Part shown: positions 1 through 64,000 of the stretch, one piece after another
Numbering within the stretch: the first letter of the stretch is position 1
Layout of the letters: each line of letters starts with the position of its first letter
Virus record (IMG/VR): IMGVR_UViG_3300032320_002688
Coordinates: 1 to 64,000 of that record
Direction: 5' to 3' (one strand)
DNA length: 64,000 bases
Source: a virus
Lineage: Duplodnaviria > Heunggongvirae > Uroviricota > Caudoviricetes
Made by a program: the position numbers and the translations under genes
The notes under the pieces: generated by a model
What the model saw: only the letters and a program-made list of their open reading frames with translations
Database searches by the model: none
Told to the model about the DNA's origin: nothing

Positions 1-115
1 AACCTATTGAATAGTTGGGTTTACATTTAGCCGCTTCCTCTAAGATATCAAAATCATAGGGCATTTCGGGATCATTTATTTCACACCATTGTTTACTAAA
101 ATTTGCCATAATTAT

Positions 116-736
116 TTATATTTTTCTAAATACGTGTTTAAAATATTGGTATTCTAAGTTTTTATCTCCTATTACTATATCAAATGCTAAACCTACTCTT
201 AATCCACCATCCCATTTTTTAAATTCATGAGGGGTAAACATTGAAAATATATCAATTTGACCTTCTACATTTTCTAAATCTACTACATTTTCTTCAACAG
301 GACCAAAGTAAAAAGTTGTTGAAGTGGGTTGGGATGAATATAAAAAACAATGACCGGCAAATACATTTTTATAATGTGATTTATCTTCATTACTCATGTG
401 CCTATGTTTACTAATGTATTCTCCTGATCTATAAATGTTACCCCACATCTTAACATAAACATTGTCATCAGTAATTTGATTAGTGAATATTTTTATTTTA
501 TCACATATTAAATCCACTTCGGGCCATCCAAAATCTAATAGATTGTATGAATTATGTTTATAAGTTATACTATTTTCTACAACACCCCCAAAACCATCAT
601 ACTGTGGGAGATTCATGATGTGTTGTTCTTTATCTAATATTTTATCCTTTAATGAATTGGCATTATCAATACCAATACTATCTTTAAATAATATACCCGA
701 TATTACATCTAGAAAAAACAATCTATTTTTGTCCAT
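116..736 (-). CDS. hypothetical protein (possible 2OG-Fe(II) oxygenase-like)
   Basis: 206-aa ORF; His-rich segment HRHMSNEDKSH...AGHCF but no firm HxD...H motif. Confidence 0.45.
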   Translation of the reverse strand: MDKNRLFFLDVISGILFKDSIGIDNANSLKDKILDKEQHIMNLPQYDGFGGVVENSITYKHNSYNLLDFGWPEVDLICDKIKIFTNQITDDNVYVKMWGNIYRSGEYISKHRHMSNEDKSHYKNVFAGHCFLYSSQPTSTTFYFGPVEENVVDLENVEGQIDIFSMFTPHEFKKWDGGLRVGLAFDIVIGDKNLEYQYFKHVFRKI

Positions 737-856
737 ACATCACTTTTATATAGTTAATTAAATAAGTTAAATTAATACTATGGTATTCCATTATTACACC
801 TAATACGCTAATATGTTTTTCACCACATAAACCTAAGGCGTGTTCTATAAAGTGGA

Positions 857-1075
857 TCATATGTTATTTGCTTTTAAGTATTCATGAAATCTAATATACA
901 CCTCAAATGGATCCTTAACATATTCACCTAAATAATAAAATCCATCTTTAGTTAATTTAATTACCTCTTCACCTCCAATCATAAACGTGATTGAATTGGT
1001 ATCTAAATTACTATCTCTTAAGGCCATATTATCGCCTAAAGGTAATTCATTAGGGTTTGATGTTGTAGAGCTCAT
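857..1075 (-). CDS. hypothetical protein
   Basis: 72-aa ORF co-oriented with neighbours. Confidence 0.35.
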   Translation of the reverse strand: MSSTTSNPNELPLGDNMALRDSNLDTNSITFMIGGEEVIKLTKDGFYYLGEYVKDPFEVYIRFHEYLKANNI

Positions 1076-1457
1076 ATACGCTATTTTTTGTTGTAAATTT
1101 AATATAGGTTCCTTGATCTTCCAAGATTTCTGTTACCTGAGTTGTTAACCAAGTGTAGTTACCCATCATTGGGTCAATTATTAAACTATACCCAACACCT
1201 ATTTGTTCGTGTTTGTCTTTACCTCGGCTGTTTTCATCCCATTCAACCCAGTAGGCAACATTGCCTTCCATTACTTTACCATCGTTTTCTCTAACGAGTT
1301 TATACTTGTAAACGGGCTTACCACCATGTTCTTGGCAGTATAATTCATCTACAAACCCTACACTAATGATTTTACGGCACTCATTACATAATGTAGCACC
1401 TCTACCACCATTAAATTTATGGATTGGTTTTAGGTATTTTGTGTTTTGTTGTTTCAT
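1050..1457 (-). CDS. hypothetical protein with CxxC...CxxH zinc-finger-like segment
   Basis: 135 aa; CNECRKI...YCQEHGG. Confidence 0.45.
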   Translation of the reverse strand: MKQQNTKYLKPIHKFNGGRGATLCNECRKIISVGFVDELYCQEHGGKPVYKYKLVRENDGKVMEGNVAYWVEWDENSRGKDKHEQIGVGYSLIIDPMMGNYTWLTTQVTEILEDQGTYIKFTTKNSVYELYNIKP

Positions 1458-1614
1458 ATTCTATAACCATTTGTTGAATTACATCTTCGACTAAATTAAA
1501 ATCGTGATTTGATTTTCCATCCACATAACCATCATATTCAATAGTTGCTTTTGAAAAATTACCTACACTATCAATTAATTTAACTTCTATTTTACTAAGT
1601 TTAGGGTAGTCCAT
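1417..1614 (-). CDS. hypothetical protein
   Basis: 65-aa ORF. Confidence 0.35.
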   Translation of the reverse strand: MDYPKLSKIEVKLIDSVGNFSKATIEYDGYVDGKSNHDFNLVEDVIQQMVIEYETTKHKIPKTNP

Positions 1615-1624
1615 GTTATATCAT

Positions 1625-1978
1625 TTATTTGTCAATAAATTTAGCCAAGCTACGAACTAATTGTCTAAAGAAATAATCTTTTGCTTTTTGCTCAACAGAT
1701 AAATCTTTATAGTCAGCTAAGTTTGGATGTTCTTTTTTAAATACATCTTTTTCAGGGCCATAACTCCAACCTTCATTCTTCTTATGTCTAGCCCATTCAC
1801 CATGTGCTTGTTCAGGACTAACGTGTGGATTTTCTAAATGAAATCTAACACCATCAATTGCTGAATCTTTCTGCCATTTTGGTGCTACATCCCATTCTAC
1901 TTGTGTATCATCACCTATTGCTGAGCAATATGCTTTATTTACTTCGTGTGCTACTTGAGCTACTTGTTCGATTGTCAT
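1625..1978 (-). CDS. RyR-domain protein
   Basis: WARHKKNEGWSYGPEKDVFKKEHPNLADYKDLSVEQKAKD matches the RyR (ryanodine receptor) domain consensus GW.YG....K.HP.L.PY..L...K..D seen in phages. Confidence 0.55.
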   Translation of the reverse strand: MTIEQVAQVAHEVNKAYCSAIGDDTQVEWDVAPKWQKDSAIDGVRFHLENPHVSPEQAHGEWARHKKNEGWSYGPEKDVFKKEHPNLADYKDLSVEQKAKDYFFRQLVRSLAKFIDK

Positions 1979-2440
1979 TTATTTTATTTTAAATATTACT
2001 ACTGATTTTTTATCGTCTTCATCTGTACCTTTTGTTGGTGCGGCCATCTTAATTGATTCAACAATTAAATCTTGGTATTTACCTTTAGGCCAAAATCCAT
2101 TTAAATTATCTCCCAATGAAATATATGGACCACCTGAAGGATCAACCATACTAATATCATTTGTTGAAAATACTAATTTTTGATATTTTTGAGCTAATTC
2201 AGTATATTCAAGTAATTCTTGATCATATTCATGAACTAGTTTTTCAAATACCTCAATCTTCTCATGACCACCATCCATAACATATTGATAATATGCTTTA
2301 CTATAGTCGTTTGATAAACCATATCTAAACCAATTACCACCAGTCATTATTACTGTGTCGTCAATATGTTCGAATGTAATTTTATCTTTGTAGCGGTTGA
2401 AATAAACGGCTACATTTTTTTGTTCATTATTCATAATCAC
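1979..2440 (-). CDS. hypothetical protein
   Basis: 153-aa ORF. Confidence 0.5.
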   Translation of the reverse strand: MIMNNEQKNVAVYFNRYKDKITFEHIDDTVIMTGGNWFRYGLSNDYSKAYYQYVMDGGHEKIEVFEKLVHEYDQELLEYTELAQKYQKLVFSTNDISMVDPSGGPYISLGDNLNGFWPKGKYQDLIVESIKMAAPTKGTDEDDKKSVVIFKIK

Positions 2441-2711
2441 TAAGTTTTAAACCCCACATCAGCGAACACATTGCTGCTTGACGTTCAGCTAGTTTAGGGG
2501 CGAGTTTACATTCTTTTTTATAATAATCAGTCATCCAATCTTTCCACTCTTGGTCTTGTGCCATAGTCATTGTCCATTCTTCCCACCAGTTATCAGTACG
2601 GTTTGTTACATCATCAAACGTAGCATTGTGTCCTGCTATTTCGAACATTTTATTTATTATTGTTCTTACTGTCTCTTCGGGTGTTGGTCTTCTTTTTCTT
2701 GGTTTTTTCAT
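2427..2711 (-). CDS. hypothetical protein (basic N-terminus, Trp-rich)
   Basis: 94-aa ORF. Confidence 0.4.
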   Translation of the reverse strand: MKKPRKRRPTPEETVRTIINKMFEIAGHNATFDDVTNRTDNWWEEWTMTMAQDQEWKDWMTDYYKKECKLAPKLAERQAAMCSLMWGLKLSDYE

Positions 2712-2907
2712 ATGCTATTCCTCCTGTTATTTGATAAGCGTTAAGTAATGCTACTATAGCTCTTATAATTGGTTTCCTTACCTCTTTATATTTTTCTCCA
2801 ATGGGGTGTTTAAGTAGATATTGATCTAATATATCCATTTGAACGTAGAGACGATCCATCATTTCATGATAATGACCATCATTTATTTCTACTTTATTAT
2901 TTCCCAT
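2650..2907 (-). CDS. hypothetical protein
   Basis: 85-aa ORF overlapping the previous one by 62 nt; one of the two may be shorter than listed. Confidence 0.35.
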   Translation of the reverse strand: MGNNKVEINDGHYHEMMDRLYVQMDILDQYLLKHPIGEKYKEVRKPIIRAIVALLNAYQITGGIAYEKTKKKKTNTRRDSKNNNK

Positions 2908-3091
2908 TTAATTTTGCTTTTTCTCTACGAATTTTATCTAATCGAATCCACTCAAGTTGATCTTTAAGTGTTACCATATCACTAAAATTCATTTCTAATA
3001 ATGGAACTTCTTTTTTATTTTTACGATTCAACTTATCTGCTTTATTTAGCCACCTGTCTTGTTCATCCTGAAAGTTAAAATGTTTGCCCAT
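2897..3091 (-). CDS. hypothetical protein
   Basis: 64-aa ORF. Confidence 0.35.
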   Translation of the reverse strand: MGKHFNFQDEQDRWLNKADKLNRKNKKEVPLLEMNFSDMVTLKDQLEWIRLDKIRREKAKLNGK

Positions 3092-3104
3092 TTGTTTTTT
3101 ATTT

Positions 3105-3317
3105 TTAGTTTATATATTCCATCATTAATTCATCCCCTCTACATATACTCTGTAATGTTCTAAACTTACGTTCATCATCTAATGGTTTAGCATTGTCATA
3201 GTTACTACTAAACATTACTTCACCACCAAATGCTAACCCGCTAAATACCTCTAGATTTGAATTCATTACTATAAATTCACTTCGTTTTTCTTTATTTTTT
3301 AATCCAAATAAGCTCAT
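3105..3317 (-). CDS. hypothetical protein
   Basis: 70-aa ORF. Confidence 0.35.
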   Translation of the reverse strand: MSLFGLKNKEKRSEFIVMNSNLEVFSGLAFGGEVMFSSNYDNAKPLDDERKFRTLQSICRGDELMMEYIN

Positions 3318-3318
3318 A

Positions 3319-3915
3319 CTATGAATTTACGACAGGTTTATAGGCCAACCAAGTAGCTATTATATATTTGTCATTTGAAATTGGAACTTCTCCTCTATGA
3401 ACAAATGGAAACGCACTTGGGAATATTAATAAACCACCTTTACGAGGTTTAATTTTACTTCGAGTGTATAAAAATGATGTTTCACCTCCATTATTAACAT
3501 CATTTAAATAAACAATCATTGAAAACGGCCTAATACAACTCTCAGGACCATCTACTTCAACATGCCAAGCATTATAATGCCCACTACCCTTCTTATATTT
3601 TTGTATTTGACATACTTCGTAGTAAGTGGGATTACCTAATATTCTCCTATCAGCATCATAAGTATAAGAATAAGGCATATTTGCTAAGTAACGATTTGAA
3701 AGGTGATCGTTTATCGTTTCATAAAACGAATTATCGACTATACCTCTCAAATCAACTTCAGTAGAATTTTTAACATCAAGATTTAATCCTGAGGCCATTT
3801 GTCCTACTTCTACGTTATTAGCTGCTTCTCGTTTGTCGAATAGATCAACCATTGAGTCGCAAAACTCATTTGTGAAAGCATTATTGCTATAATAAATAAA
3901 TCTATCTAAGTTCAT
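3319..3915 (-). CDS. prolyl-4-hydroxylase-type 2OG-Fe(II) oxygenase
   Basis: WHVEVDG (HxE/D) ... GGETSF ... distal His and basic residue (FVHRGEV...KYIIATW); typical P4H-like cupin layout. Confidence 0.65.
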   Translation of the reverse strand: MNLDRFIYYSNNAFTNEFCDSMVDLFDKREAANNVEVGQMASGLNLDVKNSTEVDLRGIVDNSFYETINDHLSNRYLANMPYSYTYDADRRILGNPTYYEVCQIQKYKKGSGHYNAWHVEVDGPESCIRPFSMIVYLNDVNNGGETSFLYTRSKIKPRKGGLLIFPSAFPFVHRGEVPISNDKYIIATWLAYKPVVNS

Positions 3916-4142
3916 TAGGCAATAACTACTTCTTTAAGAATTGATTTACTTGATGGAACCCAAGTGGTAACTGCTTTATCAAGCAATTCAAGCGCTTTAG
4001 TTTCATCATCTTTACAACAATCAATGAATTGAGTACTTACATAACCATCATCTGATGTTTCTTCTAACTTAATCATGTACCAAGTGTCCACGACACCATT
4101 CTTGTACTCTACTTGTTTCTCTACTAGGAATTTCTTACTCAT
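3915..4142 (-). CDS. small acidic hypothetical protein
   Basis: 75 aa, D/E-rich. Confidence 0.4.
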   Translation of the reverse strand: MSKKFLVEKQVEYKNGVVDTWYMIKLEETSDDGYVSTQFIDCCKDDETKALELLDKAVTTWVPSSKSILKEVVIA

Positions 4143-4148
4143 AACTTA

Positions 4149-4388
4149 TTAATTTAGGTGAATATAATTTAAATCGTTTTCAGGCATCAGTGTTGTAAAT
4201 ATAATATCCTTTCTATTAGGAACCGCGAATGTTACGGGCTCATCACTATCACTCACACCATCATTTAGTTCTTCAAGAACCAACTCAAGTGTTTCTTCGT
4301 TAACCCAAGGCGAACCATCTATATCAACGACGTGTCCTACAAAATACATTCCGTCGTACTCTTCAAAATCATCTTTAGTAAATCTCAT
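4149..4388 (-). CDS. small acidic hypothetical protein
   Basis: 79 aa, strongly D/E-rich. Confidence 0.4.
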   Translation of the reverse strand: MRFTKDDFEEYDGMYFVGHVVDIDGSPWVNEETLELVLEELNDGVSDSDEPVTFAVPNRKDIIFTTLMPENDLNYIHLN

Positions 4389-4399
4389 ATACTTTGTTT

Positions 4400-4606
4400 T
4401 TAGTTATTAAATAATTTTTGTTCACTACACATTTGGATTAATTCCTGCCCTAATGCACTGCTGGTAGTAATAACTTCTCCATCTGTGTCTGTTATTTCCC
4501 AATCATCCGAAATATCATTTTCGGCCATTCTAACTTCATATTCTTTATCTCCGTCTTCAACTATGAAAACGAATGATCTATAAACGGTTGTATCTACTAT
4601 TATCAT
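4400..4606 (-). CDS. small acidic hypothetical protein
   Basis: 68 aa, D/E-rich. Confidence 0.4.
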   Translation of the reverse strand: MIIVDTTVYRSFVFIVEDGDKEYEVRMAENDISDDWEITDTDGEVITTSSALGQELIQMCSEQKLFNN

Positions 4607-4612
4607 ATTAAA

Positions 4613-4876
4613 TTATTTTATAACTTCAATTAATGAAAGGGCTACATTGTAAAATCCAAGACTATTATCTTGTAATAATGCTTTTTTACGTTTAACATCC
4701 ACAACTGTGAATATTTTACCAACTGTTTTCTTGTGATTAATTTTTACTTTAGTACCTACAGATAATTCGTACTTTACTTCTTGCGCCTTAGACGCGATTT
4801 CGTCATGAATAAGATCTCTTAATGTTCTTAATTCATCAATGCTGAAATTCTTTAACTGTGATTTTGTAATAATCAT
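4613..4876 (-). CDS. hypothetical protein
   Basis: 87 aa; shares an upstream leader sequence with the gene at 11632..12066. Confidence 0.45.
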   Translation of the reverse strand: MIITKSQLKNFSIDELRTLRDLIHDEIASKAQEVKYELSVGTKVKINHKKTVGKIFTVVDVKRKKALLQDNSLGFYNVALSLIEVIK

Positions 4877-4942
4877 AACCTTTAATTTTTAATTTTAATT
4901 TATATAAATCTACGACTGTTTTTTTACCCAACCAAATTTGGC

Positions 4943-5386
4943 TTAGGCGTTCATAACGAACGCCATTGAAGCCCAAGTTTTAGTATTTAATTTTTTCCAA
5001 ATATTCCAATCAATCATTTTACTGAAGGCTTGGTGCATATTTCCTACTGTTAAATTATCTAAAATACCCTTATCAATTGAGTACCATTTACCACCTTTAG
5101 TAGTTAAAACGTGGAACCAATGTTCAGAACCATTTTCATACTTTTTAGCAACTTCAACCACTGTTGTATGCTTAGATAAATAATAAGGTAATTCTTTAAC
5201 TGTACCTTCGAAATCGGTAATCATTTGGAAACCAGCTCTCGCCTTACCAGTCATACGAAACTTATATACTTCGTTTTCGTCTTTTAACAGGTTAGATACT
5301 GAAACTGAATTACCATTAATGCTGATGCTACCATAAAATACATCACCACCCATTCCATTGTCATTTACTTTAATCATGTTTTTCAT
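4943..5386 (-). CDS. hypothetical protein
   Basis: 147 aa; preceded by the conserved intergenic motif region. Confidence 0.5.
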   Translation of the reverse strand: MKNMIKVNDNGMGGDVFYGSISINGNSVSVSNLLKDENEVYKFRMTGKARAGFQMITDFEGTVKELPYYLSKHTTVVEVAKKYENGSEHWFHVLTTKGGKWYSIDKGILDNLTVGNMHQAFSKMIDWNIWKKLNTKTWASMAFVMNA

Positions 5387-5406
5387 ATTCTTTAATTTTT
5401 AATTTC

Positions 5407-5420
5407 CGTAAAATTACGAC
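5407..5420 (-). promoter_or_regulatory. near-palindromic motif CGTAA-AA-TTACG (site 1)
   Basis: cgtaaaattacgac; identical 14-mer at 12991..13004; both about 20-45 nt upstream of minus-strand start codons. Confidence 0.4.
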
Positions 5421-5588
5421 CAATTCTTCACATCTCCAAGCTCTCTGCACAATTTCTTTATTCTTCACATCTCTCGCATCCCTCAATCGTGCACCGTAAA
5501 TGTACGACGTGTATTTTAGGTAACCAACCAATTGCGCATAAGTCTTTAAAATTTGCGCAAATCTGCGCGAAAATGCGTATAGCCCGTT

Positions 5589-5610
5589 GAAAATCAACGA
5601 GCTATACATT
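5589..5610 (-). promoter_or_regulatory. conserved intergenic element (AAATCAACGnGCTATrCATT), site 1
   Basis: near-identical copy at 13062..13084; lies in an unusually GC-rich 270-bp intergenic region. Confidence 0.35.
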
Positions 5611-5657
5611 AAATCCGCGTATATATGTAGAGCGTTAGTAATTAACGCGTTATATTA

Positions 5658-5933
5658 TTACTCGGTTTCGTGCGACATATATTGTTCAAATTCATGCGCG
5701 GCTTTCGGATTAACATTTTTCATATGTTCAAGCGTTAATTCGTAACGGCCAACTTCTGTACTTTTAATAAACAATTCATCATGTAAATTATCAGCAGTTT
5801 GTTTTATTGTTACTACTTCTGTTCTCAATGTTGCCATTTGTTTTTGCTGTAAATAGCAAATTACAAGTAAGAATAAAGCGGCACCACTGGCAACTTGTTT
5901 TTGATTGGCTATAAGCCATTTAATCATTTTCAT
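5658..5933 (-). CDS. membrane-anchored hypothetical protein
   Basis: 91 aa with an N-terminal hydrophobic helix. Confidence 0.45.
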   Translation of the reverse strand: MKMIKWLIANQKQVASGAALFLLVICYLQQKQMATLRTEVVTIKQTADNLHDELFIKSTEVGRYELTLEHMKNVNPKAAHEFEQYMSHETE

Positions 5934-5934
5934 A

Positions 5935-6879
5935 TTACTTTAAATTTAAAAGTGCATTACTACCTGATCCTAATACTGTAGTTGGGACATCGCCTTTCCA
6001 TTTTTGCACCTTGATATATTCAATGTACATTGGGGTTAGGAATTGTTGTTCTTTTCTTACTGCCTCTGCTCTACCAGCAGCAGCAATTACAGCTTGAGCA
6101 CTATCACCTTTAGCACGTGCAATTTTTTCTTGTGCCTCAGCTTGAGCAACTAATGTTCTCTGAATAGCGGCTTGTGCTTCTTGAACTGCTTTAGTTTTCT
6201 CTTCAATTGACTTTGTAATAGCAGGAGGTGGAGCGATATTAGTTCTTAATTGAGATACTGTAAACCACTTACCTACTCTCTTATTACATTCAGTGATGAT
6301 ACTAGCTTCAAATTCAGCTCTGTGGTTAAAAATACTATCAACTGTAAATAAGTTTGCTACGTCATTAACTGATGATACAATAGCATTTCGTAACCAACCT
6401 TGTTCTACTGTTTTAATATCAACCCTTAAGTTCTGGAACATTTGATCCACTGCTGTTGGGTTAAGTGAATAGTTAAAACTAGGTCTAATTGTTACTTGGA
6501 AACCACCTTTAGTAATAATAGTGTTTTCTTCATAATCAATATGTTGTTGGTAAACTGGAAACTCATAATATTGTTGTGTAAATGAGTTATATAATACCCA
6601 ACCACGTTTGTATTCTACTTTAGCCATACCTTTACTATCGCCGATGTTATCTACTAAAATAGCTACTTTACCTGAATCAACTCTCTCCACTTCGTAGGGA
6701 ATAAATACTCCCAAAATAAGAGAAATAACTACTGTTGCTACTGCTTTAATAACACCAAGTGGTTTTAAATGTACATCACCATACTTATCAGGTTCACCTG
6801 TATAGGTAGATAATTTAAAGGCACCGAATACTACTCCGAATACCAAAATCGAAATAATGAATGTTAAAATTCCAATCAT
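5935..6879 (-). CDS. SPFH/band-7 (stomatin/prohibitin/HflKC-like) membrane protein
   Basis: N-terminal TM helix, central band-7-like region, C-terminal Ala/Glu/Gln-rich coiled coil AQAEAQEKIARAKGDSAQAVIAAAGRAEAVRKEQ. Confidence 0.6.
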   Translation of the reverse strand: MIGILTFIISILVFGVVFGAFKLSTYTGEPDKYGDVHLKPLGVIKAVATVVISLILGVFIPYEVERVDSGKVAILVDNIGDSKGMAKVEYKRGWVLYNSFTQQYYEFPVYQQHIDYEENTIITKGGFQVTIRPSFNYSLNPTAVDQMFQNLRVDIKTVEQGWLRNAIVSSVNDVANLFTVDSIFNHRAEFEASIITECNKRVGKWFTVSQLRTNIAPPPAITKSIEEKTKAVQEAQAAIQRTLVAQAEAQEKIARAKGDSAQAVIAAAGRAEAVRKEQQFLTPMYIEYIKVQKWKGDVPTTVLGSGSNALLNLK

Positions 6880-6904
6880 AACTGTTTGTTTTTATTGTTT
6901 TAAA

Positions 6905-7060
6905 TTAAAATATGTCGTTTTTATCTTCTTCATCGAATAAATCCTCTCCCTTATAATCGGGATGGTTTTCTTTCATGTAATCAATTCCTCGTACCCAAAA
7001 TGTAGCAACAAGGGCTGCTAATAAAAATGAGCCCCCTATTCCAATAATTAGTCCCACCAT
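6905..7060 (-). CDS. small TM protein (about 51 aa, not in ORF track)
   Basis: reverse-strand translation gives MVGLIIGIGGSFLLAALVATFWVRG... with an acidic tail; directly upstream of the SPFH gene. Confidence 0.3.
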   Translation of the reverse strand: MVGLIIGIGGSFLLAALVATFWVRGIDYMKENHPDYKGEDLFDEEDKNDIF

Positions 7061-7413
7061 TTTTCTATATTGTCGTTTAAATGTTGAAATAATTCTTGTT
7101 TTACTTTATCATGATCTTCTACTGCTTTGTCTATACCCTCTCTATTCCATTCTGTAGCTTCTGATAAGTATTTGTCAAGATAATATTCGGTTTGTACTTT
7201 ATTTATTAAATCAATTGTTTTTAGAATACTATCAGCATCTTCAGTATTATATAGGTGAATACCTTTATTACGAATATATTGTTCAGTAAATGTAAGTTTA
7301 TGTTTAAGTATTTCGTAAATGAAATAATAATCCCAATCACGATCCCTCCATATAATTGGAGCCCATCTAATCAGGTTTTTGATTTTTCTAATATATTCTT
7401 TAATTCTGTACAT
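7048..7413 (-). CDS. hypothetical protein
   Basis: 121-aa ORF. Confidence 0.5.
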   Translation of the reverse strand: MYRIKEYIRKIKNLIRWAPIIWRDRDWDYYFIYEILKHKLTFTEQYIRNKGIHLYNTEDADSILKTIDLINKVQTEYYLDKYLSEATEWNREGIDKAVEDHDKVKQELFQHLNDNIEKWWD

Positions 7414-7431
7414 AATGTTAATTTAAAAAAT

Positions 7432-7454
7432 GGGCCCTGCTAAATACAGGACCC
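7432..7454 (-). terminator. rho-independent terminator-like hairpin
   Basis: GGGTCCTG-TATTTAG-CAGGGCCC on the minus strand followed by TTTTTT (7425..7430). Confidence 0.55.
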
Positions 7455-7476
7455 ATGGCAGAGTAACGCAACCTAA

Positions 7477-7713
7477 TTAGGCAGCAAAGAACTCGTTGTT
7501 CTTAATACGACGACGAGTCAAGTTGTACATTGCATTAGCAACGATTTGGTTAACCTTTCTTTCACCAGCAAGAATGTAATAAACCATTCTTTCAGTGTAA
7601 CCGGTTTCATTTGAGATGCGTGTAACATCACCAGAGCGCTTACGCGCTTTAAAGAAAGCTAATTTTGCGGTGCGGTTTAAATAATTCGCACGAACGTTTG
7701 TTTGATAACTCAT
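7477..7713 (-). CDS. small DNA-binding (HTH-like) protein
   Basis: 78 aa; DVTRISNETGYTERMVYYILAG helix-turn-helix-like segment; basic. Confidence 0.4.
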   Translation of the reverse strand: MSYQTNVRANYLNRTAKLAFFKARKRSGDVTRISNETGYTERMVYYILAGERKVNQIVANAMYNLTRRRIKNNEFFAA

Positions 7714-7787
7714 AACTGTGTTTTTAATAAATTAAATTTTTAACAGGAGCAAAGATACGACTGTATCTTAAGGTAACCAAACTTACT

Positions 7788-8471
7788 TTAAAAATATTTT
7801 GAGAAAAGTCTATAATCTTTTTCGTATATAGCCATGACACGTTGAATTTGTTCTGTTGTTAATGTCTCTTCAACGGTTTTCTTGAGTTCGAGTGGTGTAG
7901 AATTTTCTTTAGGAAATGGTTTAGGGCTCCATTCGCCATAAGTAAATTTCTTAGTTAATTCGGGCCACGCTTCAACTATACCCTTAATGTTATAAAAATG
8001 CAAATAATCAGGTATAATACCATCGGCCGTAGCACAATAAGTCCATTGTGGGTGAAATACATAATCTAAATCGTAAAATTGCCTCCAATAATCTTCAACA
8101 GATAATTCATCCGCGTTATGTTTTACTTTTTGTTCCAGCAATGTAAGTGTTGTTTCTAAATTATTTAGGTACTGATGTGTGCCTGGTCTATTTTCTTCTG
8201 GGTTCCATTCTTGGCGTTCTAATATACCAGTATTCCATTGTAGATACCACCATGCTGAAACAAAACGTTCAACTGGTTCTCTAACTATAGCCATGCAATA
8301 ATGAGTACGAGTAAAATCGTCTCCATTCCACAATATGTCTTTAAGTAATCTGTGGTCATGAACTCTATATTGTCTTCCATTTGGCCACTCATAAACTAAT
8401 GCGGCGTGAATTGATTCTGAGGCGTTTTTAGGAATGGCTAATGCGAATGCATCACAATGATCAAATCTCAT
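7788..8471 (-). CDS. sulfotransferase-family protein
   Basis: IPKNASESI (5'-PSB-like) and VREPVERFVSAWWY (3'-PB motif RxPxxRxxS). Confidence 0.6.
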   Translation of the reverse strand: MRFDHCDAFALAIPKNASESIHAALVYEWPNGRQYRVHDHRLLKDILWNGDDFTRTHYCMAIVREPVERFVSAWWYLQWNTGILERQEWNPEENRPGTHQYLNNLETTLTLLEQKVKHNADELSVEDYWRQFYDLDYVFHPQWTYCATADGIIPDYLHFYNIKGIVEAWPELTKKFTYGEWSPKPFPKENSTPLELKKTVEETLTTEQIQRVMAIYEKDYRLFSKYF

Positions 8472-8686
8472 TATTTATTTTGTTTTAGTCCGTATTTAAT
8501 CCACTTATACCAAATACGTTCATGAATGTAATATTGGATTGGTTTATAGACTAATTCAGCAACACCAAATGCTGCTCCAACTTTTATAGATCCACTTATT
8601 AACCACATTAATCCAAAACCGATTATTGTGCTTATTATTCTGTAACTAATTGTTTTAGCTATATGTCGTTTTCTTTCTACTATCAT
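8471..8686 (-). CDS. small membrane protein
   Basis: 71 aa, two hydrophobic helices. Confidence 0.4.
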   Translation of the reverse strand: MIVERKRHIAKTISYRIISTIIGFGLMWLISGSIKVGAAFGVAELVYKPIQYYIHERIWYKWIKYGLKQNK

Positions 8687-8901
8687 TTTATTATACAGAT
8701 TTTATTCTTCCACTCAATCATATTAGCGTTACAAGACATGTGCCACTTCTCACCTACACCTTCAATCATATCTTTTGTAGTAAATGAAGGGCAGAATATT
8801 CTTACCTCAGAAGCATGATGTTCTACTCCATCAATAAGAACTCTCCATTGCAATTCATCTTCTGGTTTAGCATCTGTTTTATATCTTAATTTTACTATCA
8901 T
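8683..8901 (-). CDS. hypothetical protein
   Basis: 72-aa ORF with 4-nt overlaps on both sides. Confidence 0.4.
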   Translation of the reverse strand: MIVKLRYKTDAKPEDELQWRVLIDGVEHHASEVRIFCPSFTTKDMIEGVGEKWHMSCNANMIEWKNKICIIK

Positions 8902-9296
8902 AGTTTACCCTCTTCTCTCATTTGCTCTCTAATTTTAGTAGCTGATATTTCTTTTACTTCAGTTGGTGGTTCATGTTCAATAATATCGTATCCAACACCA
9001 CGTCCAAAATTAACTGAATCAATATCAGGTATAATCATTACTCTAACTCTACCTTCATCTATAAGATCAGCTAGTTCTTTATGTAAATTAGACATTACTT
9101 CAATAGAGTACCATGGATTTTTTTCATCGGGTTCTATATCGCGAATACAGATTAATACGTTTTTGTCTTCATTTAATCGTTGATCTATAAGCCAACGATG
9201 TCCTGGATGCCAGGGTTGCCAGCGACCAATAAACATTGAGTATTGTTTACCCTCAATCTTTAACTTGGGATCTGCTGTTGCGTGGTAAATTGCCAT
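8898..9296 (-). CDS. HxGH nucleotidyltransferase (cytidylyl/adenylyltransferase superfamily)
   Basis: FIGRWQPWHPGHRWL (HxGH) and C-terminal ISATKIRE (ISxT-IR motif). Confidence 0.6.
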   Translation of the reverse strand: MAIYHATADPKLKIEGKQYSMFIGRWQPWHPGHRWLIDQRLNEDKNVLICIRDIEPDEKNPWYSIEVMSNLHKELADLIDEGRVRVMIIPDIDSVNFGRGVGYDIIEHEPPTEVKEISATKIREQMREEGKL

Positions 9297-9750
9297 AACT
9301 AGATAATTGTGTTAATAGTTTGTAGTAACAATCTGTTAGTGTCTCGGTAGTGTCCATATCAATATAATTAGAAACAGGAGGTTCATAATCAGATACGAAA
9401 TAAGTTTCACGTCCTCTTTCCACAGAAGTATGGACATAAATTTCAACAAGATTGTTTTGCATTTCAATTTTAAATTCATCTCTAAGATCTTTATACGGAG
9501 CCACTAGAGCAACTACCACATGACAACCTTGGTAGTGGAGGAATTTAGCTATGTCTTGAGCACGCTTGATATTTTCAACTCTTCCCTCTTTTCCGTAATT
9601 AACATTCTTGAAAATATCTCTTAATTGGTCGCCATCAATAAACGCTGTTTTAACGTCTTGAGTTTGTAAATAACCGAGTAATTCTTTACCTAAAGTTGTT
9701 TTACCATGACCTGGTTGACCAGTAAACCAATATATCATACTTTTATTCAT
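9253..9750 (-). CDS. cysC: adenylylsulfate (APS) kinase
   Basis: MIYWFTGQPGHGKTT, FIDGDQLRDIF, RVENIKRAQDIAKF...VVVALVAPYKDLRDE align with CysC WFTGLSGSGKST / LDGDNVRHGL / RKENIRRVGEVA; start probably at an internal Met (track ORF extends to 9792). Confidence 0.75.
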   Translation of the reverse strand: MNKSMIYWFTGQPGHGKTTLGKELLGYLQTQDVKTAFIDGDQLRDIFKNVNYGKEGRVENIKRAQDIAKFLHYQGCHVVVALVAPYKDLRDEFKIEMQNNLVEIYVHTSVERGRETYFVSDYEPPVSNYIDMDTTETLTDCYYKLLTQLSSYGNLPRNSRSQVKD

Positions 9751-10123
9751 TTGAAGATATAGTTTTATTACAACCATATCTTTGTTTAACATCTTTTAAA
9801 TAAGCTATATCTATTTTTTTATAGCCTGTTTCTTCTTTTTCCAACCAATAACTACATTGTTTAACATATCGAATATAGTGTTCTAATTGTTCCATCACCT
9901 GTTTAGGGCGAGGATGTTTAATATTAAACTTATATTCTGCTAATAAACATGGTTGAAGAGAATTAAGGAGATCAGTAATCTCCTTTTTTCTCAATTCTTT
10001 AATGTCTACTTTGTTTCCAAAAACTGCTTCTAAATAAGTGGGGTCAAAATTCTTCTCCTTAAGCTTGTCTGATTTGTCAAGCTTGTTGAATAATTTCTTC
10101 GTTATATCGTTTATGTGATTCAA
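9743..10123 (-). CDS. hypothetical protein
   Basis: 126-aa ORF. Confidence 0.45.
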   Translation of the reverse strand: MNHINDITKKLFNKLDKSDKLKEKNFDPTYLEAVFGNKVDIKELRKKEITDLLNSLQPCLLAEYKFNIKHPRPKQVMEQLEHYIRYVKQCSYWLEKEETGYKKIDIAYLKDVKQRYGCNKTISSNE

Positions 10124-10136
10124 TACCCCAAGTCAT

Positions 10137-10409
10137 TTATTTTTTCTTTTGTGAAGAAGCGGGTTTTTTAGCTGCTGGTTTTGCTGCTGGTTTTTTAGTA
10201 GCTGGTTTTTTAGCTGGTGTAGGTTTTGCTTTAATTACCTCAGCAGTAGCAGGAGCAGATGTTTCATATCCTACTTCATGTGGGTAAGGGCATTTGTCTT
10301 CGTCAGCATAAATACCTTTCTTTTCAGCCTTGGCTTTCTGAACATTCTTAACTAAATAAGCTACAGTAAAAATAGCAATAGCAAGAATCAAAATTGTAAT
10401 CAATTGCAT
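10137..10409 (-). CDS. membrane-anchored protein with Lys/Ala/Pro-rich tandem repeats
   Basis: N-terminal TM helix; C-terminal KKPATKKPAAKPAAKKPA repeats; repetitive DNA gctgctggtttt/agctggtttttt. Confidence 0.5.
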   Translation of the reverse strand: MQLITILILAIAIFTVAYLVKNVQKAKAEKKGIYADEDKCPYPHEVGYETSAPATAEVIKAKPTPAKKPATKKPAAKPAAKKPASSQKKK

Positions 10410-10446
10410 AAATGTTTATTTTTGTTCTATTATAAATATGTATATA

Positions 10447-10626
10447 TTATGTTTTATTATAAATCTTCTCGTTGATATGACGTTGCAATGCCGGTGAAAA
10501 AAAACGACAACCATACGCAGCTTTTACTTCACGTTGCTCAGCTAATTCGTCATAACGAATTTGCATTAATCGTCTTCTCCTAGTTTTGATAGGTGGGTCA
10601 ATATAACTGTTTGGGCTTTTTCTCAT
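10447..10626 (-). CDS. small Arg-rich ORF (about 59 aa, below track cutoff)
   Basis: MRKSPNSYIDPPIKTRRRRLMQ... translated by eye from the reverse strand in an otherwise empty 235-bp gap. Confidence 0.25.
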   Translation of the reverse strand: MRKSPNSYIDPPIKTRRRRLMQIRYDELAEQREVKAAYGCRFFSPALQRHINEKIYNKT

Positions 10627-10644
10627 ACTGTAAATGTATGAAAA

Positions 10645-10929
10645 CTAATTTAATGTTCCAAATCTTTTAGCTAAAAATGGTTTCCAATTCTTTAGAATAG
10701 CAGTTACATAACTTAATTTAGGAGGAATTGTATTATTGATTAATAATTTCATAATCATTTCCTTCATATAAGAACGAGGCTCAATGTGGAAGTATTTATC
10801 TTCCCCAGCAGGAACCCATCGTTCAATTAATTCATCTATAGTTGATTCTATTTCGGGAGTAATATTCATACGAAAATAAATATGCCCGGTGTAGAAACAC
10901 CAGGCATTTAAAATTAAAGGTATGAACAA
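10645..10929 (-). CDS. hypothetical protein
   Basis: 94-aa ORF. Confidence 0.4.
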   Translation of the reverse strand: MFIPLILNAWCFYTGHIYFRMNITPEIESTIDELIERWVPAGEDKYFHIEPRSYMKEMIMKLLINNTIPPKLSYVTAILKNWKPFLAKRFGTLN

Positions 10930-11319
10930 TTATCCCACCTCCTCAGGTGAGAAAACTTCGTAATAACACATCCACTTATACTTGCGTTCCATTCTAACGG
11001 CTTCGCGTTCGTGAGGATGGTTTTTATAAGAATATATTTTATCTAACTTATAATATTCACGTTTTATACTATGAAAACGATAGTGAGTAAACTCGTGAAT
11101 TATAGTTCCAATGAAGCCCATAAACGTTCTATGTTTAAGAGCAAACACATGAATTTCATTTTTCCATGGATCATAATAGCCAGCAAATTGTCTCTTTGTT
11201 CTATGAAACACTAGTTTAGGATAAGCTCCGTTTATATGGCTATTACCAAACATTTTCTTACACCACTCAAATACTTTTACTGCGCTTCTTCTTGTTATGT
11301 CCTTCTTTCCCATTTTCAT
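10930..11319 (-). CDS. SprT-like / HExxH zinc-metallopeptidase-motif protein
   Basis: TIIHEFTHYRFH (HExxH). Confidence 0.5.
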   Translation of the reverse strand: MKMGKKDITRRSAVKVFEWCKKMFGNSHINGAYPKLVFHRTKRQFAGYYDPWKNEIHVFALKHRTFMGFIGTIIHEFTHYRFHSIKREYYKLDKIYSYKNHPHEREAVRMERKYKWMCYYEVFSPEEVG

Positions 11320-11608
11320 AACTCAACAAATTTATAAGGTTTTTAATTTCAGTACATTCCTCATATAACTCTTGTTCAGCATATATTGCTAAACAAGTAT
11401 CTAGGGCCATGTTCCACTGTTCGCGACTTAAAGAGAATCCGTATATATCGTTACTTCCCTTCTCTTTAAATTCAAACGCCGTTACTTCACTCTTTTGTTT
11501 ACTATAACCTTGTTTAATTGAGCCATAAATGGCCTCAGCAACCTCAATATCTTTTGATTCAACGCGCTCCCTAAATTCGGCAAAAGTACTACCTTCAAAT
11601 AGTTTCAT
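11267..11608 (-). CDS. hypothetical protein
   Basis: 113-aa ORF. Confidence 0.45.
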   Translation of the reverse strand: MKLFEGSTFAEFRERVESKDIEVAEAIYGSIKQGYSKQKSEVTAFEFKEKGSNDIYGFSLSREQWNMALDTCLAIYAEQELYEECTEIKNLINLLSYENGKEGHNKKKRSKSI

Positions 11609-11631
11609 ACGCGTTAATTTTATATAAATAT

Positions 11632-12066
11632 CTACGCCATTTTACTTTTGTAGATTCGTTGTTTTTTCTGCCAATTATTTTTTAATGACTGAACCATTTT
11701 ATCGGCGGCACATAATTTATTATTGTAATCCGTTTGTTCCTGAAGTTCAGCTTTTTTAGCTTCAACGTGTTTACAAGTTCGCTTATGTCCACTCCACCCA
11801 AACGAATGACACTCACAAGTCCAACGATTACCATCTAATTCAACAAGGTATTTTTTACCTTTACTACCATCTACTTCCCACTCAAGGTGAATTTCGAGTG
11901 CTGGATTTGGAGTATGTCTATTTTCCTTTCTAAACCATTTAACATCATTATAAGTGGTTTCCATAGGGACATCCTGCCATTTACCATCACATATTAAATA
12001 CTTTTTACCTGGTTCCTGAATCGATTCGAACAGAACTGGTACTGTAAATGAATGAGCAATAATCAT
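11632..12066 (-). CDS. SWIM zinc-finger protein
   Basis: WTCECHSFGWSGHKRTCKH (CxCxnCxH). Confidence 0.5.
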   Translation of the reverse strand: MIIAHSFTVPVLFESIQEPGKKYLICDGKWQDVPMETTYNDVKWFRKENRHTPNPALEIHLEWEVDGSKGKKYLVELDGNRWTCECHSFGWSGHKRTCKHVEAKKAELQEQTDYNNKLCAADKMVQSLKNNWQKKQRIYKSKMA

Positions 12067-12093
12067 AACCTTAATTTTTAATTTAAATAAAGA

Positions 12094-12128
12094 TACGAAG
12101 TGAGGGTTGGGTATCCAACCCTCTTCGT
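12094..12128 (-). terminator. strong rho-independent terminator hairpin
   Basis: ACGAAGTGAGGGTTGG-GTA-TCCAACCCTCTTCGT, about 15-bp stem, then T-rich tract on the minus strand. Confidence 0.6.
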
Positions 12129-12139
12129 ACTTATATTTA

Positions 12140-12952
12140 CTAAGCTGCTACGAATTGTTCAGCAATTTCCCACAATTGGCCGTTCAAAGCCATATCTTGT
12201 TGGAAGTTTTTAATTGGTCTTGCTTTACGCAATTTACCTTCTTCATTAACATATGTAAATGAACCACCTACAATTTTCTCTTGAACGCGGTTAAATACTT
12301 TCCATAATGTATTACCACTATCTTCGTTACGTTCAATAGCAAGTAACTCTTCAAGTTCAATACCTGTAACTTTAGCACCTCCGAAACGAGCATCAATTGC
12401 TTGTTGAGCAAATGCTTTCATTTCGTTTTCAGTCATTGTTTTAGTAATAAACATATTCATACGCTCAACAATTGAAGGTAAACCATCTACGAATTGCTTA
12501 ATATTGGTTTGTAATTGGTCAAATGAATAACCCATATGACGAATATTAAACGAACCAAAATCATGAGATTTAATTACTAATCCATTAGAACATACTAAAC
12601 GGAAAATACCAGCTTCAAACTTAAATGATGATTTTCCATCATGGCTATTTGTAAGCAATACTTGAGGATACATTGTACCATCATCACCATTGATTTCGAT
12701 ACTTGGATTAAAGAATTTAATCAGGTGTTTTTGGAAACCCGAATTTTTACGGCTGCGAACCATTGTCGCTTGACCTACTTTCCAACCTAACGCATCCATA
12801 TCGTCAATAATTTTTGACGTTGGGATAAACGTATAATTTTCTGATACTGCGTTAGACGCTTTGGTCTGATACGCTACTGGGCAAATTGCCTTAATTTCAT
12901 TACGCTCCATTCCTTGGAGATTCATCACTGAGGTTTGATTTCTGTTGTTCAT
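12140..12952 (-). CDS. DUF932-like phage/plasmid protein
   Basis: LLTNSHDGKSSFKFEAGIFRLVCSNGL resembles the DUF932 nSHDGSS core; recalled, not searched. Confidence 0.45.
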   Translation of the reverse strand: MNNRNQTSVMNLQGMERNEIKAICPVAYQTKASNAVSENYTFIPTSKIIDDMDALGWKVGQATMVRSRKNSGFQKHLIKFFNPSIEINGDDGTMYPQVLLTNSHDGKSSFKFEAGIFRLVCSNGLVIKSHDFGSFNIRHMGYSFDQLQTNIKQFVDGLPSIVERMNMFITKTMTENEMKAFAQQAIDARFGGAKVTGIELEELLAIERNEDSGNTLWKVFNRVQEKIVGGSFTYVNEEGKLRKARPIKNFQQDMALNGQLWEIAEQFVAA

Positions 12953-12990
12953 AACATTTATTTTTTAATTTTTATACCTTAACTGGCAAG

Positions 12991-13004
12991 CGTAAAATTA
13001 CGAC
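12991..13004 (-). promoter_or_regulatory. near-palindromic motif CGTAA-AA-TTACG (site 2)
   Basis: identical 14-mer to 5407..5420, upstream of the DUF932-like gene. Confidence 0.4.
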
Positions 13005-13061
13005 AGCACTCTGAGGTAGCCAAGCTTCCCTCGAGTACTTTCAAAGACTTTTATAGAACGC

Positions 13062-13084
13062 GCGAAATCAACGCGCTATGTATT
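13062..13084 (-). promoter_or_regulatory. conserved intergenic element, site 2
   Basis: gcgaaatcaacgcgctatgtatt versus gaaaatcaacgagctatacatt at 5589..5610. Confidence 0.35.
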
Positions 13085-13089
13085 AAAAA

Positions 13090-14034
13090 TTATGCATATC
13101 CATATGTAATCATGTCATCTCTGTACACATCTTCAATAAGACCACGGTGATCTTCGAGTATTGATCCGAACTGTTCATGAATTTTAATTTTTTCTTCATT
13201 ATAACTCTTAATAAATGAGTCATATGTTGGATATTTAGCTTGAAATTCTAGGTCTGGATTTAAACCTGGTTGTATGAATTGTTTTAATTCCCATTCATGT
13301 TCGTAAGGCATAGTTTTAATAGAATCCATATTACTTTTCTCAATAAAAATAGTTAAGGGAGAAGGATCTAGATTAGGAAAGGCATTTTTAGTAACATCTA
13401 TTCCTCCCCATTTACTTAATTCATCTTTAAAATCATCCATCCATACATCCATTGTTTCAAAAGGTAAAATTCTTAAAGTATATGGACGTGGGGTTTTTAG
13501 GGATAAAAAATTAACTTGAGGCCATGCATGAATAGGTATGCTACATAAATTAACATTATCCCATCCTTTAGATTTAATAATATGTAAATTGGTAATAAGT
13601 AAGTGGAGTTGTTCTTCACTACTATGTCTATCATTTACAAACCAAGAATCAGTATAAAAACTTTGATAAGGATTTCTGGAAACAGGAGTTATTTGTGGGC
13701 GTTTAAATCTTTTGTGAAGTAAAGTTTCATAGGCAAATGATTTAAATCGATCAAATGGATTTCTAACCATAGTAAAGAAAAAATAATCATGAAAATCAGG
13801 AATATGCTTATAAATACTTACTAAGGGTTCATGTCTGTTTGTTGAAAACGAAACATCACCATTTAATTTCTGCTTTGCTGATGGGTGAAGGGGGCATAAA
13901 TCTATGTTCCATAAAAGATTTACATTACTAGAATGAGGAAGGGAAGAAAATGACCTTATTAAAAATTCGGTCATTGAACTAGATCCTGCTTTAGGAACAT
14001 CTATGAATACAGTTTTTATTGCAGAAATAATCAT
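13090..14034 (-). CDS. sulfotransferase-family protein
   Basis: IDVPKAGSSSM (PAPS 5'-phosphosulfate-binding-like PKxGSS) and MVRNPFDRFKSFAYE (RxPxxRxxS 3'-PB motif). Confidence 0.65.
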   Translation of the reverse strand: MIISAIKTVFIDVPKAGSSSMTEFLIRSFSSLPHSSNVNLLWNIDLCPLHPSAKQKLNGDVSFSTNRHEPLVSIYKHIPDFHDYFFFTMVRNPFDRFKSFAYETLLHKRFKRPQITPVSRNPYQSFYTDSWFVNDRHSSEEQLHLLITNLHIIKSKGWDNVNLCSIPIHAWPQVNFLSLKTPRPYTLRILPFETMDVWMDDFKDELSKWGGIDVTKNAFPNLDPSPLTIFIEKSNMDSIKTMPYEHEWELKQFIQPGLNPDLEFQAKYPTYDSFIKSYNEEKIKIHEQFGSILEDHRGLIEDVYRDDMITYGYA

Positions 14035-14035
14035 A

Positions 14036-14665
14036 CTATAAATAATTTATAAATTCTTCGCCGTTAGATTTTTCATCTATAAGGCCTAATTGTTTTAAAT
14101 GCTCACGATAATGTTCATCCAACTCCCAATCAACCTGAGCTGTTTTAGGTTGGTCAACATAATCTTCAATTGATAATATTTGTTTATTACTATAAACGTC
14201 ACCAACAAATAAAAAGTAACAATTGTAGCAATATAAGTCTAAATTTTCACGTTTCCAATTTTTCTTATTACTATCTTTAAAGTTAAGTAATAATGGAACT
14301 CGATAATCAGTTACTCGTTGTTCATTAAACCCACATTTAGAACAACATTCAGGTAATATTGCCTCTTGTATTAATCGACTTTTAAGTTTATTTACACTAT
14401 AGGATTCAATATACAATTCACCACTTAATATTTGTTGTAATGCTGGTTCCTTGCCTTTATTAGACATAAACTTATTAATACCCCTACCAGCTTGGTTCTT
14501 ATGTAATTCAAATAATGACTTACCTGATGTTTCATCCATCAATATCTTAGCAAACTTTTTATAGTGCTGATATGAGCAATTCAAATAACGAGCTGCTGAG
14601 CGATTACTTTTGGTAACACGCATTGCTCGTAATATATCTTCTTTGCTGATTGGTTTAGGTAACAT
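14036..14665 (-). CDS. putative DNA-binding protein with C-terminal zinc ribbon
   Basis: N-terminal HTH-like ILRAMRVTKSNRSAARYL; CCSKCG ... CYNCY. Confidence 0.4.
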   Translation of the reverse strand: MLPKPISKEDILRAMRVTKSNRSAARYLNCSYQHYKKFAKILMDETSGKSLFELHKNQAGRGINKFMSNKGKEPALQQILSGELYIESYSVNKLKSRLIQEAILPECCSKCGFNEQRVTDYRVPLLLNFKDSNKKNWKRENLDLYCYNCYFLFVGDVYSNKQILSIEDYVDQPKTAQVDWELDEHYREHLKQLGLIDEKSNGEEFINYL

Positions 14666-15078
14666 TAGCTAAACAATGATGGGTTTATTTTACATAATAG
14701 ATTAAATAAATCCTCTGCTGTTTCTAATACAACTTCTTTATTATCTTGATCTAATAAATAATTGACAGTACCATCTGGATTTATTCTGTCATACAAATAA
14801 AATGATACTAATTCAAATCCTTCTTTACCTAAATAAAGTAACAATAATGAATCTATTATTTGATAAAAATCTTCATTATAATTGTCTAATACAATTCTAA
14901 AATCAGTAGCAAGTAATATTTCTCGAGTAATAACTGACTCACACAGGTTAATTACCTGCATGAATATTTCTTTTTTACGTTCAGTATTATTCTTTTTCTT
15001 ACGTTTTAGTGAAGTTGAGGCATTGAGCAATTCATCAAACGCTCGCTTTAGTTCTTCGTTTCTTTCGGGGTTGCTCAT
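14665..15078 (-). CDS. hypothetical protein
   Basis: 137-aa ORF. Confidence 0.45.
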   Translation of the reverse strand: MSNPERNEELKRAFDELLNASTSLKRKKKNNTERKKEIFMQVINLCESVITREILLATDFRIVLDNYNEDFYQIIDSLLLLYLGKEGFELVSFYLYDRINPDGTVNYLLDQDNKEVVLETAEDLFNLLCKINPSLFS

Positions 15079-15394
15079 GTAACAATTTATTTTGTAACTC
15101 TTTTATTTCAATACACATTTCAAAATTATCCTTTTCAGCATGGAATTTAATTACTGATTCCAATGCAGGTACCCATTTATCTTTTTCAAGTATAATTAGG
15201 GTACCTGATGTATTAATTTCAAATAGATGTGCTTCTTGTTTTTTGTTAACAACAGCGTTTTTAATACTATTGTATGTTTCATAGAATACTGATTCCTGAA
15301 ATTGAAGTGATTCCACTAATTCAGCAGATGTGACTTGACTTAAATCAACCATCATCTTAGGAATAGATCTATTTTTTGATTCTTTGGTTATCAT
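15035..15394 (-). CDS. hypothetical protein
   Basis: 119-aa ORF. Confidence 0.4.
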   Translation of the reverse strand: MITKESKNRSIPKMMVDLSQVTSAELVESLQFQESVFYETYNSIKNAVVNKKQEAHLFEINTSGTLIILEKDKWVPALESVIKFHAEKDNFEMCIEIKELQNKLLHEQPRKKRRTKASV

Positions 15395-15843
15395 GCTTTT
15401 AAAACAAAGTCTTGGAAGAATATAACTAATGAATCTAATGGGATTAAAAAGGCAGCTGCGTTTTTTTCAGGTGCGTCTAAATCTCTGTCTAATTCAAGTT
15501 TATATTTTGCAAATTTAGGAGATAATTGAACTGCTAAATCGTTTGAAATTTTATCTAATTCTTCTTTGGATATTAATTCTCTTTCTCTACCATTTTCTAA
15601 TGGGAAGAATTTAATTTTGATACCTTTTTTAGTTTCATTTCTATTAACATCAAACGTTACGTTGAATTGTTGATCGCCTAATGTTGCTTTATATGTGCCA
15701 ATTTCATTTATTGTAGGGTTGTACATGCTTTCATCATTAGCATCTGATTCATCCTCATTAATAAAAAATTCTTTTAAACTATATTTTCCCATTATTATGT
15801 ATTTGTAATAAATATTTAAGATACTTGAGAATCGCCTCTCCAC
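15391..15843 (-). CDS. hypothetical protein
   Basis: 150-aa ORF. Confidence 0.45.
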   Translation of the reverse strand: MERRFSSILNIYYKYIIMGKYSLKEFFINEDESDANDESMYNPTINEIGTYKATLGDQQFNVTFDVNRNETKKGIKIKFFPLENGRERELISKEELDKISNDLAVQLSPKFAKYKLELDRDLDAPEKNAAAFLIPLDSLVIFFQDFVLKA

Positions 15844-16211
15844 ACGCGGTATGAATCGCTATCAAAGTGTTCAGTTGATACTTCAAATACGATACCATCG
15901 GTAAGTGCTTCTAATTGATGTGGTTGACCAGGTAATTGTCTTACACTATCACCTTCACGTAGATGTTTTTCAACCACCTCAGCAGTTTCAGTGTTAATAT
16001 ATCTGTATATAAATTCACCTTCTTTAACATACCATGTTTCATCTTTAATCATATGGTAATGCATACTGAATTTAGCACCTGCTTTAAAACAAAGCAATTT
16101 ACCACAATACAAATCATTATTTTCAAATATGATTTCATGTCCCCATCCTTTAGGCACATTACACTCTTTACATTCTTTAGCATTAAATACTAATGGTTGC
16201 TTATAAGCCAT
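15816..16211 (-). CDS. cupin-domain protein (possible sugar isomerase/epimerase)
   Basis: FSMHYH...DETWYVKEGE cupin motifs; sits in the sugar locus. Confidence 0.5.
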   Translation of the reverse strand: MAYKQPLVFNAKECKECNVPKGWGHEIIFENNDLYCGKLLCFKAGAKFSMHYHMIKDETWYVKEGEFIYRYINTETAEVVEKHLREGDSVRQLPGQPHQLEALTDGIVFEVSTEHFDSDSYRVWRGDSQVS

Positions 16212-16641
16212 AATTCATAATTTTAGTTGTTGAATATTTTTCTTGTCGAGGCCAAAATTTTATATTTTTAAGATATTGTCTTCCTACTATTGGTTTATTT
16301 TGATAATCACTTCCTATAACATAAACATCGGGATTGATTGCCCTTATCAAGGTAATAAGTGATTCATCTGAATCAAATATAAACACATTAGAAGTGTAAT
16401 TTAATGCTTCTAACATTTCTTTACGTTCATAAACATTATGGAATGGTCTATTATCACCTTTTTTATCCTTAACACGTTCATCTGAATCTATTGCTACATA
16501 TAGTTTACCAAACGAAGCAGCAAACTCAAGCAATTTAAAATGTCCATAATGTAAAACATCAAACGTACCATTTACAAATACTTTTGTTTCATTAATAAGT
16601 TTCATATTCAATTTCGGTTGCACCCAGACCCCAATTTTCAT
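16201..16641 (-). CDS. sugar-1-phosphate nucleotidyltransferase, HldE/RfaE domain II-like
   Basis: VFVNGTFDVLHYGHFKLL matches HldE domain II FTNGCFDILHAGHVSYL. Confidence 0.7.
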   Translation of the reverse strand: MKIGVWVQPKLNMKLINETKVFVNGTFDVLHYGHFKLLEFAASFGKLYVAIDSDERVKDKKGDNRPFHNVYERKEMLEALNYTSNVFIFDSDESLITLIRAINPDVYVIGSDYQNKPIVGRQYLKNIKFWPRQEKYSTTKIMNYGL

Positions 16642-16699
16642 CGTTGTCTGTTTCGTTAAAAAATTCTACATAACGCCAAGCGTCATTGTATGCTTTAGC

Positions 16700-17488
16700 T
16701 TAACCCTTAAATGCACCTTTGTTTTCAAGATCGGCAACACGTGTTCCATCTGCTTTAGTAAAATATGCTCCGTGTTCCATATGAAATAAAGCGGGTTGAT
16801 AAGCAACAGCTAATTTAAAGTCATTTATTGCTGCTTTCTTTTGAATATTAGTATCACAAAAACATTGATACAACATTGATTCTTCAAATCCCCTAATCCA
16901 ATGCCATACTTTAGAATGTGCTATTTGAAAGTCACCACAGCAGTTAATTAATGAATATTTGTCATTAGGAGTAACTTGAGCTGGAAAATGACGTTCTGGG
17001 ATTGTATTACATAATTCATCTCTTAATTCACGCCATCCATCTTTACCATGTTTGTAAACTAATTCTTTAGGTGCTTCACGTCTTGAAACAGTAACAAATG
17101 ATTCGCTTCCCATTTCATTAATTAATTTATCTAATTCTTCACGTTTAGGAGGTATAATATCAAGGTTAGTTGATACAATAAAATCAGTTGATAAACGTCT
17201 TATACCAATATTTCTGCTTATTGCTTCATTACATTGTTGTGCTGTAGGGTCATTATGTGTTAATATAGAAGCGATGTTTGGAGGTATCATGATATGTTTC
17301 AATTTACCTGTTTGAGGTAATTGATCCTTAATTTCCCAAAAGAACGAACCCGATGGTGAGTTCCAATCGATATAAATTACTTCATCAAATGTATCCAACA
17401 TTGATCTGAAGTGGATAATACCACGTTCAAAATCTTTGTACCCATCATTTCTATTTACTACTACTGCTCCTACTGACATAATATTCAA
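16700..17488 (-). CDS. hypothetical protein (possible glycosyltransferase)
   Basis: 262 aa, located inside the glycan locus. Confidence 0.4.
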   Translation of the reverse strand: MNIMSVGAVVVNRNDGYKDFERGIIHFRSMLDTFDEVIYIDWNSPSGSFFWEIKDQLPQTGKLKHIMIPPNIASILTHNDPTAQQCNEAISRNIGIRRLSTDFIVSTNLDIIPPKREELDKLINEMGSESFVTVSRREAPKELVYKHGKDGWRELRDELCNTIPERHFPAQVTPNDKYSLINCCGDFQIAHSKVWHWIRGFEESMLYQCFCDTNIQKKAAINDFKLAVAYQPALFHMEHGAYFTKADGTRVADLENKGAFKG

Positions 17489-18332
17489 TTGTTTTTCTTA
17501 ATCCATCTTCCAATGGTGTAAATTGGAAATGTGTTAAACATGTGTTAATCATTTTTTTCGATATCGAACCTACAAATTGATTAGTATCAAACTTAATACT
17601 ATTAAAGTCATAACCAACTATATCACAAATGGTTTGAGCATAATCTCTAATTGAGTAATCTTGTCCTGAAGACAAGTTACATATTTGTGGAGTCCAAGTT
17701 AATGCTTGTTTTATTATTTTAACAGCGTCATCAATATAAATTAATTCACGTCGTTGGTATCCGTCACCCCATAAAACAACCTCACCACCATTTTGTTTTG
17801 CATCAACTATTTTTCTAATTAAATCAAATATAAAATGTCTATCATCTAATTCATAATTGGGTCCATATAATGTAGAAGGAATAAGGTAGGTATATTGCAT
17901 ACCATATTCGTCATTCATTGCCCTACAACCAATTAATAAATTACGCTTAATGTTACCATATACTTCGTATCCAGGTTCAGCTTCACCTTTCAAATAATTA
18001 AATTCTGTTTTTTCAACATTAGCATCGTAACCACAAGATGAACCAAATGTAATTACTTTAGCATTTGGGAAACAATTTTTCCATCCTTGAAAAAAAGCGT
18101 TATTAATGTCTGTATTAATTAGGAATTGTTCGCCTGAATGGTTCTGACAATAACCACCAGCCGCCGTTTTAACGGCCATATGGATTATATAATCATAATT
18201 TTGTCCGCAATCGAACAATTTACCTTTCATATCGTGGCTATTAGCTACCTCAATATCATATTCAGATTGTAAGGCAGGTACTAATGCTCTACCTACAAAC
18301 CCCGTTCCACCTGTAATTAATATCTTTTTCAT
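17451..18332 (-). CDS. NAD(P)-dependent sugar-nucleotide epimerase/reductase (SDR family)
   Basis: KILITGGTGFVGRAL Rossmann motif; GDP-fucose synthase / dTDP-sugar reductase-like. Confidence 0.65.
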   Translation of the reverse strand: MKKILITGGTGFVGRALVPALQSEYDIEVANSHDMKGKLFDCGQNYDYIIHMAVKTAAGGYCQNHSGEQFLINTDINNAFFQGWKNCFPNAKVITFGSSCGYDANVEKTEFNYLKGEAEPGYEVYGNIKRNLLIGCRAMNDEYGMQYTYLIPSTLYGPNYELDDRHFIFDLIRKIVDAKQNGGEVVLWGDGYQRRELIYIDDAVKIIKQALTWTPQICNLSSGQDYSIRDYAQTICDIVGYDFNSIKFDTNQFVGSISKKMINTCLTHFQFTPLEDGLRKTIEYYVSRSSSSK

Positions 18333-18333
18333 A

Positions 18334-18972
18334 TTAGTCTGTAAGTCGTCCCATTTTTAAATCCACATCACATTTTACACCACACAAATGGGATTCGTTT
18401 CTATAAAATATAGTCATGCCGTTATTACCTTTTTGTGTTTTATGTTTCCACTCTGGATTAACTGCTAACCAGTCATCAACTGCTTTTGATTGATCAGGAA
18501 AACAATCCCAAGGATCCATATCATGTGTTATTATAACACCTGTTGGTGACAATAAAGTAGCATAATTATCAAATTCAAATTTAGTATCTACATAATTATG
18601 GCTTGTATCAGTAAAGAATATATCAACTTTACCTACTAATTCACTTAATTGTGGAAATACTGCTTCAGTAGTACCTTGTTTGAATGTCCAAAAAGGTAAT
18701 TGTTCTCTAAGTTGTTGAAAATTGTGTTTTGACTCTGGTAAGTTTTGGTAGTCAGCCATATCCACATCTACTAGTTTGGCACCTACTTTATAAGCGCCTA
18801 AGGCAAAAGCAGCTCCTGAATGTCCATCTCTAATACCAGCATGAACTATTACTTTTGGTTTAATTGCTTCTACTAACTCTAGTAAGTAAGGTAAATGACC
18901 TGCTATGTCACTTTTACTTCTACTTTTTTTCTCATTAAAGAGATCTTCTAATTGTTCTAAAATATTTTCCAT
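18334..18972 (-). CDS. class I SAM methyltransferase-like (Methyltransf_24/CmcI-like)
   Basis: VIVHAGIRDGHSGAAFALG...DIFFTDTSHNY pattern. Confidence 0.45.
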   Translation of the reverse strand: MENILEQLEDLFNEKKSRSKSDIAGHLPYLLELVEAIKPKVIVHAGIRDGHSGAAFALGAYKVGAKLVDVDMADYQNLPESKHNFQQLREQLPFWTFKQGTTEAVFPQLSELVGKVDIFFTDTSHNYVDTKFEFDNYATLLSPTGVIITHDMDPWDCFPDQSKAVDDWLAVNPEWKHKTQKGNNGMTIFYRNESHLCGVKCDVDLKMGRLTD

Positions 18973-18973
18973 G

Positions 18974-19639
18974 TTATTTAAAAATTACTTTGAATGCTGC
19001 TGGATGATATCGAGTGTCTGAGAACCCTAAGTATTCAACATCCTCAATTTTATCTTCCATTTGGTTTAAAAATTCTTTAAATGCTTTATATTCATGATGT
19101 TCCCAATCAGGATAATTAAAAAATTCATCGAATACTAAAACACATTGTTTACTAAAATATGGTTTCATATTATCAAACACACATTTAGTAGATGAATACA
19201 AGTCAGCATCTAAGTGAAGTAAACTAACTCGTTCAATTTTAGTCTCATTAAGAAACTTAGGTAATGTTTCATCAAACCAACCTATTACTAATTCCATTTT
19301 TTCATTTGGTTCAAATGGAGGAACACCCTGGGTATCAAATTTACCTTTTTCATTATGTTCATTCCATTCTTCAGGCAAACCCTCGAATGAATCAAACCCG
19401 TACACTTTATCTTTTAATGTAGTAAGAAATTCTAATGTTTTGCCACTATATACCCCAAACTCAAACCAATCACCATCAGTATCAGCTTCTTTAGCTGCGC
19501 TCATTAAACAATTAGTATGAGCAACTAAATATCTCATTTTAGGTTTAATATCCTGTTCAAATTCTAAAGGTGTAGCACCTAATATTTTATCTCCTAATGT
19601 CATCTTACAAGTTTGTAAAGTTATTATTTGACGCATCAA
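18974..19639 (-). CDS. TylF/MycF-family sugar O-methyltransferase
   Basis: SLLHLDADLYSSTKCVF matches the TylF LHLDxDLYxST motif. Confidence 0.6.
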   Translation of the reverse strand: MMRQIITLQTCKMTLGDKILGATPLEFEQDIKPKMRYLVAHTNCLMSAAKEADTDGDWFEFGVYSGKTLEFLTTLKDKVYGFDSFEGLPEEWNEHNEKGKFDTQGVPPFEPNEKMELVIGWFDETLPKFLNETKIERVSLLHLDADLYSSTKCVFDNMKPYFSKQCVLVFDEFFNYPDWEHHEYKAFKEFLNQMEDKIEDVEYLGFSDTRYHPAAFKVIFK

Positions 19640-20576
19640 TTATTGGATACGCTTTAAGTAATTCTTGTATTCCGTCTTCTAGTGAATATGATGGTTTCCA
19701 ACCCAATGCTTCTAATTTATCGTTAGAAACTATATAGTTGCGTTTATCTGGGTCTTCATTTATTTCAGACTCAGCTATATAAAAATCAGGAATGAATTGT
19801 TTAATCGTTTCACATAATTCTTTCTTACTGATGTTAGCTGTACTTAAACCAACGTTATATGGTTGGCCTTTCATTGTATTAAAGTTATCAATAGCAAATA
19901 AAAATGCTCCAACTACGTCTCTGATATGAATGAAGTTACGTTTGAAGTGTGATTCGAATAGTACGATGTATTTTTCTTTAAATGCTTTATATGTAAAGTC
20001 ATTTACTAATAAATCTAATCTCATTCTTGGAGACATACCAAACACAGTAGCTAATCTAAGTGTTACAGCGTTACCTCTTTGTAATAATGCTTCTTCAGCT
20101 TTAACTTTAGTAACACCATACAATGAAATAGGTTTCAAAGGTGTTTCTTCAGTACAATAAAGATCAGATTGACCAATACCATAACCACTATTAGTTGTGG
20201 GGTAAATGATTTTTTGATCATCTCTGGTATTACGAGCTAACCATTCAAGTGCTGTTTGGTTTGTATCTTGAGTTAACTCAGGATATTTTTTACAAGCAGG
20301 CATTCCTACTATACAAGCTAAAGGAATAATGATATCTGCTTCTTTAACTAATGGCTCCATCATTTTCCAATCACGAACATCACCTTTGATAAATTTAAAG
20401 TTATCTAAATGACAATATTGAGTTAATGATGTATTTTTATACATCAAATTATCTACAACAGTAACGTCGTAATTTCTGTTTATTAGTGAATCTACTAATA
20501 CGGAGCCAATGTAACCTGCTCCTCCGGTTACTAATACTTTATCCATGTTGTTTAATTTGTTTAATAACATCATCAA
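19605..20576 (-). CDS. NAD-dependent nucleotide-sugar epimerase/dehydratase (SDR)
   Basis: KVLVTGGAGYIGSVLVDSL; catalytic YxxxK region. Confidence 0.7.
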   Translation of the reverse strand: MMMLLNKLNNMDKVLVTGGAGYIGSVLVDSLINRNYDVTVVDNLMYKNTSLTQYCHLDNFKFIKGDVRDWKMMEPLVKEADIIIPLACIVGMPACKKYPELTQDTNQTALEWLARNTRDDQKIIYPTTNSGYGIGQSDLYCTEETPLKPISLYGVTKVKAEEALLQRGNAVTLRLATVFGMSPRMRLDLLVNDFTYKAFKEKYIVLFESHFKRNFIHIRDVVGAFLFAIDNFNTMKGQPYNVGLSTANISKKELCETIKQFIPDFYIAESEINEDPDKRNYIVSNDKLEALGWKPSYSLEDGIQELLKAYPIIDASNNNFTNL

Positions 20577-21141
20577 CGCTAGGTAAAAATGCTTCTACAG
20601 TGTCTTTTAATTCTAATAATTTTGCTGATTTATCTCTTTCAGATAAAATTGGTTTATCAATAGGCCAAGTAATATCTAAAACCGGATCATCCCATCTAAC
20701 AGTAAATTGATTTTCAGAGCCTTTATAGTATTCAGATTGTTTATAACTGAAGATACCAAATTCACTCATTACTAAATGTCCATTAGCACACCCAGCAGGA
20801 ATTAATACTTGACTTCTGTTTTTGTCGTTAATTGGGATTTGAATCCATTTCAAGTAACTTGGAGATTCAGGTCTCATATCGACAACGGTAGCTAACATAC
20901 TACCATACAAGCATTGAACTAATTTCCATGTGTGTTTATCACCATGTAATCCTCTCAATGTGTGTCTAACTGATGTACTAACGTCATCTTGTACCCATCT
21001 AATAGGGGCACCTGCGTTGTACTTAAATACTTCATAAAACTGTTGGTTAAATGTTTCTATATACTCCCCTCTATAGTCATAGTGTTTGAATGGGGTAATA
21101 ATAGCTACATCTTTAATTACATCACTAAATTTATATTCCAT
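20539..21141 (-). CDS. dTDP-4-dehydrorhamnose 3,5-epimerase-like (RmlC cupin)
   Basis: RGLHGDKHTWKLVQCLYGSMLATVVDMRPESPSY...IPAGCANGH matches RmlC conserved blocks. Confidence 0.65.
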   Translation of the reverse strand: MEYKFSDVIKDVAIITPFKHYDYRGEYIETFNQQFYEVFKYNAGAPIRWVQDDVSTSVRHTLRGLHGDKHTWKLVQCLYGSMLATVVDMRPESPSYLKWIQIPINDKNRSQVLIPAGCANGHLVMSEFGIFSYKQSEYYKGSENQFTVRWDDPVLDITWPIDKPILSERDKSAKLLELKDTVEAFLPSVDDVIKQIKQHG

Positions 21142-21896
21142 TATAATTCATTTGGGTTAACAATCGTTGTTCCTTTTCTTTGTACTACATAAGTAGCGCA
21201 TTTGTTAGCATAGTTAATTGCTTTAACAATATCACCTGTTTGGCAAAACTTAACAGCTAAACCAGCTAAAAATGTATCTCCAGCTCCAGTATTATCCTTA
21301 ACGTCTACTTTTTGAACAGGATAAACTTTACCATCATGAATACATCCTTGACTACTTATAGTTACAATAGTTTTATCTAATATTTTTTGTGATACATGTC
21401 CTCTACATTTAGCAAATTCACTTTCGTTTATTTTAATGTAGCTAATTTTATCAGCAAATATATTATTGATTACTTTTTTAGTATCTAAAAATGTTATGTT
21501 AGAATTTTCAGCTATGTAAGTGATATCATCTTCTTCTAAAAATCCTTTACAATAATCACTTATAACAACAGCATCAAATGCTCTAAAATTTATTTTTTCT
21601 AAATCAGTAACTCGAGCTATATGTTCCTCTCCAGTATCAACTCTAACAAACATATGGTTTGTTTTAGAGTCAACATACCTGGTTTTATGTATTTGTTCTT
21701 TATTAGTTAAAGTAGTTACTTCTGCTCCTAATGCCTCAATGTTTCTAACTACATTACCAGCCATACCTGGATATGTAATTGTTTCTGCGGGTACCATTAC
21801 TGGTACTGGAGCATCAGGACACATTCTAAGACATTTACCATAAACGTAAACGTCCATACAACTATCTCCAACTACTAATATTTTAGGTTTTTTCAT
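21141..21896 (-). CDS. PfkB-family sugar kinase, HldE/RfaE domain I-like
   Basis: ILVVGDSCMDVY N-terminus; C-terminal NTGAGDTF anion-hole motif. Confidence 0.7.
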   Translation of the reverse strand: MKKPKILVVGDSCMDVYVYGKCLRMCPDAPVPVMVPAETITYPGMAGNVVRNIEALGAEVTTLTNKEQIHKTRYVDSKTNHMFVRVDTGEEHIARVTDLEKINFRAFDAVVISDYCKGFLEEDDITYIAENSNITFLDTKKVINNIFADKISYIKINESEFAKCRGHVSQKILDKTIVTISSQGCIHDGKVYPVQKVDVKDNTGAGDTFLAGLAVKFCQTGDIVKAINYANKCATYVVQRKGTTIVNPNEL

Positions 21897-21897
21897 A

Positions 21898-22299
21898 TTA
21901 CCAACTAATTTCCCAATCTTTAAAATCGGCTGCTAAACAATCTATTTTATAATCTTTTCTACCACCAACTACTTCTTGAATTTTGTTTTTAGCGGTGTTT
22001 CTAATTCCATTTAAACCATGAGTTAATTCTAGGTTATTACCATCTTTAATTCCCTTACGATAATTTGATTCGTTATGCCAAATGTGTAAGTTCATTTGTG
22101 ATAATACTACAATCGCTCTGATTGTCTCGGCTGTTACTTTTCCATTTTGTTCATCCAACAAGATTTGAATGTCATGTACTATGTCGTTAATTTCTTGAGC
22201 GTATTCATCTTTATGATCAGCAATGAATACCTCTTTGAGTTGACTAATAGATAATCTGTCTACTAGTTCTGATAATGTGGGTAAATATTTTCTTTCCAT
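21898..22299 (-). CDS. hypothetical protein
   Basis: 133-aa ORF. Confidence 0.45.
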   Translation of the reverse strand: MERKYLPTLSELVDRLSISQLKEVFIADHKDEYAQEINDIVHDIQILLDEQNGKVTAETIRAIVVLSQMNLHIWHNESNYRKGIKDGNNLELTHGLNGIRNTAKNKIQEVVGGRKDYKIDCLAADFKDWEISW

Positions 22300-22301
22300 T
22301 C

Positions 22302-23213
22302 TTATAAGTTATTTAATTCTATTAGGGTATCCAAATATTTCTCCAATCGTTTGAAGAAAAATCCTTGTTCTTTAACTAATTCATAGTTGTTCTCTATATA
22401 AGGTAATCTACTATAGTAGTCTTCAGGAGTTAGTTTATTAATAATGTCTACTAATTCATTTTCATCATTAAAATATATAACACCACGTTCGTCGTACCAA
22501 TCACCTATATTAGGAGCACCCCAATAAATTGGTAATGTTTTAGTACCAAAACAATCTAATATTTTATCTGTAAAATAATGTTTGTGTTTTGAATTTTCAA
22601 CGGCTACATGAAACATCTTATGTGTGTTCCATACTTGTTTTTTACCATCACCCTCAATTGGGTTGCCGTTTGGTCCTATTTTTGTTTCGAAGTATCCAGG
22701 TCGTTGTCCTCTTTCTTGGTCAAAGTCATCTAATACTCTCCACCAATTGTTAGGTATCTGTATTTGATCACCTTTAGCTAATATGCGTTGACGTAATTTA
22801 TGTCCGTCTAACATTTCGAGAATACCACTTAAGAAAGTAACCCCAAACTCACGTTCAGGGTTAGTTTCAAATGTGTTTATATAGTTAATATCTAAGTTAG
22901 TTTCACCATGTAAAAATAAACTATAATTAGGAGTATCACCTAATATTTCTTCATCCCAACTTAATACAGCGGAAAATGCGTTATAATTATTTTTTACAAA
23001 TGAATGTAAACCAAATAATTCATTTGGTTCATTCAGTACAATCAAATTAACATCACTATATTCACTCGCATCTCGAGGAACATAATCATTAAATATTGTT
23101 ATTGATTTATTCTTATATTTTTCTAAACAACCTAATTCTCTTTCGTAACGTTCTATAGGTAGATAACTACTATATAGTTTCATAAAACTTATTTTGTTTT
23201 TCTTGTCTATCAA
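22302..23213 (-). CDS. GT10-like (alpha-1,3-fucosyltransferase-motif) glycosyltransferase
   Basis: FHVAVENSKHKHYFTDKILDCF matches the FucT motif FxLxFENSxxxxYxTEK. Confidence 0.5.
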   Translation of the reverse strand: MIDKKNKISFMKLYSSYLPIERYERELGCLEKYKNKSITIFNDYVPRDASEYSDVNLIVLNEPNELFGLHSFVKNNYNAFSAVLSWDEEILGDTPNYSLFLHGETNLDINYINTFETNPEREFGVTFLSGILEMLDGHKLRQRILAKGDQIQIPNNWWRVLDDFDQERGQRPGYFETKIGPNGNPIEGDGKKQVWNTHKMFHVAVENSKHKHYFTDKILDCFGTKTLPIYWGAPNIGDWYDERGVIYFNDENELVDIINKLTPEDYYSRLPYIENNYELVKEQGFFFKRLEKYLDTLIELNNL

Positions 23214-23784
23214 TATCTTTAATATGAGTTAAAGACCATTCTTCTAAGGCCGGTAATTGAGCTGATGTTTTAAATCCGGTTAGGCGTTCATGTACTTTAT
23301 TAATCCATTGAATTTCGGGTTTATTTGCACATATACGTGTTTGATAATCGGGCCAGTTAATCCAACCATTATCATCTACAAACCATCTCCATTTATCAAT
23401 GTGAGCTTGAGTTAAACCATTTACTTTATTAACTCGAGGAACTGCTATTAAATCAACTATACCTTTATTTAATTCTAAAAATTCATGGATGTTTTTAGAA
23501 AAATAATAATTTAATGTTTCATCAGCATCAATAAAGAAAATCCAATCTTTAGTACATAAACTTTTAAGATTATTTTTAAATGTAGCAAAGTCTTTATTTA
23601 ATGGATGGAAATAATTCATTAACTTGTACTTATTAACTACCTCTTTTACTTCATCAGTAGCAGTAATATCCATCTGTACCACTATTTCATCTTCCTCTCT
23701 AATATTTTTTACAAGTTGCTGTAAGAGTTTATCTAATTCCTCATGTTCGTTATGAACAGTAATTGCAAAACTAATAGTAGCCAT
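23170..23784 (-). CDS. GT2-family glycosyltransferase
   Basis: ISFAITVHNE...FFIDADETL (DxD). Confidence 0.5.
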   Translation of the reverse strand: MATISFAITVHNEHEELDKLLQQLVKNIREEDEIVVQMDITATDEVKEVVNKYKLMNYFHPLNKDFATFKNNLKSLCTKDWIFFIDADETLNYYFSKNIHEFLELNKGIVDLIAVPRVNKVNGLTQAHIDKWRWFVDDNGWINWPDYQTRICANKPEIQWINKVHERLTGFKTSAQLPALEEWSLTHIKDIDRQEKQNKFYETI

Positions 23785-23788
23785 AATG

Positions 23789-24250
23789 TTAATTTTGATC
23801 GTTAAATACTCCGATGTATTCTAAAGCATCCATAAAATTAGTTCTTTCAAACAATTTAAGAGACTTCATATCGGTTTTGTGGGTATAATATTCTTCTGTT
23901 CCTGGTTTTTTGAATTTTGCTTTTTCCTCTTCTTCTACTTCAGTCATCAACACACCAGCCCATTTCCATTCTTCCTTGTTTTTACCATAAGCAAAAACAG
24001 TACCTTGGTTTTCAATGTTAACTGATTGAGGGTACCAAACACGTCCTTCACTATCAGTATGTTTTATGTCAACATAAAGATAAGGTAATGATTGATCATA
24101 TTCTTCAAAGTTAAATTCACCTTCTCTAATCAAATCAGATGTTTGATATCCACATCCGAAACAAGCGTAATTTGAATGAAACTCATTAATTGGGGTTTGA
24201 TAGCAAGCATCGCTACCGCATTTGGGACATATTACTAAATTGTCTTCCAT
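23789..24250 (-). CDS. zinc-ribbon protein
   Basis: CPKCGSDACY...CFGCGYQT. Confidence 0.45.
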   Translation of the reverse strand: MEDNLVICPKCGSDACYQTPINEFHSNYACFGCGYQTSDLIREGEFNFEEYDQSLPYLYVDIKHTDSEGRVWYPQSVNIENQGTVFAYGKNKEEWKWAGVLMTEVEEEEKAKFKKPGTEEYYTHKTDMKSLKLFERTNFMDALEYIGVFNDQN

Positions 24251-24304
24251 ACTATATCTAAATTATAAGTGTTATTTGAATAGGTGAATATTACTCCACC
24301 TGTA

Positions 24305-25597
24305 TTATTTTGGTAATTCAATTTTATCTATTTTAGGTAACTTTAATTCTACTTTCTTAGGAACAAATGCTTCAAATATTGTATCTAATTTTTCAGTCAT
24401 TTTTTCTAATGAGAAGTTTTGTTTATTTCTAAATGCTAATTGTTTTGCTTTAGGAAGATATTTTTTATAATTTTCAAATACATCTTTCATTAACCCAATA
24501 GCATATCCTTGATCTACATTAAACCAACCACCTTGTTCTAGTATAAAGTCATTTACTGCTGATTTATCAACTGCTTTTACTTCACCTGGAATTAAATTAG
24601 CAAATTCGGGATCTAAGAAATCTAAATGACCTGACCAACCTGATGCTAATAATGGTTTTTGTGTTAGTGTAAATTCTAATAATGGGCGACCAAATCCTTC
24701 ACCTTTAGTAAATGATAACATTGCTTTTACTTTAGGGTGGTTATATAAGAAGTTCATTTGAGAATCTTCTAATTCACCATGTAATAAATAAATGTTAGGT
24801 AAAGTAGACGTTTTAACTTCACTTTTAATAGCATCTATTTTTTTCAATACTTCCTCTCTATCCATAATAGAAGCAGGACCGTGAGATACTTTTAATATTA
24901 ATCCAGGAGCATTCTTTTTATTTTTAAATGCTTCTAAGAACATTCTAATCATTAATGCTACATTCTTTCTATCTTCACCAAATCCTCCAGGTAACCAATG
25001 ACCTACAAATAAGAAATTAAAATCAGATTCAATTTCATCTAATGCTTCTACTAATTCATCAGCAGGTATTTCATCATCGCTCATTGGAAAGTATTTCTCT
25101 AAATCTGCACCCTCAAATAATACTTGAATTGGTTTTTCTAATACTAATGTACCTTCAGGAGCATTTGTTGTTTTATTTCTTCTTTCAAATTTAGATTCTT
25201 CAAATACTTTTTTAGCATGTTCAGATGATACTAAAGTTAAATTCATTTTATTAATACCTTCAATCCACGTGGGAGCACATATTGTAGTTTCAATACCTGC
25301 TGTAATACCAATATTGTATTTTCCTACTGGTTGAAATTCGTTAGGTACTGTAATTTGAATCCACACATCTGGTTGTGATTGTAATTGTGGTGCTGGGTAG
25401 TAGTTGTCTAATATTTGTTTTTCTTCTGCTATATCTGCATTTAAAGCCCCATAAGGTGTATTACCCCATCGCTGTGGCATGATTTTAATATCATATTTAC
25501 CTGTTTTAAATAGAGCTTTTACTATGTCTCTTGAACGTGCGCCATATCCACTGAATGTATCAATTGGACAGCTAACTATAACTAATGGTTTTGCCAT
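24305..25597 (-). CDS. GT4 (group 1) glycosyltransferase
   Basis: SFTKGEGFGRPLLEFTLTQKPLLAS C-terminal EX7E-type motif. Confidence 0.65.
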   Translation of the reverse strand: MAKPLVIVSCPIDTFSGYGARSRDIVKALFKTGKYDIKIMPQRWGNTPYGALNADIAEEKQILDNYYPAPQLQSQPDVWIQITVPNEFQPVGKYNIGITAGIETTICAPTWIEGINKMNLTLVSSEHAKKVFEESKFERRNKTTNAPEGTLVLEKPIQVLFEGADLEKYFPMSDDEIPADELVEALDEIESDFNFLFVGHWLPGGFGEDRKNVALMIRMFLEAFKNKKNAPGLILKVSHGPASIMDREEVLKKIDAIKSEVKTSTLPNIYLLHGELEDSQMNFLYNHPKVKAMLSFTKGEGFGRPLLEFTLTQKPLLASGWSGHLDFLDPEFANLIPGEVKAVDKSAVNDFILEQGGWFNVDQGYAIGLMKDVFENYKKYLPKAKQLAFRNKQNFSLEKMTEKLDTIFEAFVPKKVELKLPKIDKIELPK

Positions 25598-25600
25598 ATT

Positions 25601-27037
25601 TTAATATACTAATTTGTGACGTAATTTTTTAACTGGATATTTTTCTACTTTGATTAATTCGAATGATTTTCTTGGTTTCCAAGTTGCTAATGTTTGATCA
25701 ATATATTTGATAACATTATTACACATCCAACGGGCAGACATCATAGATTCATCACTAGTAACCCATTTGTGTCCTGACATCCCACGTCTTGCTCTTTCTT
25801 CTTTATTTAAATCAAAACATTCTTTGATTGCATTAGCTAAATCTCTGAAATCAACTCTATCATCCCAAATGTATGGAGTTGGAGGTGAACCTACAAGTGA
25901 TCTATTACTTGGGAATACTGGTATTGCCCATTCACCACACTTTTTATATGTGCCGAAGTGATTTGAACAAAAGTTCTCATCAAATTTAATCCACTCACCA
26001 TTCTCATCTTCAAAACGCATTTGGTCTTGCATACCACCTGTTACGTTAGCAATAATCATCTTTCCAGCCATCATCGCCTCAGTAAGTGACAATCCCCATC
26101 CTTCGTTAGATGAAGGTAAAACACAAACGTCTGATAAATTATAAAGTAAATTAAGTTCCTGAGATGATATTCTATTATTTGAGAACATTACATTTGCTTT
26201 TTCAGTGCATATTAAGTCTTTAACTGCAACTAAATCCGTTCCGTGTTCATCAATTGGTTGAGTATGAAGTACTAAAGCACATTTTGCTGCTTGTTCATCT
26301 GTTAATCCTTCAACAAATGTTTGATATGCAGCAATTAAATCAGAAGTACATTTACGTCTAATATTTCGAGCATTGTAAAAAACAATATACTCATATTCTT
26401 TATCTCCGAAAAGTGACTTTTTAATTTCTTGTAATCTAGTATATTCACTATGCTTAGTATCTACAGGAAAAAATATTTTTTCATTAATACCATGAGGTAC
26501 ATAAGCAACAACTTTATCTTTTGCTTTATCACCTAATACTAATCTATTAATATTTTCTGTTTGTTTACTGATAGCAAGTAATGCATCACATGACTCATAA
26601 TACGGCTCATTATATAATGGAGCAGGTAAGTCATCCCAAATATTTAAATAAATAAATGGTAATTGTTTTCTAAATTCATTTTCAACTTGAAATAACCAAA
26701 TCCAATATCTAGGATCTGTAAAGAAAAAGATAGCATCTGGTTTTTCGGCTGTGATTAATTGTCTAATCAAATCAGCTGTACCATAACCATCAATCGGAAG
26801 AATTTTAACATTAGAATCAGTAATACCCGCGTGCGCGTTAGTATCTTCTGCTACGTCAATAATTTTTCCTTGTTCTGGGTGTTTAATAGCGGCACCAACA
26901 TTAAACCAATTGTATCGGTGTGCCGTTCCGATTACGATTTCTCTTGCCATCGTTGCAATACCAGAATGCATTCTAATATCGTCGCAGAGGAATAAAATCT
27001 TCTTCCTGTCGCTTTGCGGAATGTAACCTTCTTTCAT
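25601..27037 (-). CDS. GT4 (group 1) glycosyltransferase
   Basis: VLPSSNEGWGLSLTEAMMAGKMIIAN. Confidence 0.65.
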   Translation of the reverse strand: MKEGYIPQSDRKKILFLCDDIRMHSGIATMAREIVIGTAHRYNWFNVGAAIKHPEQGKIIDVAEDTNAHAGITDSNVKILPIDGYGTADLIRQLITAEKPDAIFFFTDPRYWIWLFQVENEFRKQLPFIYLNIWDDLPAPLYNEPYYESCDALLAISKQTENINRLVLGDKAKDKVVAYVPHGINEKIFFPVDTKHSEYTRLQEIKKSLFGDKEYEYIVFYNARNIRRKCTSDLIAAYQTFVEGLTDEQAAKCALVLHTQPIDEHGTDLVAVKDLICTEKANVMFSNNRISSQELNLLYNLSDVCVLPSSNEGWGLSLTEAMMAGKMIIANVTGGMQDQMRFEDENGEWIKFDENFCSNHFGTYKKCGEWAIPVFPSNRSLVGSPPTPYIWDDRVDFRDLANAIKECFDLNKEERARRGMSGHKWVTSDESMMSARWMCNNVIKYIDQTLATWKPRKSFELIKVEKYPVKKLRHKLVY

Positions 27038-27057
27038 TAACCTAATTTTTTTGTTTT

Positions 27058-27297
27058 TTAATTATTAACTGGAGTAGCGCTGCCTGTTAAGCTTAAAGTA
27101 CTGTGAGTGTGTATTTGTTTTCTAAAATCTTCGTTTGTAAGATATAGATGCATTGCTCTATCTGTTAATTTTTGAAGTGAAAACTTAGTGCGCACACACG
27201 CAACTTTAAATTCATCAAACAAATGCTCGTGTACTTTAACACTTGTTAATTGTAACTTATTTTTTTCCATAGCCGATTTTGATATAAATATATACAC
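27058..27297 (-). CDS. hypothetical protein
   Basis: 79-aa ORF. Confidence 0.4.
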   Translation of the reverse strand: MYIFISKSAMEKNKLQLTSVKVHEHLFDEFKVACVRTKFSLQKLTDRAMHLYLTNEDFRKQIHTHSTLSLTGSATPVNN

Positions 27298-27308
27298 ATC
27301 TACGAAAA

Positions 27309-28271
27309 CTACGCTACTTCAAAAAATTTCTTTTGAGGAATATTTTTATCACATAAGTTGGGTTTATCATTAAATGGACACCATGTACAAGAATCTTTAC
27401 TTACATTTTTAGGATGTTCGTGGTCTCTATAAATTCCATCTTCATAAAATGCTTCGCTCAAAAATTCTTCAAAGTGAGTAACTATTTGCTTACGCTTAAT
27501 TTTACCACTAGCTGGAGCCCACATTTGTATTCTTGGAATTGTATAATCCTCGTTTTCCCAAATTTTACGTTTAACAATAAAATATTGAACATCTACTTTA
27601 TCAACATCTAATTTATATTGTTTAGCAAAAAATTCTTTATACAATAATATCTGAGATATAACCGACTCGTCTTTTTTCTTTTTATCATTCCATCCACTAC
27701 GAGATGTTTTGATATCATAAATAATTACTTTATCTAAATCCATGTCGTATAAAACTAAATCAATATAACCTTTAAGGAATATATTTTTAGTTAAACCAAC
27801 CATTAATGGCATTTCAATACCTAATAACCTAACATTACGTGTTGAAAAATATTTATTTCTGTTTTTCTTAAACCAATCAAGTATAACACATCCATCCTCA
27901 AAAAATTCTTTCATTTCATCAGGAGATGAGAAATGTGTTTTAACTTTATTATATTCTTCTTTGTAAACAGTTCTAAATCGTTCATTAAAGTAAGCTACAA
28001 TATCCACTCTATCAGCAGCAGCACCACTCTCAGAATACATTATTTGAAAATAATGCTGCAGCGCCTCATGCATAGCAGTTCCGAATACTGTATGAATTGA
28101 AGCTTGATAGGGTGCTAAATTCTTAATGTATTGTAAATACCAATGGTGAGGGCATTTTCTATATATTGAATACTGAGAATATGAAACACTATTTTGATAA
28201 CTGTGATTTATTTCAGGTAACTTAGTTTCTTTAATTAGTTTTTCAATATCTGTAAGTTTTTTCTTAGCCAT
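27309..28271 (-). CDS. PD-(D/E)XK nuclease, Cas4/RecB-like with C-terminal Cys cluster
   Basis: GYIDLVLYD...IYDIKTS (D..D/ExK); C-terminal CTWCPFNDKPNLC. Confidence 0.55.
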   Translation of the reverse strand: MAKKKLTDIEKLIKETKLPEINHSYQNSVSYSQYSIYRKCPHHWYLQYIKNLAPYQASIHTVFGTAMHEALQHYFQIMYSESGAAADRVDIVAYFNERFRTVYKEEYNKVKTHFSSPDEMKEFFEDGCVILDWFKKNRNKYFSTRNVRLLGIEMPLMVGLTKNIFLKGYIDLVLYDMDLDKVIIYDIKTSRSGWNDKKKKDESVISQILLYKEFFAKQYKLDVDKVDVQYFIVKRKIWENEDYTIPRIQMWAPASGKIKRKQIVTHFEEFLSEAFYEDGIYRDHEHPKNVSKDSCTWCPFNDKPNLCDKNIPQKKFFEVA

Positions 28272-28578
28272 ATATTTCTCTTATCTTCATTCCTAACTCT
28301 GCATTGTTTGGATGCTTCTTAACCAAGTCTTGAACTGTGTTTAATGTTGTTATTTCTTTTTTTAAATACTGGGCTAAGTCAAGAGCTTCTTCATAGGCAT
28401 GTTGAAGCATATTTTGATGATTGTTATTGGCTAGGGTAGTATTGTATTTATCTAATCCTCGTTTCGCACGAGCAGTTAAATCTTCCATTACTTCCCAAGT
28501 AATATCATCTTTTGGACGTTCGATTGTTTTGTTTACTTGGAGCATCTTTTTTCTTTTTAGTTTTTTTAGTAGCCACAT
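28264..28578 (-). CDS. hypothetical protein
   Basis: 104-aa ORF. Confidence 0.4.
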   Translation of the reverse strand: MWLLKKLKRKKMLQVNKTIERPKDDITWEVMEDLTARAKRGLDKYNTTLANNNHQNMLQHAYEEALDLAQYLKKEITTLNTVQDLVKKHPNNAELGMKIREIYG

Positions 28579-28951
28579 AACCTTGAGTTTCGTTAAAGGT
28601 ACGCTCTATTTCTTGCTCCTCCAAAAGCGGAAGTATATCAATAATTTCACGCGTACTACACATGTAATACTTAGATAATGCGTTTACCTGTTCCTGATTA
28701 ATTGATTTATTTGATTTGACGTAACGAAAAAATGATTTGCTTTTTGGAAGCAATCCACAATAAAATTCATATAATTTGCGTTTCGGCAAAACATATTTCT
28801 GAGCAATGTTGACTATGTCAATATACTCACGCTTCATTGAAATGAATCTACTAACCATATAAGGGTTAAATGTCTCCTTATCTATGTCAGTAAATTCATC
28901 CCAAGAACGCTTTGATGATGTTATTTCATTTAACCAATCAAATATTGTCAT
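28505..28951 (-). CDS. hypothetical protein with Lys-rich C-terminus
   Basis: 148-aa ORF. Confidence 0.45.
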   Translation of the reverse strand: MTIFDWLNEITSSKRSWDEFTDIDKETFNPYMVSRFISMKREYIDIVNIAQKYVLPKRKLYEFYCGLLPKSKSFFRYVKSNKSINQEQVNALSKYYMCSTREIIDILPLLEEQEIERTFNETQGYVATKKTKKKKDAPSKQNNRTSKR

Positions 28952-29187
28952 TATTCAGCTGTTGGTGTTCTTAATTCCTCAGGAATAAATTCATTATTCA
29001 CGTGTCCACATTTTACACAGTAAAAAGTAGGAATTGGAATAATACCATCTTTTTCAGTACCGGTAAGGAATTTAGATGCTTTACGCAATACAACTCCTTC
29101 TTGAAATACATTACTCCCACATTCATCACATAAAAGTGGTTGTGTTTTGTCTAATGAAAGATTTAATTGAATTCTTTCTTGTGCCAT
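28951..29187 (-). CDS. zinc-ribbon protein
   Basis: CDECGSN...CVKCGH. Confidence 0.4.
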   Translation of the reverse strand: MAQERIQLNLSLDKTQPLLCDECGSNVFQEGVVLRKASKFLTGTEKDGIIPIPTFYCVKCGHVNNEFIPEELRTPTAE

Positions 29188-29188
29188 A

Positions 29189-30067
29189 TTATATTGTTGT
29201 TAGTTTAGCAATGCAGCCCATAAAATTAATTTCTTTATCTGGGGCTGTTACAGATTGAAATTGATATTCAGCTATAGTAATAATAAATTCAGGGTCATCG
29301 TGTTTATCAAATAACATTCTGTATAAATTATTAAAATCTTTTATATTATTATCTGCTACAATTTGTCTAATAGTAGCAAATGCATCTTTTCTATCTAATG
29401 CCTCTGAAATCTGTTGAGGGTAATTTGCTTCTCCTAAGCTTTCCACAACTAAAGTATCTTTTCTAATAGAACCTTGGATTGTGTTGAGTGCACGTCTAAT
29501 ATCAGGATAAGTCTTTTTAACAATAATAGATAAATCTTTATTATCAAATACGATAGATTCCTTATCTAAAATGCTAGCTAAATGACGGGCAACTTGTTTG
29601 ATTGGAGGAGAACTCAGTTCATACAACGTCAAACGTGATTGAAGTGGCTCAATAATACGCTCAACGAAGTTACACGTAAAAATAAAACGTGTATTACCAC
29701 TAAATGATTCGATAATATTTCTTAATGCTGCTTGTGCGTTAATAGTAAGAAAATCCGCTTCATCCAATATAACAACTTTAATAGGTTGAAATGTAGCGGC
29801 TGAGGCGAATTGTTTAACGGTTTCCCTGATTGTATCAATACCATTTTCATCACTACAGTTAATGTAGATGAAATCGCATTGTATGTTTTTTACTATTAGT
29901 TTAGCAGCTGTGGTTTTACCAGTGCCTGGAGAACCATGTAGCAATAAATTAGGTAAATTACCTTCGGTAATCCATTTTTGCAAATCAGCAATAAAATGTT
30001 CATTACCAATATAGCCATCGATAGTATCGGGTCTATATTTTTCGACAAATAACGTATGTTTACTCAT
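29189..30067 (-). CDS. sliding-clamp loader AAA+ ATPase (gp44/RFC small subunit-like)
   Basis: LFVEKYRPDTIDGYIGNEH...LLLHGSPGTGKTT. Confidence 0.8.
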   Translation of the reverse strand: MSKHTLFVEKYRPDTIDGYIGNEHFIADLQKWITEGNLPNLLLHGSPGTGKTTAAKLIVKNIQCDFIYINCSDENGIDTIRETVKQFASAATFQPIKVVILDEADFLTINAQAALRNIIESFSGNTRFIFTCNFVERIIEPLQSRLTLYELSSPPIKQVARHLASILDKESIVFDNKDLSIIVKKTYPDIRRALNTIQGSIRKDTLVVESLGEANYPQQISEALDRKDAFATIRQIVADNNIKDFNNLYRMLFDKHDDPEFIITIAEYQFQSVTAPDKEINFMGCIAKLTTI

Positions 30068-30105
30068 ATAAGTAAATTTACGAAATTTTATTTAGATAAC
30101 CAAAG

Positions 30106-30681
30106 TTATCTTAACATATTATCTACATCTGTGAGAGGAGAATCCCATAAATTAATAGCAATTGCTTTACGGGTACCTTTAGTTACAGGAGTAACTGCGT
30201 GTAATTGACTAGCATCAAATATGACTAATCGATTGTATTTTGCTTCAATTAACTCATAAGGAGCATTGAAATCAGTAGAATGGGTTTTCCATACTTTAAG
30301 ATATCCACCTTCCATTTCGTCATTACAAGGATCTGGATAGAAAACAGTTCCAACTTTTGGGGTAACTAATTCTCCTGTTGTTTCGAATAATTTTTCATCT
30401 TTATCAAAATGAGATATTAAAGAAAAATCACCACCTTCATTACTGATGGTTTTATTAGCGTCATAAACGCCTACCCAATGTTCGAATCCACTTAATGAAA
30501 TGCGTTCTTGGATTGGGCAATGGTCGCGCCAAATATAAGTAATAAGATGTTGACGGAGAGTTGTTGCGGCATTATTCCACCAACCATTATACCAATGATA
30601 ACCTAGTTTCCAGAAGTCTTCTGATTGCTGGATTTGACGTAACAAATCAGTATCTTTTACAAAGTTATCTATTATTATCAT
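30106..30681 (-). CDS. P4H-type 2OG-Fe(II) oxygenase
   Basis: ISHFDKDE (HxD) ... QLHAVTPVTKGTRKAIAINLW (distal His and Arg). Confidence 0.6.
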   Translation of the reverse strand: MIIIDNFVKDTDLLRQIQQSEDFWKLGYHWYNGWWNNAATTLRQHLITYIWRDHCPIQERISLSGFEHWVGVYDANKTISNEGGDFSLISHFDKDEKLFETTGELVTPKVGTVFYPDPCNDEMEGGYLKVWKTHSTDFNAPYELIEAKYNRLVIFDASQLHAVTPVTKGTRKAIAINLWDSPLTDVDNMLR

Positions 30682-30692
30682 AGGTGGAAATT

Positions 30693-30914
30693 TTAGTAAA
30701 TATTTTCTTGATTTCGTTTTGCTTGTTCTGCTTCTTTATACATTCTGATCCAAGTTAAAGACACATCGACCGGAGCTAATACCCAAGCCATAACTAATAC
30801 CATTATAGAATCCATTTCTGGAGAAGTTCCATAATCAATGCCCTTTGTTTTGTATTTTTTATTTAGTTGTATGAAACAGTAAATAATGCAAACAACATAG
30901 TAAATAATAAACAT
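30693..30914 (-). CDS. small membrane protein
   Basis: 73 aa, two hydrophobic helices. Confidence 0.4.
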   Translation of the reverse strand: MFIIYYVVCIIYCFIQLNKKYKTKGIDYGTSPEMDSIMVLVMAWVLAPVDVSLTWIRMYKEAEQAKRNQENIY

Positions 30915-30935
30915 AACTTAATAATTTTTTAATTT

Positions 30936-31022
30936 GCGGAGAGACAGGGATTCGAACCCCAGATACCCTTTCAAGTATTTCGGTTTTCAAGACCGACGCA
31001 TTCAACCGCTCTGCCATCTCTC
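30936..31022 (-). tRNA. tRNA-Ser (anticodon UGA), type II with long variable arm
   Basis: reverse complement GGAGAGATGGCAGAGCGGTTGAATGCGTCGGTCTTGAAAACCGA...GGGGTTCGAATCCCTGTCTCTCCG; 7-bp acceptor stem; anticodon loop CTTGAAA; closely resembles E. coli tRNA-Ser(UGA). Confidence 0.85.
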
Positions 31023-31067
31023 CGTCGTGAATTACTTCACTGTAACTGAATCAGCCTTAACAGTTGA

Positions 31068-31196
31068 ATCAGCAACTACTGCTGTTGTATCAGTTGATAC
31101 TGCAGTTGAATCAATTTTTACTTCAGTTGAAGCACCATTACCACCACATGCTACTAAAGTAGTTGCCAATGCTAATGCGAATACGATTTTTTTCAT
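31068..31196 (-). CDS. tiny putative lipoprotein (about 42 aa, not in ORF track)
   Basis: MKKIVFALALATTLVACGGNGAST... signal peptide plus LVAC lipobox; coordinates approximate. Confidence 0.3.
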
Positions 31197-31254
31197 AATT
31201 TGTTTTTTTAGTTAATTATAACTTATTTGTGGATTATAAATATACGATAATAAT

Positions 31255-31998
31255 TTAGGGTATCCAAGTTTTCTTTGAAGAAAGTATTCTTTCTCCAGAA
31301 AGATAATAGGGGTTATTTTCAGTATTAGTAGTGTATCCAAATAGGATGTCACGTGTAATTTCTTTTGGTGATAGTTTTAATTTAACAACGTTACGTGGAT
31401 GGAAATTATGATAGAAGTATCTATTCCCACTATACACGGGTTGTGTTTTCATATCGTCCCAAGCTAATCGAATAGGATTTTCTTCCCCAGCATATACACC
31501 CACTCTGTATGTAGCGTAGTATGATGTTCGTGCATCATCAGCAGTTAACATAGATATAAAATTAATATTTTTGTTATTTGAGGATAATGAATGAGCAAAA
31601 TCAGAAACTACTGTTACATAACATTTATGTTTATCTGTAAATTCTTCTATTACTGAAAGAGTATCCTGATGGAAATTAATATCTTCATGTTGTAACCATA
31701 TAGCTACTTTTCTATCAAATAAATCAAATTTATCCCAAGCTACCTTTACAATTTTATTATTTCTGAATCCTAATACTTCAATATACCAATCGATATAGAA
31801 TTTCATTCCTAATTCATTCCAGTTATTTCCCCACATAGGAGTACTTTCTACTAATTCGTAATTACTACCTACTTTTTCGTAGTATCGAATTAAAAATTCA
31901 CCCCAAATATCAGAATCATCTGTTCTAATTTCAACAAAAGGACCAGCAAAGTAGTCATGGTATTTAAATGTAACTTGAGGCCAATTAATTTGAGACAT
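31255..31998 (-). CDS. hypothetical protein
   Basis: 247 aa, 14-nt overlap with the carbamoyltransferase gene. Confidence 0.5.
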   Translation of the reverse strand: MSQINWPQVTFKYHDYFAGPFVEIRTDDSDIWGEFLIRYYEKVGSNYELVESTPMWGNNWNELGMKFYIDWYIEVLGFRNNKIVKVAWDKFDLFDRKVAIWLQHEDINFHQDTLSVIEEFTDKHKCYVTVVSDFAHSLSSNNKNINFISMLTADDARTSYYATYRVGVYAGEENPIRLAWDDMKTQPVYSGNRYFYHNFHPRNVVKLKLSPKEITRDILFGYTTNTENNPYYLSGERILSSKKTWIP

Positions 31999-33616
31999 AT
32001 AACATATTATTAATGATTAAATAATCGATAGAACCCTTTTCTAAATGAGCAAATGCTTGTTCTGGTGTGTCAATAATAGGTTCACCATGTCCATTAAATG
32101 AAGTATTAATTAAAACAGGAATATTAGTCCATTTATCATAATAATATAATATATTATAAAATACAGGATGTACATCTAGTCTTACAATTTGTGGACGTGC
32201 AGTACCATCTAAATGAGTAACTGCTGGGATTTTTTCCTTCCATTCTTCTTTTACATTATGACATAATGTCATAAATTCAGAAGCAAATTTTGATGATTTA
32301 ATATCAAATACTTCTTCTGCTTTTTCATGTAATACTATGGGAGCAAAAGGCATTGTTTCATCTCTTCCAAATCTCTGATTAAGATGAGAATGGTTATAAC
32401 GATTTGTTGCTTCCATTATAACACTTCTGTTACCTAATGCTCTAGGTCCTAATTCAAAGCGACCATTGAATATTCCAAATACTTTTCTGTTTGTTAATTC
32501 GGATACTATAAATTCCATGTCGTTGGTATATCTACCTTTTGCTTTTACATTAAATTTAAGGGCAGCATCCATTACTTGTTCATCAGTGTATTCAAATCCA
32601 AAAAATACATCTTTAGTTGGTTTATGATCCCAATCCCCGTGATTCCATGAAGCTAAAATAGCAGCACCTAAAGATAAACCTTCATCTCCCATAGGTGGGG
32701 CAATGAATATTTCTTCAAACCCACACTCTTCATTTATGCGTTGATTTGCTTTTACATTGGCGAATATTCCACCAGACAATACTAATTTTTTATGTTCAGG
32801 ATATCTTGCTTTGATATCTTTAATATAAGGTATTATTTGGTCTTCAAAGTGTTTTTGTGTTGTAAACGCTATATCTGCTTTTTTTTCTGCAGTATCAAAA
32901 AATCCATTACCCTCGCACTGCCTAAAAGCCCAATTAGCTAAAGGAAAATTATGAGGTGTACTAAAACGTAAATTACCTTGGTATTTACAAACTTCATCTA
33001 ATATATTATAAAAATCTTGATTTAGTTTACCCTGAGGGGCTAGTCCCATTATTTTTCCTTCATCTTTAACAGGTGTGTAATCAAAATGTTTACATAATTC
33101 AAACCAGATACATCCTAATGAACCTTCTAATGGTTCCAAGTTTTGATGTACTTTAGTCATTTCACCATTTTCACCTATCCAAACTGTACTATAATTTCTT
33201 TCATTACTGCCACCATCCATAGTAACAATTAATGTTTTTTCATTAAATCCAGCTAAATAGTATCCTACCGCAGCATGACATTGATGATGTTCAAAAAACA
33301 TAATTGGTTTATTAAACATCTTTAATTTCTGCTTAAAATAATAGTAGTTAGCTACTTTATCAGGAGAACTATCATAACTACCCAAATCATATCTAAACTG
33401 TCCTGGATCTGATATAGCTATATAATCAACATCTTCAAATTTTATACCTGTTGCCTTTTCTATAGCAACATACGATGCTTTTGGAGATTCAAACCAGCTA
33501 TATCCGTGTTTTACTCTTGTTATTCGTTCGTTTTCAACAGCATATAAAATTTTACCATCTTCTATTAGTGCTGTTGAGTATTGGTGTGCACCAAAGAACA
33601 TCCCGTATACTACCAT
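31985..33616 (-). CDS. carbamoyltransferase (NodU/CmcH family)
   Basis: N-terminus VVYGMFFGAHQYSTALIEDGKILYAVENERITRVKH is typical of NodU/CmcH; about 540 aa as expected for the family. Confidence 0.7.
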   Translation of the reverse strand: MVVYGMFFGAHQYSTALIEDGKILYAVENERITRVKHGYSWFESPKASYVAIEKATGIKFEDVDYIAISDPGQFRYDLGSYDSSPDKVANYYYFKQKLKMFNKPIMFFEHHQCHAAVGYYLAGFNEKTLIVTMDGGSNERNYSTVWIGENGEMTKVHQNLEPLEGSLGCIWFELCKHFDYTPVKDEGKIMGLAPQGKLNQDFYNILDEVCKYQGNLRFSTPHNFPLANWAFRQCEGNGFFDTAEKKADIAFTTQKHFEDQIIPYIKDIKARYPEHKKLVLSGGIFANVKANQRINEECGFEEIFIAPPMGDEGLSLGAAILASWNHGDWDHKPTKDVFFGFEYTDEQVMDAALKFNVKAKGRYTNDMEFIVSELTNRKVFGIFNGRFELGPRALGNRSVIMEATNRYNHSHLNQRFGRDETMPFAPIVLHEKAEEVFDIKSSKFASEFMTLCHNVKEEWKEKIPAVTHLDGTARPQIVRLDVHPVFYNILYYYDKWTNIPVLINTSFNGHGEPIIDTPEQAFAHLEKGSIDYLIINNMLYVSN

Positions 33617-34284
33617 AACTTTATAATATTAGTTCGGTCTAAAGGACCTATTTGTAAATCTGTATTTTTAGAATCTACTTCGTCTGCTCTATAACTATCA
33701 TTATCCCATATGGCATGATCAATATTGTCAGTGTACCAAAGAGATAAAGTATAACGTTCCCCACTAGTAATCATTTTGACACCGTGGGCATGTTCTAATC
33801 CTGATTTGAATCCTATTAAGTCTCCTCTTTCAGGTTTAATTTCAAGATAAGGGTCAATAAAGAAAAATTCTCCCCCTTCATATTTTGAACTATCACTAAG
33901 ATAAACTATAGAAGAAAATTGTCTATAATAAACATAGTTAGGTCTTCCGTCAGGCCAATAAGCATTATCAGCATGTACCCCTAGGTTACGGCCAGAAAAC
34001 CATTTAACTAATACTTGTGTATCAGACCATATTTGTTCAGGTTGAAAGAAATCAATGTGTTTTTGTCGAGTATTATATGCTAACTGCTCAACAAATACTT
34101 TTGCTCTTTTATCCCTAAGACCTTGTTTATGTAAATTTGTTTTGTCAAAATAACTGAAGTCTGCATTACTAAACATGTCAGTTTGATGGAGCATATCGCT
34201 ATCTCTATCATACTCACTGATTAGAAAATCGCAGACTTCAGGGGGACAAAAGTTTGGTATATGAAAATAGTCAGAACGAATCAT
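33610..34284 (-). CDS. P4H-type 2OG-Fe(II) oxygenase
   Basis: GVHADNAYW (HxD) ... EHAHGVKMITSGERYTLSLW (His, RxS). Confidence 0.65.
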   Translation of the reverse strand: MIRSDYFHIPNFCPPEVCDFLISEYDRDSDMLHQTDMFSNADFSYFDKTNLHKQGLRDKRAKVFVEQLAYNTRQKHIDFFQPEQIWSDTQVLVKWFSGRNLGVHADNAYWPDGRPNYVYYRQFSSIVYLSDSSKYEGGEFFFIDPYLEIKPERGDLIGFKSGLEHAHGVKMITSGERYTLSLWYTDNIDHAIWDNDSYRADEVDSKNTDLQIGPLDRTNIIKLW

Positions 34285-34309
34285 GTAACTTTATTTGCTA
34301 TAAATATTA

Positions 34310-35956
34310 TTACATTCCTAAATTCATACCACCACCATTGTCATTTTTTTCATCTTTTTTCTCGAACACAACTGATTCTGTTGTTAAAATTGTTCCTGCT
34401 ACGGACGCTGCATTTTCGAGAGCAATACGTGTCACTTTTACAGGATCAAGTAAACCTTCATTTAACGCGTCGGCAACAGTATCTGTTTTAACATTAAATG
34501 TTGTAAAGTTGTTGCCTTCTGGATCTTGCTCAAATACGATATGAAGAATTTCATACCAGTTATCTTTACCAGCATTATCCATAATTTTCTTAAATGGTGC
34601 ATAACAAGCTTGTTTTACAATCTTGATACCCGAAATGATATCGGCGTTAGTGTCACCTATTTTTCCAAAGATATTATTAAACGCTTTAATCAACGAAACA
34701 CCACCACCAGGAACAATACCTTCAGCTAATGCTGCTTTTGTTGCGAATAAAGCATCTTCAACTCTATCTTTCTTTTCTTTAATTTCAATTTCGCTATTTC
34801 CACCAACTGAAACGATAGCAACACCACCAATTAATTTACCTAAACGCTCTTGTAATTTTTCTTTTTCAAAGAACGATTGTGCTTTATCAATTTGTGATTT
34901 AATTTCTTCGGCACGTGTAGAAATTGCTTCTTCAGTACCACCACCATCAATTACAGTAGTTTTATCTTTATTAACATTAACTGTTCTTGCTTTACCAAGA
35001 TATTGAGTGTATTGAGCAACAGGAATTTTATCTAATTTTAATCCTTTTTCTTTACTAATAACTTGACCACCTGTTACAGTAGCTAAATCTTCAAGGGCCA
35101 TTGTTCTACGTTCGCCAAAATCAGGTGCTTTAACAGCAATAACTTTAACGATACCTCTTGCTTTGTTAACGATTAATGTAGCTAATGCTTCACCATCAAT
35201 ATCTTCCGCAACAATTAATAATGATTTATTTTCAGCGCTTACTTTTTGTAATACTGGAAGCAATTCAGCAGCTGTTGTAATTCTACCGTCAAAAATTAAT
35301 ACATAAGCATCATCAATGATAGCTGACATTGTATTATTATCGGTAACAAAATAAGGTGATTTGTAACCACGCTCAAACTGCATACCCTCAACTACTTCAA
35401 GAGATGTTTCGCCTGATTTACTTTCTTCAATTGCAACTACGCCTTCACGGCCTACTTTTTCAAGAGCAGTAGCAATTAAATTACCAATTTCTTCATCATT
35501 ATTACCTGAAATGGTTGCTACAGCTTTAATGTGTTTTTCATCACTGATATCGAGAGCAAGTTTTTTAAGTTCATCAACTACTAACTTTACTGCTTTATCA
35601 ATACCTTTCTTTACTTCTACTGGGTTAGAACCTTGACCTAACAATTTAAGTCCTTCTTCTACCATTGTAGTAGCAAGTAATGTTGATGTTGTTGTACCAT
35701 CACCAGCTTCATTTGCTGATTTAATACTTACTTGTTTTACAAGTTGAGCTCCTAAATCTTCTACTTGGTCCTCTAATTCAGAAAATGCTTTAGCAACTGT
35801 AACACCATCTTTTGTTACTTTAAGTTCACCACTTGCATCTTTAATTAAAACTGTTCTACCACCTGGACCTAAAGTGGAAGAAACACTGTTATTCAACTTT
35901 TGAATACCAGCGAGTAATTTATTTTTTAAATCAATTCCATACGATGTTTCTACCAT
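34310..35956 (-). CDS. groEL: chaperonin GroEL (Cpn60)
   Basis: 548 aa; ATP-binding GDGTTT; C-terminal GGGMNLGM; full-length colinear with Hsp60. Confidence 0.95.
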   Translation of the reverse strand: MVETSYGIDLKNKLLAGIQKLNNSVSSTLGPGGRTVLIKDASGELKVTKDGVTVAKAFSELEDQVEDLGAQLVKQVSIKSANEAGDGTTTSTLLATTMVEEGLKLLGQGSNPVEVKKGIDKAVKLVVDELKKLALDISDEKHIKAVATISGNNDEEIGNLIATALEKVGREGVVAIEESKSGETSLEVVEGMQFERGYKSPYFVTDNNTMSAIIDDAYVLIFDGRITTAAELLPVLQKVSAENKSLLIVAEDIDGEALATLIVNKARGIVKVIAVKAPDFGERRTMALEDLATVTGGQVISKEKGLKLDKIPVAQYTQYLGKARTVNVNKDKTTVIDGGGTEEAISTRAEEIKSQIDKAQSFFEKEKLQERLGKLIGGVAIVSVGGNSEIEIKEKKDRVEDALFATKAALAEGIVPGGGVSLIKAFNNIFGKIGDTNADIISGIKIVKQACYAPFKKIMDNAGKDNWYEILHIVFEQDPEGNNFTTFNVKTDTVADALNEGLLDPVKVTRIALENAASVAGTILTTESVVFEKKDEKNDNGGGMNLGM

Positions 35957-35960
35957 GTTA

Positions 35961-36248
35961 TTAGTTTTTAATAATTCCTAAAATATCATTCTCTTTACAA
36001 ATAAAATAATCTTGTCCTTCAACGCTAATTTTCATTGCGCCTAATTTTGGGATAAGTACTTTATCTCCTACTTTTAATTCTGTTTGTTTCCAAACGCCCA
36101 TATTCCAGTTAAAAGTATCGCTTACTGCAGCTACTTCACCGATTTCGGGTCTTTCTTTTCCCAAATCCGGGATAATAATGTTTCCTACCATCTGTTCTGT
36201 TTCTTCTACAGGGGTAAGGATAATGTGTCCATTTAAGGGTTGTATCAT
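35961..36248 (-). CDS. groES: co-chaperonin GroES (Cpn10)
   Basis: 95 aa, 4 nt upstream of groEL; ILGII C-terminal pattern and mobile-loop region. Confidence 0.85.
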   Translation of the reverse strand: MIQPLNGHIILTPVEETEQMVGNIIIPDLGKERPEIGEVAAVSDTFNWNMGVWKQTELKVGDKVLIPKLGAMKISVEGQDYFICKENDILGIIKN

Positions 36249-36294
36249 AATTTTTCGTTTTTTTAAATATAAGTAAAATAATTTAAATAACCAA

Positions 36295-36310
36295 AGAGGG
36301 CGCTAACTCT
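36295..36310 (-). promoter_or_regulatory. GC-rich motif AGAGGGCGCTAACTCT upstream of groES-groEL
   Basis: shares the core AGGGCGCTAAC with 36777..36792 (there on the opposite strand, as GGTTAGCGCCCTAAGG). Confidence 0.35.
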
Positions 36311-36313
36311 TGA

Positions 36314-36730
36314 TTACTTAATAGCCAACACTTTAGGTTTGGCTTGTTCCGCGAATGGAATAGAAATTAATAATAAACCATTATCCATTTGGGCATCACC
36401 ATTTTGAAGATCAAAACGCGATGAAATTTTATAACCTAGATTAAATGAACGACGAGCAATACCCTTATGGATATAGTTAGTTATGTCGATTTCATTTTCT
36501 CCATCTTTTTCATATGTAACTCGTAAGATATCTCCTTCGATGTTAATATTAACATCTTCTTTAGATAATCCAGTGCATGCAATTTCAAAATGCAAGCCTT
36601 CTTTTGTTTCGTAAATGTCTACGGGGTGTGAAATTTTGGTCTCCAGTGCTGGAGCGAAGAATGAGTCGTTGTTGAAGAAATTCTTGAACAAGACATCGAA
36701 TGGGTCTGTGTGTGTTTTCAATAGTGTCAT
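36314..36730 (-). CDS. small heat-shock protein (Hsp20/alpha-crystallin family)
   Basis: 138 aa; alpha-crystallin domain; C-terminal I-x-I-type ISIPF. Confidence 0.75.
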   Translation of the reverse strand: MTLLKTHTDPFDVLFKNFFNNDSFFAPALETKISHPVDIYETKEGLHFEIACTGLSKEDVNINIEGDILRVTYEKDGENEIDITNYIHKGIARRSFNLGYKISSRFDLQNGDAQMDNGLLLISIPFAEQAKPKVLAIK

Positions 36731-36776
36731 AATAAACCTCCTAAGATAGTTTTTTAAATTGTTAATAATAAAACCT

Positions 36777-36792
36777 GGTTAGCGCCCTAAGG
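36777..36792 (-). promoter_or_regulatory. GC-rich motif GGTTAGCGCCCTAAGG upstream of hsp20
   Basis: about 45 nt upstream of the hsp20 ATG, which also has a strong AGGAGG ribosome-binding site. Confidence 0.35.
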
Positions 36793-36807
36793 TCATCTAT
36801 AAATATA

Positions 36808-37530
36808 TTAATTGTTATTTCTCGCAACAAAGTATGTAACAGAAATTGGATCTTCTTCAAAAGTAATTTTAGATAATCCCTGATTGCTAACATATACTGT
36901 TCCTTTGCCTTCTTTATTTGCTGAAAATATTTCTTTAAATATATTGGCAGGAAATGGTATTGGATCAGTACTCATAATAAATTCACCTGTTTCTTTGAAT
37001 TTAATTTTATTAGCATGTTGTTCAGCAGCACCCATCACTATTTCAACTTCTTTACTTTCAGGTGTTAGATGTGCTTGCATTGTGAACCTAGGGTTCTTAT
37101 CAAGTGCAGCATACGATTTAATAAACTTAGTTATAAATTCATTATTAATATCAAATTCAAAATCATAGTTAATTGGTTCCTCAATAGTTGCTACTGAAGG
37201 GATAATTGATGAATCGCTTAAATGATATGATAAATCATATTGATTATCAGCTATATTTAATTTTATAGGTGTTAATTGTTTACTTTCAACTTTTAACTCA
37301 ATAAAATCATTAGTAATAGATAATAAACTAAGTAATTGCGATGTATTAAATATACATAACTCACTATCATCAATATCAATATTATTACAAGTAATTTTTG
37401 TAATAGCGTTTTTTGTTGTTAATACAGCATTGATATTTAATTCTTTATCCTTGATATTCCATTTAACTGATTCGCACAATCCATTTAGATAGTACTTATC
37501 GATAACGCTTTGTAGTATTTCTTTATTCAT
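36808..37530 (-). CDS. hypothetical protein, possible sliding clamp (gp45-like)
   Basis: 240 aa, size and position between clamp-loader and polymerase modules; PIPFP segment; no reliable alignment. Confidence 0.3.
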   Translation of the reverse strand: MNKEILQSVIDKYYLNGLCESVKWNIKDKELNINAVLTTKNAITKITCNNIDIDDSELCIFNTSQLLSLLSITNDFIELKVESKQLTPIKLNIADNQYDLSYHLSDSSIIPSVATIEEPINYDFEFDINNEFITKFIKSYAALDKNPRFTMQAHLTPESKEVEIVMGAAEQHANKIKFKETGEFIMSTDPIPFPANIFKEIFSANKEGKGTVYVSNQGLSKITFEEDPISVTYFVARNNN

Positions 37531-37531
37531 A

Positions 37532-37870
37532 TTATTTCCAGAGTATTTGAATTAAAACTATTAAACTTCCTAAACCTAAACAAACAAGTGTTTTTAATGT
37601 GAATGGTTCTTTAAATAACCAATGCGACATAAGGCTAAACACTACTACCCCAATTCCAAACCCAATTAAACGTGAAGGCCATATTTGTCCATCGTAGGCA
37701 GCCACAAAATGTTTTACTGATATCATAAACAAGTACGAGATTGGTAAACCCAATAACACAACGAACCATGTATTGTTTTTTAATATACTATACTTCATTT
37801 GTCCTTGCAATTGCAAAAACGTTATCACTTGGGCAATTAGCCCGTAAATAAACCCTTTTAATAAATTCAT
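37532..37870 (-). CDS. membrane protein
   Basis: 112 aa, 3-4 predicted TM helices. Confidence 0.45.
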   Translation of the reverse strand: MNLLKGFIYGLIAQVITFLQLQGQMKYSILKNNTWFVVLLGLPISYLFMISVKHFVAAYDGQIWPSRLIGFGIGVVVFSLMSHWLFKEPFTLKTLVCLGLGSLIVLIQILWK

Positions 37871-37890
37871 AGTGTGAATATACGACCGCT

Positions 37891-40497
37891 TTAGCTAATA
37901 ACAAAAAATTTGTTGGCATACTCGTTAAGAGATGGAAAAGACCATTTTAAATCATCATACACGCCCTGCAGTTTATTCAGGAACGTTGAGTCGAATGTTT
38001 TTTCTTTATCAACATACTTCTCGATGAACTCCATTATTTCTGGTGGGTCATCAACTCCATAGAATCCTATACAATCAAGTCGATATGGATTATCTTTTAA
38101 ATACACATAGTATATTTTTTCAAATTCCTTAATTGTTGGATATTTTTTATCTAATTTTTTAAATCGTAATAAATCGTTGTAGTAAATAGCTGCTTTAGTA
38201 TTAATCGGAGCTTTAGATTTTAAGTCACTAAATATCTTAGATGCTGTAGGTCCACGCTCAATATATTCTCTAATTTTCTTAACTCCAGTTGGTTTAGCAA
38301 TTTCAACTATTTCTCGACCAGCAATACTTTTCTTGAATGATGATATTAGTAAATCAATTTCTTTCTTTTGTTTACCGAACATGATTTGTTGAATTAAGTT
38401 CTCACCAAATTTTCTAAATAATGGAGGGAAATTTGATTTCATCAAATCTAATCCTTTGATATCTAATTCTTCGGTTGTGACACCCTCTTTATTAATAATG
38501 TATTGGGCATAACGTCTTTTACCTGCAAAATAACCTCTTTCAAGTATCACCTCTTGTTTTAATTCAAAATAATGATCATCCTGAATATTAAATAAATCAC
38601 GAACGTGTTTATTAAGATATTTGTTAATTTGTTTTTGGTAATCACTTGCTACTTCTAATATTTTAGCAATGCGAGCATCTCTATCATTAACATCTAAATC
38701 AGGCCATCTGTATCTTACAACATCACCTACTCTAATAAACATTGAATCGGTATCACTTGTAATTACATAATCAACATCTTCAGTTCCAATTTCAGTATTA
38801 ATCATTCGATTCATTTCTAAGATTGATTCTTTGATTAATCGTTGTCCTGTTAATGTAATGGCGTTTGAAATGACTTTATATCCGTCTGTATATCTCCATC
38901 CGTTTTGGGCAAAACACCCGTAAACGTCATTTAACTTAATTTTAAACGCATGTTGTCGTTTATTATAAAACTCACCTAATACAGGATCCTTCTTTACTTT
39001 ATAAGCATCCTTCATCATGTTTTTATATTCAACACGTTTATCAAACCAATCTGATAATACATCACAAACAACACTTCGTTTATCACTCCTAAACAACCCA
39101 CCACTAGCGGCAATTGTAAGTTTATTTTTTTCAATCATTTCGATTAACTTACTTGCTGTAATTTGAGTTACTTGACGTTTAGGATTTTCAATAGTTACTT
39201 TCTCACTTGGTCTAAGTGCTTTTAAATCCATTAACGTCCAATTACTATCATATTTATCTCTTATTTTAACATTACCAACTAATGTTTCTACTCCCATATT
39301 CAATGAACGAATAATAGATGGGTATAGTGAGGTAAAGTCAAGATCAATTACATCGCTATATAAGCCAGGAATAGGATCTTTTAAATAACCACCAGCATAT
39401 TCATCCCCAATTGTTAAACGCAATTCTGGGTTCATTGTTGTTGGTTTGTTATTAGAAACAATACCCTGACGTTTTAGGTAAGTCAAGATAGCTCCTTCAT
39501 TTAACATTGTCGACCAGTAGATATTCTCATACGGCACGTGACACAAATGACAAATGTTGAGTGTTAATTCTATAAATTGGAGTTTTTTATCTAACTCAAT
39601 TAGAATTTCAACGTCACGAATGTTATAATCGATGAATTTAGCTTTATCTTCCTTAAATAATTTATCTAAACTAACTTCATACTTAATTTTACCTAAATTA
39701 ACATATTTTTCTCCAATATCACCTAATTTATAAGATGGTTCTTGTTTAGTAATATATTTTTTAAATAAATTAAAGTAGTCTAAGTGATTAATACCGGCAA
39801 TGTCAACATAGTCTTTACTCATTTTTTGAGATTCAACTGTAGTAACAGCTCCGTATTGATTTAAATTACCTATAATTCCTAATGGGGATAATCGTTTTGC
39901 TGTGTTGTGATCAAACACTTTCAGCATTCTAAAATATAAATAAGGAATATCAAAAAATTCACTATTCCATCCTACAACAATTGTAGGTTCAAGTTCTTCC
40001 CATTTGTCTAAGAATTTTAACAACAATTCTTTTTCAGTATAGCACGCAATAATGCTTCTACCATTTTCTTCAAACGATTCCATAGATTTAGATTCGTCAA
40101 GAATATAACAAATTGTTTGTTGAGTGGATTTGTCATATAGAGCAATTGAAGTAATTTTAGTTGGAGAATTTTTAATATTCTCAGGAGTTAATGCACCACC
40201 AATTTCACACTCAATATCTAAAAATACTATATTATGCCATTTAGGTGGCTCGTCTTCATGTAAATAACTTTCTATTAATACACGAGTCTCATTAGGAATA
40301 TCTACTTCATAGTTTTCCTTAGAGTATTTGTAAGTAGGAGATACTTTTTTACCATCTAAAGTAACAAACTCACCATTTGGGTTTGGTTGGTAGTAAGTGG
40401 GTCTATAATCAAATGAAACCCAACCCTCGTTATCATCTTTAAGGTGGACAGTTTTAGCATAGTTCTCCCCTTGCTGGATGTAAATGGCTTGATACAT
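37891..40497 (-). CDS. family-B DNA polymerase with 3'-5' exonuclease
   Basis: Exo I FLDIECE; motif A DLDFTSLYPSII; motif C ITSDTDSMF; KxxxNSxYG-type motif B region. Confidence 0.9.
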   Translation of the reverse strand: MYQAIYIQQGENYAKTVHLKDDNEGWVSFDYRPTYYQPNPNGEFVTLDGKKVSPTYKYSKENYEVDIPNETRVLIESYLHEDEPPKWHNIVFLDIECEIGGALTPENIKNSPTKITSIALYDKSTQQTICYILDESKSMESFEENGRSIIACYTEKELLLKFLDKWEELEPTIVVGWNSEFFDIPYLYFRMLKVFDHNTAKRLSPLGIIGNLNQYGAVTTVESQKMSKDYVDIAGINHLDYFNLFKKYITKQEPSYKLGDIGEKYVNLGKIKYEVSLDKLFKEDKAKFIDYNIRDVEILIELDKKLQFIELTLNICHLCHVPYENIYWSTMLNEGAILTYLKRQGIVSNNKPTTMNPELRLTIGDEYAGGYLKDPIPGLYSDVIDLDFTSLYPSIIRSLNMGVETLVGNVKIRDKYDSNWTLMDLKALRPSEKVTIENPKRQVTQITASKLIEMIEKNKLTIAASGGLFRSDKRSVVCDVLSDWFDKRVEYKNMMKDAYKVKKDPVLGEFYNKRQHAFKIKLNDVYGCFAQNGWRYTDGYKVISNAITLTGQRLIKESILEMNRMINTEIGTEDVDYVITSDTDSMFIRVGDVVRYRWPDLDVNDRDARIAKILEVASDYQKQINKYLNKHVRDLFNIQDDHYFELKQEVILERGYFAGKRRYAQYIINKEGVTTEELDIKGLDLMKSNFPPLFRKFGENLIQQIMFGKQKKEIDLLISSFKKSIAGREIVEIAKPTGVKKIREYIERGPTASKIFSDLKSKAPINTKAAIYYNDLLRFKKLDKKYPTIKEFEKIYYVYLKDNPYRLDCIGFYGVDDPPEIMEFIEKYVDKEKTFDSTFLNKLQGVYDDLKWSFPSLNEYANKFFVIS

Positions 40498-40500
40498 AAC

Positions 40501-41514
40501 TTATATTTCTTGTGTTTCGATTAATTGTTTAGCTTTCTCGTAAGATACATTGTATACTTTTTTTCTACGTGTACCTGTTACGATTTCTAATTCTTGGCAC
40601 AAGATAATAAATGTTTTTATTTCTCCCAAGGTTATACCTATCTTATTTGTTTTAGCCAATGCGGTTAATTTAGTAACGGCTAATATAGGATCTTGTTCTT
40701 TTTTACGTCCGTTCTGATAGAATAATTTTAGTAAACGAACATTAGTTTCCATTTGTTTATATTTGGGAGTCGATAGTAAATTCTTCATTTCATCGTAAGA
40801 TGTCCAAATATAGTAAGCATTAAATGCTACCCCAATGAGAATAATTAATTCTAAGAAAAATACCATTATAGCAAAAGCTAAACTGTTTTCTTCAACTTTG
40901 GTACTTTGGGATTTTGTCTTAGACTCCACCTTCTGCTCTGCTTCTTTGATTTTAGCATCCTTCGCCACCTGTAAGACGTTAACAATCGAATCACGGTAGA
41001 TTTTTTCGGATCTGGTTCTAGCAGATTGATTTCTATAATATAAAATTTCCTTATCATAGTATTTTCCTATTGAATCTGCTTTGTTGGATAGTGTTGAGTC
41101 TGATTTGTTAACAATAATTTCTGATGTATCAATCAATCTATGAGCACCATTAAGTGATAAGTAGAATGAGCCTGCTACTAATGTTAAACAAGTAATAGCA
41201 CCTATTATAACGTTAAATGATGCTTTGCGTGTTCGTAAAATAGTGGAAGTAAGTTGCTCAAACGCAAAGCGCTTGAACAACTCATATCCGGTCATAAATA
41301 AAACGATGAAAACAGAAAAGAATAATCCCTGTCCTGTAAAAAGAGCAGGAATACTATTAGTTACATTCTTAATAAAGAAATAACTAAATAAGATCAAAAA
41401 TATATTCCCCAAAAATGAAAAATAATATAATGTTTTGCTTAATGAATTAAAATTACTTTCAAAACTAAAAGTTTCAAGTTCATTTTTTAATTTATAGAAT
41501 TTGTCTAATTTCAT
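40501..41514 (-). CDS. multi-pass membrane protein
   Basis: 337 aa, several hydrophobic helices with a central charged region. Confidence 0.5.
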   Translation of the reverse strand: MKLDKFYKLKNELETFSFESNFNSLSKTLYYFSFLGNIFLILFSYFFIKNVTNSIPALFTGQGLFFSVFIVLFMTGYELFKRFAFEQLTSTILRTRKASFNVIIGAITCLTLVAGSFYLSLNGAHRLIDTSEIIVNKSDSTLSNKADSIGKYYDKEILYYRNQSARTRSEKIYRDSIVNVLQVAKDAKIKEAEQKVESKTKSQSTKVEENSLAFAIMVFFLELIILIGVAFNAYYIWTSYDEMKNLLSTPKYKQMETNVRLLKLFYQNGRKKEQDPILAVTKLTALAKTNKIGITLGEIKTFIILCQELEIVTGTRRKKVYNVSYEKAKQLIETQEI

Positions 41515-41517
41515 AAT

Positions 41518-41886
41518 TTAAATTTTATCTAAAACCTCAAGCGCTTCTATTTTCATAAAATAGTTTAACGATTGAGCAATAGGATGGTCTTCAGTAACAT
41601 ATACTTTTTCTTCTTTATTATATCGTACTAATTCACCATCCACTTGAATAGAAAGATTTCTTTTTATAACAAAAGTAGCGGGTAATGGAACCGGAGAAAT
41701 ATTTTCTCTTTTAGTAAAGGGAACTAATTCATTTAATTTTTCTCTACGTCTATTACATCCACAATCTTCTGCCCCCAACGCTTTAGCTACTCTATCAGCA
41801 ACTACGTCTAATCCAGTGGCATGAGTGAACTTTGCTATAGTATCACCTAATCCTTGAGATTCTTGTTTTGGGTCAAATCCTTCCAT
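41518..41886 (-). CDS. hypothetical protein
   Basis: 122-aa ORF. Confidence 0.45.
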   Translation of the reverse strand: MEGFDPKQESQGLGDTIAKFTHATGLDVVADRVAKALGAEDCGCNRRREKLNELVPFTKRENISPVPLPATFVIKRNLSIQVDGELVRYNKEEKVYVTEDHPIAQSLNYFMKIEALEVLDKI

Positions 41887-41906
41887 TGTTTTGATATAAA
41901 TATATA

Positions 41907-42440
41907 TTATCCTTGTCTTTGTTTGTCATTCTGCCACTGCCCATCATATAATTCAGCAGGATCACATTCATGGAAATATATTTGCGCTACTCTAGCGTCT
42001 TCTTCAATAAAAATAGTTTCTGTTACTAACATAATTGTTCCCATGTTATCTGTTTCAAAACCAGGATCAAATACTGGAGAATTAATTAATGTACCATTTC
42101 TCCACATTGATGAACGTTGCTTAATGAATGCTACACGATTAGCAGGTATTCTACAACCTTCGTTAAAGGTAATATCATAAGTACCTTCATGTAACAACCA
42201 TCCTGTTCTACCATCCAAGTTTAATTTATCAACAGGAGTATAATCAGCTAGTTCTGTTTTTTCTTTTAATACTTTTCCAATTCTACCTGTTTTTTCTAAT
42301 GTTACAGGATCAATTTGAGGATTATATCCTACTTTATTTACTGCTTTAAGGGTAATATCAAAACCAACTTGTGCTGGTTTACCCTTAGCATTATCTAATT
42401 TAAGGAGTCCTTCTCCTAATATTTGTTGTACGTTTAACAT
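41907..42440 (-). CDS. dCTP deaminase/dUTPase-family protein
   Basis: 177 aa; beta-rich dUTPase-like pattern GFDITL...GRTGWLLHEG...IMLV. Confidence 0.5.
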   Translation of the reverse strand: MLNVQQILGEGLLKLDNAKGKPAQVGFDITLKAVNKVGYNPQIDPVTLEKTGRIGKVLKEKTELADYTPVDKLNLDGRTGWLLHEGTYDITFNEGCRIPANRVAFIKQRSSMWRNGTLINSPVFDPGFETDNMGTIMLVTETIFIEEDARVAQIYFHECDPAELYDGQWQNDKQRQG

Positions 42441-42591
42441 AATTTTATTTTATAATTCTTCTAAAATACCTAATATTTCGGCTAATATAAATAAAGCTCC
42501 TGATACAGCCGACTTTCCAAATATAAGAGCAAATCCTGCTCCAAATCTAAGAAAGGACTTAACTAAGCTAATATAAAAGTGCCAATTTGTT

Positions 42592-43005
42592 TTACTTTCT
42601 TTCTCTTGCATAATCTTGTATTGTTTTTGAATCTGCTCTTTCCCATGGATATACTATCCAATCTTTATCTACTACTTCGTAATGGAATGTTGGTTGTACA
42701 GATGCAGTTTCTTTTGTGTGGATTGTTGCTGTTGTGATGACATTATACTTCTGTAATGTTCCCCCAGAATCGCAGATATCATCTACTATTAATACTTTAT
42801 TATTTAAGACCATTCCAGGCCTAAACAATGGAATGTCTAATTTATGAGATAACATTACAGCAGGTATTAATCCTCCTCTAGGCATTCCAAATATATATTG
42901 AATATCTAACCCACTGGATATTACTTGAGATGCTATATTATCTACAGCAGTCTCAATATAATCCCAGGTAATAAATCTTTTGTTCATATTAGAATTTTGT
43001 TCCAT
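42592..43005 (-). CDS. gpt: xanthine-guanine phosphoribosyltransferase-like (type I PRTase)
   Basis: FITWDYIE, PRGGLIPAVMLSHKL, VLIVDDICDSGGTL, WIVYPWE align with E. coli Gpt IVTWDML / SRGGLVPGALLAREL / IDDLVDTGGT / WIEQPWD. Confidence 0.7.
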   Translation of the reverse strand: MEQNSNMNKRFITWDYIETAVDNIASQVISSGLDIQYIFGMPRGGLIPAVMLSHKLDIPLFRPGMVLNNKVLIVDDICDSGGTLQKYNVITTATIHTKETASVQPTFHYEVVDKDWIVYPWERADSKTIQDYARERK

Positions 43006-43621
43006 TTACTTCAATCGCGTGTAAGAATTCTTCTCTAATTAAATTATCTTTTTCCATAAACACACCACTAAATTTGTTTGTAGTCATTGTTGATGGGTGT
43101 TTAATACCTCTATGTGAGCAACATGTGTGCTTACAAGCAATACTAACGGCTACTGATGGGCAATCCATTTTAGTAGATAAGTAATCATGAATTTGTTGTG
43201 TTAATGATTCTTGCATTTGTGGACGGCGACTAAACCATTCTACAATACGATTTAATTTACTTAAACCAATAACGTTTTCACCGGGCACATAAGCTAATGT
43301 AGCAAATCCAGTAAATGCTAAGTTGTGGTGTGCACACATACTAACAATAGGAATACCTGATTGGATAACTAATCCATTATAACCATCATCATTAGGAAAT
43401 ACTGTAATGTTAGGTTCGTCTGTAATACTGCCTACAATTAAATCTTTTAACCATGCTTTAGCTACACGACGAGGTGTATCTTCAGTTTGTCTATCAGCTG
43501 TGTAGTCAAATCCTACAGCATTAAGGAAATCACCATATGCTTTAGCTGCTTTATCAATCATTTTTTCTACCTCTTTAGGTGTACGAGATAGACTACCATT
43601 TGATTTTTTTAATAATTCCAT
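42989..43621 (-). CDS. folE: GTP cyclohydrolase I
   Basis: MCAHHNLAFTG...VIGLSKLNRIVEWFSRRPQMQESLTQQI matches FolE CEHHLVPF...VIGLSKIARIV..AQRPQVQERLT. Confidence 0.9.
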   Translation of the reverse strand: MELLKKSNGSLSRTPKEVEKMIDKAAKAYGDFLNAVGFDYTADRQTEDTPRRVAKAWLKDLIVGSITDEPNITVFPNDDGYNGLVIQSGIPIVSMCAHHNLAFTGFATLAYVPGENVIGLSKLNRIVEWFSRRPQMQESLTQQIHDYLSTKMDCPSVAVSIACKHTCCSHRGIKHPSTMTTNKFSGVFMEKDNLIREEFLHAIEVNGTKF

Positions 43622-43622
43622 A

Positions 43623-43859
43623 TTATACTTTTTCTTGTTTTTCTTTCAATTTACTAACTTCTTTTTCAAGTTCCAAATGTTTTATAGCAATTGTTGAAGC
43701 CATAATTCCTATCTGTTCCCAGATTCTTTGAATTTCCTTGTTTTGATAAATTACTTCATCTTTAGTTTTATCGATTTTGCGTATCAAATATACTTGCATC
43801 AATGATACAAAAATAAAGATACCAAAATATACTTGCTCCAACGTAATAGTGAATTGCAT
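43623..43859 (-). CDS. small membrane protein
   Basis: 78 aa, N-terminal TM helix and coiled-coil tail. Confidence 0.4.
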   Translation of the reverse strand: MQFTITLEQVYFGIFIFVSLMQVYLIRKIDKTKDEVIYQNKEIQRIWEQIGIMASTIAIKHLELEKEVSKLKEKQEKV

Positions 43860-43878
43860 GTTATTTAAATATTATTTT

Positions 43879-43986
43879 AGCTGTCTCGTACAAAAAAGTT
43901 AATGCCCAATACATGATGAATGTAAACAAACCAACTCCGACTACTTTAATAGCTAATTCTAAAAATTTTATTAATTTATTTTCCAT
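43879..43986 (-). CDS. tiny TM ORF (about 35 aa, not in track)
   Basis: MENKLIKFLELAIKVVGVGLFTFIMYWALTFFVRDS read by eye; its start lies in a duplicated 29-bp leader. Confidence 0.2.
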
Positions 43987-43989
43987 ATT

Positions 43990-44176
43990 ATACGTTTAAT
44001 GTTTTATTAATTCTTCATATGATGGTTTACCTTGAGCAATTCTATCACTTTCTTTTATAATAATAGACATAACTTCTTTACGAATATTTTCTATATCACT
44101 TTCTTCTGAGTTAAACTTTGCAACTAGTTCACCTTCTAAATAGCTAGATTTAATTTTTATTTCTAAAGTTTCCATA
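43990..44176 (-). CDS. small acidic ORF (about 58 aa, not in track)
   Basis: METLEIKIKSSYLEGELVAKFNSEESDIEN...; its start lies in the second copy of the 29-bp leader. Confidence 0.25.
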
Positions 44177-45016
44177 CTATACGTTTAAGGTTTTATTCCA
44201 AGCTGCAATATGTAATCTTGTAAGACCACGGAAACGATACTTCTTAGCCATTTCAAGACAGAATCTAGTGCGCTCTTCAAAATTAGAAGCATCATCTAAA
44301 CCTGGCATACAAACAACGTTTTTAAGCGGTATATTAAATGGTTCTACGAAGTCACGGAATAATTCCAATACATCGTCTTCAGTGCTAATAACGAACTTAA
44401 ATTGATAGTTTTTATGTAGTTTAATACGCTCAATCGCTTCTGGATTAATACGTTGTTTTTCTGTCATACCTGAATTAGCTAATTTAGGTGAACAGTTAAT
44501 TTGATCTAACATATTAAATAACTTAACATCTATCACTATTGTACCATTAGTTTCAATTTCATAGAATGGTTTAACATTATTAACGTCAAGATATCTTGAC
44601 ATCCAGTAATTAGTAAAATTAACAATTGCTTCTTGATGACCTTTAATTGTTGGTTCACCACCTGTCCAAATAATATGAACTAAACCATTTTTAATATCTT
44701 CATATACACCCTCTTCTTTCCAACGATTAATTAAATAATCAAAATCTTTATCTTCACCTCTCCACAACCATTGACTAGTACTATCACAAGTCCAGGTTGC
44801 TTTACCTTCTAATTCTAAATCACCTTTGAATATTTCACCATCTTCTAATGATGCTTCTTTCATTAACTGGTTAGTAAATGCTCTACTCATACCGCAGGTT
44901 AGGTTACAAATACCTAAACGAACGAAGTACGATGGGATACCAGATGATATACCTTCGCCTTGAATGCTATAAAAATCACTACTAATAAGTAGTTTATTTG
45001 AATCTATTTTACTCAT
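44177..45016 (-). CDS. queE: 7-carboxy-7-deazaguanine synthase (radical SAM), atypical Cys spacing
   Basis: FSIQGEGISSGIPSYFVRLGICNLTC, HIIWTGGEPT, YEIETNGT align with E. coli QueE; the third cluster Cys appears displaced to WTCDSTSQW (compare CDTKHTW). Confidence 0.75.
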   Translation of the reverse strand: MSKIDSNKLLISSDFYSIQGEGISSGIPSYFVRLGICNLTCGMSRAFTNQLMKEASLEDGEIFKGDLELEGKATWTCDSTSQWLWRGEDKDFDYLINRWKEEGVYEDIKNGLVHIIWTGGEPTIKGHQEAIVNFTNYWMSRYLDVNNVKPFYEIETNGTIVIDVKLFNMLDQINCSPKLANSGMTEKQRINPEAIERIKLHKNYQFKFVISTEDDVLELFRDFVEPFNIPLKNVVCMPGLDDASNFEERTRFCLEMAKKYRFRGLTRLHIAAWNKTLNV

Positions 45017-45875
45017 TTACTTGTGTTGTTTTATGTTCTGATAATACTTTTTCTACGTGTGATTTAGCTACTTCCCAACTTACAGGACCTGTTTCGTCAG
45101 CATATGCTACTGGGTCAGGACGTCCTAATTTGATAAATGCTTCAATACGCTCTACTGATGCTGCTGATTTATAATCACTAAACCATTCTTCGTATTGAAA
45201 ACCTAGGTTATCGTAAATTAATAATTTAATTGGTTTATAAGATGTATTTGTACGCTTATATACCTCATTAAAATCAAGACCTAAGATATCACAAGATCTT
45301 TGCCCGTCCTCTAAGATGTCAAATTTATTAACTTCAAGATATGGAGTATAATGGTATACTAATTCTGAATCCCAGTTACCAATCTTAAAGGCTTCCATGT
45401 CTGCATCTCTAAATTCTTGACGGCAGTCAGGATAAATTGCATGATCACCAGCATGGATACCCATTGCAATAGCAACATCTCTTTTTTCCAATTGACCATC
45501 ACCTAAATCTTTAGTTGCAATTGATAATGCTACTGCTTGAATCAATGATGAAAAAATTTTATTACGATTAGGCACAACTGTTTCTTTCATATTGTCTTGC
45601 TCGTAATGTCCTTCTGGAACATCATTACCCCCAGTTACTAAAGCAGAGTTTAATAATTGAGATAAACCATCTAGTTTGATAATTTGATGTGTTACAGGTT
45701 GATTGTTTTCTTTTAGATATTGTACTAATGATGTAGCACGTTCTAATTCTACTTTGTGTTTTTGACCATAGTCAAAACCTAATGCTGTTACTTCGTAGCC
45801 ATTGGCTAACAGGTGTAACAATAATGAACTTGAATCCATCCCACCTGACAAACTTAAAACTGCTTGTTTTTTCAT
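45009..45875 (-). CDS. queC: 7-cyano-7-deazaguanine synthase-like, no canonical Zn-Cys cluster
   Basis: AVLSLSGGMDSS PP-loop, FDYGQKH, YPDCRQEF align with QueC; C-terminal CxxC...CxxC zinc site not found; protein 288 aa versus about 230. Confidence 0.75.
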   Translation of the reverse strand: MKKQAVLSLSGGMDSSSLLLHLLANGYEVTALGFDYGQKHKVELERATSLVQYLKENNQPVTHQIIKLDGLSQLLNSALVTGGNDVPEGHYEQDNMKETVVPNRNKIFSSLIQAVALSIATKDLGDGQLEKRDVAIAMGIHAGDHAIYPDCRQEFRDADMEAFKIGNWDSELVYHYTPYLEVNKFDILEDGQRSCDILGLDFNEVYKRTNTSYKPIKLLIYDNLGFQYEEWFSDYKSAASVERIEAFIKLGRPDPVAYADETGPVSWEVAKSHVEKVLSEHKTTQVNE

Positions 45876-46066
45876 TTTAATTTAAAATTAGTTAAGACTG
45901 TATTTACTTGTTTATCGCTTACGTCTTGTTCAAGCGAATTACGTTTATTATCACGCTTAATTTTATTTTGTTCTAATAACCATTGATCATATTGATAGTC
46001 ATAGTCTTCTTCCATACCACGACTCTCATTAATTATATCAATGAATATTTCCTTCATTTTGCCCAT
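45872..46066 (-). CDS. hypothetical protein
   Basis: 64-aa ORF inside the deazaguanine cluster. Confidence 0.35.
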   Translation of the reverse strand: MGKMKEIFIDIINESRGMEEDYDYQYDQWLLEQNKIKRDNKRNSLEQDVSDKQVNTVLTNFKLK

Positions 46067-46072
46067 AAAATA

Positions 46073-46867
46073 TTATTTAATGTAACTTTTAAATTTATTT
46101 ACATTAAAGGTAATATCTTCTATTCGCTCTTCCAAGTTCATTTCGAAATAATGTTCTAATTTATTTGCTGGTTTGAAATCAATCCCATTATCAGCATAAC
46201 GAACACCCTCGGCTCCAACTAATATTGGATTAGATGTATCTACTGATTTAATAAATTTCCAATCACTATAAGACATAAATTCTTGAGGCAATGAACAACC
46301 TAATAAATGATGGTACAATGTTTTTCTAATAGTACCAGACTCAACTAAGCGTCTGATGAACTCCATTCTACCATGCATTGATGCTTTTAATGGCAGTAAA
46401 TCAGCAACTATTGGATACATTTCTTGATAGGCAACACTAGAATGATTAAATGCAATATGTGTATAACCTAAATCAACTAATGTTTGATATGTTGTAACTA
46501 ACTCACCTATATCTTGTCCTTGGCATACTGCCATTAAATTAACACCCTCAGGTAAATGTTGTTTATAATTAATCATCCAACTTTTAGCATTTCTAATTGT
46601 TGCTGACGAATCATTCCATTCATCTGGGACAATAAAAACATCAGGACGAATTAAATGGATTTTTTCAATTAAATCTTCTGTTGTATGAGTTACTCCTTCA
46701 AATAAACCATTATCCATAATAATAAAGCGTTTATCTGAACGAGATTGCTCGAAAAATGTTCTGTATTGAATATACTTATCAATTAAATGAGGAAGACAAT
46801 AATCATAGTCATTCCATTGATATGCGTTTTGCATTAAGCTAAGAGGTAACTCATGACTTACTTTCAT
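46073..46867 (-). CDS. dpdA: tRNA-guanine transglycosylase-fold protein, DpdA-like
   Basis: IIMDNGLFEGV resembles the TGT nucleophile motif (L/M)TDSGG(F/Y)Q; size and position within the queCDE-folE cluster. Confidence 0.45.
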   Translation of the reverse strand: MKVSHELPLSLMQNAYQWNDYDYCLPHLIDKYIQYRTFFEQSRSDKRFIIMDNGLFEGVTHTTEDLIEKIHLIRPDVFIVPDEWNDSSATIRNAKSWMINYKQHLPEGVNLMAVCQGQDIGELVTTYQTLVDLGYTHIAFNHSSVAYQEMYPIVADLLPLKASMHGRMEFIRRLVESGTIRKTLYHHLLGCSLPQEFMSYSDWKFIKSVDTSNPILVGAEGVRYADNGIDFKPANKLEHYFEMNLEERIEDITFNVNKFKSYIK

Positions 46868-47084
46868 ACTTATGTAATTTTTTAGTTAATTTATCTATTT
46901 GAAGTTGACAAAACCATTTACCCATATTACCAGAGGCATTGTTATATTTTTCCTTCCATTCATTTATTTTTTTATGAATAGGAGCATTAGCTTTATTAAG
47001 TATATCAATGTCGTAATAGCTATTATTTTCTAACATTGGATCATTATTATCCTTCATATATAGCGCTGTTTCTTTCATTCTCAA
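46851..47084 (-). CDS. hypothetical protein
   Basis: 77-aa ORF. Confidence 0.35.
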   Translation of the reverse strand: MRMKETALYMKDNNDPMLENNSYYDIDILNKANAPIHKKINEWKEKYNNASGNMGKWFCQLQIDKLTKKLHKYESKS

Positions 47085-47514
47085 AAAATTCTACTTGTAC
47101 TATTTTAACTCTACCATTTGTTTCTTCTTGTACAAATGTATTTAGTTTTTCATAAATGAATTTAGCAAATTGTTCTGCACCAACAGGACCTTCTAATAAT
47201 CTAAGTTGAACAATACCTTTCTTATCCATTTCCTTAAATAATTCTACTTCAGGATCATCTGGTGCTATAACAGTAGTATGATCGAACATGTAGTCCATCC
47301 ATTGTTTAGCATTCATACCGTCAATGGTAGTTTTTGCTCGTTTCATTCCTCCAAAGTCCCAAACCCAATTTCTGTGGTCTAATTCTCCTTCAAATGTTAC
47401 TTTAAATTCAATGTCATATCCGTGTAGGAACTTACAATGTGTTCCCTCAGCAGCCCATTGACGAAAAACAGTACTAAAACCATTAAATAATTTTGTTGAT
47501 TGAAATTTACTCAT
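47047..47514 (-). CDS. queD: 6-carboxy-5,6,7,8-tetrahydropterin synthase-like
   Basis: EGTHCKFLHGYD corresponds to the QueD CxxxHGH region (here HGY); DFGGMK and FDHTT blocks. Confidence 0.65.
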   Translation of the reverse strand: MSKFQSTKLFNGFSTVFRQWAAEGTHCKFLHGYDIEFKVTFEGELDHRNWVWDFGGMKRAKTTIDGMNAKQWMDYMFDHTTVIAPDDPEVELFKEMDKKGIVQLRLLEGPVGAEQFAKFIYEKLNTFVQEETNGRVKIVQVEFFENERNSAIYEG

Positions 47515-48031
47515 ATGTTATTTTTTTAGGTCTACCTCTTTTTTTACCAAAATTATTAAAATCAGGTACGGGGTGACGTTTTACTTGATATTTTTCTTGT
47601 AATTGAATATACAACTCCTCTAGTGTACCATCAAAATCAGATGCTATTTCTTCTACTGTTTCTTTAGGTAATCTAAGTGTTCGTTTACATTCTTTATAAA
47701 ATCCTTCTAAACGTTCAGGTTCGTCTTTTTCAAAATCCTTCATCAAACGTCTATGACGTTCTCTAAATAATGTTTGTGCTTCATGTCGTGAAGAAGGATG
47801 GGTGATATGTCCTGTTTTTTCTTCCATTTCTAACAAGGCGTATTGTGCTTGCCAGTAATAATGAGAAAAATCAAAATCACCATTACGAATTTTATCTACA
47901 GCATAAGCATACTTAGATAATTCTTTTTGTTTAGATCTAAATTTTCTCCACCAAAAAAATTGATTGTAATTAAGACGTTGTAACTTATTTACTTCACGTA
48001 AAATTGTTTCTTTGCTGTGTGTAATTGACAT
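47507..48031 (-). CDS. hypothetical protein with C-terminal AT-hook
   Basis: 174 aa; C-terminus GKKRGRPKK (RGRP AT-hook core). Confidence 0.45.
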   Translation of the reverse strand: MSITHSKETILREVNKLQRLNYNQFFWWRKFRSKQKELSKYAYAVDKIRNGDFDFSHYYWQAQYALLEMEEKTGHITHPSSRHEAQTLFRERHRRLMKDFEKDEPERLEGFYKECKRTLRLPKETVEEIASDFDGTLEELYIQLQEKYQVKRHPVPDFNNFGKKRGRPKKITYE

Positions 48032-48034
48032 AAC

Positions 48035-48226
48035 CTATTTATTTGGCGTAAATTTAAGTATCTTTTCTGAGATAACCACCCTTCCCTTAGTATGTTTTGG
48101 TTCGTAAGGACAATGTCGACATCCATTACCGCAACATTGGCCGCGTCTAATGTGAGCGAGCGCTGTGAATATCACGCGCTCGCCTTCTATATAGTAATCA
48201 ACTTTATTTGTGAGTTCTTTACTCAT
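48035..48226 (-). CDS. Cys-rich mini-protein
   Basis: 63 aa; QCCGNGCRHCPY. Confidence 0.4.
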   Translation of the reverse strand: MSKELTNKVDYYIEGERVIFTALAHIRRGQCCGNGCRHCPYEPKHTKGRVVISEKILKFTPNK

Positions 48227-48227
48227 A

Positions 48228-50078
48228 TTACACTATTTCACAAGCGCCTCCAGCACACGCTACTTGATCCATTAACGCTGTATCATCAGTATATTCAACG
48301 ATTTTACTTAAATCAATATTGTGGAGATGCTGAGCCATTTCTTCAAATTGTTCTTCAGTAATGTCTTCAAAGGGAGCTTGTTTATATGTACCTCCAAAAT
48401 AAGGTAATACTGATAAACCATTAAATGTTTCTTTATTTTCCCACATCCACTTACCTACTTTTTCCCATTCATGTTCTTGAATTGATACTGTAGCAGATAC
48501 GTTGTTTGTGTTAGCACCTTTTCTATGTCCTTTTTTAACCCATTGTGTATTAAATTTCTTAACACGTTCAAGCATATCCATTACATCTTCAGTTCTTAAA
48601 ATAGAACCTACTGGTGCTTTTTGTGGTACAGAAATTACAGCTTGAATTGTTGGTTTGAAGAAATCATCTTCAACTAATTCAGGGTGATTACTAGCTAAGT
48701 GAGAATATATAGCTTCGTTTTTACCTACACGAATACGTCTAATATAAAAATCATTGTGCCAAGCATGAATACCACTTGATGTACCTAATACTAATGATGA
48801 AGTACCTGATGGTTTAACTGTTGTTACACGAGCAGCTTTATTTACACCTATAATTTCAGCAACACGAGCGTTTTCTGTTTTAGCTAAATCAGCTGCTTTT
48901 TTCAAGTCATAAGCTAATATAGTTCCAGAACCAATACCTGTCATACCAACGCCTAATAAAGCGTCTTTTTCGGTTGTTTTACGCCATACATCTCTTAAGT
49001 AATGGAAATCAGTGTATGCTGCTTGTAATGTACCAATAAAGGCACCTACACGTACTCTTTCGTTTAAGTCTTCTTGTGATTCAACATTTGAAACGTTTAC
49101 TTCACATAAGTTACAGAACTGATAAGAACGTAAAGCAATTTCACAACATGGGTTTGTACCCCAATCTTTATCATTTGAAAAGTAAATTCCAGGTTCGCCT
49201 GAATTGCTTAATTCAATTTTCTTCCATAATTTAAAGAATTCTTCTTCATCAATTTTATGACGAATAACAACTGCAGAGTTATTTGCTCTACCACGTTGTG
49301 GATTCTCTTCCCACCAATTACCAAATTTACATGTTAACATTTCTTCATCATCTAAGTTGAATAATGAAATTAATGCTGCACGTCTAATACCACCACTTAA
49401 TACGGCATCAGCAATATGACAAGCCATATCATGAGCATCTAATGGGGTTAATCTATCACCATTTTTCTTTCTGTCAAGTACTTTTTGTAAGTTAAATAAA
49501 CATTCTTTTAATGGTTCAGGACCAGGTGCTTTACCACCTACAGTGATTAATTGAGCACCTTTTGGTCTAATATCTCTAAAATCAAATAGAGGTAATGGAG
49601 CTCCTGTAAAATATGCTTTACAAAGCATTCTAACAGCATCAGCCCATCCTTCAATAGAATCACCAATTAGATATCTTTTTGATTTAATAGGTATTTTAAT
49701 TTCTGGCAATTGCTCAATATGATGTCTTTGAACACTATATCCAACTCCACATCCACTCAACAACAAAAACATTATTTCGCTGAATGAACGCCAATCATCA
49801 ATAGGTAAAAAAGAACAATTAAATATACGAGCATTATTAAGTTCAATGGGTTTGCCCGCGAACTGTAAGCTACGCATTGATGGTAATACTTTTTTATCGT
49901 AGACCAATTTATAAGCTTCTTCGATTTCATCTTTTAATTTAGGAAATTTTGTTTGATGCATTTCCTTATTTCTTGTTACTAATTCTTCCCATGTTTCTCT
50001 TCTGTTCAGTGTGGGAACAAACTTTGCATACTTCATGTATGTAGTTATGTCACTGAGGATACCTTGCGTTACGTCCAT
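48228..50078 (-). CDS. ribonucleotide reductase catalytic subunit (probably class II, B12-dependent)
   Basis: 616 aa; RNR active-site Cys region NCSFLP; C-terminal redox tail CAGGACEIV; no ATP cone and no small subunit seen in the window. Confidence 0.8.
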   Translation of the reverse strand: MDVTQGILSDITTYMKYAKFVPTLNRRETWEELVTRNKEMHQTKFPKLKDEIEEAYKLVYDKKVLPSMRSLQFAGKPIELNNARIFNCSFLPIDDWRSFSEIMFLLLSGCGVGYSVQRHHIEQLPEIKIPIKSKRYLIGDSIEGWADAVRMLCKAYFTGAPLPLFDFRDIRPKGAQLITVGGKAPGPEPLKECLFNLQKVLDRKKNGDRLTPLDAHDMACHIADAVLSGGIRRAALISLFNLDDEEMLTCKFGNWWEENPQRGRANNSAVVIRHKIDEEEFFKLWKKIELSNSGEPGIYFSNDKDWGTNPCCEIALRSYQFCNLCEVNVSNVESQEDLNERVRVGAFIGTLQAAYTDFHYLRDVWRKTTEKDALLGVGMTGIGSGTILAYDLKKAADLAKTENARVAEIIGVNKAARVTTVKPSGTSSLVLGTSSGIHAWHNDFYIRRIRVGKNEAIYSHLASNHPELVEDDFFKPTIQAVISVPQKAPVGSILRTEDVMDMLERVKKFNTQWVKKGHRKGANTNNVSATVSIQEHEWEKVGKWMWENKETFNGLSVLPYFGGTYKQAPFEDITEEQFEEMAQHLHNIDLSKIVEYTDDTALMDQVACAGGACEIV

Positions 50079-50117
50079 TTTGTTTGTGAATGTTTAAAAA
50101 TTGTTATCTGCCTTATG

Positions 50118-50378
50118 TTATAATAATTCTTTAATCGCCTGAATATAGGCTGATTTAGGTTTTGCTCCTATAATTTTATTTACTACTTCTCCGTCTTTTT
50201 CAAGTATAATAGCAGGAATACTTGTTATAGAATAAGCTTGAGCTATAGCCTTATTTGTATCTACATCGATATCTATATAATTAACTCCGGATATTTCTCC
50301 TTTTATTTGTTCGAAAACAGGAGATAATGCCTTACACGGACCGCACCATGCAGCCGAGAATTTAAGAACCTTTACCAT
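50118..50378 (-). CDS. thioredoxin
   Basis: 86 aa; WCGPC active site. Confidence 0.85.
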   Translation of the reverse strand: MVKVLKFSAAWCGPCKALSPVFEQIKGEISGVNYIDIDVDTNKAIAQAYSITSIPAIILEKDGEVVNKIIGAKPKSAYIQAIKELL

Positions 50379-50414
50379 AATATTTTTGATTTGTGGGCAT
50401 AAATATAGTATATA

Positions 50415-51794
50415 CTATGATTCCATTTTAAGCTTTAAAAAATTACTTAGATGTTTTTTTTCATCTGTACTTACTCCTCCATTGAAAGGAGTATTTGTAG
50501 GTCTTGAAGAAGGATTATCCATTCCGTCTTCATCCATTGCTTCTTCATCCATTTCAATATGACCAGTGGATGTATCTATTTTAGCAAAATATGTTGAACC
50601 ATCCATTCCATAACGATTTTTCATTATATGAAAACGACCTGTTCCATTTACTTTATCTTGACGTTTTCTTGATAATGACATTGCGAAGTCAGTAATCATA
50701 ATTTTATCATATGAACCTGCTGCTTTATCACCTTCAATAACATCATCTTTGGCACCTGCTCTATTAACTTGAGATACTGACCAAACAGGAACATTTAATT
50801 CACGAGCTAAGCCTTTTGTAGCTAAATATATATCATCAATTTCTTCTTTCTTTTCTTTACTACTACGTTTAGAACGAAGTAAATCCACATAGTCAATAAT
50901 AACTAAATCTGGTTTATTATCTAAATCTGTTAGTTTTTGAATGTGTGATTGAATTGTTGTTATAGTTGCTTTTCCGGGTGGATATTCTTTGATTGTAAGG
51001 GTACCTGGTAATTCAGCTACTGCTTTTTCTACGTCCGCTCTAAAGCTACTAATTACATTAACTGCTTTATTGGCGAAATAAGCATCATATCGTTTACCGA
51101 CATAACCTTCACTTAATTCTAAAGTGTAATGAACTACATTATATCCTAATCTTACAGCCCAAGCACCTAAGGCAACTAAAGTCCATGACTTACCACCTCC
51201 AGGATTACCAAATATTAATCCAAAATCTCCATTACCTAAACCACCACATAACAAATCATTAACTAAATCCCAAGGAGTGGGAACTACTTCACGTACTTCA
51301 TCTCTATATCGGGTTTCAATATCTTTGTTATATTCGTGACCTATATTTTTGTCTTGACCTGCTTTTAAAGCATTATCAACAATAGTTCTAATATCGTCAT
51401 ACATTCCCGACTGTAGGAGATCCACAGACTGGAGCAACGCTGATTTAAGTTGTTGGTTCTTGCAAAAATTACTAAATTCTTCTTCCACATATTCATTATC
51501 ATCATTAGCAACTTTAAATGTTTCTTTTAACTGCTCAACAACAGCAGTTTTTAAGACATCATTTTCAATTTTTTTTACTTCTACTTGTAGTGTTTCTAAA
51601 GTAGGCGTTGCATGATACTTATCAAAATAAGATAAGGTTGTTTTAATTATCCATTGATGTGCTTGACTATCAAAGTAGTCAGGAGTAATGGTATCACGTA
51701 TTGTAAGGATAAATTTTTTATTCTTTAATAGTGAATTTAAAATTTTGACTTGAAATCCAAGTCCGTACTGAGATAACTTATTAAATGCAACCAT
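50415..51794 (-). CDS. replicative DNA helicase (DnaB/gp41-like)
   Basis: Walker A GNPGGGKSW; RecA-fold C-terminal domain; 459 aa. Confidence 0.75.
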   Translation of the reverse strand: MVAFNKLSQYGLGFQVKILNSLLKNKKFILTIRDTITPDYFDSQAHQWIIKTTLSYFDKYHATPTLETLQVEVKKIENDVLKTAVVEQLKETFKVANDDNEYVEEEFSNFCKNQQLKSALLQSVDLLQSGMYDDIRTIVDNALKAGQDKNIGHEYNKDIETRYRDEVREVVPTPWDLVNDLLCGGLGNGDFGLIFGNPGGGKSWTLVALGAWAVRLGYNVVHYTLELSEGYVGKRYDAYFANKAVNVISSFRADVEKAVAELPGTLTIKEYPPGKATITTIQSHIQKLTDLDNKPDLVIIDYVDLLRSKRSSKEKKEEIDDIYLATKGLARELNVPVWSVSQVNRAGAKDDVIEGDKAAGSYDKIMITDFAMSLSRKRQDKVNGTGRFHIMKNRYGMDGSTYFAKIDTSTGHIEMDEEAMDEDGMDNPSSRPTNTPFNGGVSTDEKKHLSNFLKLKMES

Positions 51795-51803
51795 ATTGTT
51801 TTT

Positions 51804-52892
51804 TTATTTGTATGATGTAAGATACGAAAAAGTATTTGATAACCAAAATTCTACATTGGGAATCGAGTTACCTAAGAAATCTTCGTTATACATCCTTAAG
51901 AAATCTGTTCTATTCATTTTGAAGGGAGAAGTTGAAATTAATTCCTCAAGTTCAGCAACTGCCTCTTCTGTCAACACTGGATTAGTTAAATCCATTAGTT
52001 GTCTATTAATATTAAGCTGATGTTTGAAATTAACTATATTACCATACAAGGCATGTTCATTAATTTTTTGTTCAGCGGTTTCCATTACATGTTTGAAAGT
52101 GTATTTTTCATCATTAACAAACTCAGGAAATAATTTTAATAGTTTTTTATCACCTAATCCTTTTACTCCTGGTAAGTTATCAGAATCATCCCCTGTTAAT
52201 ATTTTATAGTTAATAAAATTAGCAGCAGATACTTTATATTCATCCTTCACCATAGCAGGTGTATAGAATTTCTTCTTAATAGGAGAATAAACTGATACTT
52301 TAGGACTTACTAATTGTAAAAAGTCTTTATCAGCAGACATAATTACTACTTCACCTGGTAAGTGGGTAGCTAAATACCCGATAACGTCGTCTGCTTCTAT
52401 TTTATCAATGGCAACTAAATTAACAGGAAGTTGTTGTAAATAATCAATTAACCTAACAATTTGGTTTTCAATAGATTCAGATTCTTCTTCTTTGCTATTA
52501 AGTGTTTCCCAATGGGTAACTTTAATAAGTTTTCTATTTGCTTTGTATTCAGGATAAAGGTATTTTCTATTTGTAGTACTACCTGCTCCTTCAAAACATA
52601 AGATAACTCTTGTTGGTTTAATATGATTAATTGCAAAACCTATTGATTTTAAAAAACCAGTAAGTCCTCCTATATGATGCCCTTGATAATTAAGGTGCTG
52701 TATCATTGTAAAACACCTTAAAAAGGTATTCATAGAATCTATCAGAAGCACCTTGCTATTTAAATGCAAGGGCTCCTGTTTTGATTCTTTTATATTATCG
52801 AGTAAGGATTTAAAAAACGCTTTATTGCTCATTTGTTTCAAGTTCAGTTGGTTCGTTGTCAAATATGTCTCTGATATCTTCTTGCATTTCAT
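51804..52892 (-). CDS. 5'-3' exonuclease / flap endonuclease (T4 RNase H-like)
   Basis: VLLIDSMNTF, YKANRK, IEADDVIGYLA, SADKDFLQL, LTGDDSDNLPGVKGLG motifs of the FEN family. Confidence 0.8.
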   Translation of the reverse strand: MKCKKISETYLTTNQLNLKQMSNKAFFKSLLDNIKESKQEPLHLNSKVLLIDSMNTFLRCFTMIQHLNYQGHHIGGLTGFLKSIGFAINHIKPTRVILCFEGAGSTTNRKYLYPEYKANRKLIKVTHWETLNSKEEESESIENQIVRLIDYLQQLPVNLVAIDKIEADDVIGYLATHLPGEVVIMSADKDFLQLVSPKVSVYSPIKKKFYTPAMVKDEYKVSAANFINYKILTGDDSDNLPGVKGLGDKKLLKLFPEFVNDEKYTFKHVMETAEQKINEHALYGNIVNFKHQLNINRQLMDLTNPVLTEEAVAELEELISTSPFKMNRTDFLRMYNEDFLGNSIPNVEFWLSNTFSYLTSYK

Positions 52893-53928
52893 TTTCTTCT
52901 ACAATATCAAAGTCTTTAGTACCAAGAACTTGAAGCCATTCAGCTGAGTGAGCTTTTTTATACTCGTCAACTGCTTTTTTATCATCTTCAATAAAACCAT
53001 GAACTGTCATAATTGCAGCTCCTTTACTTGTAACCCCAGTGATGTGGTTTTTATCACAACTGATTTTAGTTCGTTTAGCAAACTCAACGTCTTTACCATT
53101 CTTAGTTGCTTTGATTTTATTAGTACCACTATTAGTAACATTACCAAAAGTAATAACTAATGAAGAATCAAAGAACATAGTGTCACCACCCTTATTTTTC
53201 ATTTTAGGTTGTTCCATTGGTGAGTTAGGTTTTGCTACCCATATTTTATTAACAGCAACTAATGTATTAGTGTATGGTTGATTTTCCTTACGTGATAATA
53301 CAACTTGTTGATTAATAAAGTTTCCAAATTGTTGAGACATAGCACCTGCGTTCCACTCGTTGTTATTCTTATTTGATTCAATACTTAATCTACAAGGAAT
53401 AGATCCTACTGAATCCCAGAAGAAACATAAGTTGTAAGGTAAAGCACCTGTTTTTTGTTCATGTAACAAATCAGCGATAAATGCAGCTACATCTTCAATA
53501 GTATTTAAGGCACCTCTATCTGTGTAGATAAAAAATCCTTTATAATCTACTACTTCACCTGTACTTTCATCAACTACAGGTTCAATTTCAAAACCCATTT
53601 GTTGAGCATGATCCCAGTTCCATTTCATTTCAGTAATGATGAATACTGGTAATACTCCCATCTTTTGTGCTGCTACTGCAGCTTCAAGTAATGCTGTTGT
53701 TTTACCTGTATCCGAGTGACCACGTAACAAAGTTATGTGGCCCATCGGAATACCAGGAATAGACAAAGTATCTTGAAAAGCTTTGGATAAAGGAATCCAT
53801 GTTTGTGGTTTGAACTTAACCGGTTGAGATAAAAACTTTGCAGTCTTAAATTTCTCTAAATCAAAAGTACCTTTTATTGCCTTTGATACGGATGAAGTTA
53901 AACTTTCTTCTTTTTTAGATTTTGCCAT
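52822..53928 (-). CDS. RecA/UvsX-like recombinase
   Basis: GHITLLRGHSDTGKTT Walker A in a RecA-like N-terminal core; acidic C-terminus; 71-nt overlap with the downstream gene suggests the true start or end may differ. Confidence 0.55.
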   Translation of the reverse strand: MAKSKKEESLTSSVSKAIKGTFDLEKFKTAKFLSQPVKFKPQTWIPLSKAFQDTLSIPGIPMGHITLLRGHSDTGKTTALLEAAVAAQKMGVLPVFIITEMKWNWDHAQQMGFEIEPVVDESTGEVVDYKGFFIYTDRGALNTIEDVAAFIADLLHEQKTGALPYNLCFFWDSVGSIPCRLSIESNKNNNEWNAGAMSQQFGNFINQQVVLSRKENQPYTNTLVAVNKIWVAKPNSPMEQPKMKNKGGDTMFFDSSLVITFGNVTNSGTNKIKATKNGKDVEFAKRTKISCDKNHITGVTSKGAAIMTVHGFIEDDKKAVDEYKKAHSAEWLQVLGTKDFDIVEENEMQEDIRDIFDNEPTELETNEQ

Positions 53929-53933
53929 AAATG

Positions 53934-54737
53934 TTATTCTTCGTCTTTAAATAAATCATCGAATTCTTCTTCATCGAAATCCTTCTTCTTTTTAACATTC
54001 AACTGTAAACCAGTTGTTTGTTTAGAAGGTGCTGTTTCTACTACTTCTTCTTCAGAATCTTCTGAATCTGTTGGTGTTAACCATTCTTGAAGTGTTTTCT
54101 TCATTTCGTCGAACTCATACTTTTTATATAAAGACATAACATCTGGTTGTTCAGCTAACCAAGTTTTAATTTGGTTGTTGTCTTCACTTAATGGTGTAGT
54201 CTTAGTACGTACACGAATAGAGGATTTGTTAAACTTAGTACCAGTAACTTCAGGTCCAACTGTATCAACGATAAAGTCACGACCATCCATAACATCAGTA
54301 TAATCTCCGATATCTTCATCTTCGGCCATACTTAACAAATCTAAATACATTTCTTTACCAAATTCCCAAAGGCGAACACCTTTGTCTTCTTCATTACGCA
54401 CAATAACAGGTGCGAAAATACGAAGTTTTGGTTCTAATTTTTTGGCCAATGACCAGTTTGCCTTATCACTTGTTTTGCGCAATTGAGCTGCAAATTCAAC
54501 GATAGGGTCTTTTTCACCGAAGTTGGTTAAAGCAATCATCATCCTGTTTCCGATGTTGTAGTGAATGTACGCTTCACGGAACGGATTAGCTTTATCAAAC
54601 TTAGACGGTACAATACGAATCGTAGTTTTACCTACGGTCGGACGCCAGAAATTTTTAGCGCGATCTTCCTTACCGGAATTTCCGCCTTTCGTCTTCTGTA
54701 GCGAATTGAGACGTGATTTGATTGTTTTTAAATCCAT
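53934..54737 (-). CDS. single-stranded DNA-binding protein, T4 gp32-like
   Basis: GKTTIRIVPSKFDKANPF aligns with gp32 AVIRFLPSKNDEQAPF; acidic C-terminal tail DFDEEEFDDLFKDEE. Confidence 0.7.
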   Translation of the reverse strand: MDLKTIKSRLNSLQKTKGGNSGKEDRAKNFWRPTVGKTTIRIVPSKFDKANPFREAYIHYNIGNRMMIALTNFGEKDPIVEFAAQLRKTSDKANWSLAKKLEPKLRIFAPVIVRNEEDKGVRLWEFGKEMYLDLLSMAEDEDIGDYTDVMDGRDFIVDTVGPEVTGTKFNKSSIRVRTKTTPLSEDNNQIKTWLAEQPDVMSLYKKYEFDEMKKTLQEWLTPTDSEDSEEEVVETAPSKQTTGLQLNVKKKKDFDEEEFDDLFKDEE

Positions 54738-54817
54738 ATAACTTGTTTTATGTTTGCGTAAATATAAGATGGAAACTTGAGGTAACCAAATTTTTCTTGC
54801 CCAGAAAAGGTCTTAAT

Positions 54818-55234
54818 CTAGATATTAATTATCTGATGTATCTTGGTGTCTAACTTTTTAAAGTCATCACCACGAGTCAATAATATACAATTGCGATAAT
54901 CGTTCCAATTAACCATGTATTTGCTGTCCATAATTCCTCCGTTTAGGGATTTAATCAGGGCATTCAAAGCATTAATTGTGTATAGTGTATTGCTCTCTTT
55001 CTTTCTATGTAATAATATAGTACCAGGGAGGATATCGTCAGTAACGTTGAATGAATCTACGTTGTAAGTACACACATACTCCTCAGTTGATGGGACATGA
55101 AGAACAAATATTTTATTAAATAAAATTTGATACTTACGTTTAACATCTTCAAGAACTAGTGGGAGATTTTCCTGTGTAGTAAAGGTACAAAATAACTTAT
55201 TTGCCAAATCTTCTAAGTTTAGTCTATTATCCAT
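54818..55234 (-). CDS. hypothetical protein
   Basis: 138-aa ORF. Confidence 0.45.
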   Translation of the reverse strand: MDNRLNLEDLANKLFCTFTTQENLPLVLEDVKRKYQILFNKIFVLHVPSTEEYVCTYNVDSFNVTDDILPGTILLHRKKESNTLYTINALNALIKSLNGGIMDSKYMVNWNDYRNCILLTRGDDFKKLDTKIHQIINI

Positions 55235-55245
55235 AAATATTGTAA

Positions 55246-56499
55246 TTAGTTTAAAACCCCATAAGTATCACCTGTCTTCATCTTGGTGGGGAATCCAAGA
55301 TTTTCAAGTATGTTTTTAATATCCGTTAATAATTTCTTTCCATCTTTACGAGACACGTCTAATAGAAATGAATCGTAAGTATATAATACTATTTTTGTTT
55401 GTTTATCTTTTAAATAATCAAACACTGCTTTTAATGTCTGAACGTTATAATATGTTTCGTATGACTGAATGATATAACTAAGTATTTTGTTTTTGTTTGG
55501 ATTCTCGATTTGCGAAGCACGAAGTTTAGTTATTGCTAAATCTAATTCACCATCGTTTTCAAATATATTCCATTTATGGTCTAAATAATCATTTAATTTA
55601 GCAAAAAATGGTTCATGGATATGTTCCTTTCTAATTCCACCATATAAATTTTGAAACATTACCTCTTTAGGTATTTCATCATATGGGTTATTTTTCCACT
55701 CATATCCAATGATTTTCGCGATAATACGTGGGTGATAAGCGCTATAATCAAATTCAGCGAAATAATCATTTGTTGGTGTGAATGTTTCTCTAGCGCCGTT
55801 ATCTTTGTTTAAAGCGCTGAAATTTATGTTATTAAACGCATTAGTAGGACGGGTGGTTGTATTGTATAAATTAAAATATCCATATATACGACCATCAGAT
55901 ACTGAATAATTTGACCAGTTAAATTCGAAATATTTTTTAAGTAATTTTTCGTCAAACCCAATACCTTGTTTTTCTATGTTATAGAATACATCAGTATAAT
56001 CATCATTTAAATATCCATTTGGATTTAATCCTAGACACCAAGATATGTTATCAAATATACTTTCCTGTTTTTCATAATGTTTAGAAACGGGAATAATACT
56101 ATTAACATTTTTTAAATGAAAAAACTTATTATAAAAGTGGTCATGTAACGTAGTATTAAATACTTCTTCTTTAAGTGCTTCGGGCAACATAAAGTTAACA
56201 TCAATAATAGGTAAACTATCACCTATAAGGTATTTAGTTGCTTTTTTATCTAACGTATATATACGTTCATGTTTTTTAGTAAGATAATCTAATACTGATT
56301 GTAGTGATAATTTAAATGCTTCACTGTGATTAATAGTAAATAAATAACCTTTAGATGTGGGGCATTTGTAGTATATCAAACACGTTTCACTCAGTTTAGG
56401 ATGAAAATTATCATTAAGCGGAATAATATTGATAAAGCAATTTGTGCAGTCCGTATGTAATCGTGATAACTGATCTTCAGTTTCGATAATATAAAACAT
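55246..56499 (-). CDS. hypothetical protein
   Basis: 417-aa ORF between the replication and structural modules. Confidence 0.5.
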   Translation of the reverse strand: MFYIIETEDQLSRLHTDCTNCFINIIPLNDNFHPKLSETCLIYYKCPTSKGYLFTINHSEAFKLSLQSVLDYLTKKHERIYTLDKKATKYLIGDSLPIIDVNFMLPEALKEEVFNTTLHDHFYNKFFHLKNVNSIIPVSKHYEKQESIFDNISWCLGLNPNGYLNDDYTDVFYNIEKQGIGFDEKLLKKYFEFNWSNYSVSDGRIYGYFNLYNTTTRPTNAFNNINFSALNKDNGARETFTPTNDYFAEFDYSAYHPRIIAKIIGYEWKNNPYDEIPKEVMFQNLYGGIRKEHIHEPFFAKLNDYLDHKWNIFENDGELDLAITKLRASQIENPNKNKILSYIIQSYETYYNVQTLKAVFDYLKDKQTKIVLYTYDSFLLDVSRKDGKKLLTDIKNILENLGFPTKMKTGDTYGVLN

Positions 56500-56551
56500 A
56501 ACCTTTTTTTATTGGAATTAAATATAAGACAATGTCTTTGTATTTCCAAAT

Positions 56552-57433
56552 TTATCTTCCTATAAAAGCAGCTAAGTTTTGAGTTCTTAGTTCTTTTAAT
56601 GTTTTGTCTAGTAAGACAGAAATAGAACCTGCTACCGTTGTATTAGCCGCTTTAAGTAACACATTTTTAGATTGTGCAACAGTAGCACCATCAAAAATAT
56701 CTCCATTTCCTCTTACATGATAATATCCAATATAATCCTTATCATTAGATCTATATATTAATTCAGCACCACTTGTATATTGGGCAGAAATTACTTCTAA
56801 CGATTCTAAAACAGCAAATTGGGTTGGATTAGAAAAAAACTTTTCTATGCTTGGAAAAGCAGTTGCTTTAGTTTTTAAAATTCTTTCGTTTGTATTAATT
56901 ATTCCTGCTCTAGGAAAATCTTTATTTTCTTTATTATCTTTAAGTGGACCTGTTATTTGCCAAAATATAGAAGTAACTTCCCACATTATATAATTATACA
57001 CACCTCTTTTAAATAATAAATCTTCATAAGTAGGTTGATTTATTTCTAAAAATATAGAATTAGGTGAATTTCTTCTTTTAGCTACATAACGTGTAAAATA
57101 TCCTCTATTATAATCTTGAGGAGTTGGTTTAGGATAAAATTGAGATGGTTCTTTTAAAGTACCTATTTTTGAATTATTAACAAGACCTCTAGATTTAGAT
57201 AGTGTAGAATACAAGGCATTATTCTCACTTGAAGGCATTTGAGGATTAGGATTGGGAGTAATTGGAAACAAGTTGGCTGAAGGGCCCTCCATAGGGTTTT
57301 TACCTGTTTTTGTTTTTCCATCATATGTTTCATAGTAATATCCAACATATGGAGTACCATCGGAATTAACAAATTGATCTCCGTTAGTATATTTGTTGTC
57401 AGTTATTCTATTTTTTGGAAAATACTTTGCCAT
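56552..57433 (-). CDS. putative virion structural protein
   Basis: 293 aa, Pro/Asn/Gly/Tyr-rich, adjacent to the large structural gene. Confidence 0.4.
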   Translation of the reverse strand: MAKYFPKNRITDNKYTNGDQFVNSDGTPYVGYYYETYDGKTKTGKNPMEGPSANLFPITPNPNPQMPSSENNALYSTLSKSRGLVNNSKIGTLKEPSQFYPKPTPQDYNRGYFTRYVAKRRNSPNSIFLEINQPTYEDLLFKRGVYNYIMWEVTSIFWQITGPLKDNKENKDFPRAGIINTNERILKTKATAFPSIEKFFSNPTQFAVLESLEVISAQYTSGAELIYRSNDKDYIGYYHVRGNGDIFDGATVAQSKNVLLKAANTTVAGSISVLLDKTLKELRTQNLAAFIGR

Positions 57434-60400
57434 TATCCTAATGATTTTTCTATTTGTATTTTAATATCACCTATCATAGATGATGGAATATCATAGTGTC
57501 CAGTTCTTGTTTTAACTGCATTTGATAATAGATCTGTTAGATTTTTAATAGGACCATACAATCCTTTAGCATTACTTCCTCCATAATAACTAGCACCACC
57601 CCAAGCTTCTGTATTGTAATACAAGTATTGTGATGTGCCTCCTTTAGCTTGTCTTGATTTAACTGCGGCTTGTAAAGCTGCAGAAGGAACAGGATCCATC
57701 ATTATAAAGTTTTTAAGTTCGTTTCCTGCAGCGGATACGGCAGATAATACACTAGCACCTTGATTTCCACTTCCTGAATAAATACCTATATTAAGAGTTC
57801 TTTGTGTCAAGCCTGCTTTTGCTAATAAACTATTAACTTCTTTTCTAACACTTGCATATGAAGTAGTCCATGTAGTTGGAAATACAAGAACATATTTATC
57901 AAACCAATCCGCAGCACCCGATTTAATTTTTGCAGGCATATAATCTCTACCTGTTTTACCTGCTATATCAATTCCAGGATAGAAAATAAATACATCAACT
58001 TCTTTTTTAGTAGTCTTTGGCAAGAATGTATAAGTATTAGTAGTTATATTTTTTCCACTATTATTAATAGTTATTGTTTCTGTTTTTTCGTTATCTAATT
58101 TTTGTGCCGTTGGGTCTAAGGAAGTTGATGGAGTTTTTCCGGCACTAACTGGTCCTGTTTTTAATCCACCTAATGGATTAGTATCAACGTTTACCTTTTT
58201 AATAGGAGCATTAACTGAGTTAGGTAATATTAAACTTTGTCCCGATATAGAAGTTACCCATTGGTTATTTTCAATAGAATTTTCTACTTTTCTAACTATA
58301 AATCCTAATTTTGTTGAAGATGGGTTACCACTAGTTTGATATGATATAGGGAGACGTTCTGGAGGAATTACAAAAGCCTGATTAACTAAAATACCTGATA
58401 TGCCATCCATTTTAATAGAAAATTCTAAAGGAATCATTGCTGATCCTTCTGTAGTTTCTTGGTTTGCTTGTCTTGCTTTGAATTTTTCACTAAGAGTATT
58501 TCTTGCAGCTTCTACGTCTTCAACATTATATCTAAAAGTACAATATACTCCTTTAAGATGTCTAGATAGTTGGTTGTCTGGTGTGTCTGCTCCTCCCTCG
58601 GAGCCAGCGGCACCTTGATTTTGAGTTTCATTTCCTGTTTTGGCACCAGCAGCATCACCATCAGTACTATCTACTTTGGTAGGTGCAATTCTATCTTTAA
58701 CAAATTCATTCCATTTTGCTACCGCACTAGCATTAACTGCTGCTTGCTTTGTATTACCCGTAGTTGCCTGAGCGGCAATAACTAACATAGATGATAACTT
58801 AGGAGAAATTTTAGATGTTAAACTATAGTTATAAACTATTGAATTTAATCCTAATACATCTATAATAGCAGGTTGTGGTGGTCCATTACCATCGTCTATA
58901 CGTTGTTCATCTAATAAACTAATACAATATGAGTCATCATTAAAAGCAGCTCTAAACTGGTTAACTCCACCCAGAGCATTACTTATATCACCTAATACTT
59001 CAGTTAAAAATTTATCAACTTTTACTTCTTTATTAACGTCCGTTCCTGCTAAAGAATCTAACTTTCCTACAAGATACTCAATATTCATCATAATGTGCAT
59101 CAAATATCCTGAAGATTTTGTATTATAAAATCCTAAATTATTAGTTTTAATGGTTGCACTTAATACATCTCCTGCAGGAACATATTTGTTATCCTCAGTT
59201 ATAGTTCCTAAAGTATTAGGTAATACCTCTTTTCCATCGGTTCCATTAAATCCACCAAATAGATTATTCATTAAGCTTTCTTTAGCTCCAACATCAATTA
59301 AACATATAGAAGGATCTACTGAAACAGAATATGGTTCAGCATAACAGAAATTTGTTTTGTCATTAAAGTCAATATAAATAATAGGTCTTGTTTTTGTTGC
59401 GTTATCATCTCCTTTTTTAGAATTATATAACATCCCTGATGATTGAAGGATGGCTAAAAAATAACCTAATGGGATATATACACTAGGTAATTGATCTTTA
59501 TTAGTAGCATCCTTAGTTGATTGTTCTTGAGCGGGAGATGTTAGATAAGCAATAACAAGATAACTAATCAAATTAGGAGAAATATTAGGTATTTTACCAG
59601 CATCTTCTGGGTGGTTTAATAACCACGCGTTATTACCTTTTTGAGCAAAAATATTACCACCTATTGAATTTCCTGATACTTTTAAAAAGTCATAAGATTT
59701 ATTTTGACTAAAAATACTCGTTGCAACAGCAGCATCTGTTGAATATGAAATAGCATCTGAGGGTTTGGTATCTATATCATCTGGTTTCCAAAATTCCCAC
59801 CAAGCGTTATCCCAAAATTTATTTTGAACTTGATTAGATGTTAAAGCGTGTTCGTATATTGCAAAAAGATGTTTATGAAGAATAGAGTTGTTTCTTGAAG
59901 CAATAACTCCCGGAAGCTCTTGTTTAGCTTTTGCCTCTATTATCTCATCAATTTTTTGCAATAAAGGTTTATTTCCACCCGCGGTAGCATCTCCTACTGG
60001 AGGAGCATTAGGGTCGGGTGCTGTTTCTTCTTTTTGTTTTGGTTTGTTTCTTTCTAAAAATTCTTTATATATAGGAAGTTGAGAAGGAGATGCTAGAAAA
60101 TCAACTTTTGAAGTAGTATAATTAATAGTTAAAGATTCAACTATGGAACCGGGTCCTATGATTTTTAAATCAATATCATAGCTACCATCTTGGTTTGCTA
60201 CCCATGAATAGTTAGTTACTGTTCCAAATAGAGCATCGTAATTACCAAACGTATTTTTTCTAAGTTTAGAAATTTCATTAGCCACTGCTTCTTTTGAATC
60301 AAGTGTAAAAACAGGAAGAGTTTTTATTTGTGTTTGAAGAACACCATCATTATTAACATAAGGAATATGACCAAACTCAACAATTATAGAATATCCTAAG

Positions 60401-60912
60401 TGACAATATAAAGTTTCAATAATATTAAATTGTTCAAGATCGTATGCTTTAATTTTAACGTTTGCTGTTTTTAAAGCACCATAAGGACCATCACAAGTAA
60501 TACTAAATGAAGTTACACCAGGCATTGGTTTTAAACCCATATCACCTGGTGAGTTTGGTTTAAATCCAATTCCATAGGCTCTATCAGGGCCTATTCCCGA
60601 TCTCAAAACAGAACCATTATTTAGAGTAGCATCAGCAAAAGCAACACCTCCCTGTAAAATATATTTTTTAGCTAAATCAGGACCAGCACCATACGCTTTA
60701 GCTAAAGGACCTCCGTCAGCTCCGGCTTTAATATCAATATTAGAAGTAATTCTTAACCACCCGTTTCTGTTAGTAAGCCATAATATATCTGCATTTGTTC
60801 TTTCAACACCACCAATGCCTGAGGCTAATATTTTTCCTCTTGCCTTAAGTTGGCCTGTTACAGCGTCACTAAAACTTTTTCCAATGATATTTGTGTAATT
60901 TAAAACCCCCAT
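57433..60912 (-). CDS. large virion-associated protein (tail/baseplate or tape-measure-like)
   Basis: 1159 aa, Gly/Ala/Ser/Thr/Asn-rich; C-terminal about 250 aa may be an enzymatic domain. Confidence 0.55.
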   Translation of the reverse strand: MGVLNYTNIIGKSFSDAVTGQLKARGKILASGIGGVERTNADILWLTNRNGWLRITSNIDIKAGADGGPLAKAYGAGPDLAKKYILQGGVAFADATLNNGSVLRSGIGPDRAYGIGFKPNSPGDMGLKPMPGVTSFSITCDGPYGALKTANVKIKAYDLEQFNIIETLYCHLGYSIIVEFGHIPYVNNDGVLQTQIKTLPVFTLDSKEAVANEISKLRKNTFGNYDALFGTVTNYSWVANQDGSYDIDLKIIGPGSIVESLTINYTTSKVDFLASPSQLPIYKEFLERNKPKQKEETAPDPNAPPVGDATAGGNKPLLQKIDEIIEAKAKQELPGVIASRNNSILHKHLFAIYEHALTSNQVQNKFWDNAWWEFWKPDDIDTKPSDAISYSTDAAVATSIFSQNKSYDFLKVSGNSIGGNIFAQKGNNAWLLNHPEDAGKIPNISPNLISYLVIAYLTSPAQEQSTKDATNKDQLPSVYIPLGYFLAILQSSGMLYNSKKGDDNATKTRPIIYIDFNDKTNFCYAEPYSVSVDPSICLIDVGAKESLMNNLFGGFNGTDGKEVLPNTLGTITEDNKYVPAGDVLSATIKTNNLGFYNTKSSGYLMHIMMNIEYLVGKLDSLAGTDVNKEVKVDKFLTEVLGDISNALGGVNQFRAAFNDDSYCISLLDEQRIDDGNGPPQPAIIDVLGLNSIVYNYSLTSKISPKLSSMLVIAAQATTGNTKQAAVNASAVAKWNEFVKDRIAPTKVDSTDGDAAGAKTGNETQNQGAAGSEGGADTPDNQLSRHLKGVYCTFRYNVEDVEAARNTLSEKFKARQANQETTEGSAMIPLEFSIKMDGISGILVNQAFVIPPERLPISYQTSGNPSSTKLGFIVRKVENSIENNQWVTSISGQSLILPNSVNAPIKKVNVDTNPLGGLKTGPVSAGKTPSTSLDPTAQKLDNEKTETITINNSGKNITTNTYTFLPKTTKKEVDVFIFYPGIDIAGKTGRDYMPAKIKSGAADWFDKYVLVFPTTWTTSYASVRKEVNSLLAKAGLTQRTLNIGIYSGSGNQGASVLSAVSAAGNELKNFIMMDPVPSAALQAAVKSRQAKGGTSQYLYYNTEAWGGASYYGGSNAKGLYGPIKNLTDLLSNAVKTRTGHYDIPSSMIGDIKIQIEKSLG

Positions 60913-60913
60913 A

Positions 60914-61258
60914 TTAATATGATGTTGATGAATTTTCTCGGTTATATTCTGCCAAAGCTAAACTTATATTAGATGGGATTCTTATTTGTGCCCCATCTCC
61001 AGGGAACAAAGTATCTCCTTCTAAATTATTAGCAGCAGCAATAATCCACCAATAGGTAGAATCACCGTAAAAATCCTGTGCTATTAAATCCAAACGATCT
61101 GTACCTTTAGTAATTATGTAATTATCCTGTTCTGTAACAGTGATATTTGGATAATAAGTAGGACGATAATACTGAGTTCCTACTGGACGAGCCGATTTAG
61201 ATTTATCGTCGCTTATTGTTGTTTTTTCTATTGGTATCGTTAAATATCTATCTGACAT
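60914..61258 (-). CDS. LysM / phage tail protein X-like protein
   Basis: GTDRLDLIAQDFYGDSTYWWIIAAANNLEGDTLFPGDGAQIRIP fits the LysM pattern. Confidence 0.5.
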   Translation of the reverse strand: MSDRYLTIPIEKTTISDDKSKSARPVGTQYYRPTYYPNITVTEQDNYIITKGTDRLDLIAQDFYGDSTYWWIIAAANNLEGDTLFPGDGAQIRIPSNISLALAEYNRENSSTSY

Positions 61259-61261
61259 AAA

Positions 61262-63415
61262 TTATACTATTGCTGCTACTTCTCCTAAAAATTTATTATT
61301 TTTAGTAGCTGGTGTTATTAATGGTACACCTGCACCTCTTCTTGGTAATATACTCATGATAGGTGTAAAGGCCAAACTTATTTTTAACATTTGAGGTAAT
61401 TCATACATGTCAGTATCAGCAGCATTTCCTTCAGGTTGACTCATTGCTACTTCCCAAGCAGTATCGTCTGGAATAGTAATATTAACACTTTTTAAAATGC
61501 CTGGAGTTCTATATAAGTAATCCCCTACAGTTAATAAAGTAATATTACCTCTCATTAAACCAGAAGAGTTATAGTTTGGATAACATAATGAAGCTAAATA
61601 GTTTGCTTTTTGATAGATGCGTTTCATTTCCCATCTTGATAAAGCGGGTAGTGTAAAGTTCATACTTACTTCTCTTGTAAAACCTTGGTAAGTATAAAAA
61701 GTATCACCTCTACCAGTATATGAAAAACCATTCCAGTTTGCGTTGTGATTATCACTGAATCCATCTATATATGAACGAAAATATATTTTTGTTGTTTGAG
61801 TAGGAGCATTATTATCTACTGCTTCAACTACAAATTTTACTAAATCCCTAAAATTACCTCCTTGTAAACCACCTGCACTTGACGCTTGAATAGGAGTCAT
61901 TGTTACTGCATCCTGAGTGGTAGAATCATTTTCAAGAAGATTCTTTCTATTAAAATTAGTTTTACCTGAATTGGCAAAACCAATTCTACCCTGCATATTT
62001 ATTTTATTATCTTGATAGTCGTAACTATATAATGATTTTCCACCAATTCTATTATCGATTAATATTTTTCTAAAATCTTGAGGCATTTGTCCTCTATGGC
62101 CTTTAGCTACATCCCCTCTTGATTTAATTAAATCATAAGTATATGCAAACCCGGCTGATGTTTGGAAAAATGTATCATCTGCTTCTTTTAAAATATCCTG
62201 ACTTCTACTTGCTTGAAGAGGAGGATTAGTAACAGATTGATATAATTTATAAGCCGTTAAAGCACTTCCTGGTTCTACATCAGTACCTGCTTTTGCTGGA
62301 CGAACATATGAACCACTATAATTAATAGGATAAGGAGTACTTTCGTAGTTATTTTTTGTAACAACTTTTTGTTGAGAATTTGCTATAAAAGTTGCCCCGT
62401 TTGCTTCAATACCACTTACTACTTGTATTTGAGATTCAGATACAAATATTGATTGAGCCGCAGTATATTTTGAATAATCAAATACAGGTTTTGAACCTGT
62501 TATTAGACGAAAATTAGTTGGATATCTATTTGTAGAAAAATTATTTACTATAACATCGGATTGTTGTCCTATATTATTTAAATAGAAACTACCTTGAGCA
62601 TCTACATACCCTGGATTGAATATATCTCCACTTTGAGACATATAAACATTAGATGCTGTTACATAACGTTTGTAATTTAATAACGGTATAGGTCTAGCAC
62701 CATATAAATAAGGATAAGCACTAATTGAAGAAGATGCGGGTGTAGTTGAATCAAATCTAGGAATAATAGTTTCTCCTAGGCCATATGTGGTTTCGGGTCC
62801 ATTACTGTATTTGAATAAATTAAGTGATGATTTATCATCAATACCTAATCTTTTAATATTTGTGGGATCAATAGCAACTGATCCTGGGTTGATTTTTGTT
62901 GAATATAAAGTTAATAATCTATTAGTTTTACCATTATTAGTTACTACTTGTTGTCCAACAATATAAGCATATTTTAATTGATCAGAAGTACTAGGAACAA
63001 TACCAGGTCTATCCCAATGTATTCCACTACCTTGAACTCCTACTTGAGCTAAAGTATTAGTAGGTACATATACCTGTGTGTAAGGAGTACTACCTAAAAC
63101 AGCGCCTACTTCTGTTCTAGGATTTGATAATTGAAGACCTATTTGTTTCGCAATGAAAAAAGGTCCACGTTGTAAGTCACCAAAAAACTTTGTTATACGT
63201 AAAGTATCGGTTACTGCGTCAGTAAGTGCTTTAGCACCTCCTCTAATAGGAAAATCAATACTATATTTTCCTGCAGCGATACCTAATTGTGCCGCAGCAC
63301 TATCGTTTTGAGGTAAGTATGTTTTAATATAAGGAAGCCCACTATTGCCGCCCCCAGGACGGTCATTACCAAACTTTAGGTTTGTTAAATCTGATTTTAA
63401 ATCTATTAAGGGCAT
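61262..63415 (-). CDS. putative virion structural protein (tail sheath/fiber class)
   Basis: 717 aa, beta-rich, Asn/Gly/Ser/Thr/Tyr-rich. Confidence 0.5.
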   Translation of the reverse strand: MPLIDLKSDLTNLKFGNDRPGGGNSGLPYIKTYLPQNDSAAAQLGIAAGKYSIDFPIRGGAKALTDAVTDTLRITKFFGDLQRGPFFIAKQIGLQLSNPRTEVGAVLGSTPYTQVYVPTNTLAQVGVQGSGIHWDRPGIVPSTSDQLKYAYIVGQQVVTNNGKTNRLLTLYSTKINPGSVAIDPTNIKRLGIDDKSSLNLFKYSNGPETTYGLGETIIPRFDSTTPASSSISAYPYLYGARPIPLLNYKRYVTASNVYMSQSGDIFNPGYVDAQGSFYLNNIGQQSDVIVNNFSTNRYPTNFRLITGSKPVFDYSKYTAAQSIFVSESQIQVVSGIEANGATFIANSQQKVVTKNNYESTPYPINYSGSYVRPAKAGTDVEPGSALTAYKLYQSVTNPPLQASRSQDILKEADDTFFQTSAGFAYTYDLIKSRGDVAKGHRGQMPQDFRKILIDNRIGGKSLYSYDYQDNKINMQGRIGFANSGKTNFNRKNLLENDSTTQDAVTMTPIQASSAGGLQGGNFRDLVKFVVEAVDNNAPTQTTKIYFRSYIDGFSDNHNANWNGFSYTGRGDTFYTYQGFTREVSMNFTLPALSRWEMKRIYQKANYLASLCYPNYNSSGLMRGNITLLTVGDYLYRTPGILKSVNITIPDDTAWEVAMSQPEGNAADTDMYELPQMLKISLAFTPIMSILPRRGAGVPLITPATKNNKFLGEVAAIV

Positions 63416-63422
63416 TCACGTG

Positions 63423-63599
63423 TTATTGTGGTTTTTTATCCAAATATTTTTCTGGGTTTGCTACGCCTAAATCTAATTGAGATTTAGCTAAGTCAGTAAC
63501 TGTTTGGTTAGTAGACTGAGCAGTAGCATTAAGAGGAGTTTCAGGAGTTTTACCCTGTAAACTTAATGTTGAATCTTTTAATTGATCAATAATTGCCAT
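63423..63599 (-). CDS. small ORF (about 58 aa, not in track)
   Basis: MAIIDQLKDSTLSLQGKTPETPLNATAQSTNQTVTDL... read by eye. Confidence 0.25.
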   Translation of the reverse strand: MAIIDQLKDSTLSLQGKTPETPLNATAQSTNQTVTDLAKSQLDLGVANPEKYLDKKPQ

Positions 63600-63627
63600 A
63601 ATTTTATTATTTTATATAAATATTCTA

Positions 63628-64000
63628 TTATCCTGTTCTTCGAGTGTTTACAGCCATTGGACTTTGTAATTTAGTTGAAACCATAGCGCCGTCTAAATAA
63701 ACGTTACCACCTTGTTTAACTGCTGATATTAATTCATCAATTTTAGCGTAAAATTCTTTAAGAGGAACAACTGCTTCGGCACCGGCCTCACCAACTAATG
63801 CATTAGTAGGACCAGTTACTATACCACCAGCAGCCATAGCTTTTTGTTCACCTATAGCATAGTTACCTAATCCTTGGAAAGTATCATCAGGTAACCAATC
63901 AACTAAGTTATCTGAAAGCCATTTAATTGGTGATAAACCAAGAGCACCTAAAACACTATCAGCTAAACTTATTGCGGTTCCAACTCCTGGAATTAAATTT
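63628..64000 (-). CDS. partial ORF, likely continues beyond the window end (Gly/Ala-rich)
   Basis: Track ORF 63628..63837; the reading frame appears open to the window edge. Confidence 0.3.
   Translation of the reverse strand, partial: NLIPGVGTAISLADSVLGALGLSPIKWLSDNLVDWLPDDTFQGLGNYAIGEQKAMAAGGIVTGPTNALVGEAGAEAVVPLKEFYAKIDELISAVKQGGNVYLDGAMVSTKLQSPMAVNTRRTG

Follow-up and report, generated by a model that had tools for sequence, protein, structure and literature searches.

Locus organization and gene content

Fifteen tightly packed ORFs, all on the minus strand, occupy positions 15816 to 27037 of the window (the whole 64-kb stretch of DNA that was analyzed) from an uncultured water phage, and they raise the question of which sugar this phage builds and to what acceptor the sugar is attached. 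An initial annotation had described a co-oriented glycan biosynthesis block whose enzymes could activate a heptose-type sugar, modify and methylate it, and transfer it, and had called for HMM annotation of each ORF. Domains were called with Pfam (gathering score), NCBIfam (equivalog cut-offs), PHROG, and profile and sequence comparisons with the PDB (Table 1). The ORFs lay at the coordinates first given and the domain calls held, with corrections to one start codon, the CmcI assignment, the second GT4, the fifth transferase, and the zinc ribbon count; homology supported the proposed capability and sharpened its heptose module. Neighboring ORFs overlap at their start and stop codons or lie no more than 54 nt apart, and the interval was confirmed as a genuine sugar-building locus. 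Models passing the Pfam gathering score were Cupin_2, CTP_transf_like, Epimerase (twice), Methyltransf_24, TylF, dTDP_sugar_isom, PfkB, Glyco_transf_10, Glycos_transf_2, and Glycos_transf_1. Every NCBIfam equivalog score in the locus fell under its cut-off, and so we infer the substrates named below.

The locus is a composite of a clade-wide conserved transferase core and a swappable cassette (15816-23213). The cassette here comprises a three-gene viral unit (lyxose/mannose-isomerase-like cupin, HldE-I-like kinase, and HldE-II-like nucleotidyltransferase), a Campylobacter-type heptose remodeling trio (Cj1427-like C4-dehydrogenase, 3/3,5-epimerase, and C4-reductase), two methyltransferases, and two transferases, with the modification genes sitting between the kinase and the nucleotidyltransferase. 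As an overall explanation we lean, by a little, toward a single co-oriented phage operon that would assemble a cytoplasmic oligosaccharide from a conserved core and a swappable heptose cassette and attach it to a phage protein.

Table 1. Genes of the locus in coordinate order, with the principal match or motif for each
Product	Position	Strand	Match or motif
Metal-binding cupin, proposed lyxose/mannose-type ketol-isomerase	15816..16211	-	Cupin_2, 32.7 bits; phrog_7851
Cytidylyltransferase-like sugar-1-P nucleotidyltransferase, HldE domain II/HldC-like	16201..16641	-	CTP_transf_like, 70 bits; HYGH motif
GT-A-fold glycosyltransferase, interrupted	16592..17488 (ORF 16700-17488)	-	Fold only
SDR, GDP-fucose-synthase-like C4-ketoreductase (Cj1428-like role)	17451..18332	-	Epimerase, 114 bits; motif YGNIK
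Methyltransf_24-family SAM methyltransferase	18334..18972	-	Methyltransf_24, 42.5 bits
TylF-family SAM methyltransferase	18974..19639	-	TylF, 43.9 bits; Methyltransf_24, 35 bits
SDR, Cj1427-like NDP-heptose C4-dehydrogenase	19605..20576	-	Epimerase (Pfam pass); GxxGxxG and Y-x3-K (YGVTK)
Cupin-fold NDP-4-keto-sugar 3- or 3,5-epimerase, RmlC/Cj1430-like	20539..21141	-	dTDP_sugar_isom, 152 bits
PfkB-family sugar kinase, HldE domain I/HldA-like	21141..21896	-	PfkB, 74 bits; motif NTGAGDTF
133-aa protein	21898..22299	-	Sub-threshold DUF7783 and DUF7164
GT10-like transferase, first cassette gene	22302..23213	-	Glyco_transf_10, 26.9 versus 23.9 bits, C-terminal part only
GT2, core glycosyltransferase, 204 aa, final core gene	23170..23784	-	Glycos_transf_2, 38.6 bits
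Zinc-ribbon protein, 153 aa, conserved, N-terminal CxxC...CxxC	23789..24250	-	Weak zinc-ribbon matches
GT4b, core glycosyltransferase, 430 aa, divergent paralogue-like GT-B	24305..25597	-	phrog_2170 "glycosyltransferase," 7e-19
GT4a, core glycosyltransferase, 478 aa, retaining GT-B type	25601..27037	-	Glycos_transf_1, 47.4 bits; phrog_2170

A conserved transferase core and a variable cassette

Flavobacterium phage immuto and each of the 80 related viral contigs retrieved from IMG/VR have the order GT4, GT4, zinc-ribbon protein, GT2; the comparison showed that this core is constant in a large clade of immuto-related aquatic phages. The window's proteins are 60% (GT4a, gp181), 55% (GT4b, gp180, annotated RfaG), 42% (zinc-ribbon protein, gp179), and 49% (GT2, gp178) identical to their immuto counterparts. 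GT4a was found in 79 of 80 related loci (the remaining one is truncated by its contig end), and the zinc-ribbon protein was detected in 74, its gene lying between GT4b and GT2 wherever both were detected (69/80); GT4b relatives are encoded on at least 597 IMG/VR stretches. The translations carry E-x7-E motifs in GT4a (NEGWGLSLTE) and in GT4b (GEGFGRPLLE), the latter scoring 15.9 versus the required 26.4 bits in Pfam, and GT2 has the DxD motif FFIDADE. The top NCBIfam match of GT2, the SunS peptide S-glycosyltransferase at 33 bits, is weak and far under its cut-off. The zinc-ribbon protein reached no family threshold in the domain searches and is the only one in the interval, where several had been annotated. 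Five glycosyltransferases had also been listed: GT2, the GT10-like enzyme, and GT4a pass Pfam, GT4b is recognized by PHROG, motif, and its immuto homologue, and the fifth is assigned by fold and contains a premature stop.

Downstream of the core, 39 relatives carried 28 cassette types, and GT4b pairs at 85-95% identity shared almost no cassette genes (mean Jaccard index, 0.11). A set of 391 cassette ORFs fell into 138 families, mostly nucleotide-sugar enzymes, methyltransferases, and glycosyltransferases. The 133-aa protein is 78-95% identical to its counterparts in four related loci (L006, L052, L058, and L059), where neighboring genes are at 40-55%.

The kinase, nucleotidyltransferase, and cupin as a probable functional unit

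The initial annotation read the kinase and the nucleotidyltransferase as the two halves of HldE encoded separately. NCBIfam ranking agreed: TIGR02198 (rfaE_dom_I) came first for the kinase at 132 bits versus 51 for ribokinase, and TIGR02199 (rfaE_dom_II) came first for the nucleotidyltransferase at 100 bits versus 61 for glycerol-3-P cytidylyltransferase (TagD-type) and 47 for pantetheine-phosphate adenylyltransferase (PPAT). It could instead be argued that the PfkB protein is a ribokinase-type enzyme, that the nucleotidyltransferase is a CDP-glycerol, CDP-ribitol, or pantetheine-phosphate enzyme, and that heptose is an annotation artifact; both proteins score under their rfaE equivalog cut-offs, the kinase has about 60 fewer residues than HldE domain I and can be aligned only in patches with its top PDB match, Burkholderia heptose-7-P kinase (4E84), and the best PDB match of the nucleotidyltransferase is TagD. 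We consider this very unlikely, given the ranking, the repeated association of both genes with this cupin, in an operon and in fusions, and their position beside heptose-type modification enzymes; the ribokinase-plus-pantetheine-adenylyltransferase case named at the outset as refuting was not what the comparisons returned. The C-terminal RQEKYSTT of the nucleotidyltransferase aligns with RTEGISTT of TagD and appears to include the Arg typical of CTP-using relatives (STTR5 in the naming of PMC11461863). Its annotated start did not stand: the first 12 codons run, in a different reading frame, across sequence that encodes the conserved C terminus of the upstream gene product, and the true start is therefore probably the ATG at 16605.

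A split HldE is not unusual, since the T4-like cyanophages S-SM2, P-TIM68, P-SSM2, and S-CAM1 have the same separate genes. The kinase shares 41-48% identity with the cyanophage "carbohydrate kinase," the nucleotidyltransferase 41-43% with its cyanophage counterparts, and the cupin 45% with a "cysteine dioxygenase" adjoining them. All three occur in S-SM2 and P-TIM68; other cyanophage records hold the kinase, usually with an adjacent nucleotidyltransferase. The three genes also recur as an adjacent operon on contigs of about 303 kb, without the modification module, and nucleotidyltransferase-cupin fusions exist in both orders. Because of this recurrent operon, the fusions, and the cyanophage trio, the three products are likely to form a single functional unit.

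Neither GmhA nor GmhB had been seen in the block, and the search across the whole 64-kb window found no SIS-type (GmhA) protein and no HAD DxDxT motif (GmhB or another phosphatase). The cupin is probably the missing isomerase, supplying manno-heptose. Its own matches to Lyx_isomer and MannoseP_isomer are weak; its family profile aligns almost end to end with D-lyxose/D-mannose isomerases (D-lyxose isomerases 2Y0O [1.5e-7], 3KMH, and 7NZO) and matches non-isomerase bicupins equally well. A HAD-like-cupin fusion scores above the MannoseP_isomer threshold.

A Campylobacter-type remodeling trio

The dehydrogenase matched PDB entry 6VO6, which we take to be Cj1427, the GDP-heptose C4-dehydrogenase, at 7e-121, with 59% identity (177/301) over the full length and without gaps; the next PDB match reached only 2e-25. 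The two SDR proteins had been described as epimerase/dehydratase/reductases making a methylated deoxy- or heptose-containing sugar. They are indeed SDR enzymes, read here as a C4-dehydrogenase and a C4-reductase, and since the former is not a 4,6-dehydratase, the evidence points to a 6-hydroxy heptose rather than a deoxy sugar. The reductase is GDP-fucose-synthase-like (NF047922 GDP-L-fucose synthase, 115 bits, below cut-off; PDB GDP-fucose synthases, 5e-23), as is Cj1428 of C. jejuni. The epimerase had been called RmlC-like, and that family assignment holds; its top PDB matches are the C. jejuni GDP-D-glycero-4-keto-D-lyxo-heptose 3-/3,5-epimerases 8DCL, 8DAK, 8DCO, and 7M14 (5e-34 to 3e-32), and dTDP-sugar RmlC entries trail these by a few bits, so that the two groups match about equally well. 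In C. jejuni, a C4-dehydrogenase, a C3/C5-epimerase, and a C4-reductase form one scheme, and the Cj1427 family acts on GDP-alpha-heptose (PMC10680097). A 58%-identical bacterial homologue of the dehydrogenase, in Planctomycetota loci, stands beside a reductase, a split transketolase, a GHMP kinase, and an NTP_transferase, by gene content a heptose-type context. It is because of the 6VO6 identity, the top epimerase matches, the C. jejuni scheme, and this context that a heptose is preferred over a hexose.

The route to GDP-alpha-heptose uses a GHMP kinase and an NTP_transferase, whereas bacterial HldE-type enzymes give the beta-anomer with ADP. The phage has HldE-type enzymes where the C. jejuni-type and Planctomycetota route has the other pair, so the nucleotide and anomer of the viral unit's product may not match the dehydrogenase's substrate. 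This difference, together with the TagD-like structure match, would fit two independent sugars, in which the modification module, methyltransferases, and GT-A enzyme remodel a host hexose nucleotide and the kinase, nucleotidyltransferase, and cupin activate another sugar, for example for the GT10-like enzyme. Loci L045 and L081 have the modification module together with the GT-A gene but none of the genes for the kinase, nucleotidyltransferase, and cupin, and L040 likewise has the module without them, so each sub-module can occur apart from the other and the substrate of the module might be a host sugar, GDP-mannose for example; conversely, the three-gene unit occurs without the module on the 303-kb contigs and in cyanophages. 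We nevertheless regard two sugars as doubtful: the module interrupts the unit between kinase and nucleotidyltransferase both here and in L006, sequence identity with the C. jejuni enzymes specific for heptose is high, the 58% homologue lies in a heptose-type context, and the HMM ranking favors a heptose kinase and a heptose-1-P nucleotidyltransferase.

Methyltransferases, cassette transferases, and a proposed pathway

Both methyltransferases had been annotated. The TylF-like call stood, and the enzyme is predicted to O-methylate a sugar; its gene is missing from the otherwise identical L006 cassette. The CmcI-like call did not (18 versus 23.2 bits), that protein passing only as Methyltransf_24, and a methyltransferase-like gene fills its slot in L045 and L081. 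The GT10-like family occurs in 19 of 52 related cassettes, and its C-terminal 80 or so residues, the part matched by Pfam, are 43% identical to an S-SM2 "putative transferase."

The remaining transferase had no Pfam match. An in-frame TAA at 16700-16702 leaves a product of 259-262 aa instead of about 295; homologues of 291-300 aa have Glu at that position, and the window's frame runs on to 16592, encoding the conserved tail. An identical truncated allele was present in another sample, which indicated that the stop codon is real in the population. An AlphaFold model of a full-length homologue (P0001; pLDDT, 80.6; pTM, 0.85) matched K4CP, SpsA, WrtF, and GalNAc-Ts in Foldseek (3e-8 to 1e-5), and the product is accordingly modeled as a GT-A fold. 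In L045 and L081 the gene is accompanied by those for the epimerase, the dehydrogenase, and the reductase.

From these homologies, the product here is most likely a reshaped, methylated seven-carbon sugar. The core transferases would lay inner sugars onto an acceptor common to the clade, and the cassette would specify the outer, variable sugar. The cupin would convert sedoheptulose to D-glycero-D-manno-heptose, both either free or as 7-phosphates, the kinase would place a phosphate on C1, and the nucleotidyltransferase would form NDP-heptose, a host phosphatase being required only under the 7-phosphate route. C4 would then be oxidized by the dehydrogenase, C3 and/or C5 inverted by the epimerase, and the C4 hydroxyl restored by the reductase, followed by O-methylation by the two SAM methyltransferases and by transfer, which would fall to the GT10-like enzyme and the GT-A enzyme, the latter truncated in this population. 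Two observations count against this pathway: the real stop codon in the candidate heptosyltransferase, and 64 kb without an encoded phosphatase.

The acceptor

No flippase, polymerase, or other polytopic membrane protein was found in the window's locus, and no initiating phosphoglycosyltransferase, ligase, or ABC transporter in its cassette or the 52 related ones; ORFs for which at least three membrane helices are predicted are absent from all of these cassettes, and the prediction did pick up positive controls in other parts of the window. Because the cassettes are free of polytopic membrane proteins, the glycan is probably assembled in the cytoplasm. The likeliest acceptor is a phage-encoded protein (virion glycosylation), in which case rapid cassette swapping would reflect diversifying selection on an exposed glycan.

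As auxiliary metabolic genes, these could instead act during infection to remodel a host glycan (LPS, O-antigen, capsule, or protein O-glycan), the soluble transferases and unusual NDP-sugar feeding the host's own lipid-linked export pathway, so as to block superinfection or to keep progeny from adsorbing to debris. Pelagimyophage and cyanomyophage rfaE-like genes with glycosyltransferases have been read as O-antigen modification (PMC7029224). Capsule and LPS terms appear in the annotation of cyanophage islands that have this kinase, nucleotidyltransferase, and cupin, the cassette genes are similar to those for O-antigen and capsule enzymes in bacteria, and cassette diversity could mirror surface glycans specific to host strains. 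Classic seroconverting phages differ, being temperate and using membrane Gtr or Oac proteins. The export and membrane functions are lacking from the window's cassette and the 52 related ones, and the core is conserved like essential phage genes (at least 597 contigs, fixed order) although the hosts and their surface glycans must differ. Host-surface remodeling is possible, on the unlikely side, and a phage protein remains the favored acceptor.

DNA is an unlikely acceptor. Transfer of heptose-containing glycans to a modified phage base has precedent in clusters where a HAD/APH enzyme, a cytidylyltransferase, and a GT-B produce mono-/di-heptosyl-5hmC (bioRxiv 10.1101/2023.12.21.572611); the locus lies in the replication region, adjoining a PD-(D/E)XK nuclease and a clamp loader, and GT4a has a sub-threshold match to PF20706, "GT4 in conflict systems." We rate such hypermodification as highly improbable. 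Pfam searches of window ORFs of at least 60 aa, apart from three large, presumably structural ones (57433-60912, 60914-61258, and 61262-63415, two without a PHROG match), found no cytosine C5-methyltransferase, TET/JBP dioxygenase, dCMP/dUMP hydroxymethylase, or thymidylate synthase homologue, and the window has the 7-deazaguanine DNA genes FolE, QueC, QueD, and DpdA instead. Moreover, immuto shares the transferase core, yet LC-UV-MS of its DNA gave only dA, dC, dT, and fdPreQ1 (PMC10516641).

A conserved glycosyltransferase core is joined to a hypervariable cassette

The glycan locus comprises 15 co-oriented genes whose neighbors overlap or lie no more than 54 nt apart. Toward one end lies a four-gene core (the glycosyltransferases GT4a and GT4b, a zinc-ribbon protein, and a GT2 glycosyltransferase), and the remainder forms a variable cassette. 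[quoted passage not shown] Homologues of the window genes at 15391-15843 and 14665-15078, of the HNH gene, and of DUF932 likewise lie downstream of the immuto cassette, whereas the approximately 7 kb between the core and this downstream flank are unrelated in the two phages. Querying IMG/VR with GT4b yielded at least 597 stretches that encode relatives, and across 80 fetched loci the six-gene order from nuclease to GT2 was invariant as far as the contigs reached.

Coordinates of features discussed in the text
Feature	Coordinates	Remarks
Glycan locus	15816-27037	Minus strand
Cassette	15816-23213	Variable part of the locus
Cupin	15816-16211	Candidate isomerase
Nucleotidyltransferase	16201-16641	Start most likely at 16605
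GT-A glycosyltransferase	16700-17488	In-frame TAA at 16700-16702
Reductase SDR	17451-18332	GDP-fucose-synthase-like
Dehydrogenase SDR	19605-20576	Cj1427-like
RmlC-like epimerase	20539-21141	PF00908
Kinase	21141-21896	PfkB family
133-aa protein	21898-22299
GT2	23170-23784	Core
Zinc-ribbon protein	23789-24250	Core
GT4b	24305-25597	Core
GT4a	25601-27037	Core
Two Sulfotransfer_2-family sulfotransferases and an adenylyl-sulfate (APS) kinase	7788-8471, 9253-9792, 13090-14034	Just downstream of the glycan locus
Small HxGH nucleotidyltransferase	8898-9296	Adjoins APS kinase
PF13640 2OG-Fe(II) oxygenases	3319-3915, 30106-30681, 33610-34284
NodU/CmcH-type carbamoyltransferase	31985-33616	phrog_1601
tRNA-Ser	30936-31023	Minus strand; anticodon UGA; single gene
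Plus-strand ORF	30934-31215	Overlaps the tRNA-Ser gene; probably spurious
GroEL	34310-35956
GroES	35961-36248
Hsp20 small heat-shock protein	36314-36730
FolE	42989-43621
QueE candidate	44177-45016	Weak; radical SAM
QueC	45009-45875
DpdA homologue	46073-46867	33% identical to immuto DpdA
QueD	47047-47514
417-aa ORF	55246-56499	Near replication genes; no Pfam or PHROG match

The domain calls of the initial annotation were borne out by Pfam, NCBIfam, and PHROG scans, with some corrections. The methyltransferase labeled CmcI-like passed only the Methyltransf_24 threshold. GT4b failed Pfam and owes its assignment to phrog_2170 (7e-19), an intact E-x7-E motif, and its likeness to the immuto gene, which is annotated as RfaG. 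The gene counted as a fifth glycosyltransferase had no Pfam match and was placed in the GT-A fold by an AlphaFold model and Foldseek. The nucleotidyltransferase kept its family but not its start; the ATG at 16605 is most likely the correct one, because the first 12 annotated codons lie in a different frame over the stretch that encodes the upstream gene's conserved tail. A weak match of the core GT2 to the peptide S-glycosyltransferase SunS was taken as generic similarity of GT2 N termini and not as evidence of a peptide acceptor.

Unlike the core, the cassette turns over rapidly. The 391 ORFs of 52 cassettes fell into 138 families, 64 of them singletons, and 28 cassette types were distinguished among the 39 loci that carried at least six cassette families. 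Even where GT4b was 85 to 95% identical between two loci, cassette sharing was near nil (mean Jaccard index, 0.11), and one pair (L069 and L070) with GT4b proteins 92.5% identical had no cassette family in common. Near-identical phages, with cores alike and cassettes unrelated in a manner reminiscent of bacterial capsule and O-antigen loci, thus point to strong diversifying selection on the phage-made glycan. The larger families include DegT-type aminotransferases (in 29 of the 52 loci), GDP-mannose 4,6-dehydratase, several SDRs, RmlD-like and PseB-like enzymes, a sugar C-methyltransferase, NTP_transferase, TPP/transketolase-like enzymes, GT2s, FkbM and Methyltransf_24 methyltransferases, and a 2OG oxygenase. 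A DxDxT-type motif makes two further families look like small HAD phosphatases; one of these was scanned with Pfam and gave no match. Among the fetched loci, the window's own cassette recurred only in L006, which has no TylF-like methyltransferase. In immuto, the cassette holds genes for aminotransferases, an acetyltransferase-like "pilin glycosylation protein," a methyltransferase, an epimerase, and further glycosyltransferases, a set that points to an amino-deoxy sugar as its product instead of a heptose.

The 133-aa cassette protein is 78 to 95% identical across the window, L006, and three other loci (L052, L058, and L059), while its neighboring genes are 40 to 55% identical, suggesting either very strong constraint or the recent spread of a single gene.

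An HldE-type kinase and nucleotidyltransferase accompany a cupin

The cassette contains a trio of genes for a cupin, a nucleotidyltransferase, and a kinase, the last two of which the initial annotation had taken for the separated halves of HldE. The nucleotidyltransferase has the fold and motifs of HldE domain II and HldC (PF01467, 69.8 bits against a cut-off of 21; "HYGH" and "YSTT" present), and TIGR02199 is its best NCBIfam model, ahead of glycerol-3-phosphate cytidylyltransferase (61 bits), at 100.1 bits against an equivalog cut-off of 181.5. The kinase has the PfkB fold (PF00294, 74.4 bits), carries the anion-hole motif (DTxGAGD, here "NTGAGDTF"), and finds its best PDB match in 4E84; TIGR02198 is again the best model, at 131.8 bits against a cut-off of 345, with ribokinase at 51 bits. 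A ribokinase paired with a pantetheine adenylyltransferase, the competing reading that the initial annotation had named, was rejected, since the models for heptose-7-phosphate kinase and heptose-1-phosphate nucleotidyltransferase rank first in NCBIfam. The C terminus of the nucleotidyltransferase ("RQEKYSTT") aligns to "RTEGISTT" of the CTP-using TagD. In a commentary (PMC11461863) on Tang et al. (Science 2024), the position of the arginine is named STTR5 and is said to permit synthesis of CDP- and UDP-heptose, and sets of viral NDP-heptose enzymes without a phosphatase are already noted. Judging by this residue, the window's enzyme may use CTP or UTP.

A complete ADP-heptose pathway, with GmhA and GmhB encoded alongside, was not found. 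No SIS or HAD family was present in Pfam-scanned ORFs of at least 60 aa in the window, a set that comprised all but three large, presumably structural ORFs (57433-63415); the sole match in a six-frame DxDxT scan of the 64 kb was the DxD motif of GT2; and a tblastn search with cyanophage HAD proteins annotated as "phosphoheptose isomerase" gave no match in the window. The earlier remark that neither GmhA nor GmhB was visible thus holds across the 64 kb.

The cupin is no bystander. It has 3,858 detectable homologues; on contigs of approximately 303 kb it forms the first gene of an operon with the nucleotidyltransferase and the kinase, and homologues fused to the nucleotidyltransferase occur in both orders. 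One homologue, fused to an HAD/NT5C-like domain, passes the Pfam MannoseP_isomer threshold, and the window's cupin retains both metal motifs. A profile of 58 diverse members matches the D-lyxose ketol-isomerase 2Y0O at 1.5e-7 over nearly the whole length, including the N-terminal "YC-K-L," and matches 3KMH and the D-lyxose/D-mannose isomerase 7NZO as well, with generic bicupins scoring equally. The AlphaFold model of the cupin, built from a shallow alignment, reached a pLDDT of 47. Lyxose and mannose isomerases interconvert a ketose and an aldose of manno configuration at C2, and GmhA acts likewise on sedoheptulose-7-phosphate. Because of this likeness, we propose the cupin as a candidate isomerase that would supply manno-heptose, in which case either a host phosphatase would serve or the route would pass through unphosphorylated heptose.

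The contigs with the trio operon (L087 to L091; ENA/JGI; 302 to 304 kb) carry it among genes for aminotransferases, acetyltransferases, methyltransferases, and PF11397 "GlcNAc" transferases, together with an HAD-NTP_transferase fusion, and they resemble full genomes of a large virus that has a glycan locus of its own.

A Campylobacter-like module may remodel the activated heptose

Three further cassette genes form a module of sugar-nucleotide enzymes. The dehydrogenase SDR is 59% identical to PDB entry 6VO6 over 301 ungapped residues (7e-121, with the next solved relative at 2e-25) and has both GxxGxxG and YxxxK; the entry, titled "putative sugar-nucleotide epimerase/dehydratase," is presumably Cj1427, making this a close full-length similarity to that enzyme. 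The RmlC-like protein matches dTDP_sugar_isom over its full length (152 bits) and lies just under the cut-off of TIGR01221 (140.5 against 155.75 bits); its top PDB matches are the Campylobacter jejuni GDP-D-glycero-4-keto-D-lyxo-heptose 3- and 3,5-epimerases (approximately 1e-33), with dTDP-sugar RmlC entries within a few bits. The second SDR is GDP-fucose-synthase-like, as are the C. jejuni C4-reductases, at the level of the SDR family only (NF047922, 114.8 bits against an equivalog cut-off of 500), and its context suggests that it acts as a C4-reductase. As the first SDR belongs with the dehydrogenases, not with the 4,6-dehydratases, the 6-hydroxyl is expected to be retained, so that of the "deoxy- or heptose-containing" oligosaccharide originally proposed, the deoxy option is the less likely.

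Heptoses of C. jejuni are O-methylated in some serotypes. The capsular heptose pathway of that organism, in which the C4-dehydrogenase Cj1427 acts with Cj1430-type C3/C5-epimerases and Cj1428-type C4-reductases (PMC10680097), has the same three enzyme types as the module, including a GDP-fucose-synthase-like reductase. The phage, in contrast, lacks GmhA and GmhB and encodes a PfkB kinase, an enzyme of the cytidylyltransferase fold, and a cupin, and the C. jejuni product enters a capsule exported by an ABC system, the export genes of which are absent from the phage locus.

It was considered that the module and the trio might be independent, with GDP-mannose or another host sugar as the substrate of the module. 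In C. jejuni, the enzymes work on GDP-alpha-heptose (PMC10680097), whereas HldE-type enzymes give the beta-anomer, and the module occurs without the trio in two loci (L045 and L081), just as the trio is found without the module. Moreover, a pattern-based scan of bacterial genomes for Cj1427-like gene contexts returned two loci, both from Planctomycetota MAGs (L085 and L086), in which a 58%-identical dehydrogenase homologue adjoins genes for a reductase, a split transketolase, a GHMP kinase, and an NTP_transferase and clusters with a B12-binding radical-SAM enzyme and aminotransferases. These neighbors tie the dehydrogenase family to heptose synthesis, but by the GDP-alpha route, of which GHMP-kinase and NTP_transferase genes are typical; the cluster itself hints that a pathway to a C-methylated or aminated heptose exists outside Campylobacter. 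Both the window and L006, however, have the module placed between the kinase gene and that for the nucleotidyltransferase. For this reason a single pathway is favored, and we consider two independent sugars rather improbable.

The putative transferase gene carries a real nonsense variant

Homologues of the GT-A protein are approximately 294 aa long, and a few carry PF00535. A sequence profile of the family gave no significant match in the PDB. The AlphaFold model of a 97%-identical, full-length homologue (pLDDT, 80.6; pTM, 0.85) matched K4CP, SpsA, and the fucosyltransferase WrtF in Foldseek with a probability of 1.0 and TM scores of approximately 0.5, as well as GalNAc-transferases; together with an invariant acidic motif, "STN-x-D," this places the family in the GT-A fold. 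The gene order epimerase, dehydrogenase, methyltransferase, reductase, and GT-A is kept in L045 and L081, with identities of 54 to 76% for all but the methyltransferase-like gene (approximately 20%), and this makes the GT-A enzyme the best candidate for transfer of the remodeled sugar.

In the window, an in-frame TAA interrupts the GT-A gene where homologues have a glutamate codon, and past it the frame stays open to 16592, encoding a conserved 35-codon C-terminal tail. An assembly from another sample contains the identical truncated allele; the stop is therefore not a sequencing error but a real nonsense variant in the phage population, or possibly a site of read-through.

A virion protein is the favored candidate acceptor

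Four observations lead us to favor a cytoplasmic phage component, most simply a virion protein, as the acceptor: conservation of the core, lack of polytopic membrane proteins, turnover of the cassette, and the poor case for DNA. Hosts and host glycans must differ across the clade, yet the core is as well conserved as an essential phage function would be. A hydropathy scan that detected membrane proteins elsewhere in the window found no protein with three or more predicted membrane helices in the window's cassette or in 52 related cassettes, which means that they encode no flippase, polymerase, initiating transferase, or permease; nor was any Pfam family of a Wzx/Wzy- or ABC-dependent O-antigen or capsule locus found. 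Virion glycosylation occurs in mycobacteriophages, chloroviruses, and Megavirinae. Those systems (mycobacteriophage capsid and tail, chlorovirus PBCV-1 capsid, and the clade-specific rare-sugar clusters of Megavirinae; PMC11256854) resemble the window's locus in their soluble, virus-encoded cytoplasmic glycosyltransferases and methyltransferases, in their rare, bacterial-like sugars, and in gene sets that differ between related viruses. The phage locus differs in lying away from structural genes, and its scale of cassette exchange is closer to that of bacterial O-antigen and capsule loci.

Remodeling of the host O-antigen, the usual reading in the literature (PMC7029224), is less likely but a serious rival, because the soluble transferases could feed a host export pathway. 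In the work consulted, the host-surface role of phage "LPS-like" genes was inferred and not established by experiment (PMC7029224).

DNA is an unlikely acceptor. Heptosylated 5hmC is a real precedent, and phage DNA glycan hypermodification clusters share with the locus a cytidylyltransferase-type enzyme, GT-B transferases, and heptose among the sugars (bioRxiv 10.1101/2023.12.21.572611). Such clusters, however, need a neighboring enzyme that forms 5hmC or 5hmU, and none is present at the window's locus; in the Pfam-scanned ORFs described above, neither a C5-methyltransferase with a TET/5mYOX enzyme nor a dCMP or dUMP hydroxymethylase was found, and the 2OG oxygenases of the window belong to PF13640 and not to TET_JBP. 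The window carries instead genes for 7-deazaguanine DNA (FolE, QueC, QueD, a DpdA homologue, and a possible QueE), and immuto DNA is unglycosylated, containing only dA, dC, dT, and fdPreQ1 (PMC10516641). Neither QueF nor DpdN was seen within the 64-kb window, so the final base of this phage may differ from fdPreQ1.

Two linked proposals go further, and we advance them tentatively as rather improbable. In the immuto-like clade of lytic aquatic phages, which is globally abundant, a glycan would be attached to some part of the phage, probably the virion; its inner portion would be fixed by the core, and its outer portion would be swapped between close relatives with the cassette, in a serotype-like manner. 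The trio would constitute a self-sufficient route to NDP-heptose without GmhA or GmhB, in which the cupin replaces the SIS-fold isomerase and the substrate is possibly unphosphorylated sedoheptulose, for which no phosphatase is needed.

Relation to known systems

Sugar islands in phages, HldE-like genes in viruses, and glycosylation encoded by viruses are already known. Compared with the HldE or HldA-HldC pathway and with the viral NDP-heptose enzymes covered in PMC11461863, the window has the same kinase and nucleotidyltransferase families and the same arginine at STTR5; it differs in scores below the equivalog cut-offs, in a cupin rather than a SIS-fold GmhA as the isomerase candidate, and in a product that, instead of serving the LPS core as ADP-L,D-heptose, is apparently remodeled further.

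LPS-type auxiliary genes of pelagimyophages (PMC7029224) are a related system, as are the islands of T4-like cyanophages, which are lytic myoviruses. Genes homologous to the trio (41 to 48% identity) occur in S-SM2, P-TIM68, P-SSM2, and S-CAM1: all three as separate genes in S-SM2 (L001) and P-TIM68 (L002), and the kinase, usually with the nucleotidyltransferase alongside, in P-SSM2, S-CAM1, and others. As in the window, genes for nucleotide-sugar epimerases and for glycosyltransferases surround them. The cyanophage islands additionally encode small HAD phosphatases, transketolase-like proteins, and an aldolase, whereas tblastn detected no GT4-GT4-zinc-ribbon-GT2 core in them and, for the dehydrogenase, epimerase, and reductase, no homologue of Cj1427 grade (SDR matches were only 23 to 26% identical). 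The cyanophage proteins annotated as "phosphoheptose isomerase" (L001 17975-18286 and 19616-19945; L002 14284-14622) are approximately 105 aa long with an N-terminal DxDxT and, by this motif, look like HAD phosphatases with a GmhB-like role and not like GmhA; the neighboring cyanophage "cysteine dioxygenase" is a cupin of the window's type.

In the literature searched, three features appear to be new: that immuto-like phages combine a conserved four-gene core with a cassette that is hypervariable, that HldE-type activation is paired with methyltransferases and a heptose remodeling trio of Campylobacter type, and that a cupin is the candidate isomerase. "LPS-like" sugar genes have been known for years in marine and freshwater phages, and their purpose has usually been assumed to be modification of the host surface. 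That purpose becomes testable with a core present on hundreds of contigs and a cultured relative, immuto, whose host is Flavobacterium sp. LMO8; the answer bears on host range, on evasion of defense, and on the interpretation of metagenomic "auxiliary metabolic genes." HldE-type activation combined with Campylobacter-type remodeling and a candidate cupin isomerase could also open new routes to rare NDP-heptoses.

Other genes of the window

Every long ORF of the window is on the minus strand, and the G+C content is approximately 31%. Promoter-like sites were rarer than in shuffled sequence in a promoter/terminator scan. The T4-like replication genes comprise a clamp loader, a family B polymerase, a DnaB-like helicase, ribonucleotide reductase, gp32, and a RecA/UvsX-like protein. 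Megablast of positions 15000 to 28000 against 50,697 phage records gave no match and hence no close DNA relative, and the polymerase was at most 36% identical to any of these records. A 43-mer of the kinase had no exact match in IMG/VR; exact protein matches came from sister contigs in ENA metagenome assemblies. Besides the glycan locus, the window and immuto have in common GroEL (54%), GroES, DpdA, DUF932, and the HNH protein. The polymerase search missed immuto because phages of its group have swapped their replicative polymerase among families A, B, and C (PMC11348598). The same paper reports a divergent second PolA ("divPolA1") for that group, and the 417-aa ORF may be such a protein. An Hsp20 gene adjoins those for the chaperonins.

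Close to the glycan locus, one of the sulfotransferase and APS kinase genes (13090-14034) is inserted, relative to immuto, between the HNH and DUF932 genes. The phage may sulfate its glycan or another acceptor; ATP sulfurylase was not found in the window. The small HxGH nucleotidyltransferase has weak Pfam matches to CTP_transf_like and ATP-sulfurylase, and its reading as a mini ATP-sulfurylase was rejected, NCBIfam favoring an NMN-adenylyltransferase-like protein (32 bits, below the cut-off). Farther away, the carbamoyltransferase gene lies between two of the three PF13640 oxygenase genes, and together these genes could provide a further decoration activity.

Follow-up and report, generated by a model that had tools for sequence, protein, structure and literature searches.

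The 64-kb window, that is, the whole stretch of DNA analysed, carries in its ORF listing three minus-strand ORFs in a row, encoding Hsp20, GroES and GroEL. The genes and the elements adjoining them are given below in the direction of transcription, with the basis of each assignment in brackets.

36737–36742, minus strand: Shine-Dalgarno-like AGGAGG, 6 nt 5' of the hsp20 ATG (sequence).
36314–36730, minus strand: hsp20, alpha-crystallin small heat-shock protein, 138 aa (PF00011, phrog_432).
35961–36248, minus strand: groES, co-chaperonin (Cpn10), 95 aa; the conserved mobile-loop Gly is replaced by Asn (Pfam Cpn10).
35957–35960, minus strand: spacer TAAC, 4 nt, separating the groES stop from the groEL ATG (direct reading of the sequence).
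34310–35956, minus strand: groEL, group I chaperonin (Cpn60), 548 aa (profile scores, conserved residues, dN/dS).

With the last base of the groES stop codon at 35961 and the first of the groEL ATG at 35956, the spacing suggests co-transcription and possibly coupled translation of the two genes. A GroEL of 548 aa with GroES 4 nt upstream had been described in an earlier sequence-only reading of this DNA, and its coordinates are exact in the ORF listing. The names that reading gave to the three genes were confirmed by Pfam matches far beyond chance for each, by NCBIfam for GroEL, and by PHROGs, which returned the same three names, and the closest solved structures (PDB profile matches) were group I chaperonins, Cpn10 and sHsps. 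All three genes are intact, conserved and under purifying selection, with dN/dS values of 0.08–0.15.

GroEL scored 633.3 bits against TIGR02348, passing the NCBIfam equivalog cutoff of 582.1, and matched Pfam Cpn60_TCP1 (PF00118) over residues 21–533 (E = 1.6e-63, 215 bits). Its functional residues were checked by alignment of the window protein and about 74 viral relatives to Salmonella GroEL. The ATP/Mg site (K51, D52, D87, GDGTTT at 87–91, D398, G415 and D495) is identical in the window and in 73–74 of the 74 viral relatives. The apical residues for binding of GroES and substrate (Y199, Y203, F204, L234, L237, L259 and V264) are likewise kept in the window and its ~74 relatives, and V263 is conservatively replaced by Ile (72/74). 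The inter-ring contacts are unlike those of E. coli (R452K, E461D, S463E, V464I, A109Q and E434A), so that the ring stoichiometry of this GroEL is not predictable from sequence. The C-terminal GGM tail is reduced (...NDNGGGMNLGM), the tails of relatives being varied and either Gly/Met-rich or charged. Against close relatives the dN/dS of groEL is 0.08–0.09.

GroES was matched to Pfam Cpn10 (PF00166) with E = 3.4e-20 and 72.3 bits (cutoff 21.1). The best NCBIfam GroES model gave 72.9 bits against a cutoff of 96, and as the protein scores under every NCBIfam GroES cutoff it is a divergent GroES. Its mobile loop reads G-N-I-I-I, with the hydrophobic tripeptide I-I-I, and the roof region is present. 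Asn occupies position 24 (E. coli numbering) in 64 of 69 viral relatives, a position held by Gly in 71 of 73 cellular GroES sequences. This change could retarget GroES, and it might be supposed that the window GroEL works without a co-chaperonin, as does Pseudomonas phage EL gp146 (PMC7185714; PMC5649160), and that GroES acts on host GroEL like T4 gp31. This is very unlikely, as groES adjoins groEL upstream in all 70 evaluable relatives, the apical GroES- and substrate-binding residues of GroEL are kept, and GroES is of normal length with a roof hairpin, unlike gp31. EL gp146 is moreover so distant that it is absent from the 60 listed of the 68 PDB matches to the window GroEL (E<=1e-20).

Hsp20 was matched to PF00011 over residues 38–133 (E = 9e-12, 45.4 bits, cutoff 20.8) and to phrog_432 (9.6e-18). 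Its alpha-crystallin domain aligns with solved sHsps, and the C-terminal L-A-I at residues 135–137 is aligned to the I-A-I of S. pombe Hsp16 (I-x-I motif), the motif being IEI, IKI, LAI or IQI in viral Hsp20 homologs. The motifs of the domain are kept in 40 viral homologs, and the dN/dS of hsp20 is 0.11–0.15. As Hsp20 is missing from 27 of the 70 evaluable relatives and also from the cultured Flavobacterium phage immuto, it is dispensable for the lineage.

Immuto, a myovirus, is matched by 37 of the 104 window ORFs in conserved order, and this collinearity establishes that the triad genes are phage-borne, in line with the description 'phage-encoded' in the sequence-only reading. The window also carries a phage-type replisome (Pfam, PHROGs). 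A 417-aa ORF at 55246–56499 shares 33% identity (E = 6e-65) with immuto gene 1 ('DNA polymerase family A') and is followed by SSB, recombinase, exonuclease and DnaB, the same genes as in immuto. Immuto-like phages, the divPolA1 group, have genomes of 155–190 kb (PMC11348598), and both the collinearity and the divergent PolA followed by these four genes were found in the window. Judged from gene content and order, its source is an uncultured relative of Flavobacterium phage immuto, with a host probably in Bacteroidota. In a megablast search against GenBank phages, 25 kb of the window gave no match, and a lookup of the exact window GroEL sequence returned no contig. The relatives come from IMG/VR, on contigs that reach 183 kb, and the chaperone block is also present in ENA/Logan contigs. 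Upstream of groEL in the 70 evaluable IMG/VR loci, GroES was found in 70 and Hsp20 in 43.

A GroEL phylogeny, proposed as a check in the sequence-only reading, placed the window protein in an all-viral neighbour-joining (NJ) clade of 73 sequences, cultured immuto included, with 63–99% identity inside the clade. The window GroEL is not host-like, being 47–52% identical to each bacterial phylum sampled. These data bear on the proposal that the triad is a recent capture from a host, or a host or prophage contaminant, with no phage-specific role. In its favour, GroEL clears a bacterial equivalog model and its best solved-structure match is the reconstructed ancestral Fibrobacteres-Chlorobi-Bacteroidetes chaperonin. 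However, identity to the best cellular GroEL is only 52%, Bacteroidota sequences are no closer than those of Gemmatimonadota, and the genes evolve under purifying selection inside the single viral clade. Since, in addition, the gene order is kept on viral contigs of 145–183 kb and collinearity extends to the cultured myovirus immuto, such a capture or contamination is scarcely credible. The sequence-only reading had gone too far in holding that nothing at the sequence level could refute the triad. It could have been refuted by a host-like phylogeny, by a high dN/dS or by loss of residues of the ATPase site or the apical surface; these were examined, and none of them refuted it.

In every relative the chaperone block lies directly downstream of a 'regular' DNA polymerase, of family A or family B, and thus within the replication block rather than beside structural genes. 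This setting lends no support to the suggestion of the sequence-only reading that the module likely serves the large structural proteins. In the window this polymerase belongs to family B and is accompanied by a 240-aa accessory ORF, which had no Pfam, PHROG or PDB-profile match and a pLDDT of 38 in a single-sequence AlphaFold model; its designation as a 'sliding clamp' would follow from genomic context. The adjacency was likewise pointed out in the literature, GroEL/GroES being present in every polymerase neighbourhood among the immuto-like phages (PMC11348598).

Three promoter-like boxes were located around the triad.

36799–36807, minus strand: TATATTTAT, promoter-like box upstream of hsp20; a box precedes helix arm A (see below) in all relatives.
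36263–36270, minus strand: ATATTTAA, variant of the promoter-like box, 14 nt 5' of the groES ATG (sequence).
34300–34307, minus strand: ATATTTAT, promoter-like box just past the groEL stop, 15 nt upstream of a 2OG-Fe(II) oxygenase gene (33610–34284).

Of the ATATTTAT form the window has 12 sense-strand copies, all of them intergenic although the window is 94.6% coding, and most lie 6–30 nt upstream of an ATG. As the ATATTTAA variant was found inside coding sequence elsewhere too, its evidence is weaker than that of the ATATTTAT form. The ATATTTAT box at 34300–34307 delimits the chaperone unit on its downstream side. A search for a -33-like element preceding the ATATTTAT boxes found none, and a scan for sigma-70 promoters and intrinsic terminators gave counts at or under shuffled expectation. 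The CIRCE operator TTAGCACTC-N9-GAGTGCTAA had no match in the entire window with up to 3 mismatches.

The ATATTTAT box is common to chaperone, replication and nucleotide-metabolism genes. Together with the invariant position after the polymerase, this could mean that the chaperonin serves replication or host takeover, its clients being the polymerase and replisome or auxiliary enzymes and not the capsid. This alternative is possible but doubtful, for adjacency is no evidence of a client relationship. The T4 capsid protein gp23 is a well-established phage client of GroEL-type chaperonins, and to our knowledge the only one; a gp23-like major capsid protein is present in immuto. The two client hypotheses are compatible and not mutually exclusive.

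The hsp20 ORF is bracketed by two G+C-rich arms.

36777–36798, minus strand: arm A (5' arm), outer segment AGATGACC at 36791–36798 and core AGGGCGCTAAC at 36778–36788, immediately downstream of the promoter-like box.
36285–36309, minus strand: arm B (3' arm), core GTTAGCGCCCT at 36297–36307 and outer segment GGTTATTT at 36285–36292, starting 6 nt past the hsp20 stop.

Arm A pairs with arm B in both the MFE and the centroid structure of RNAfold (z = -3.0), in a predicted helix of about 30 base pairs that encloses ~480 nt of RNA, and as an inverted repeat the two rank first when the flanks of all 104 window ORFs are compared. Across relatives the arms covary, with double changes in 9 of 16 pairs and a score reached by none of 500 shuffles. 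A bracketing helix was absent around control genes, and hsp20-less relatives have neither the arms nor an empty hairpin at the site. A search of Rfam 15 with the region 33500–38000 gave three chance-level matches only (E > 1), none at the arms, so that the hsp20 flanks match no curated RNA family, RNA thermometers included. RNAalifold predicted no pairs in a MAFFT alignment of the flanks of the PolB lineage, which includes the window, because MAFFT had shifted the 3' arms by 3 columns; for this lineage the helix is supported by alignment-free tests and the single-sequence fold. The arms share 7 of 9 positions with CIRCE half-sites but lie ~470 nt apart and are different in relatives.

The inverted repeat might instead act as DNA, with no RNA helix, by delimiting a mobile or invertible cassette or by serving as a pair of recombinase sites. 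Close relatives do differ in the presence of hsp20, loci without the gene are also without the arms, and against one relative (L003) the dS of hsp20 is 0.06 and that of groEL 0.42, a difference that suggests recombination. Inversion of the segment was ruled out, every hsp20 copy being oriented like groEL. A function in DNA is unlikely, as the arms vary yet stay complementary in the manner described, and as pairing is better on the sense strand in 27 loci and on the antisense in 11, an excess that implies G-U pairs. In addition, the position of arm A downstream of the promoter-like box implies that it is transcribed. For the RNA reading, in which the hsp20 mRNA is closed by a conserved covarying helix and the first nucleotides of the transcript pair with those just past the stop, the chances appear evenly balanced. 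Such a helix could be a 5'-3' clamp of the mRNA that protects both ends, or an RNase III-type stalk, in which case a stable hsp20 message would be excised from the hsp20-groES-groEL transcript; either role, if true, would uncouple expression of the holdase from that of the chaperonin. The architecture appears undescribed, no description having been found in Rfam or in the literature searched, and offers a modest new lead. Its significance, once confirmed, would exceed that of the triad, since it would then be a compact and portable RNA device governing one gene within a phage operon.

Thus, with a probability of roughly 85%, the locus is a phage-encoded protein-folding module of GroEL, GroES and Hsp20 in an uncultured relative of immuto, as predicted from its genes and their conservation. 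It has a long vertical inheritance in an all-viral clade, always adjoins the DNA polymerase and carries a shared promoter-like box. GroEL would be an ATP-driven group I chaperonin, its ATPase site and apical binding surface appearing intact, and GroES its cognate lid, with a lineage-specific Gly-to-Asn change beside the hydrophobic tripeptide predicted to dock on GroEL. Hsp20 would act as a holdase independent of ATP, keeping unfolded proteins in solution so that they can be refolded later. The three proteins are expected to assemble and work together, and they would be expressed alongside replication and nucleotide-metabolism genes. The module would fold phage proteins, the obvious candidate client, by analogy with T4 gp23, being the gp23-like major capsid protein of immuto.

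Compared with the GroEL-GroES system of E. coli and Salmonella, the module has the same domain architecture, ATPase and apical hydrophobic residues, groES-groEL operon order and GroES hydrophobic tripeptide. It differs in that its GroEL is 48% identical, with altered inter-ring contacts and a reduced GGM tail, GroES has N in place of G24, and the CIRCE operator is lacking in the window. Phage T4 also contributes one component to a group I chaperonin; it encodes only the GroES analogue gp31, in which the loop is long and the roof is lacking, and relies on host GroEL for gp23, whereas the window encodes both subunits and its GroES is of canonical size. Pseudomonas phage EL gp146 is likewise a phage-encoded GroEL homolog, but it is far more divergent and independent of a co-chaperonin (PMC7185714; PMC5649160).

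Phage-borne alpha-crystallin sHsps, 27–36% identical to the window Hsp20, are known from T4-like cyanophages and pelagiphages, which have a local tetraloop hairpin in the hsp20 5' UTR resembling one in immuto-like relatives. In S-CRM01, P-SSM4, HTVC008M, HTVC115P and Melnitz hsp20 has no adjacent GroES/GroEL and no bracketing helix. The helix itself resembles the RNase III stalks of 16S and 23S rRNA, in which the flanks of a whole gene pair across hundreds of nucleotides in a long imperfect helix; here the enclosed RNA is a phage mRNA of ~480 nt, and the likeness is by analogy only.

The closest cultured phage is Flavobacterium phage vB_FspM_immuto (Immutovirus), with GroEL 53.7% and GroES 47% identical. 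It too has GroES-GroEL directly after the DNA polymerase and is collinear over 37 ORFs; it differs in being without Hsp20, in a PolA polymerase, and in Ser, not Asn, in the GroES loop. Nearest in organization is the virioplankton GroES>GroEL clade of Marine et al. 2017 (ISME J, PMC5649160), in which the order sHSP>GroES>GroEL was reported for 25 virome contigs together with the mobile-loop Gly-to-Asn change. The triad is therefore ordinary and already known, and its rarity, asserted in the sequence-only reading, holds among cultured isolates only, being contradicted by these contigs and by the present lineage. GroES>GroEL, an upstream sHSP and the replaced mobile-loop Gly (Asn or Ser being allowed in that clade) are all found in the window, as are a viral GroEL distinct from cellular ones and a DNA polymerase on the same contig. 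The contigs of that clade carry family A polymerases, in contrast to the family B polymerase and 240-aa accessory ORF of the window. From these shared features we infer that the window belongs in this clade. Large aquatic phages of a widespread lineage have thus long retained a complete chaperonin and holdase set, and are a natural system in which to study what viral proteins depend on a folding cage of their own and what lies behind the change in the GroES loop. Their value was recognised in 2017 already, and the window adds one more member, in a family B polymerase context.

The three chaperone ORFs of the sequence-only reading were confirmed exactly, in position and identity, by ORF listing, Pfam, NCBIfam and PHROGs profiles, the last giving all three the same names (GroEL, GroES, Hsp20). 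In order of transcription they are:

36314-36730, minus strand: hsp20, 138 aa (Pfam PF00011, 9e-12)
35961-36248, minus strand: groES, 95 aa (Pfam Cpn10, 3.4e-20)
34310-35956, minus strand: groEL, 548 aa (Pfam Cpn60_TCP1, 1.6e-63; NCBIfam TIGR02348, 633 bits against an equivalog cutoff of 582)

GroES was under all cutoffs of the NCBIfam GroES models (best 72.9 vs 96), and 4 nt separate its stop codon from the groEL ATG.

With Salmonella GroEL as the reference, an alignment of the window protein and about 74 viral relatives showed that all the ATP/Mg residues checked are retained (T30-P33, K51, D52, D87-T91, D398, G415, D495), as are the apical residues binding GroES and substrate (Y199, S201, Y203, F204, L234, L237, L259, V263I, V264). 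The inter-ring contacts were not those of E. coli and the GGM tail was shortened to GGGMNLGM, so that the ring stoichiometry is not predictable. GroES has the usual length, the roof region and a hydrophobic tripeptide, I-I-I; the preceding residue, G24 in E. coli, is asparagine, as in 64 of 69 viral relatives, whereas glycine occupies this position in 71 of 73 cellular GroES. Replacement of this mobile-loop glycine by Asn or Ser was previously reported in exactly the GroES>GroEL clade (Marine et al. 2017, PMC5649160). Hsp20 comprises an alpha-crystallin domain, and the L-A-I at its C-terminus is aligned to the I-x-I motif found in sHsps of solved structure. Judged by dN/dS values of 0.08-0.15 against close relatives, all three genes are under purifying selection. 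Between the window and the related locus L003, synonymous divergence was 0.06 for hsp20 and 0.42 for groEL, which suggests that phages diverged in other respects have recently exchanged the hsp20 segment by recombination.

All sizeable ORFs of the window lie on the minus strand, at a G+C content of about 31%, and the neighbours of the chaperone genes form a phage-type block for replication and nucleotide metabolism:

37891-40497: family B DNA polymerase (PolB, phrog_262), 868 aa, a single ORF
29189-30067: gp44-like clamp loader
without coordinates here: DnaB helicase, UvsX-like recombinase, exonuclease, ribonucleotide reductase, 7-deazaguanine genes and a glycosyltransferase cluster

For the 25 kb of the window compared, no close DNA-level match was found among GenBank phages. 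The closest cultured phage is Flavobacterium phage vB_FspM_immuto (immuto), a myovirus of 160 kb whose gp20 and gp23 are T4-like, and in which 37 of the 104 window ORFs have homologs in the same order. A 417-aa ORF (55246-56499), with no Pfam or PHROG match, has its counterpart in immuto gene 1 ('DNA polymerase family A'; 33% identity, E = 6e-65), described as the divergent PolA, divPolA1, of this phage group (PMC11348598), and is followed, as in immuto, by SSB, recombinase, exonuclease and DnaB. Since the window homologs, this ORF included, are collinear with immuto, the chaperone genes are phage-borne. Directly 3' of groEL come genes for two 2OG-Fe(II) oxygenases and for a carbamoyltransferase of Nol type (31985-34284 and 30106-30681), an arrangement kept in the closest relatives (L003, L010) and not in more distant ones. 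A large glycosyltransferase/sugar-epimerase cluster and 7-deazaguanine genes of QueC/QueD/FolE type (12000-27100 and 42590-47520), syntenic with immuto, suggest modification of DNA or of surface glycans. In the relative L006 (71% GroEL identity) a ribosomal protein S21 homolog (14824-15012) and NifU/Fe-S assembly genes (4152-4894) were found near the chaperone block.

The best cellular GroELs found were 47-52% identical to that of the window and came from many phyla, Bacteroidota being no nearer than Gemmatimonadota. In a neighbour-joining tree, built without support values and with cellular sampling skewed by the pattern search, one all-viral clade of 73 took in immuto, the window and 71 sequences from metagenomes, which fits long vertical inheritance among these phages and not a recent acquisition from a host.

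Relatives of the window GroEL at 69-99% identity form a dense family in a large protein database, their contigs reaching 168 kb; ENA and Logan contexts displayed a DNA polymerase followed directly by Hsp20, sometimes a 60-69-aa ORF, GroES and GroEL. Among 80 IMG/VR loci, the 70 with enough upstream sequence to be evaluated all carried GroES, and 43 carried Hsp20. GroEL matched 282 of 50,697 GenBank phage records and the window Hsp20 186; among the organism names listed for both sets only 'Pseudomonas' was shared, 21 further GroEL names falling outside the comparison. Hsp20 was not found in immuto. By this comparison, and with Hsp20 lacking in the closest isolate, the triad is rare among isolates and common in the uncultured lineage, and its presumed rarity thus holds for the former only. 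The 60-69-aa ORF (L006 9491-9700, L008 9508-9690, others) starts at a conserved AGTTATG; it is absent from the window, where the hsp20-groES gap is only 65 nt.

Viral GroES>GroEL contigs, on which family A polymerases were also encoded, have been reported before (Marine et al. 2017, PMC5649160); on 25 contigs sHSP genes lay 5' of the operon, 'presumably' working with the viral chaperonin. The window triad is a further case of this published arrangement, ordinary for its lineage, and differs in its PolB context.

Either polymerase can occupy the site 5' of the chaperone genes (loci L010-L089 and the window), family A in 38 IMG/VR loci and family B in 28. Such exchange is known among immuto-like phages, whose 'regular' polymerase neighbourhoods all encode GroEL or GroES (PMC11348598). 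One further gene follows the polymerase family:

36808-37530: 240-aa ORF, present with PolB in 28/28 loci and with PolA in 0/38

Sequence and structure comparisons of this ORF gave no match; from its context, as partner of PolB in a phage with a gp44-like clamp loader, it is probably a sliding clamp. In L027, L030, L032, L038, L052, L057 and L064-L088 the PolB match was in two ORF segments about 200-1000 nt apart, suggesting that an intervening element (an intein-free split, an intron or a homing endonuclease) or else a frameshift divides the gene.

A short box, ATATTTAT, has 12 sense-strand copies in the window, all intergenic although 94.6% of the sequence is coding, and most lie 6-30 nt 5' of an ATG start codon:

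63623, 55240, 50406, 41903, 36806, 34307, 31243, 27291, 15815, 11631, 10883, 10439, minus strand: first bases of ATATTTAT
36799-36806, minus strand: copy before hsp20
34300-34307, minus strand: copy after groEL
36263-36270, minus strand: variant ATATTTAA at groES

The gap from box to start codon is unusually long for hsp20 (68 nt). The Bacteroidetes -7 promoter element is TAnnTTTG, which ATATTTAT resembles, and the box is probably the main promoter element of the phage; no -33-like element was seen 5' of the boxes in the window. The groES and groEL leaders are A-rich and devoid of a Shine-Dalgarno sequence. On the basis of the immuto kinship, these leaders and the box, the host probably belongs to Bacteroidota.

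The best-supported reading is that the triad would be a phage-encoded folding module, GroEL acting as an ATP-driven cage, GroES as its cognate lid with a lineage-specific loop and Hsp20 as an sHsp holdase, apparently transcribed from the promoter type common to the replication genes. The identity of the genes, their conserved residues, purifying selection, inheritance within the viral clade, synteny and the promoter-like box in common are shown; how the proteins assemble and cooperate, when they are expressed and which clients they serve is inferred. Folding of the T4 capsid protein gp23 with gp31 is the classical phage chaperonin case, and by analogy a gp23-like capsid protein would be the classical candidate client. 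As the chaperone block invariably lies beside a polymerase, a client related to replication may also be considered. The earlier interpretation, a self-supplied folding machinery likely for large structural proteins, is supported in part.

The hsp20 gene is bracketed by two complementary arms, A (36777-36798) and B (36285-36309). Within them AGGGCGCTAAC (36778-36788, hsp20 leader) and GTTAGCGCCCT (36297-36307), the latter 6 nt past the hsp20 stop, are exact reverse complements of each other. RNAfold of 36285-36800 gave this pairing in both the MFE and centroid structures (z = -3.0), extended by an outer segment, AGAUGACC/GGUUAUUU, and the arms are the best flank-to-flank inverted repeat of the 104 window ORFs. 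The longest perfect inverted repeat shared by the two hsp20 flanks, measured in 39 distinct relatives, had a median of 11 nt and reached at least 10 nt in 87%, vs a median of 7 nt, and at least 10 nt in 0-4%, for control flanks (GroES, GroEL, 240-aa ORF). The arm sequences vary by lineage with complementarity kept (e.g. TTGACAGGTCTT, GGTACTTTGGTAGGC, GTACTTAGCAGGCCTT, ACCTAAGGGCA); the median was 11 nt for cognate and 7 nt for non-cognate flank pairs, and their mean duplex energies were -30.0 and -19.6 kcal/mol respectively.

For 16 PolA-lineage loci, aligned by MAFFT and not fitted to structure, RNAalifold predicted the stem with compensatory changes in 6/9 pairs. A 16-pair helix on this alignment was 85.9% paired, vs 22-51% when slid by 1-3 columns, with double changes in 9 pairs and a covariation reached by 0/500 shuffles. 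In the PolB lineage, including the window, the alignment-based test gave no support, the 3' arms being misaligned, and the evidence is alignment-free. The arms were absent from hsp20-less relatives.

Pairing was stronger on the sense strand in 27 loci and on the antisense strand in 11, as would be expected if G-U pairing in RNA counts. The helix may be an mRNA 5'-3' clamp or an RNase III-type stalk, which would stabilise or excise the hsp20 message; this reading is preferred with low confidence. Its main rival is that the repeat marks the boundary of a DNA-level cassette, though every hsp20 copy runs in the direction of groEL, against an invertible segment.

A local hairpin about 20-40 nt 5' of the hsp20 ATG occurs in many relatives (L006, L008, L012, L016, others; e.g. 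CCGTTCACC-GTAA-GGGAACAC), its stem covarying (GTTC/GAAC, GACG/CGTC, GGTG/CACC, GAGT/ACTC). The window leader has a strong AGGAGG in its place. The heptamer AGTTATG, at which the 60-69-aa ORF of relatives starts, also occurs after arm A.

A search of Rfam with the hsp20 region gave no match, and the papers searched did not describe such a structure; the G+C-rich helix enclosing the whole hsp20 ORF is a modest new lead, amenable to test, and the triad itself was already known for the lineage. The hsp20 leaders of T4-like cyanophages and pelagiphages (L175-L179 examined) have a tetraloop hairpin akin to the local hairpin of the relatives. Around the hsp20 genes of S-CRM01, P-SSM4, HTVC008M, HTVC115P and Melnitz no similar helix was seen.

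Follow-up and report, generated by a model that had tools for sequence, protein, structure and literature searches.

The window analysed here, a 64-kb stretch of DNA, carries a compact group of 7-deazaguanine genes on its minus strand. As stated in the original prediction, genes for FolE, a QueE-like, a QueC-like and a QueD-like enzyme and a TGT-fold protein were all found between positions 42592 and 47514. The flanking replication genes were likewise confirmed, with PolB (37891-40497) on one side and a class II RNR (48228-50078), a thioredoxin (50118-50378) and a DnaB-like helicase (50415-51794) on the other; a 5'-3' exonuclease, a RecA/UvsX-like protein and gp32 are further replication genes of the flank. 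Family assignments with strong E-values (Pfam, NCBIfam and PHROG profile matches) crowd into 5 kb, and the genes are tightly spaced or overlapping, with gaps of -38 to +6 nt and a single exception of 136 nt. The gene order is kept in relatives: RNR, orf174, QueD, DpdA3, QueC, QueE, FolE, (PRT), DCD, PolB. Two parts of the locus, a 6-oxopurine phosphoribosyltransferase (PRTase) and the AT-hook protein orf174, had been overlooked earlier; these helper genes are an addition to an otherwise known gene set.

The pathway would start with GTP cyclohydrolase I, FolE (42989..43621, minus strand; 210 aa), which was identified by Pfam PF01227 (GTP_cyclohydroI, E 1.5e-47) and phrog_2197 (E 1.8e-58), has a CAHH motif at residue 96 and is expected to convert GTP to dihydroneopterin triphosphate. 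CPH4 would then be made by a QueD-like T-fold enzyme of 155 aa (47047..47514, minus strand; Pfam PTPS, E 2.6e-15; phrog_2389, E 3.5e-41), the presumed CPH4 synthase. This protein has the motif CxxxHGY where the canonical form is CxxxHGH, and in an alignment with E. coli QueD, Cys27 and His31 are retained, His33 is replaced by Tyr and His16 is gone. The same variant motif is common to the QueD proteins of Flavobacterium phage immuto and Cellulophaga phage phiST. An assignment as DpdL was rejected, as the signature LxxxHRHxF is not matched (PMC10516641).

For the third step, the formation of 7-carboxy-7-deazaguanine (CDG), the presumed synthase is a QueE-like radical-SAM enzyme of 279 aa (44177..45016, minus strand), which is matched over its full length by phrog_2076 ("QueE-like radical SAM", E 1.7e-37). 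No Pfam match was obtained, the NCBIfam QueE models score 28-47 bits, well under their cut-offs, and matches to QueE structures in the PDB are weak. Its cysteines are spaced C37-x3-C41-x35-C77 (CX3CX35C), which corresponds to an insert of 28 residues relative to the QueE proteins of immuto and phiST; both of these are CX3CX7C and thus also non-canonical. The insert was seen in the phage's own lineage only.

The fourth enzyme, QueC-like and ATP-dependent (45009..45875, minus strand; 288 aa; Pfam QueC, E 3.6e-36), is the presumed preQ0 synthase and would convert CDG to preQ0 by amidation and dehydration. According to the motif definitions of PMC13329287, all catalytic motifs of canonical QueC are retained (SGGMDS, YGQKHKVE, VPNRN and YPDC) except for the Zn cysteines, the Zn motif C(x)8CxxCxxC not being found in the protein. 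Furthermore, there is a C-terminal extension of 50 residues. The QueC of immuto is 60% identical and has the same Zn-less, extended architecture. Since the QueC-like enzyme has lost its Zn site and the QueD-like enzyme keeps just one of three canonical Zn histidines, the products of both enzymes are deduced from their context.

The TGT-fold protein is encoded at 46073..46867 (minus strand) and comprises 264 aa. No sequence match was found for it in Pfam, NCBIfam or the PDB, but it is matched by phrog_19058 (1.8e-31), and tblastn aligns it with the immuto DpdA ("DNA guanine transglycosylase") at 33% identity and with gp056 of Campylobacter phage CP220 at 34-35%. A family HMM derived from 110 diverse homologues picks up the DpdA3 prototypes of immuto (5e-108), CP220 (2e-84) and, at greater distance, phiST (CGPG_00065, 2e-28). 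On these sequence relationships the protein is placed in the published DpdA3 subfamily of guanine/7-deazaguanine transglycosylases. The AlphaFold (AF2) model (pLDDT 97, pTM 0.93) is a bare TIM barrel, and the top 50 PDB matches listed by Foldseek comprise nothing but tRNA-guanine transglycosylases and the bacterial DpdA structure 7ui4, with a TM of about 0.64.

The MDNGLFE motif noted originally was located at residues 51-57 (46697-46717). Three Asp residues are candidates for catalysis, namely D52 (46712-46714), D82 (46622-46624) and D210 (46238-46240), all on the minus strand. Missing catalytic Asp residues had been named beforehand as evidence against a DpdA-like function; all three are present and are invariant across the 110 diverse homologues, so this objection falls away. 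In the HMM alignment D210 lines up with the SIDS Asp of 7ui4, which is taken to be the nucleophile Asp256 once the 22-residue construct tag is subtracted (PMC10164549). D52 and D82 are candidate equivalents of D102 and D156 of TGT, based on motif context and their position at strand ends.

As FolE, QueD, QueE and QueC also form the bacterial precursor pathway for queuosine in tRNA, and as the TGT fold belongs mainly to tRNA enzymes, the cluster might supply preQ0 or queuosine precursors to host or phage tRNAs and leave the DNA untouched. This is considered very improbable: the protein groups with the DpdA3 prototypes of fully modified phages (PMC10516641), its barrel is devoid of the Zn subdomain and the C-terminal parts of tRNA TGTs, and its gene sits in a DNA replication module next to an AT-hook partner.

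With a probability of roughly 80%, the cluster is regarded as a DpdA3-type 7-deazaguanine DNA-modification module carried by an uncultured T4-like phage. The earlier reading, insertion of a preQ0-type 7-deazaguanine by a DpdA-like enzyme, is supported by the finding of a bona fide DpdA3-family member with invariant catalytic Asp residues. In the fifth step DpdA3 would put the free base into phage DNA in place of guanine, using the double-displacement mechanism of TGTs; D210 is the putative nucleophile, D52 would be the general acid/base, and D82 would read the Watson-Crick edge. By analogy to every DpdA3 phage analysed, replacement would be complete or nearly so: all those characterised reach 100% (PMC10516641). 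The replacement of guanine in phage DNA by 7-deazaguanine is a known anti-restriction strategy, and if replacement is near complete, broad resistance to restriction enzymes is expected.

Concerning the base itself, all ORFs of the window were searched for tailoring enzymes, the window covering about one-third of a genome that is probably 150-180 kb long. They yielded neither QueF, DpdL or DpdN, nor a domain of the amidotransferase, ArcS or formyltransferase type, nor the DpdM motif; a reductase, a decarboxylase and a methyltransferase are likewise missing from the module. In 80 related IMG/VR loci, QueF, DpdN, DpdL and Tmk were all lacking from the 10 kb around DpdA3. Given these negative results, the final base is most likely dPreQ0 and less likely dADG. 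The original prediction had suggested that atypical cluster members might point to a different base. This is weakly supported: although the long QueE insert is lineage-specific, the QueD and QueC peculiarities recur in known phages, the QueD variant in immuto as well as phiST, the Zn-less QueC, of these two, in immuto alone. In both phages 100% of G is replaced by a 7-deazaguanine (PMC10516641), and as atypical QueD, QueC and QueE traits recur in fully modified phages, no new base is indicated by the traits alone.

A smaller share of the probability, though not a negligible one, goes to a pathway that runs as proposed and ends in another base, either because the Zn-less QueC goes no further than the amide (dADG) or because an unrecognised enzyme modifies preQ0 further; orf174, a DUF5522 protein, one of the small ORFs or a gene beyond the window may serve as such. 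The missing Zn motif and the extension of QueC would fit a changed product, dADG is the endpoint in the Campylobacter DpdA3 phages, the authors of the study doubted that DpdA3 inserts preQ0 (PMC10516641), and five to six conserved ORFs in or beside the cluster have no assigned function. However, immuto has the same QueC form and must make preQ0 for its QueF, since its DNA contains 100% fdPreQ1, a base requiring preQ0 (PMC10516641). The QueC* of the Campylobacter phages, proposed to stop at ADG, keeps its Zn cysteines, so Zn loss is not a signature of ADG. The substrate-pocket motifs of the QueC-like enzyme are moreover all intact, and known tailoring domains are absent both from the window and near DpdA3 in the 80 loci.

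The gene next to FolE (42592..43005, minus strand), the lowest 414 bases of the cluster range, encodes a 6-oxopurine-type PRTase of 137 aa (Pfam Pribosyltran, E 8.2e-11) and overlaps the FolE stop by 17 nt. Its PRPP loop is VLIVDDICDSGGT (residues 71-83), the best NCBIfam match is xanthine PRT, and the closest PDB relatives are Sulfolobus GpT-2, the P. horikoshii purine PRT and E. coli XGPRT. The FolE-adjacent PRTase of immuto is 48% identical. Each of the three phage lineages in which DpdA3 replacement reaches 100% has a homologue, and in Brevundimonas and Synechococcus phages, too, the gene lies embedded among deazaguanine genes. Among 34 related loci the gene was found in 16, adjoining FolE in each, and is absent from 18, including the closest relative, L008 (91% DpdA3 identity). 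As about half of the relatives do without it, its role is dispensable. Most likely, the PRTase recycles the guanine freed by the exchange: guanine and PRPP would give GMP and then GTP, re-entering at FolE, and if so, the conversion of DNA-G to DNA-preQ0 would be a closed loop.

The PRTase could instead act before replication and couple CDG or preQ0 to PRPP, after which kinases, the class II RNR and PolB would form and incorporate the modified dNTP, and DpdA3 would mop up residual G or act on nucleotides. ToyH and TubE, from toyocamycin and tubercidin biosynthesis, are presumably precedents for a PRTase that joins a 7-deazaguanine base to PRPP. At least five phage lineages have a member of the family within a deazaguanine cluster, frequently next to RNR or dNMP kinase genes (RNR, dNMP kinase, FolE and XPRT in the Brevundimonas phage; RNR in phiST), and thymidylate-kinase-like and MazG or HD genes lie beside DpdA3 in immuto and CP220. 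Such a route would also fit the complete replacement in the characterised phages, the ADG nucleoside reported from CP220-infected cells and the failure of the family-defining authors to reconstitute DpdA3 activity in E. coli (PMC10516641), as well as the minimal build of DpdA3, which, unlike bacterial DpdA, has neither a Zn subdomain nor a large DNA-binding insertion, and a modified-dGTP route was proposed earlier for Campylobacter phages (PMC6884629). Nevertheless, it is judged unlikely, as an essential step should not be dispensable and the PRTase is lacking in over half of the 34 loci while DpdA3 and QueC are constant. Searches of the window gave no dNMP or GMP kinase and no dGTPase of the MazG or HD type, and the conserved AT-hook partner favours action on DNA.

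This partner, orf174 (47507..48031, minus strand), lies just beyond the upper boundary of the range noted originally and encodes a protein that is all-helical and carries an AT-hook at its C-terminal end (RGRPKK, residues 165-170). The protein has no Pfam or PHROG match, none of its 454 homologues is annotated, and its AF2 model (pLDDT 72.5, with a disordered tail) matched no fold in the PDB. Of 73 related loci, 26 have the gene; in every case it shares the strand of DpdA3 and lies no more than 1.75 kb upstream of it, even where DpdA3 identity is just 39-43%. From this position, orf174 is proposed to be a positionally fixed accessory partner of DpdA3.

Among the known systems, immuto shares the DpdA3, QueC, QueD and PRTase features described above and, in addition, GroEL and GroES. 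It differs by its QueF, the formyltransferase DpdN, and MazG and thymidylate kinase genes by DpdA3, none of which occurs in the window or the related loci, and by a family A polymerase instead of PolB; no orf174 homologue was seen in its cluster regions examined (L001, L006). CP220 (Firehammervirus; dADG, 100% of G), also T4-like and a myovirus, encodes PolB, a homologue of the PRTase and a QueD-like protein, but its deazaguanine genes are scattered across the genome and its DpdA3 is located between an HD/P-loop protein and thymidylate kinase. phiST (dDG, 100% of G) also has FolE and a PRTase homologue in its replication module; unlike the phage described here, it lacks QueC and has MazG and the QueD paralogue DpdL (LxxxHRHxF). 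The bacterial Dpd system (DpdA/DpdB/DpdC; 7ui4 is the DpdA of Salmonella Montevideo) has the TGT-like TIM barrel and three conserved active-site Asp residues, and it replaces G in DNA by preQ0, as is proposed here for DpdA3. Bacterial DpdA, however, is a larger protein (413 aa), contains a structural Zn site and the large DNA-binding insertion Ins8, requires the ATPase DpdB and modifies <0.1% of G, whereas the DpdA3 described here has no Zn site, no DpdB-like ATPase was seen, and the unrelated orf174 adjoins it.

Four small ORFs without credible family match complete the cluster, all on the minus strand. orf59 (43996..44175) was not detected in the 80 related viral loci by tblastn. In one relative (L003), an ORF of 59-62 aa lies in the cluster between orf78 and QueE. 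orf78 (43623..43859) is conserved in a subset of the related loci and orf64 (45872..46066) in the closest relatives only. orf77 (46851..47084), which bridges QueD and DpdA3, was found at the equivalent position in 42 of the 80 loci, mainly in closer relatives.

The gene cluster is located at 42592-47514 on the minus strand, which carries nearly all genes of the window, in AT-rich DNA of approximately 31% GC. In the order of transcription it consists of a QueD-like gene (47047-47514; Pfam PTPS, 2.6e-15; PHROG, 3.5e-41), orf77 (46851-47084), the TGT-fold ORF (46073-46867; phrog_19058, a family of unknown function, 1.8e-31), orf64 (45872-46066), a QueC-like gene (45009-45875; Pfam, 3.6e-36), a QueE-like gene (44177-45016; phrog_2076, 1.7e-37), orf59 (43996-44175), orf78 (43623-43859), the FolE gene (42989-43621; Pfam, 1.5e-47) and a phosphoribosyltransferase gene (PRTase, 42592-43005; Pfam Pribosyltran). 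All genes abut or overlap except for a single gap of 136 nt, and FolE, QueD, QueE and QueC are encoded together with the TGT-fold ORF within 5 kb. The cluster is surrounded by genes for PolB, a dCTP-deaminase-like protein, a class II RNR, thioredoxin, DnaB, a 5'-3' exonuclease, a RecA/UvsX-like protein and gp32. The Pfam and PHROG matches and this neighbourhood bear out the original prediction of a FolE, QueD-like, QueE-like, QueC-like and TGT-fold gene set for DNA hypermodification amid replication genes; the PRTase gene lies within the same boundaries and had not been named. Two further genes on the minus strand, a dCTP-deaminase/dUTPase-fold gene (41907-42440) and a hydrophobic ORF of 53 aa (42450-42611), come after FolE, and after the PRTase if present, in nearly all relatives of the lineage.

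The TGT-fold ORF had no match in Pfam, NCBIfam or the PDB sequences, and its identification came only from PHROGs, tblastn and fold comparison. By tblastn, it is 33-35% identical to DpdA3 prototypes (E 6e-34 and 4e-27), with 34-35% identity to the homologue of the Campylobacter phages of the CP220 group. The prototypes of the DpdA3 subfamily are immuto_65, CP220 gp056 and phiST CGPG_00065, as given in the main text of Cui et al. (2023; PMC10516641). An HMM built from 110 diverse homologues with identities of 30-52% recovers the immuto DpdA (5e-108), CP220 gp056 (2e-84) and the divergent CGPG_00065 of phiST (2e-28), whereas among the PDB sequences the family profile reached the bacterial DpdA structure 7ui4 only at an E-value of 0.09. 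The cluster therefore falls within the already known DpdA3 kind. In total, 1842 family members were matched in a 90%-clustered database, and an exhaustive search (E<=1e-3) resulted in 1632 clusters at 50% identity; about 600 IMG/VR stretches carry the family, which comes almost wholly from uncultured phages. Pfam DUF6610, to which the DpdA4 of archaeal viruses belongs, was matched weakly by 31 of the 110 members (best E 1.3e-4), which suggests that DpdA3 and DpdA4 are closer to one another than to other TGT-like enzymes.

An AlphaFold (AF2) model calculated from the 110-member alignment (pLDDT 97.1, pTM 0.93) predicts an eight-stranded alpha/beta barrel, consistent with a TGT-like (beta/alpha)8 fold. 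The best 50 of the 63 PDB fold matches (E<=0.001) were all TGT enzymes or the DpdA 7ui4, with a probability of 1.00. Its 264 residues amount to a bare barrel, and the family alignment shows no conserved Cys/His pattern for the structural Zn site of TGT and bacterial DpdA. The original prediction had left it to structure modelling whether the catalytic Asp residues are retained in the TGT-fold ORF. Their loss, which would have refuted the prediction, was not observed: nine positions are invariant in the 110 sequences, including D52 (MDNGLFE), D82 (PDEW) and D210 (VDTSNP). In the DpdA of S. Montevideo, Asp256 is the nucleophile, Asp95 the general acid/base and Asp130 serves base recognition (PMC10164549). 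The profile alignment of HLLG...SxDTSNP in DpdA3 to HLLG...SIDSTTP in 7ui4 places D210 on the Asp of the SIDS motif, which is taken to be Asp256 after subtraction of the 22-residue tag of the construct. D52 and D82 were assigned as probable counterparts of Asp95 and Asp130 based on their motifs and on their position at the strand ends of the model.

Among the biosynthetic enzymes, the QueC-like protein contains SGGMDS at residue 10, YGQKHKVE at 36, VPNRN at 101 and YPDC at 148, matching the catalytic signature SGGxDS, YxQxHxxE, VPxRN and YPDC that was defined for canonical QueC, the preQ0 synthase (PF06508 cluster 1; PMC13329287). The Zn motif C(x)8CxxCxxC is absent from the protein, whose sole two cysteines are located at positions 151 and 195, and for this reason it is named QueC-like and not canonical QueC. 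The region aligned to the Zn motif reads TSY...SDYKSAASVER and is alike in the immuto QueC; the score against NCBIfam TIGR00364 is 125, below the cut-off of 150, and the protein carries a C-terminal extension of around 50 residues. The QueC of the Flavobacterium phage immuto has precisely this Zn-less, extended form, with 60% identity. According to the main text of Cui et al., the DNA of immuto contains 100% formyl-preQ1 (PMC10516641). Since this phage also encodes QueF, it requires preQ0. For the QueC* of the Campylobacter phages, a stop at ADG was proposed. The QueC-like protein as such an ADG-synthase form was ruled out, because QueC* still has its Zn cysteines, whereas the form lacking them is shared with immuto, which requires preQ0.

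The QueD-like protein exceeds the Pfam PTPS cut-off (56.9 versus 22.4 bits), whereas the CxxxHGH motif and the three Zn-binding His of QueD are not found intact: C27-KFL-H31-G-Y33 takes the place of CxxxHGH, and the equivalent of His16 is Phe. Immuto and phiST have the same variant in their QueD. An assignment as DpdL, the proposed CDG decarboxylase, was discarded, as LxxxHRHxF is missing, the catalytic Cys is retained and the protein is not similar to the DpdL of the Cellulophaga phage phiST. The QueE-like protein has three cysteines spaced C37-x3-C41-x35-C77 as compared to the known CX3CX2C or CX14CX2C, scores 28-47 bits against the NCBIfam QueE models (cut-offs 200-300) and has no match to Pfam Radical_SAM; convincing recognition came only from the phage family phrog_2076. 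In immuto and phiST, QueE has the spacing CX3CX7C, and the additional insert of 28 residues appears to be specific to the lineage studied here. In the QueC and QueD comparisons, the QueC of E. coli and B. subtilis and the QueD of E. coli served as references, cross-checked in part against PDB alignments and published motifs.

The QueD and QueC variants and a non-canonical Cys spacing of QueE are traits of the enzyme set of DpdA3 phages, which, according to the main text of Cui et al., accompanies complete replacement of G in cultured phages (PMC10516641). The original prediction had called several members of the cluster atypical, and the strict canonical definitions of QueC and QueD indeed do not fit. 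Its further suggestion, that the final base may differ from those characterised, finds little support: the variants alone predict no new base, since they and a non-canonical QueE spacing recur in cultured DpdA3 phages with full replacement.

The original prediction had proposed a search of the rest of the genome for homologues of QueF, Gat-QueC and ArcS. Within the 64-kb window, predicted ORFs of about 60 aa and more were compared with Pfam in concatenated blocks; no QueF, GATase (amidotransferase), ArcS or formyltransferase domain was revealed, and the CxxxCxxCC motif of DpdM is found in no real gene of the window. On the minus strand, orf174 and the class II RNR gene flank the gene for a DUF5522 protein (48035-48226; 63 aa, CCGNGCRHCPY), which keeps this position in most related loci. 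This Cys-rich protein was rejected as DpdM on account of its mirror-image motif CCxxxCxxC and its length of only 63 aa. The QueF and DpdN of immuto and the DpdL of phiST were used as tblastn queries and gave no match in the window or in 80 IMG/VR loci with a DpdA3 relative of 39-95% identity (+/-10 kb each); thymidylate kinase likewise had no tblastn match within +/-10 kb of DpdA3 in the 80 loci. QueC was detected beside DpdA3 in 70 of the 80 loci, and most closer relatives also gave matches to QueD, QueE and FolE, in a presence/absence matrix (E<=1e-4) that may miss very divergent homologues. In mapped loci, QueC lies directly downstream of DpdA3. From the 64-kb window and the 80 loci, dPreQ0 is the simplest prediction for the final DNA base, and dADG the chief alternative.

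The PRTase consists of 137 aa with the PRPP-binding loop VLIVDDICDSGGT at residue 71 and scores 41.9 bits against Pfam Pribosyltran (cut-off 26.3). Its PDB relatives are Sulfolobus GpT-2 (3.9e-12), 1vdm of P. horikoshii (4.4e-10) and the E. coli XGPRT (1.8e-5), and it is classified as a putative type I 6-oxopurine phosphoribosyltransferase (XGPRT/HGPRT-like). Homologues among the GenBank phages largely belong to deazaguanine phages. The immuto homologue (48% identity) adjoins FolE, and others are found in the phiST and CP220 groups; the gene order is RNR, dNMP kinase, FolE and XPRT in Brevundimonas phages, and QueE, XGPRT, a hypothetical gene, QueD and FolE in the Synechococcus phage BUCT-ZZ01. 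Matches in Pseudomonas phages of the PA5oct type are partial. A match in a Rhodococcus phage lies in an NAD-salvage context and was set aside as unrelated. Five or more unrelated phage lineages carry a minimal 6-oxopurine PRTase inside their deazaguanine clusters, mostly touching FolE; in addition to the gene of the window (42592-43005, minus strand), such genes are located at 9840-10235 in the immuto cluster region (L001) and at 4983-5468, 4986-5447 and 5001-5414 in the fetched viral loci L090, L091 and L093, respectively. Among the 34 related metagenomic loci in which FolE lies away from the contig end, 16 contain the PRTase, as the neighbour of FolE in all 16 and within 90 nt in 15. It is absent from the other 18, including the closest relative.

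Guanine salvage is favoured as the role of the PRTase, because each base exchange by DpdA3 would release one guanine, each preQ0 made would consume one GTP, and a host enzyme may act as a substitute. A PRTase coupled to FolE could close this stoichiometric loop by leading excised guanine via GMP and GTP back to preQ0; where a host enzyme is able to replace it, the PRTase would be dispensable. In a live rival explanation, the PRTase ribosylates the 7-deazaguanine itself and thereby opens a nucleotide-level, pre-replicative route, and base ribosylation of this kind has precedents in deazapurine antibiotic pathways. A pre-replicative route was once proposed for the Campylobacter phages (PMC6884629).

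The gene orf174 (47507-48031, minus strand) is located directly upstream of the QueD-like gene, with an overlap of 8 nt, and encodes a protein of 174 aa for which no match could be found in Pfam, PHROG or the PDB folds. A total of 454 homologues, all unannotated, were identified. In 26 of 73 related loci, orf174 is present on the strand of DpdA3 and at most 1.75 kb upstream of it; it keeps a fixed place immediately ahead of DpdA3 or of the QueD-DpdA3 pair (e.g., in the fetched loci L053, L062, L078, L082 and L087), and it often abuts DpdA3 directly where the DpdA3 identity is only 39-55%. The family shares the motifs FWWR, NGDFDYS and FDGTLEEL, and most members, orf174 itself included, end in a C-terminal AT-hook, (R)RGRP(K/R)K. 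AlphaFold predicts an all-helical protein with a disordered tail (pLDDT 72.5). It is reasonable to regard orf174 as a candidate DNA-tethering partner of DpdA3.

As a tentative reading, with a probability of roughly 0.3, the PRTase and orf174 may account for the replacement of every G by DpdA3 phages, unlike DpdA1/2 phages. The orf174 protein could act as a subunit that tethers the small DpdA3 barrel to DNA and, as a functional analogue of DpdB, renders it processive and independent of sequence. Neither protein is discussed in the DpdA3 literature covered here; the main text of Cui et al. makes no mention of a phosphoribosyltransferase and describes attempts to reconstitute DpdA3 activity as having failed so far (PMC10516641). 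The two are candidates for the factors missing from the reconstitution and offer a testable handle on whether DpdA3 modifies DNA before or after replication. DpdA3 and four biosynthetic genes form a compact, operon-like set with no tailoring enzymes found in the window, and therefore a convenient construct for such a reconstitution. Given the size of the DpdA3 family and the near absence of cultured members, environmental T4-like phages may commonly have all G replaced by 7-deazaguanine, which bears on restriction and CRISPR evasion and on sequencing and cloning biases in viromics.

In a comparison of the known DpdA3 systems, the system of the window is nearest to that of immuto. In contrast to immuto, QueF, DpdN, MazG and Tmk are missing from the 64-kb window, QueE has the long insert instead of CX3CX7C, and orf174 is present as a putative partner, for which the retrieved cluster regions of immuto, CP220/CPt10 and phiST yielded no significant homologue. 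The genes are compact and operon-like, whereas those of CP220 are scattered. The phage also differs from immuto in belonging to an uncultured, T4-like lineage: by PolB, the nearest isolate is the Microcystis phage Mel-JY01 with only 36%, and megablast with the cluster as query gave no match to GenBank phages. Genes for GroEL, GroES and an Hsp20 small heat-shock protein are located together at 34310-36730 on the minus strand, and GroEL and GroES are encoded by immuto as well.

Furthermore, genes related to glycans and sulfation form a large island on the minus strand at about 5900-27100, of an extent unusual for a phage. The island encodes two sulfotransferases, an APS kinase, a cytidylyltransferase, a PfkB kinase, NAD-dependent epimerases/dehydratases and an RmlC-like epimerase, as well as methyltransferases and GT2, GT10-like and GT4 glycosyltransferases. 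A NodU/CmcH-type carbamoyltransferase (31985-33616; phrog_1601, 2e-101) adjoins a 2OG-Fe(II) oxygenase (33610-34284), and two further 2OG-Fe(II) oxygenases are encoded at 30106-30681 and 3319-3915, all on the minus strand.
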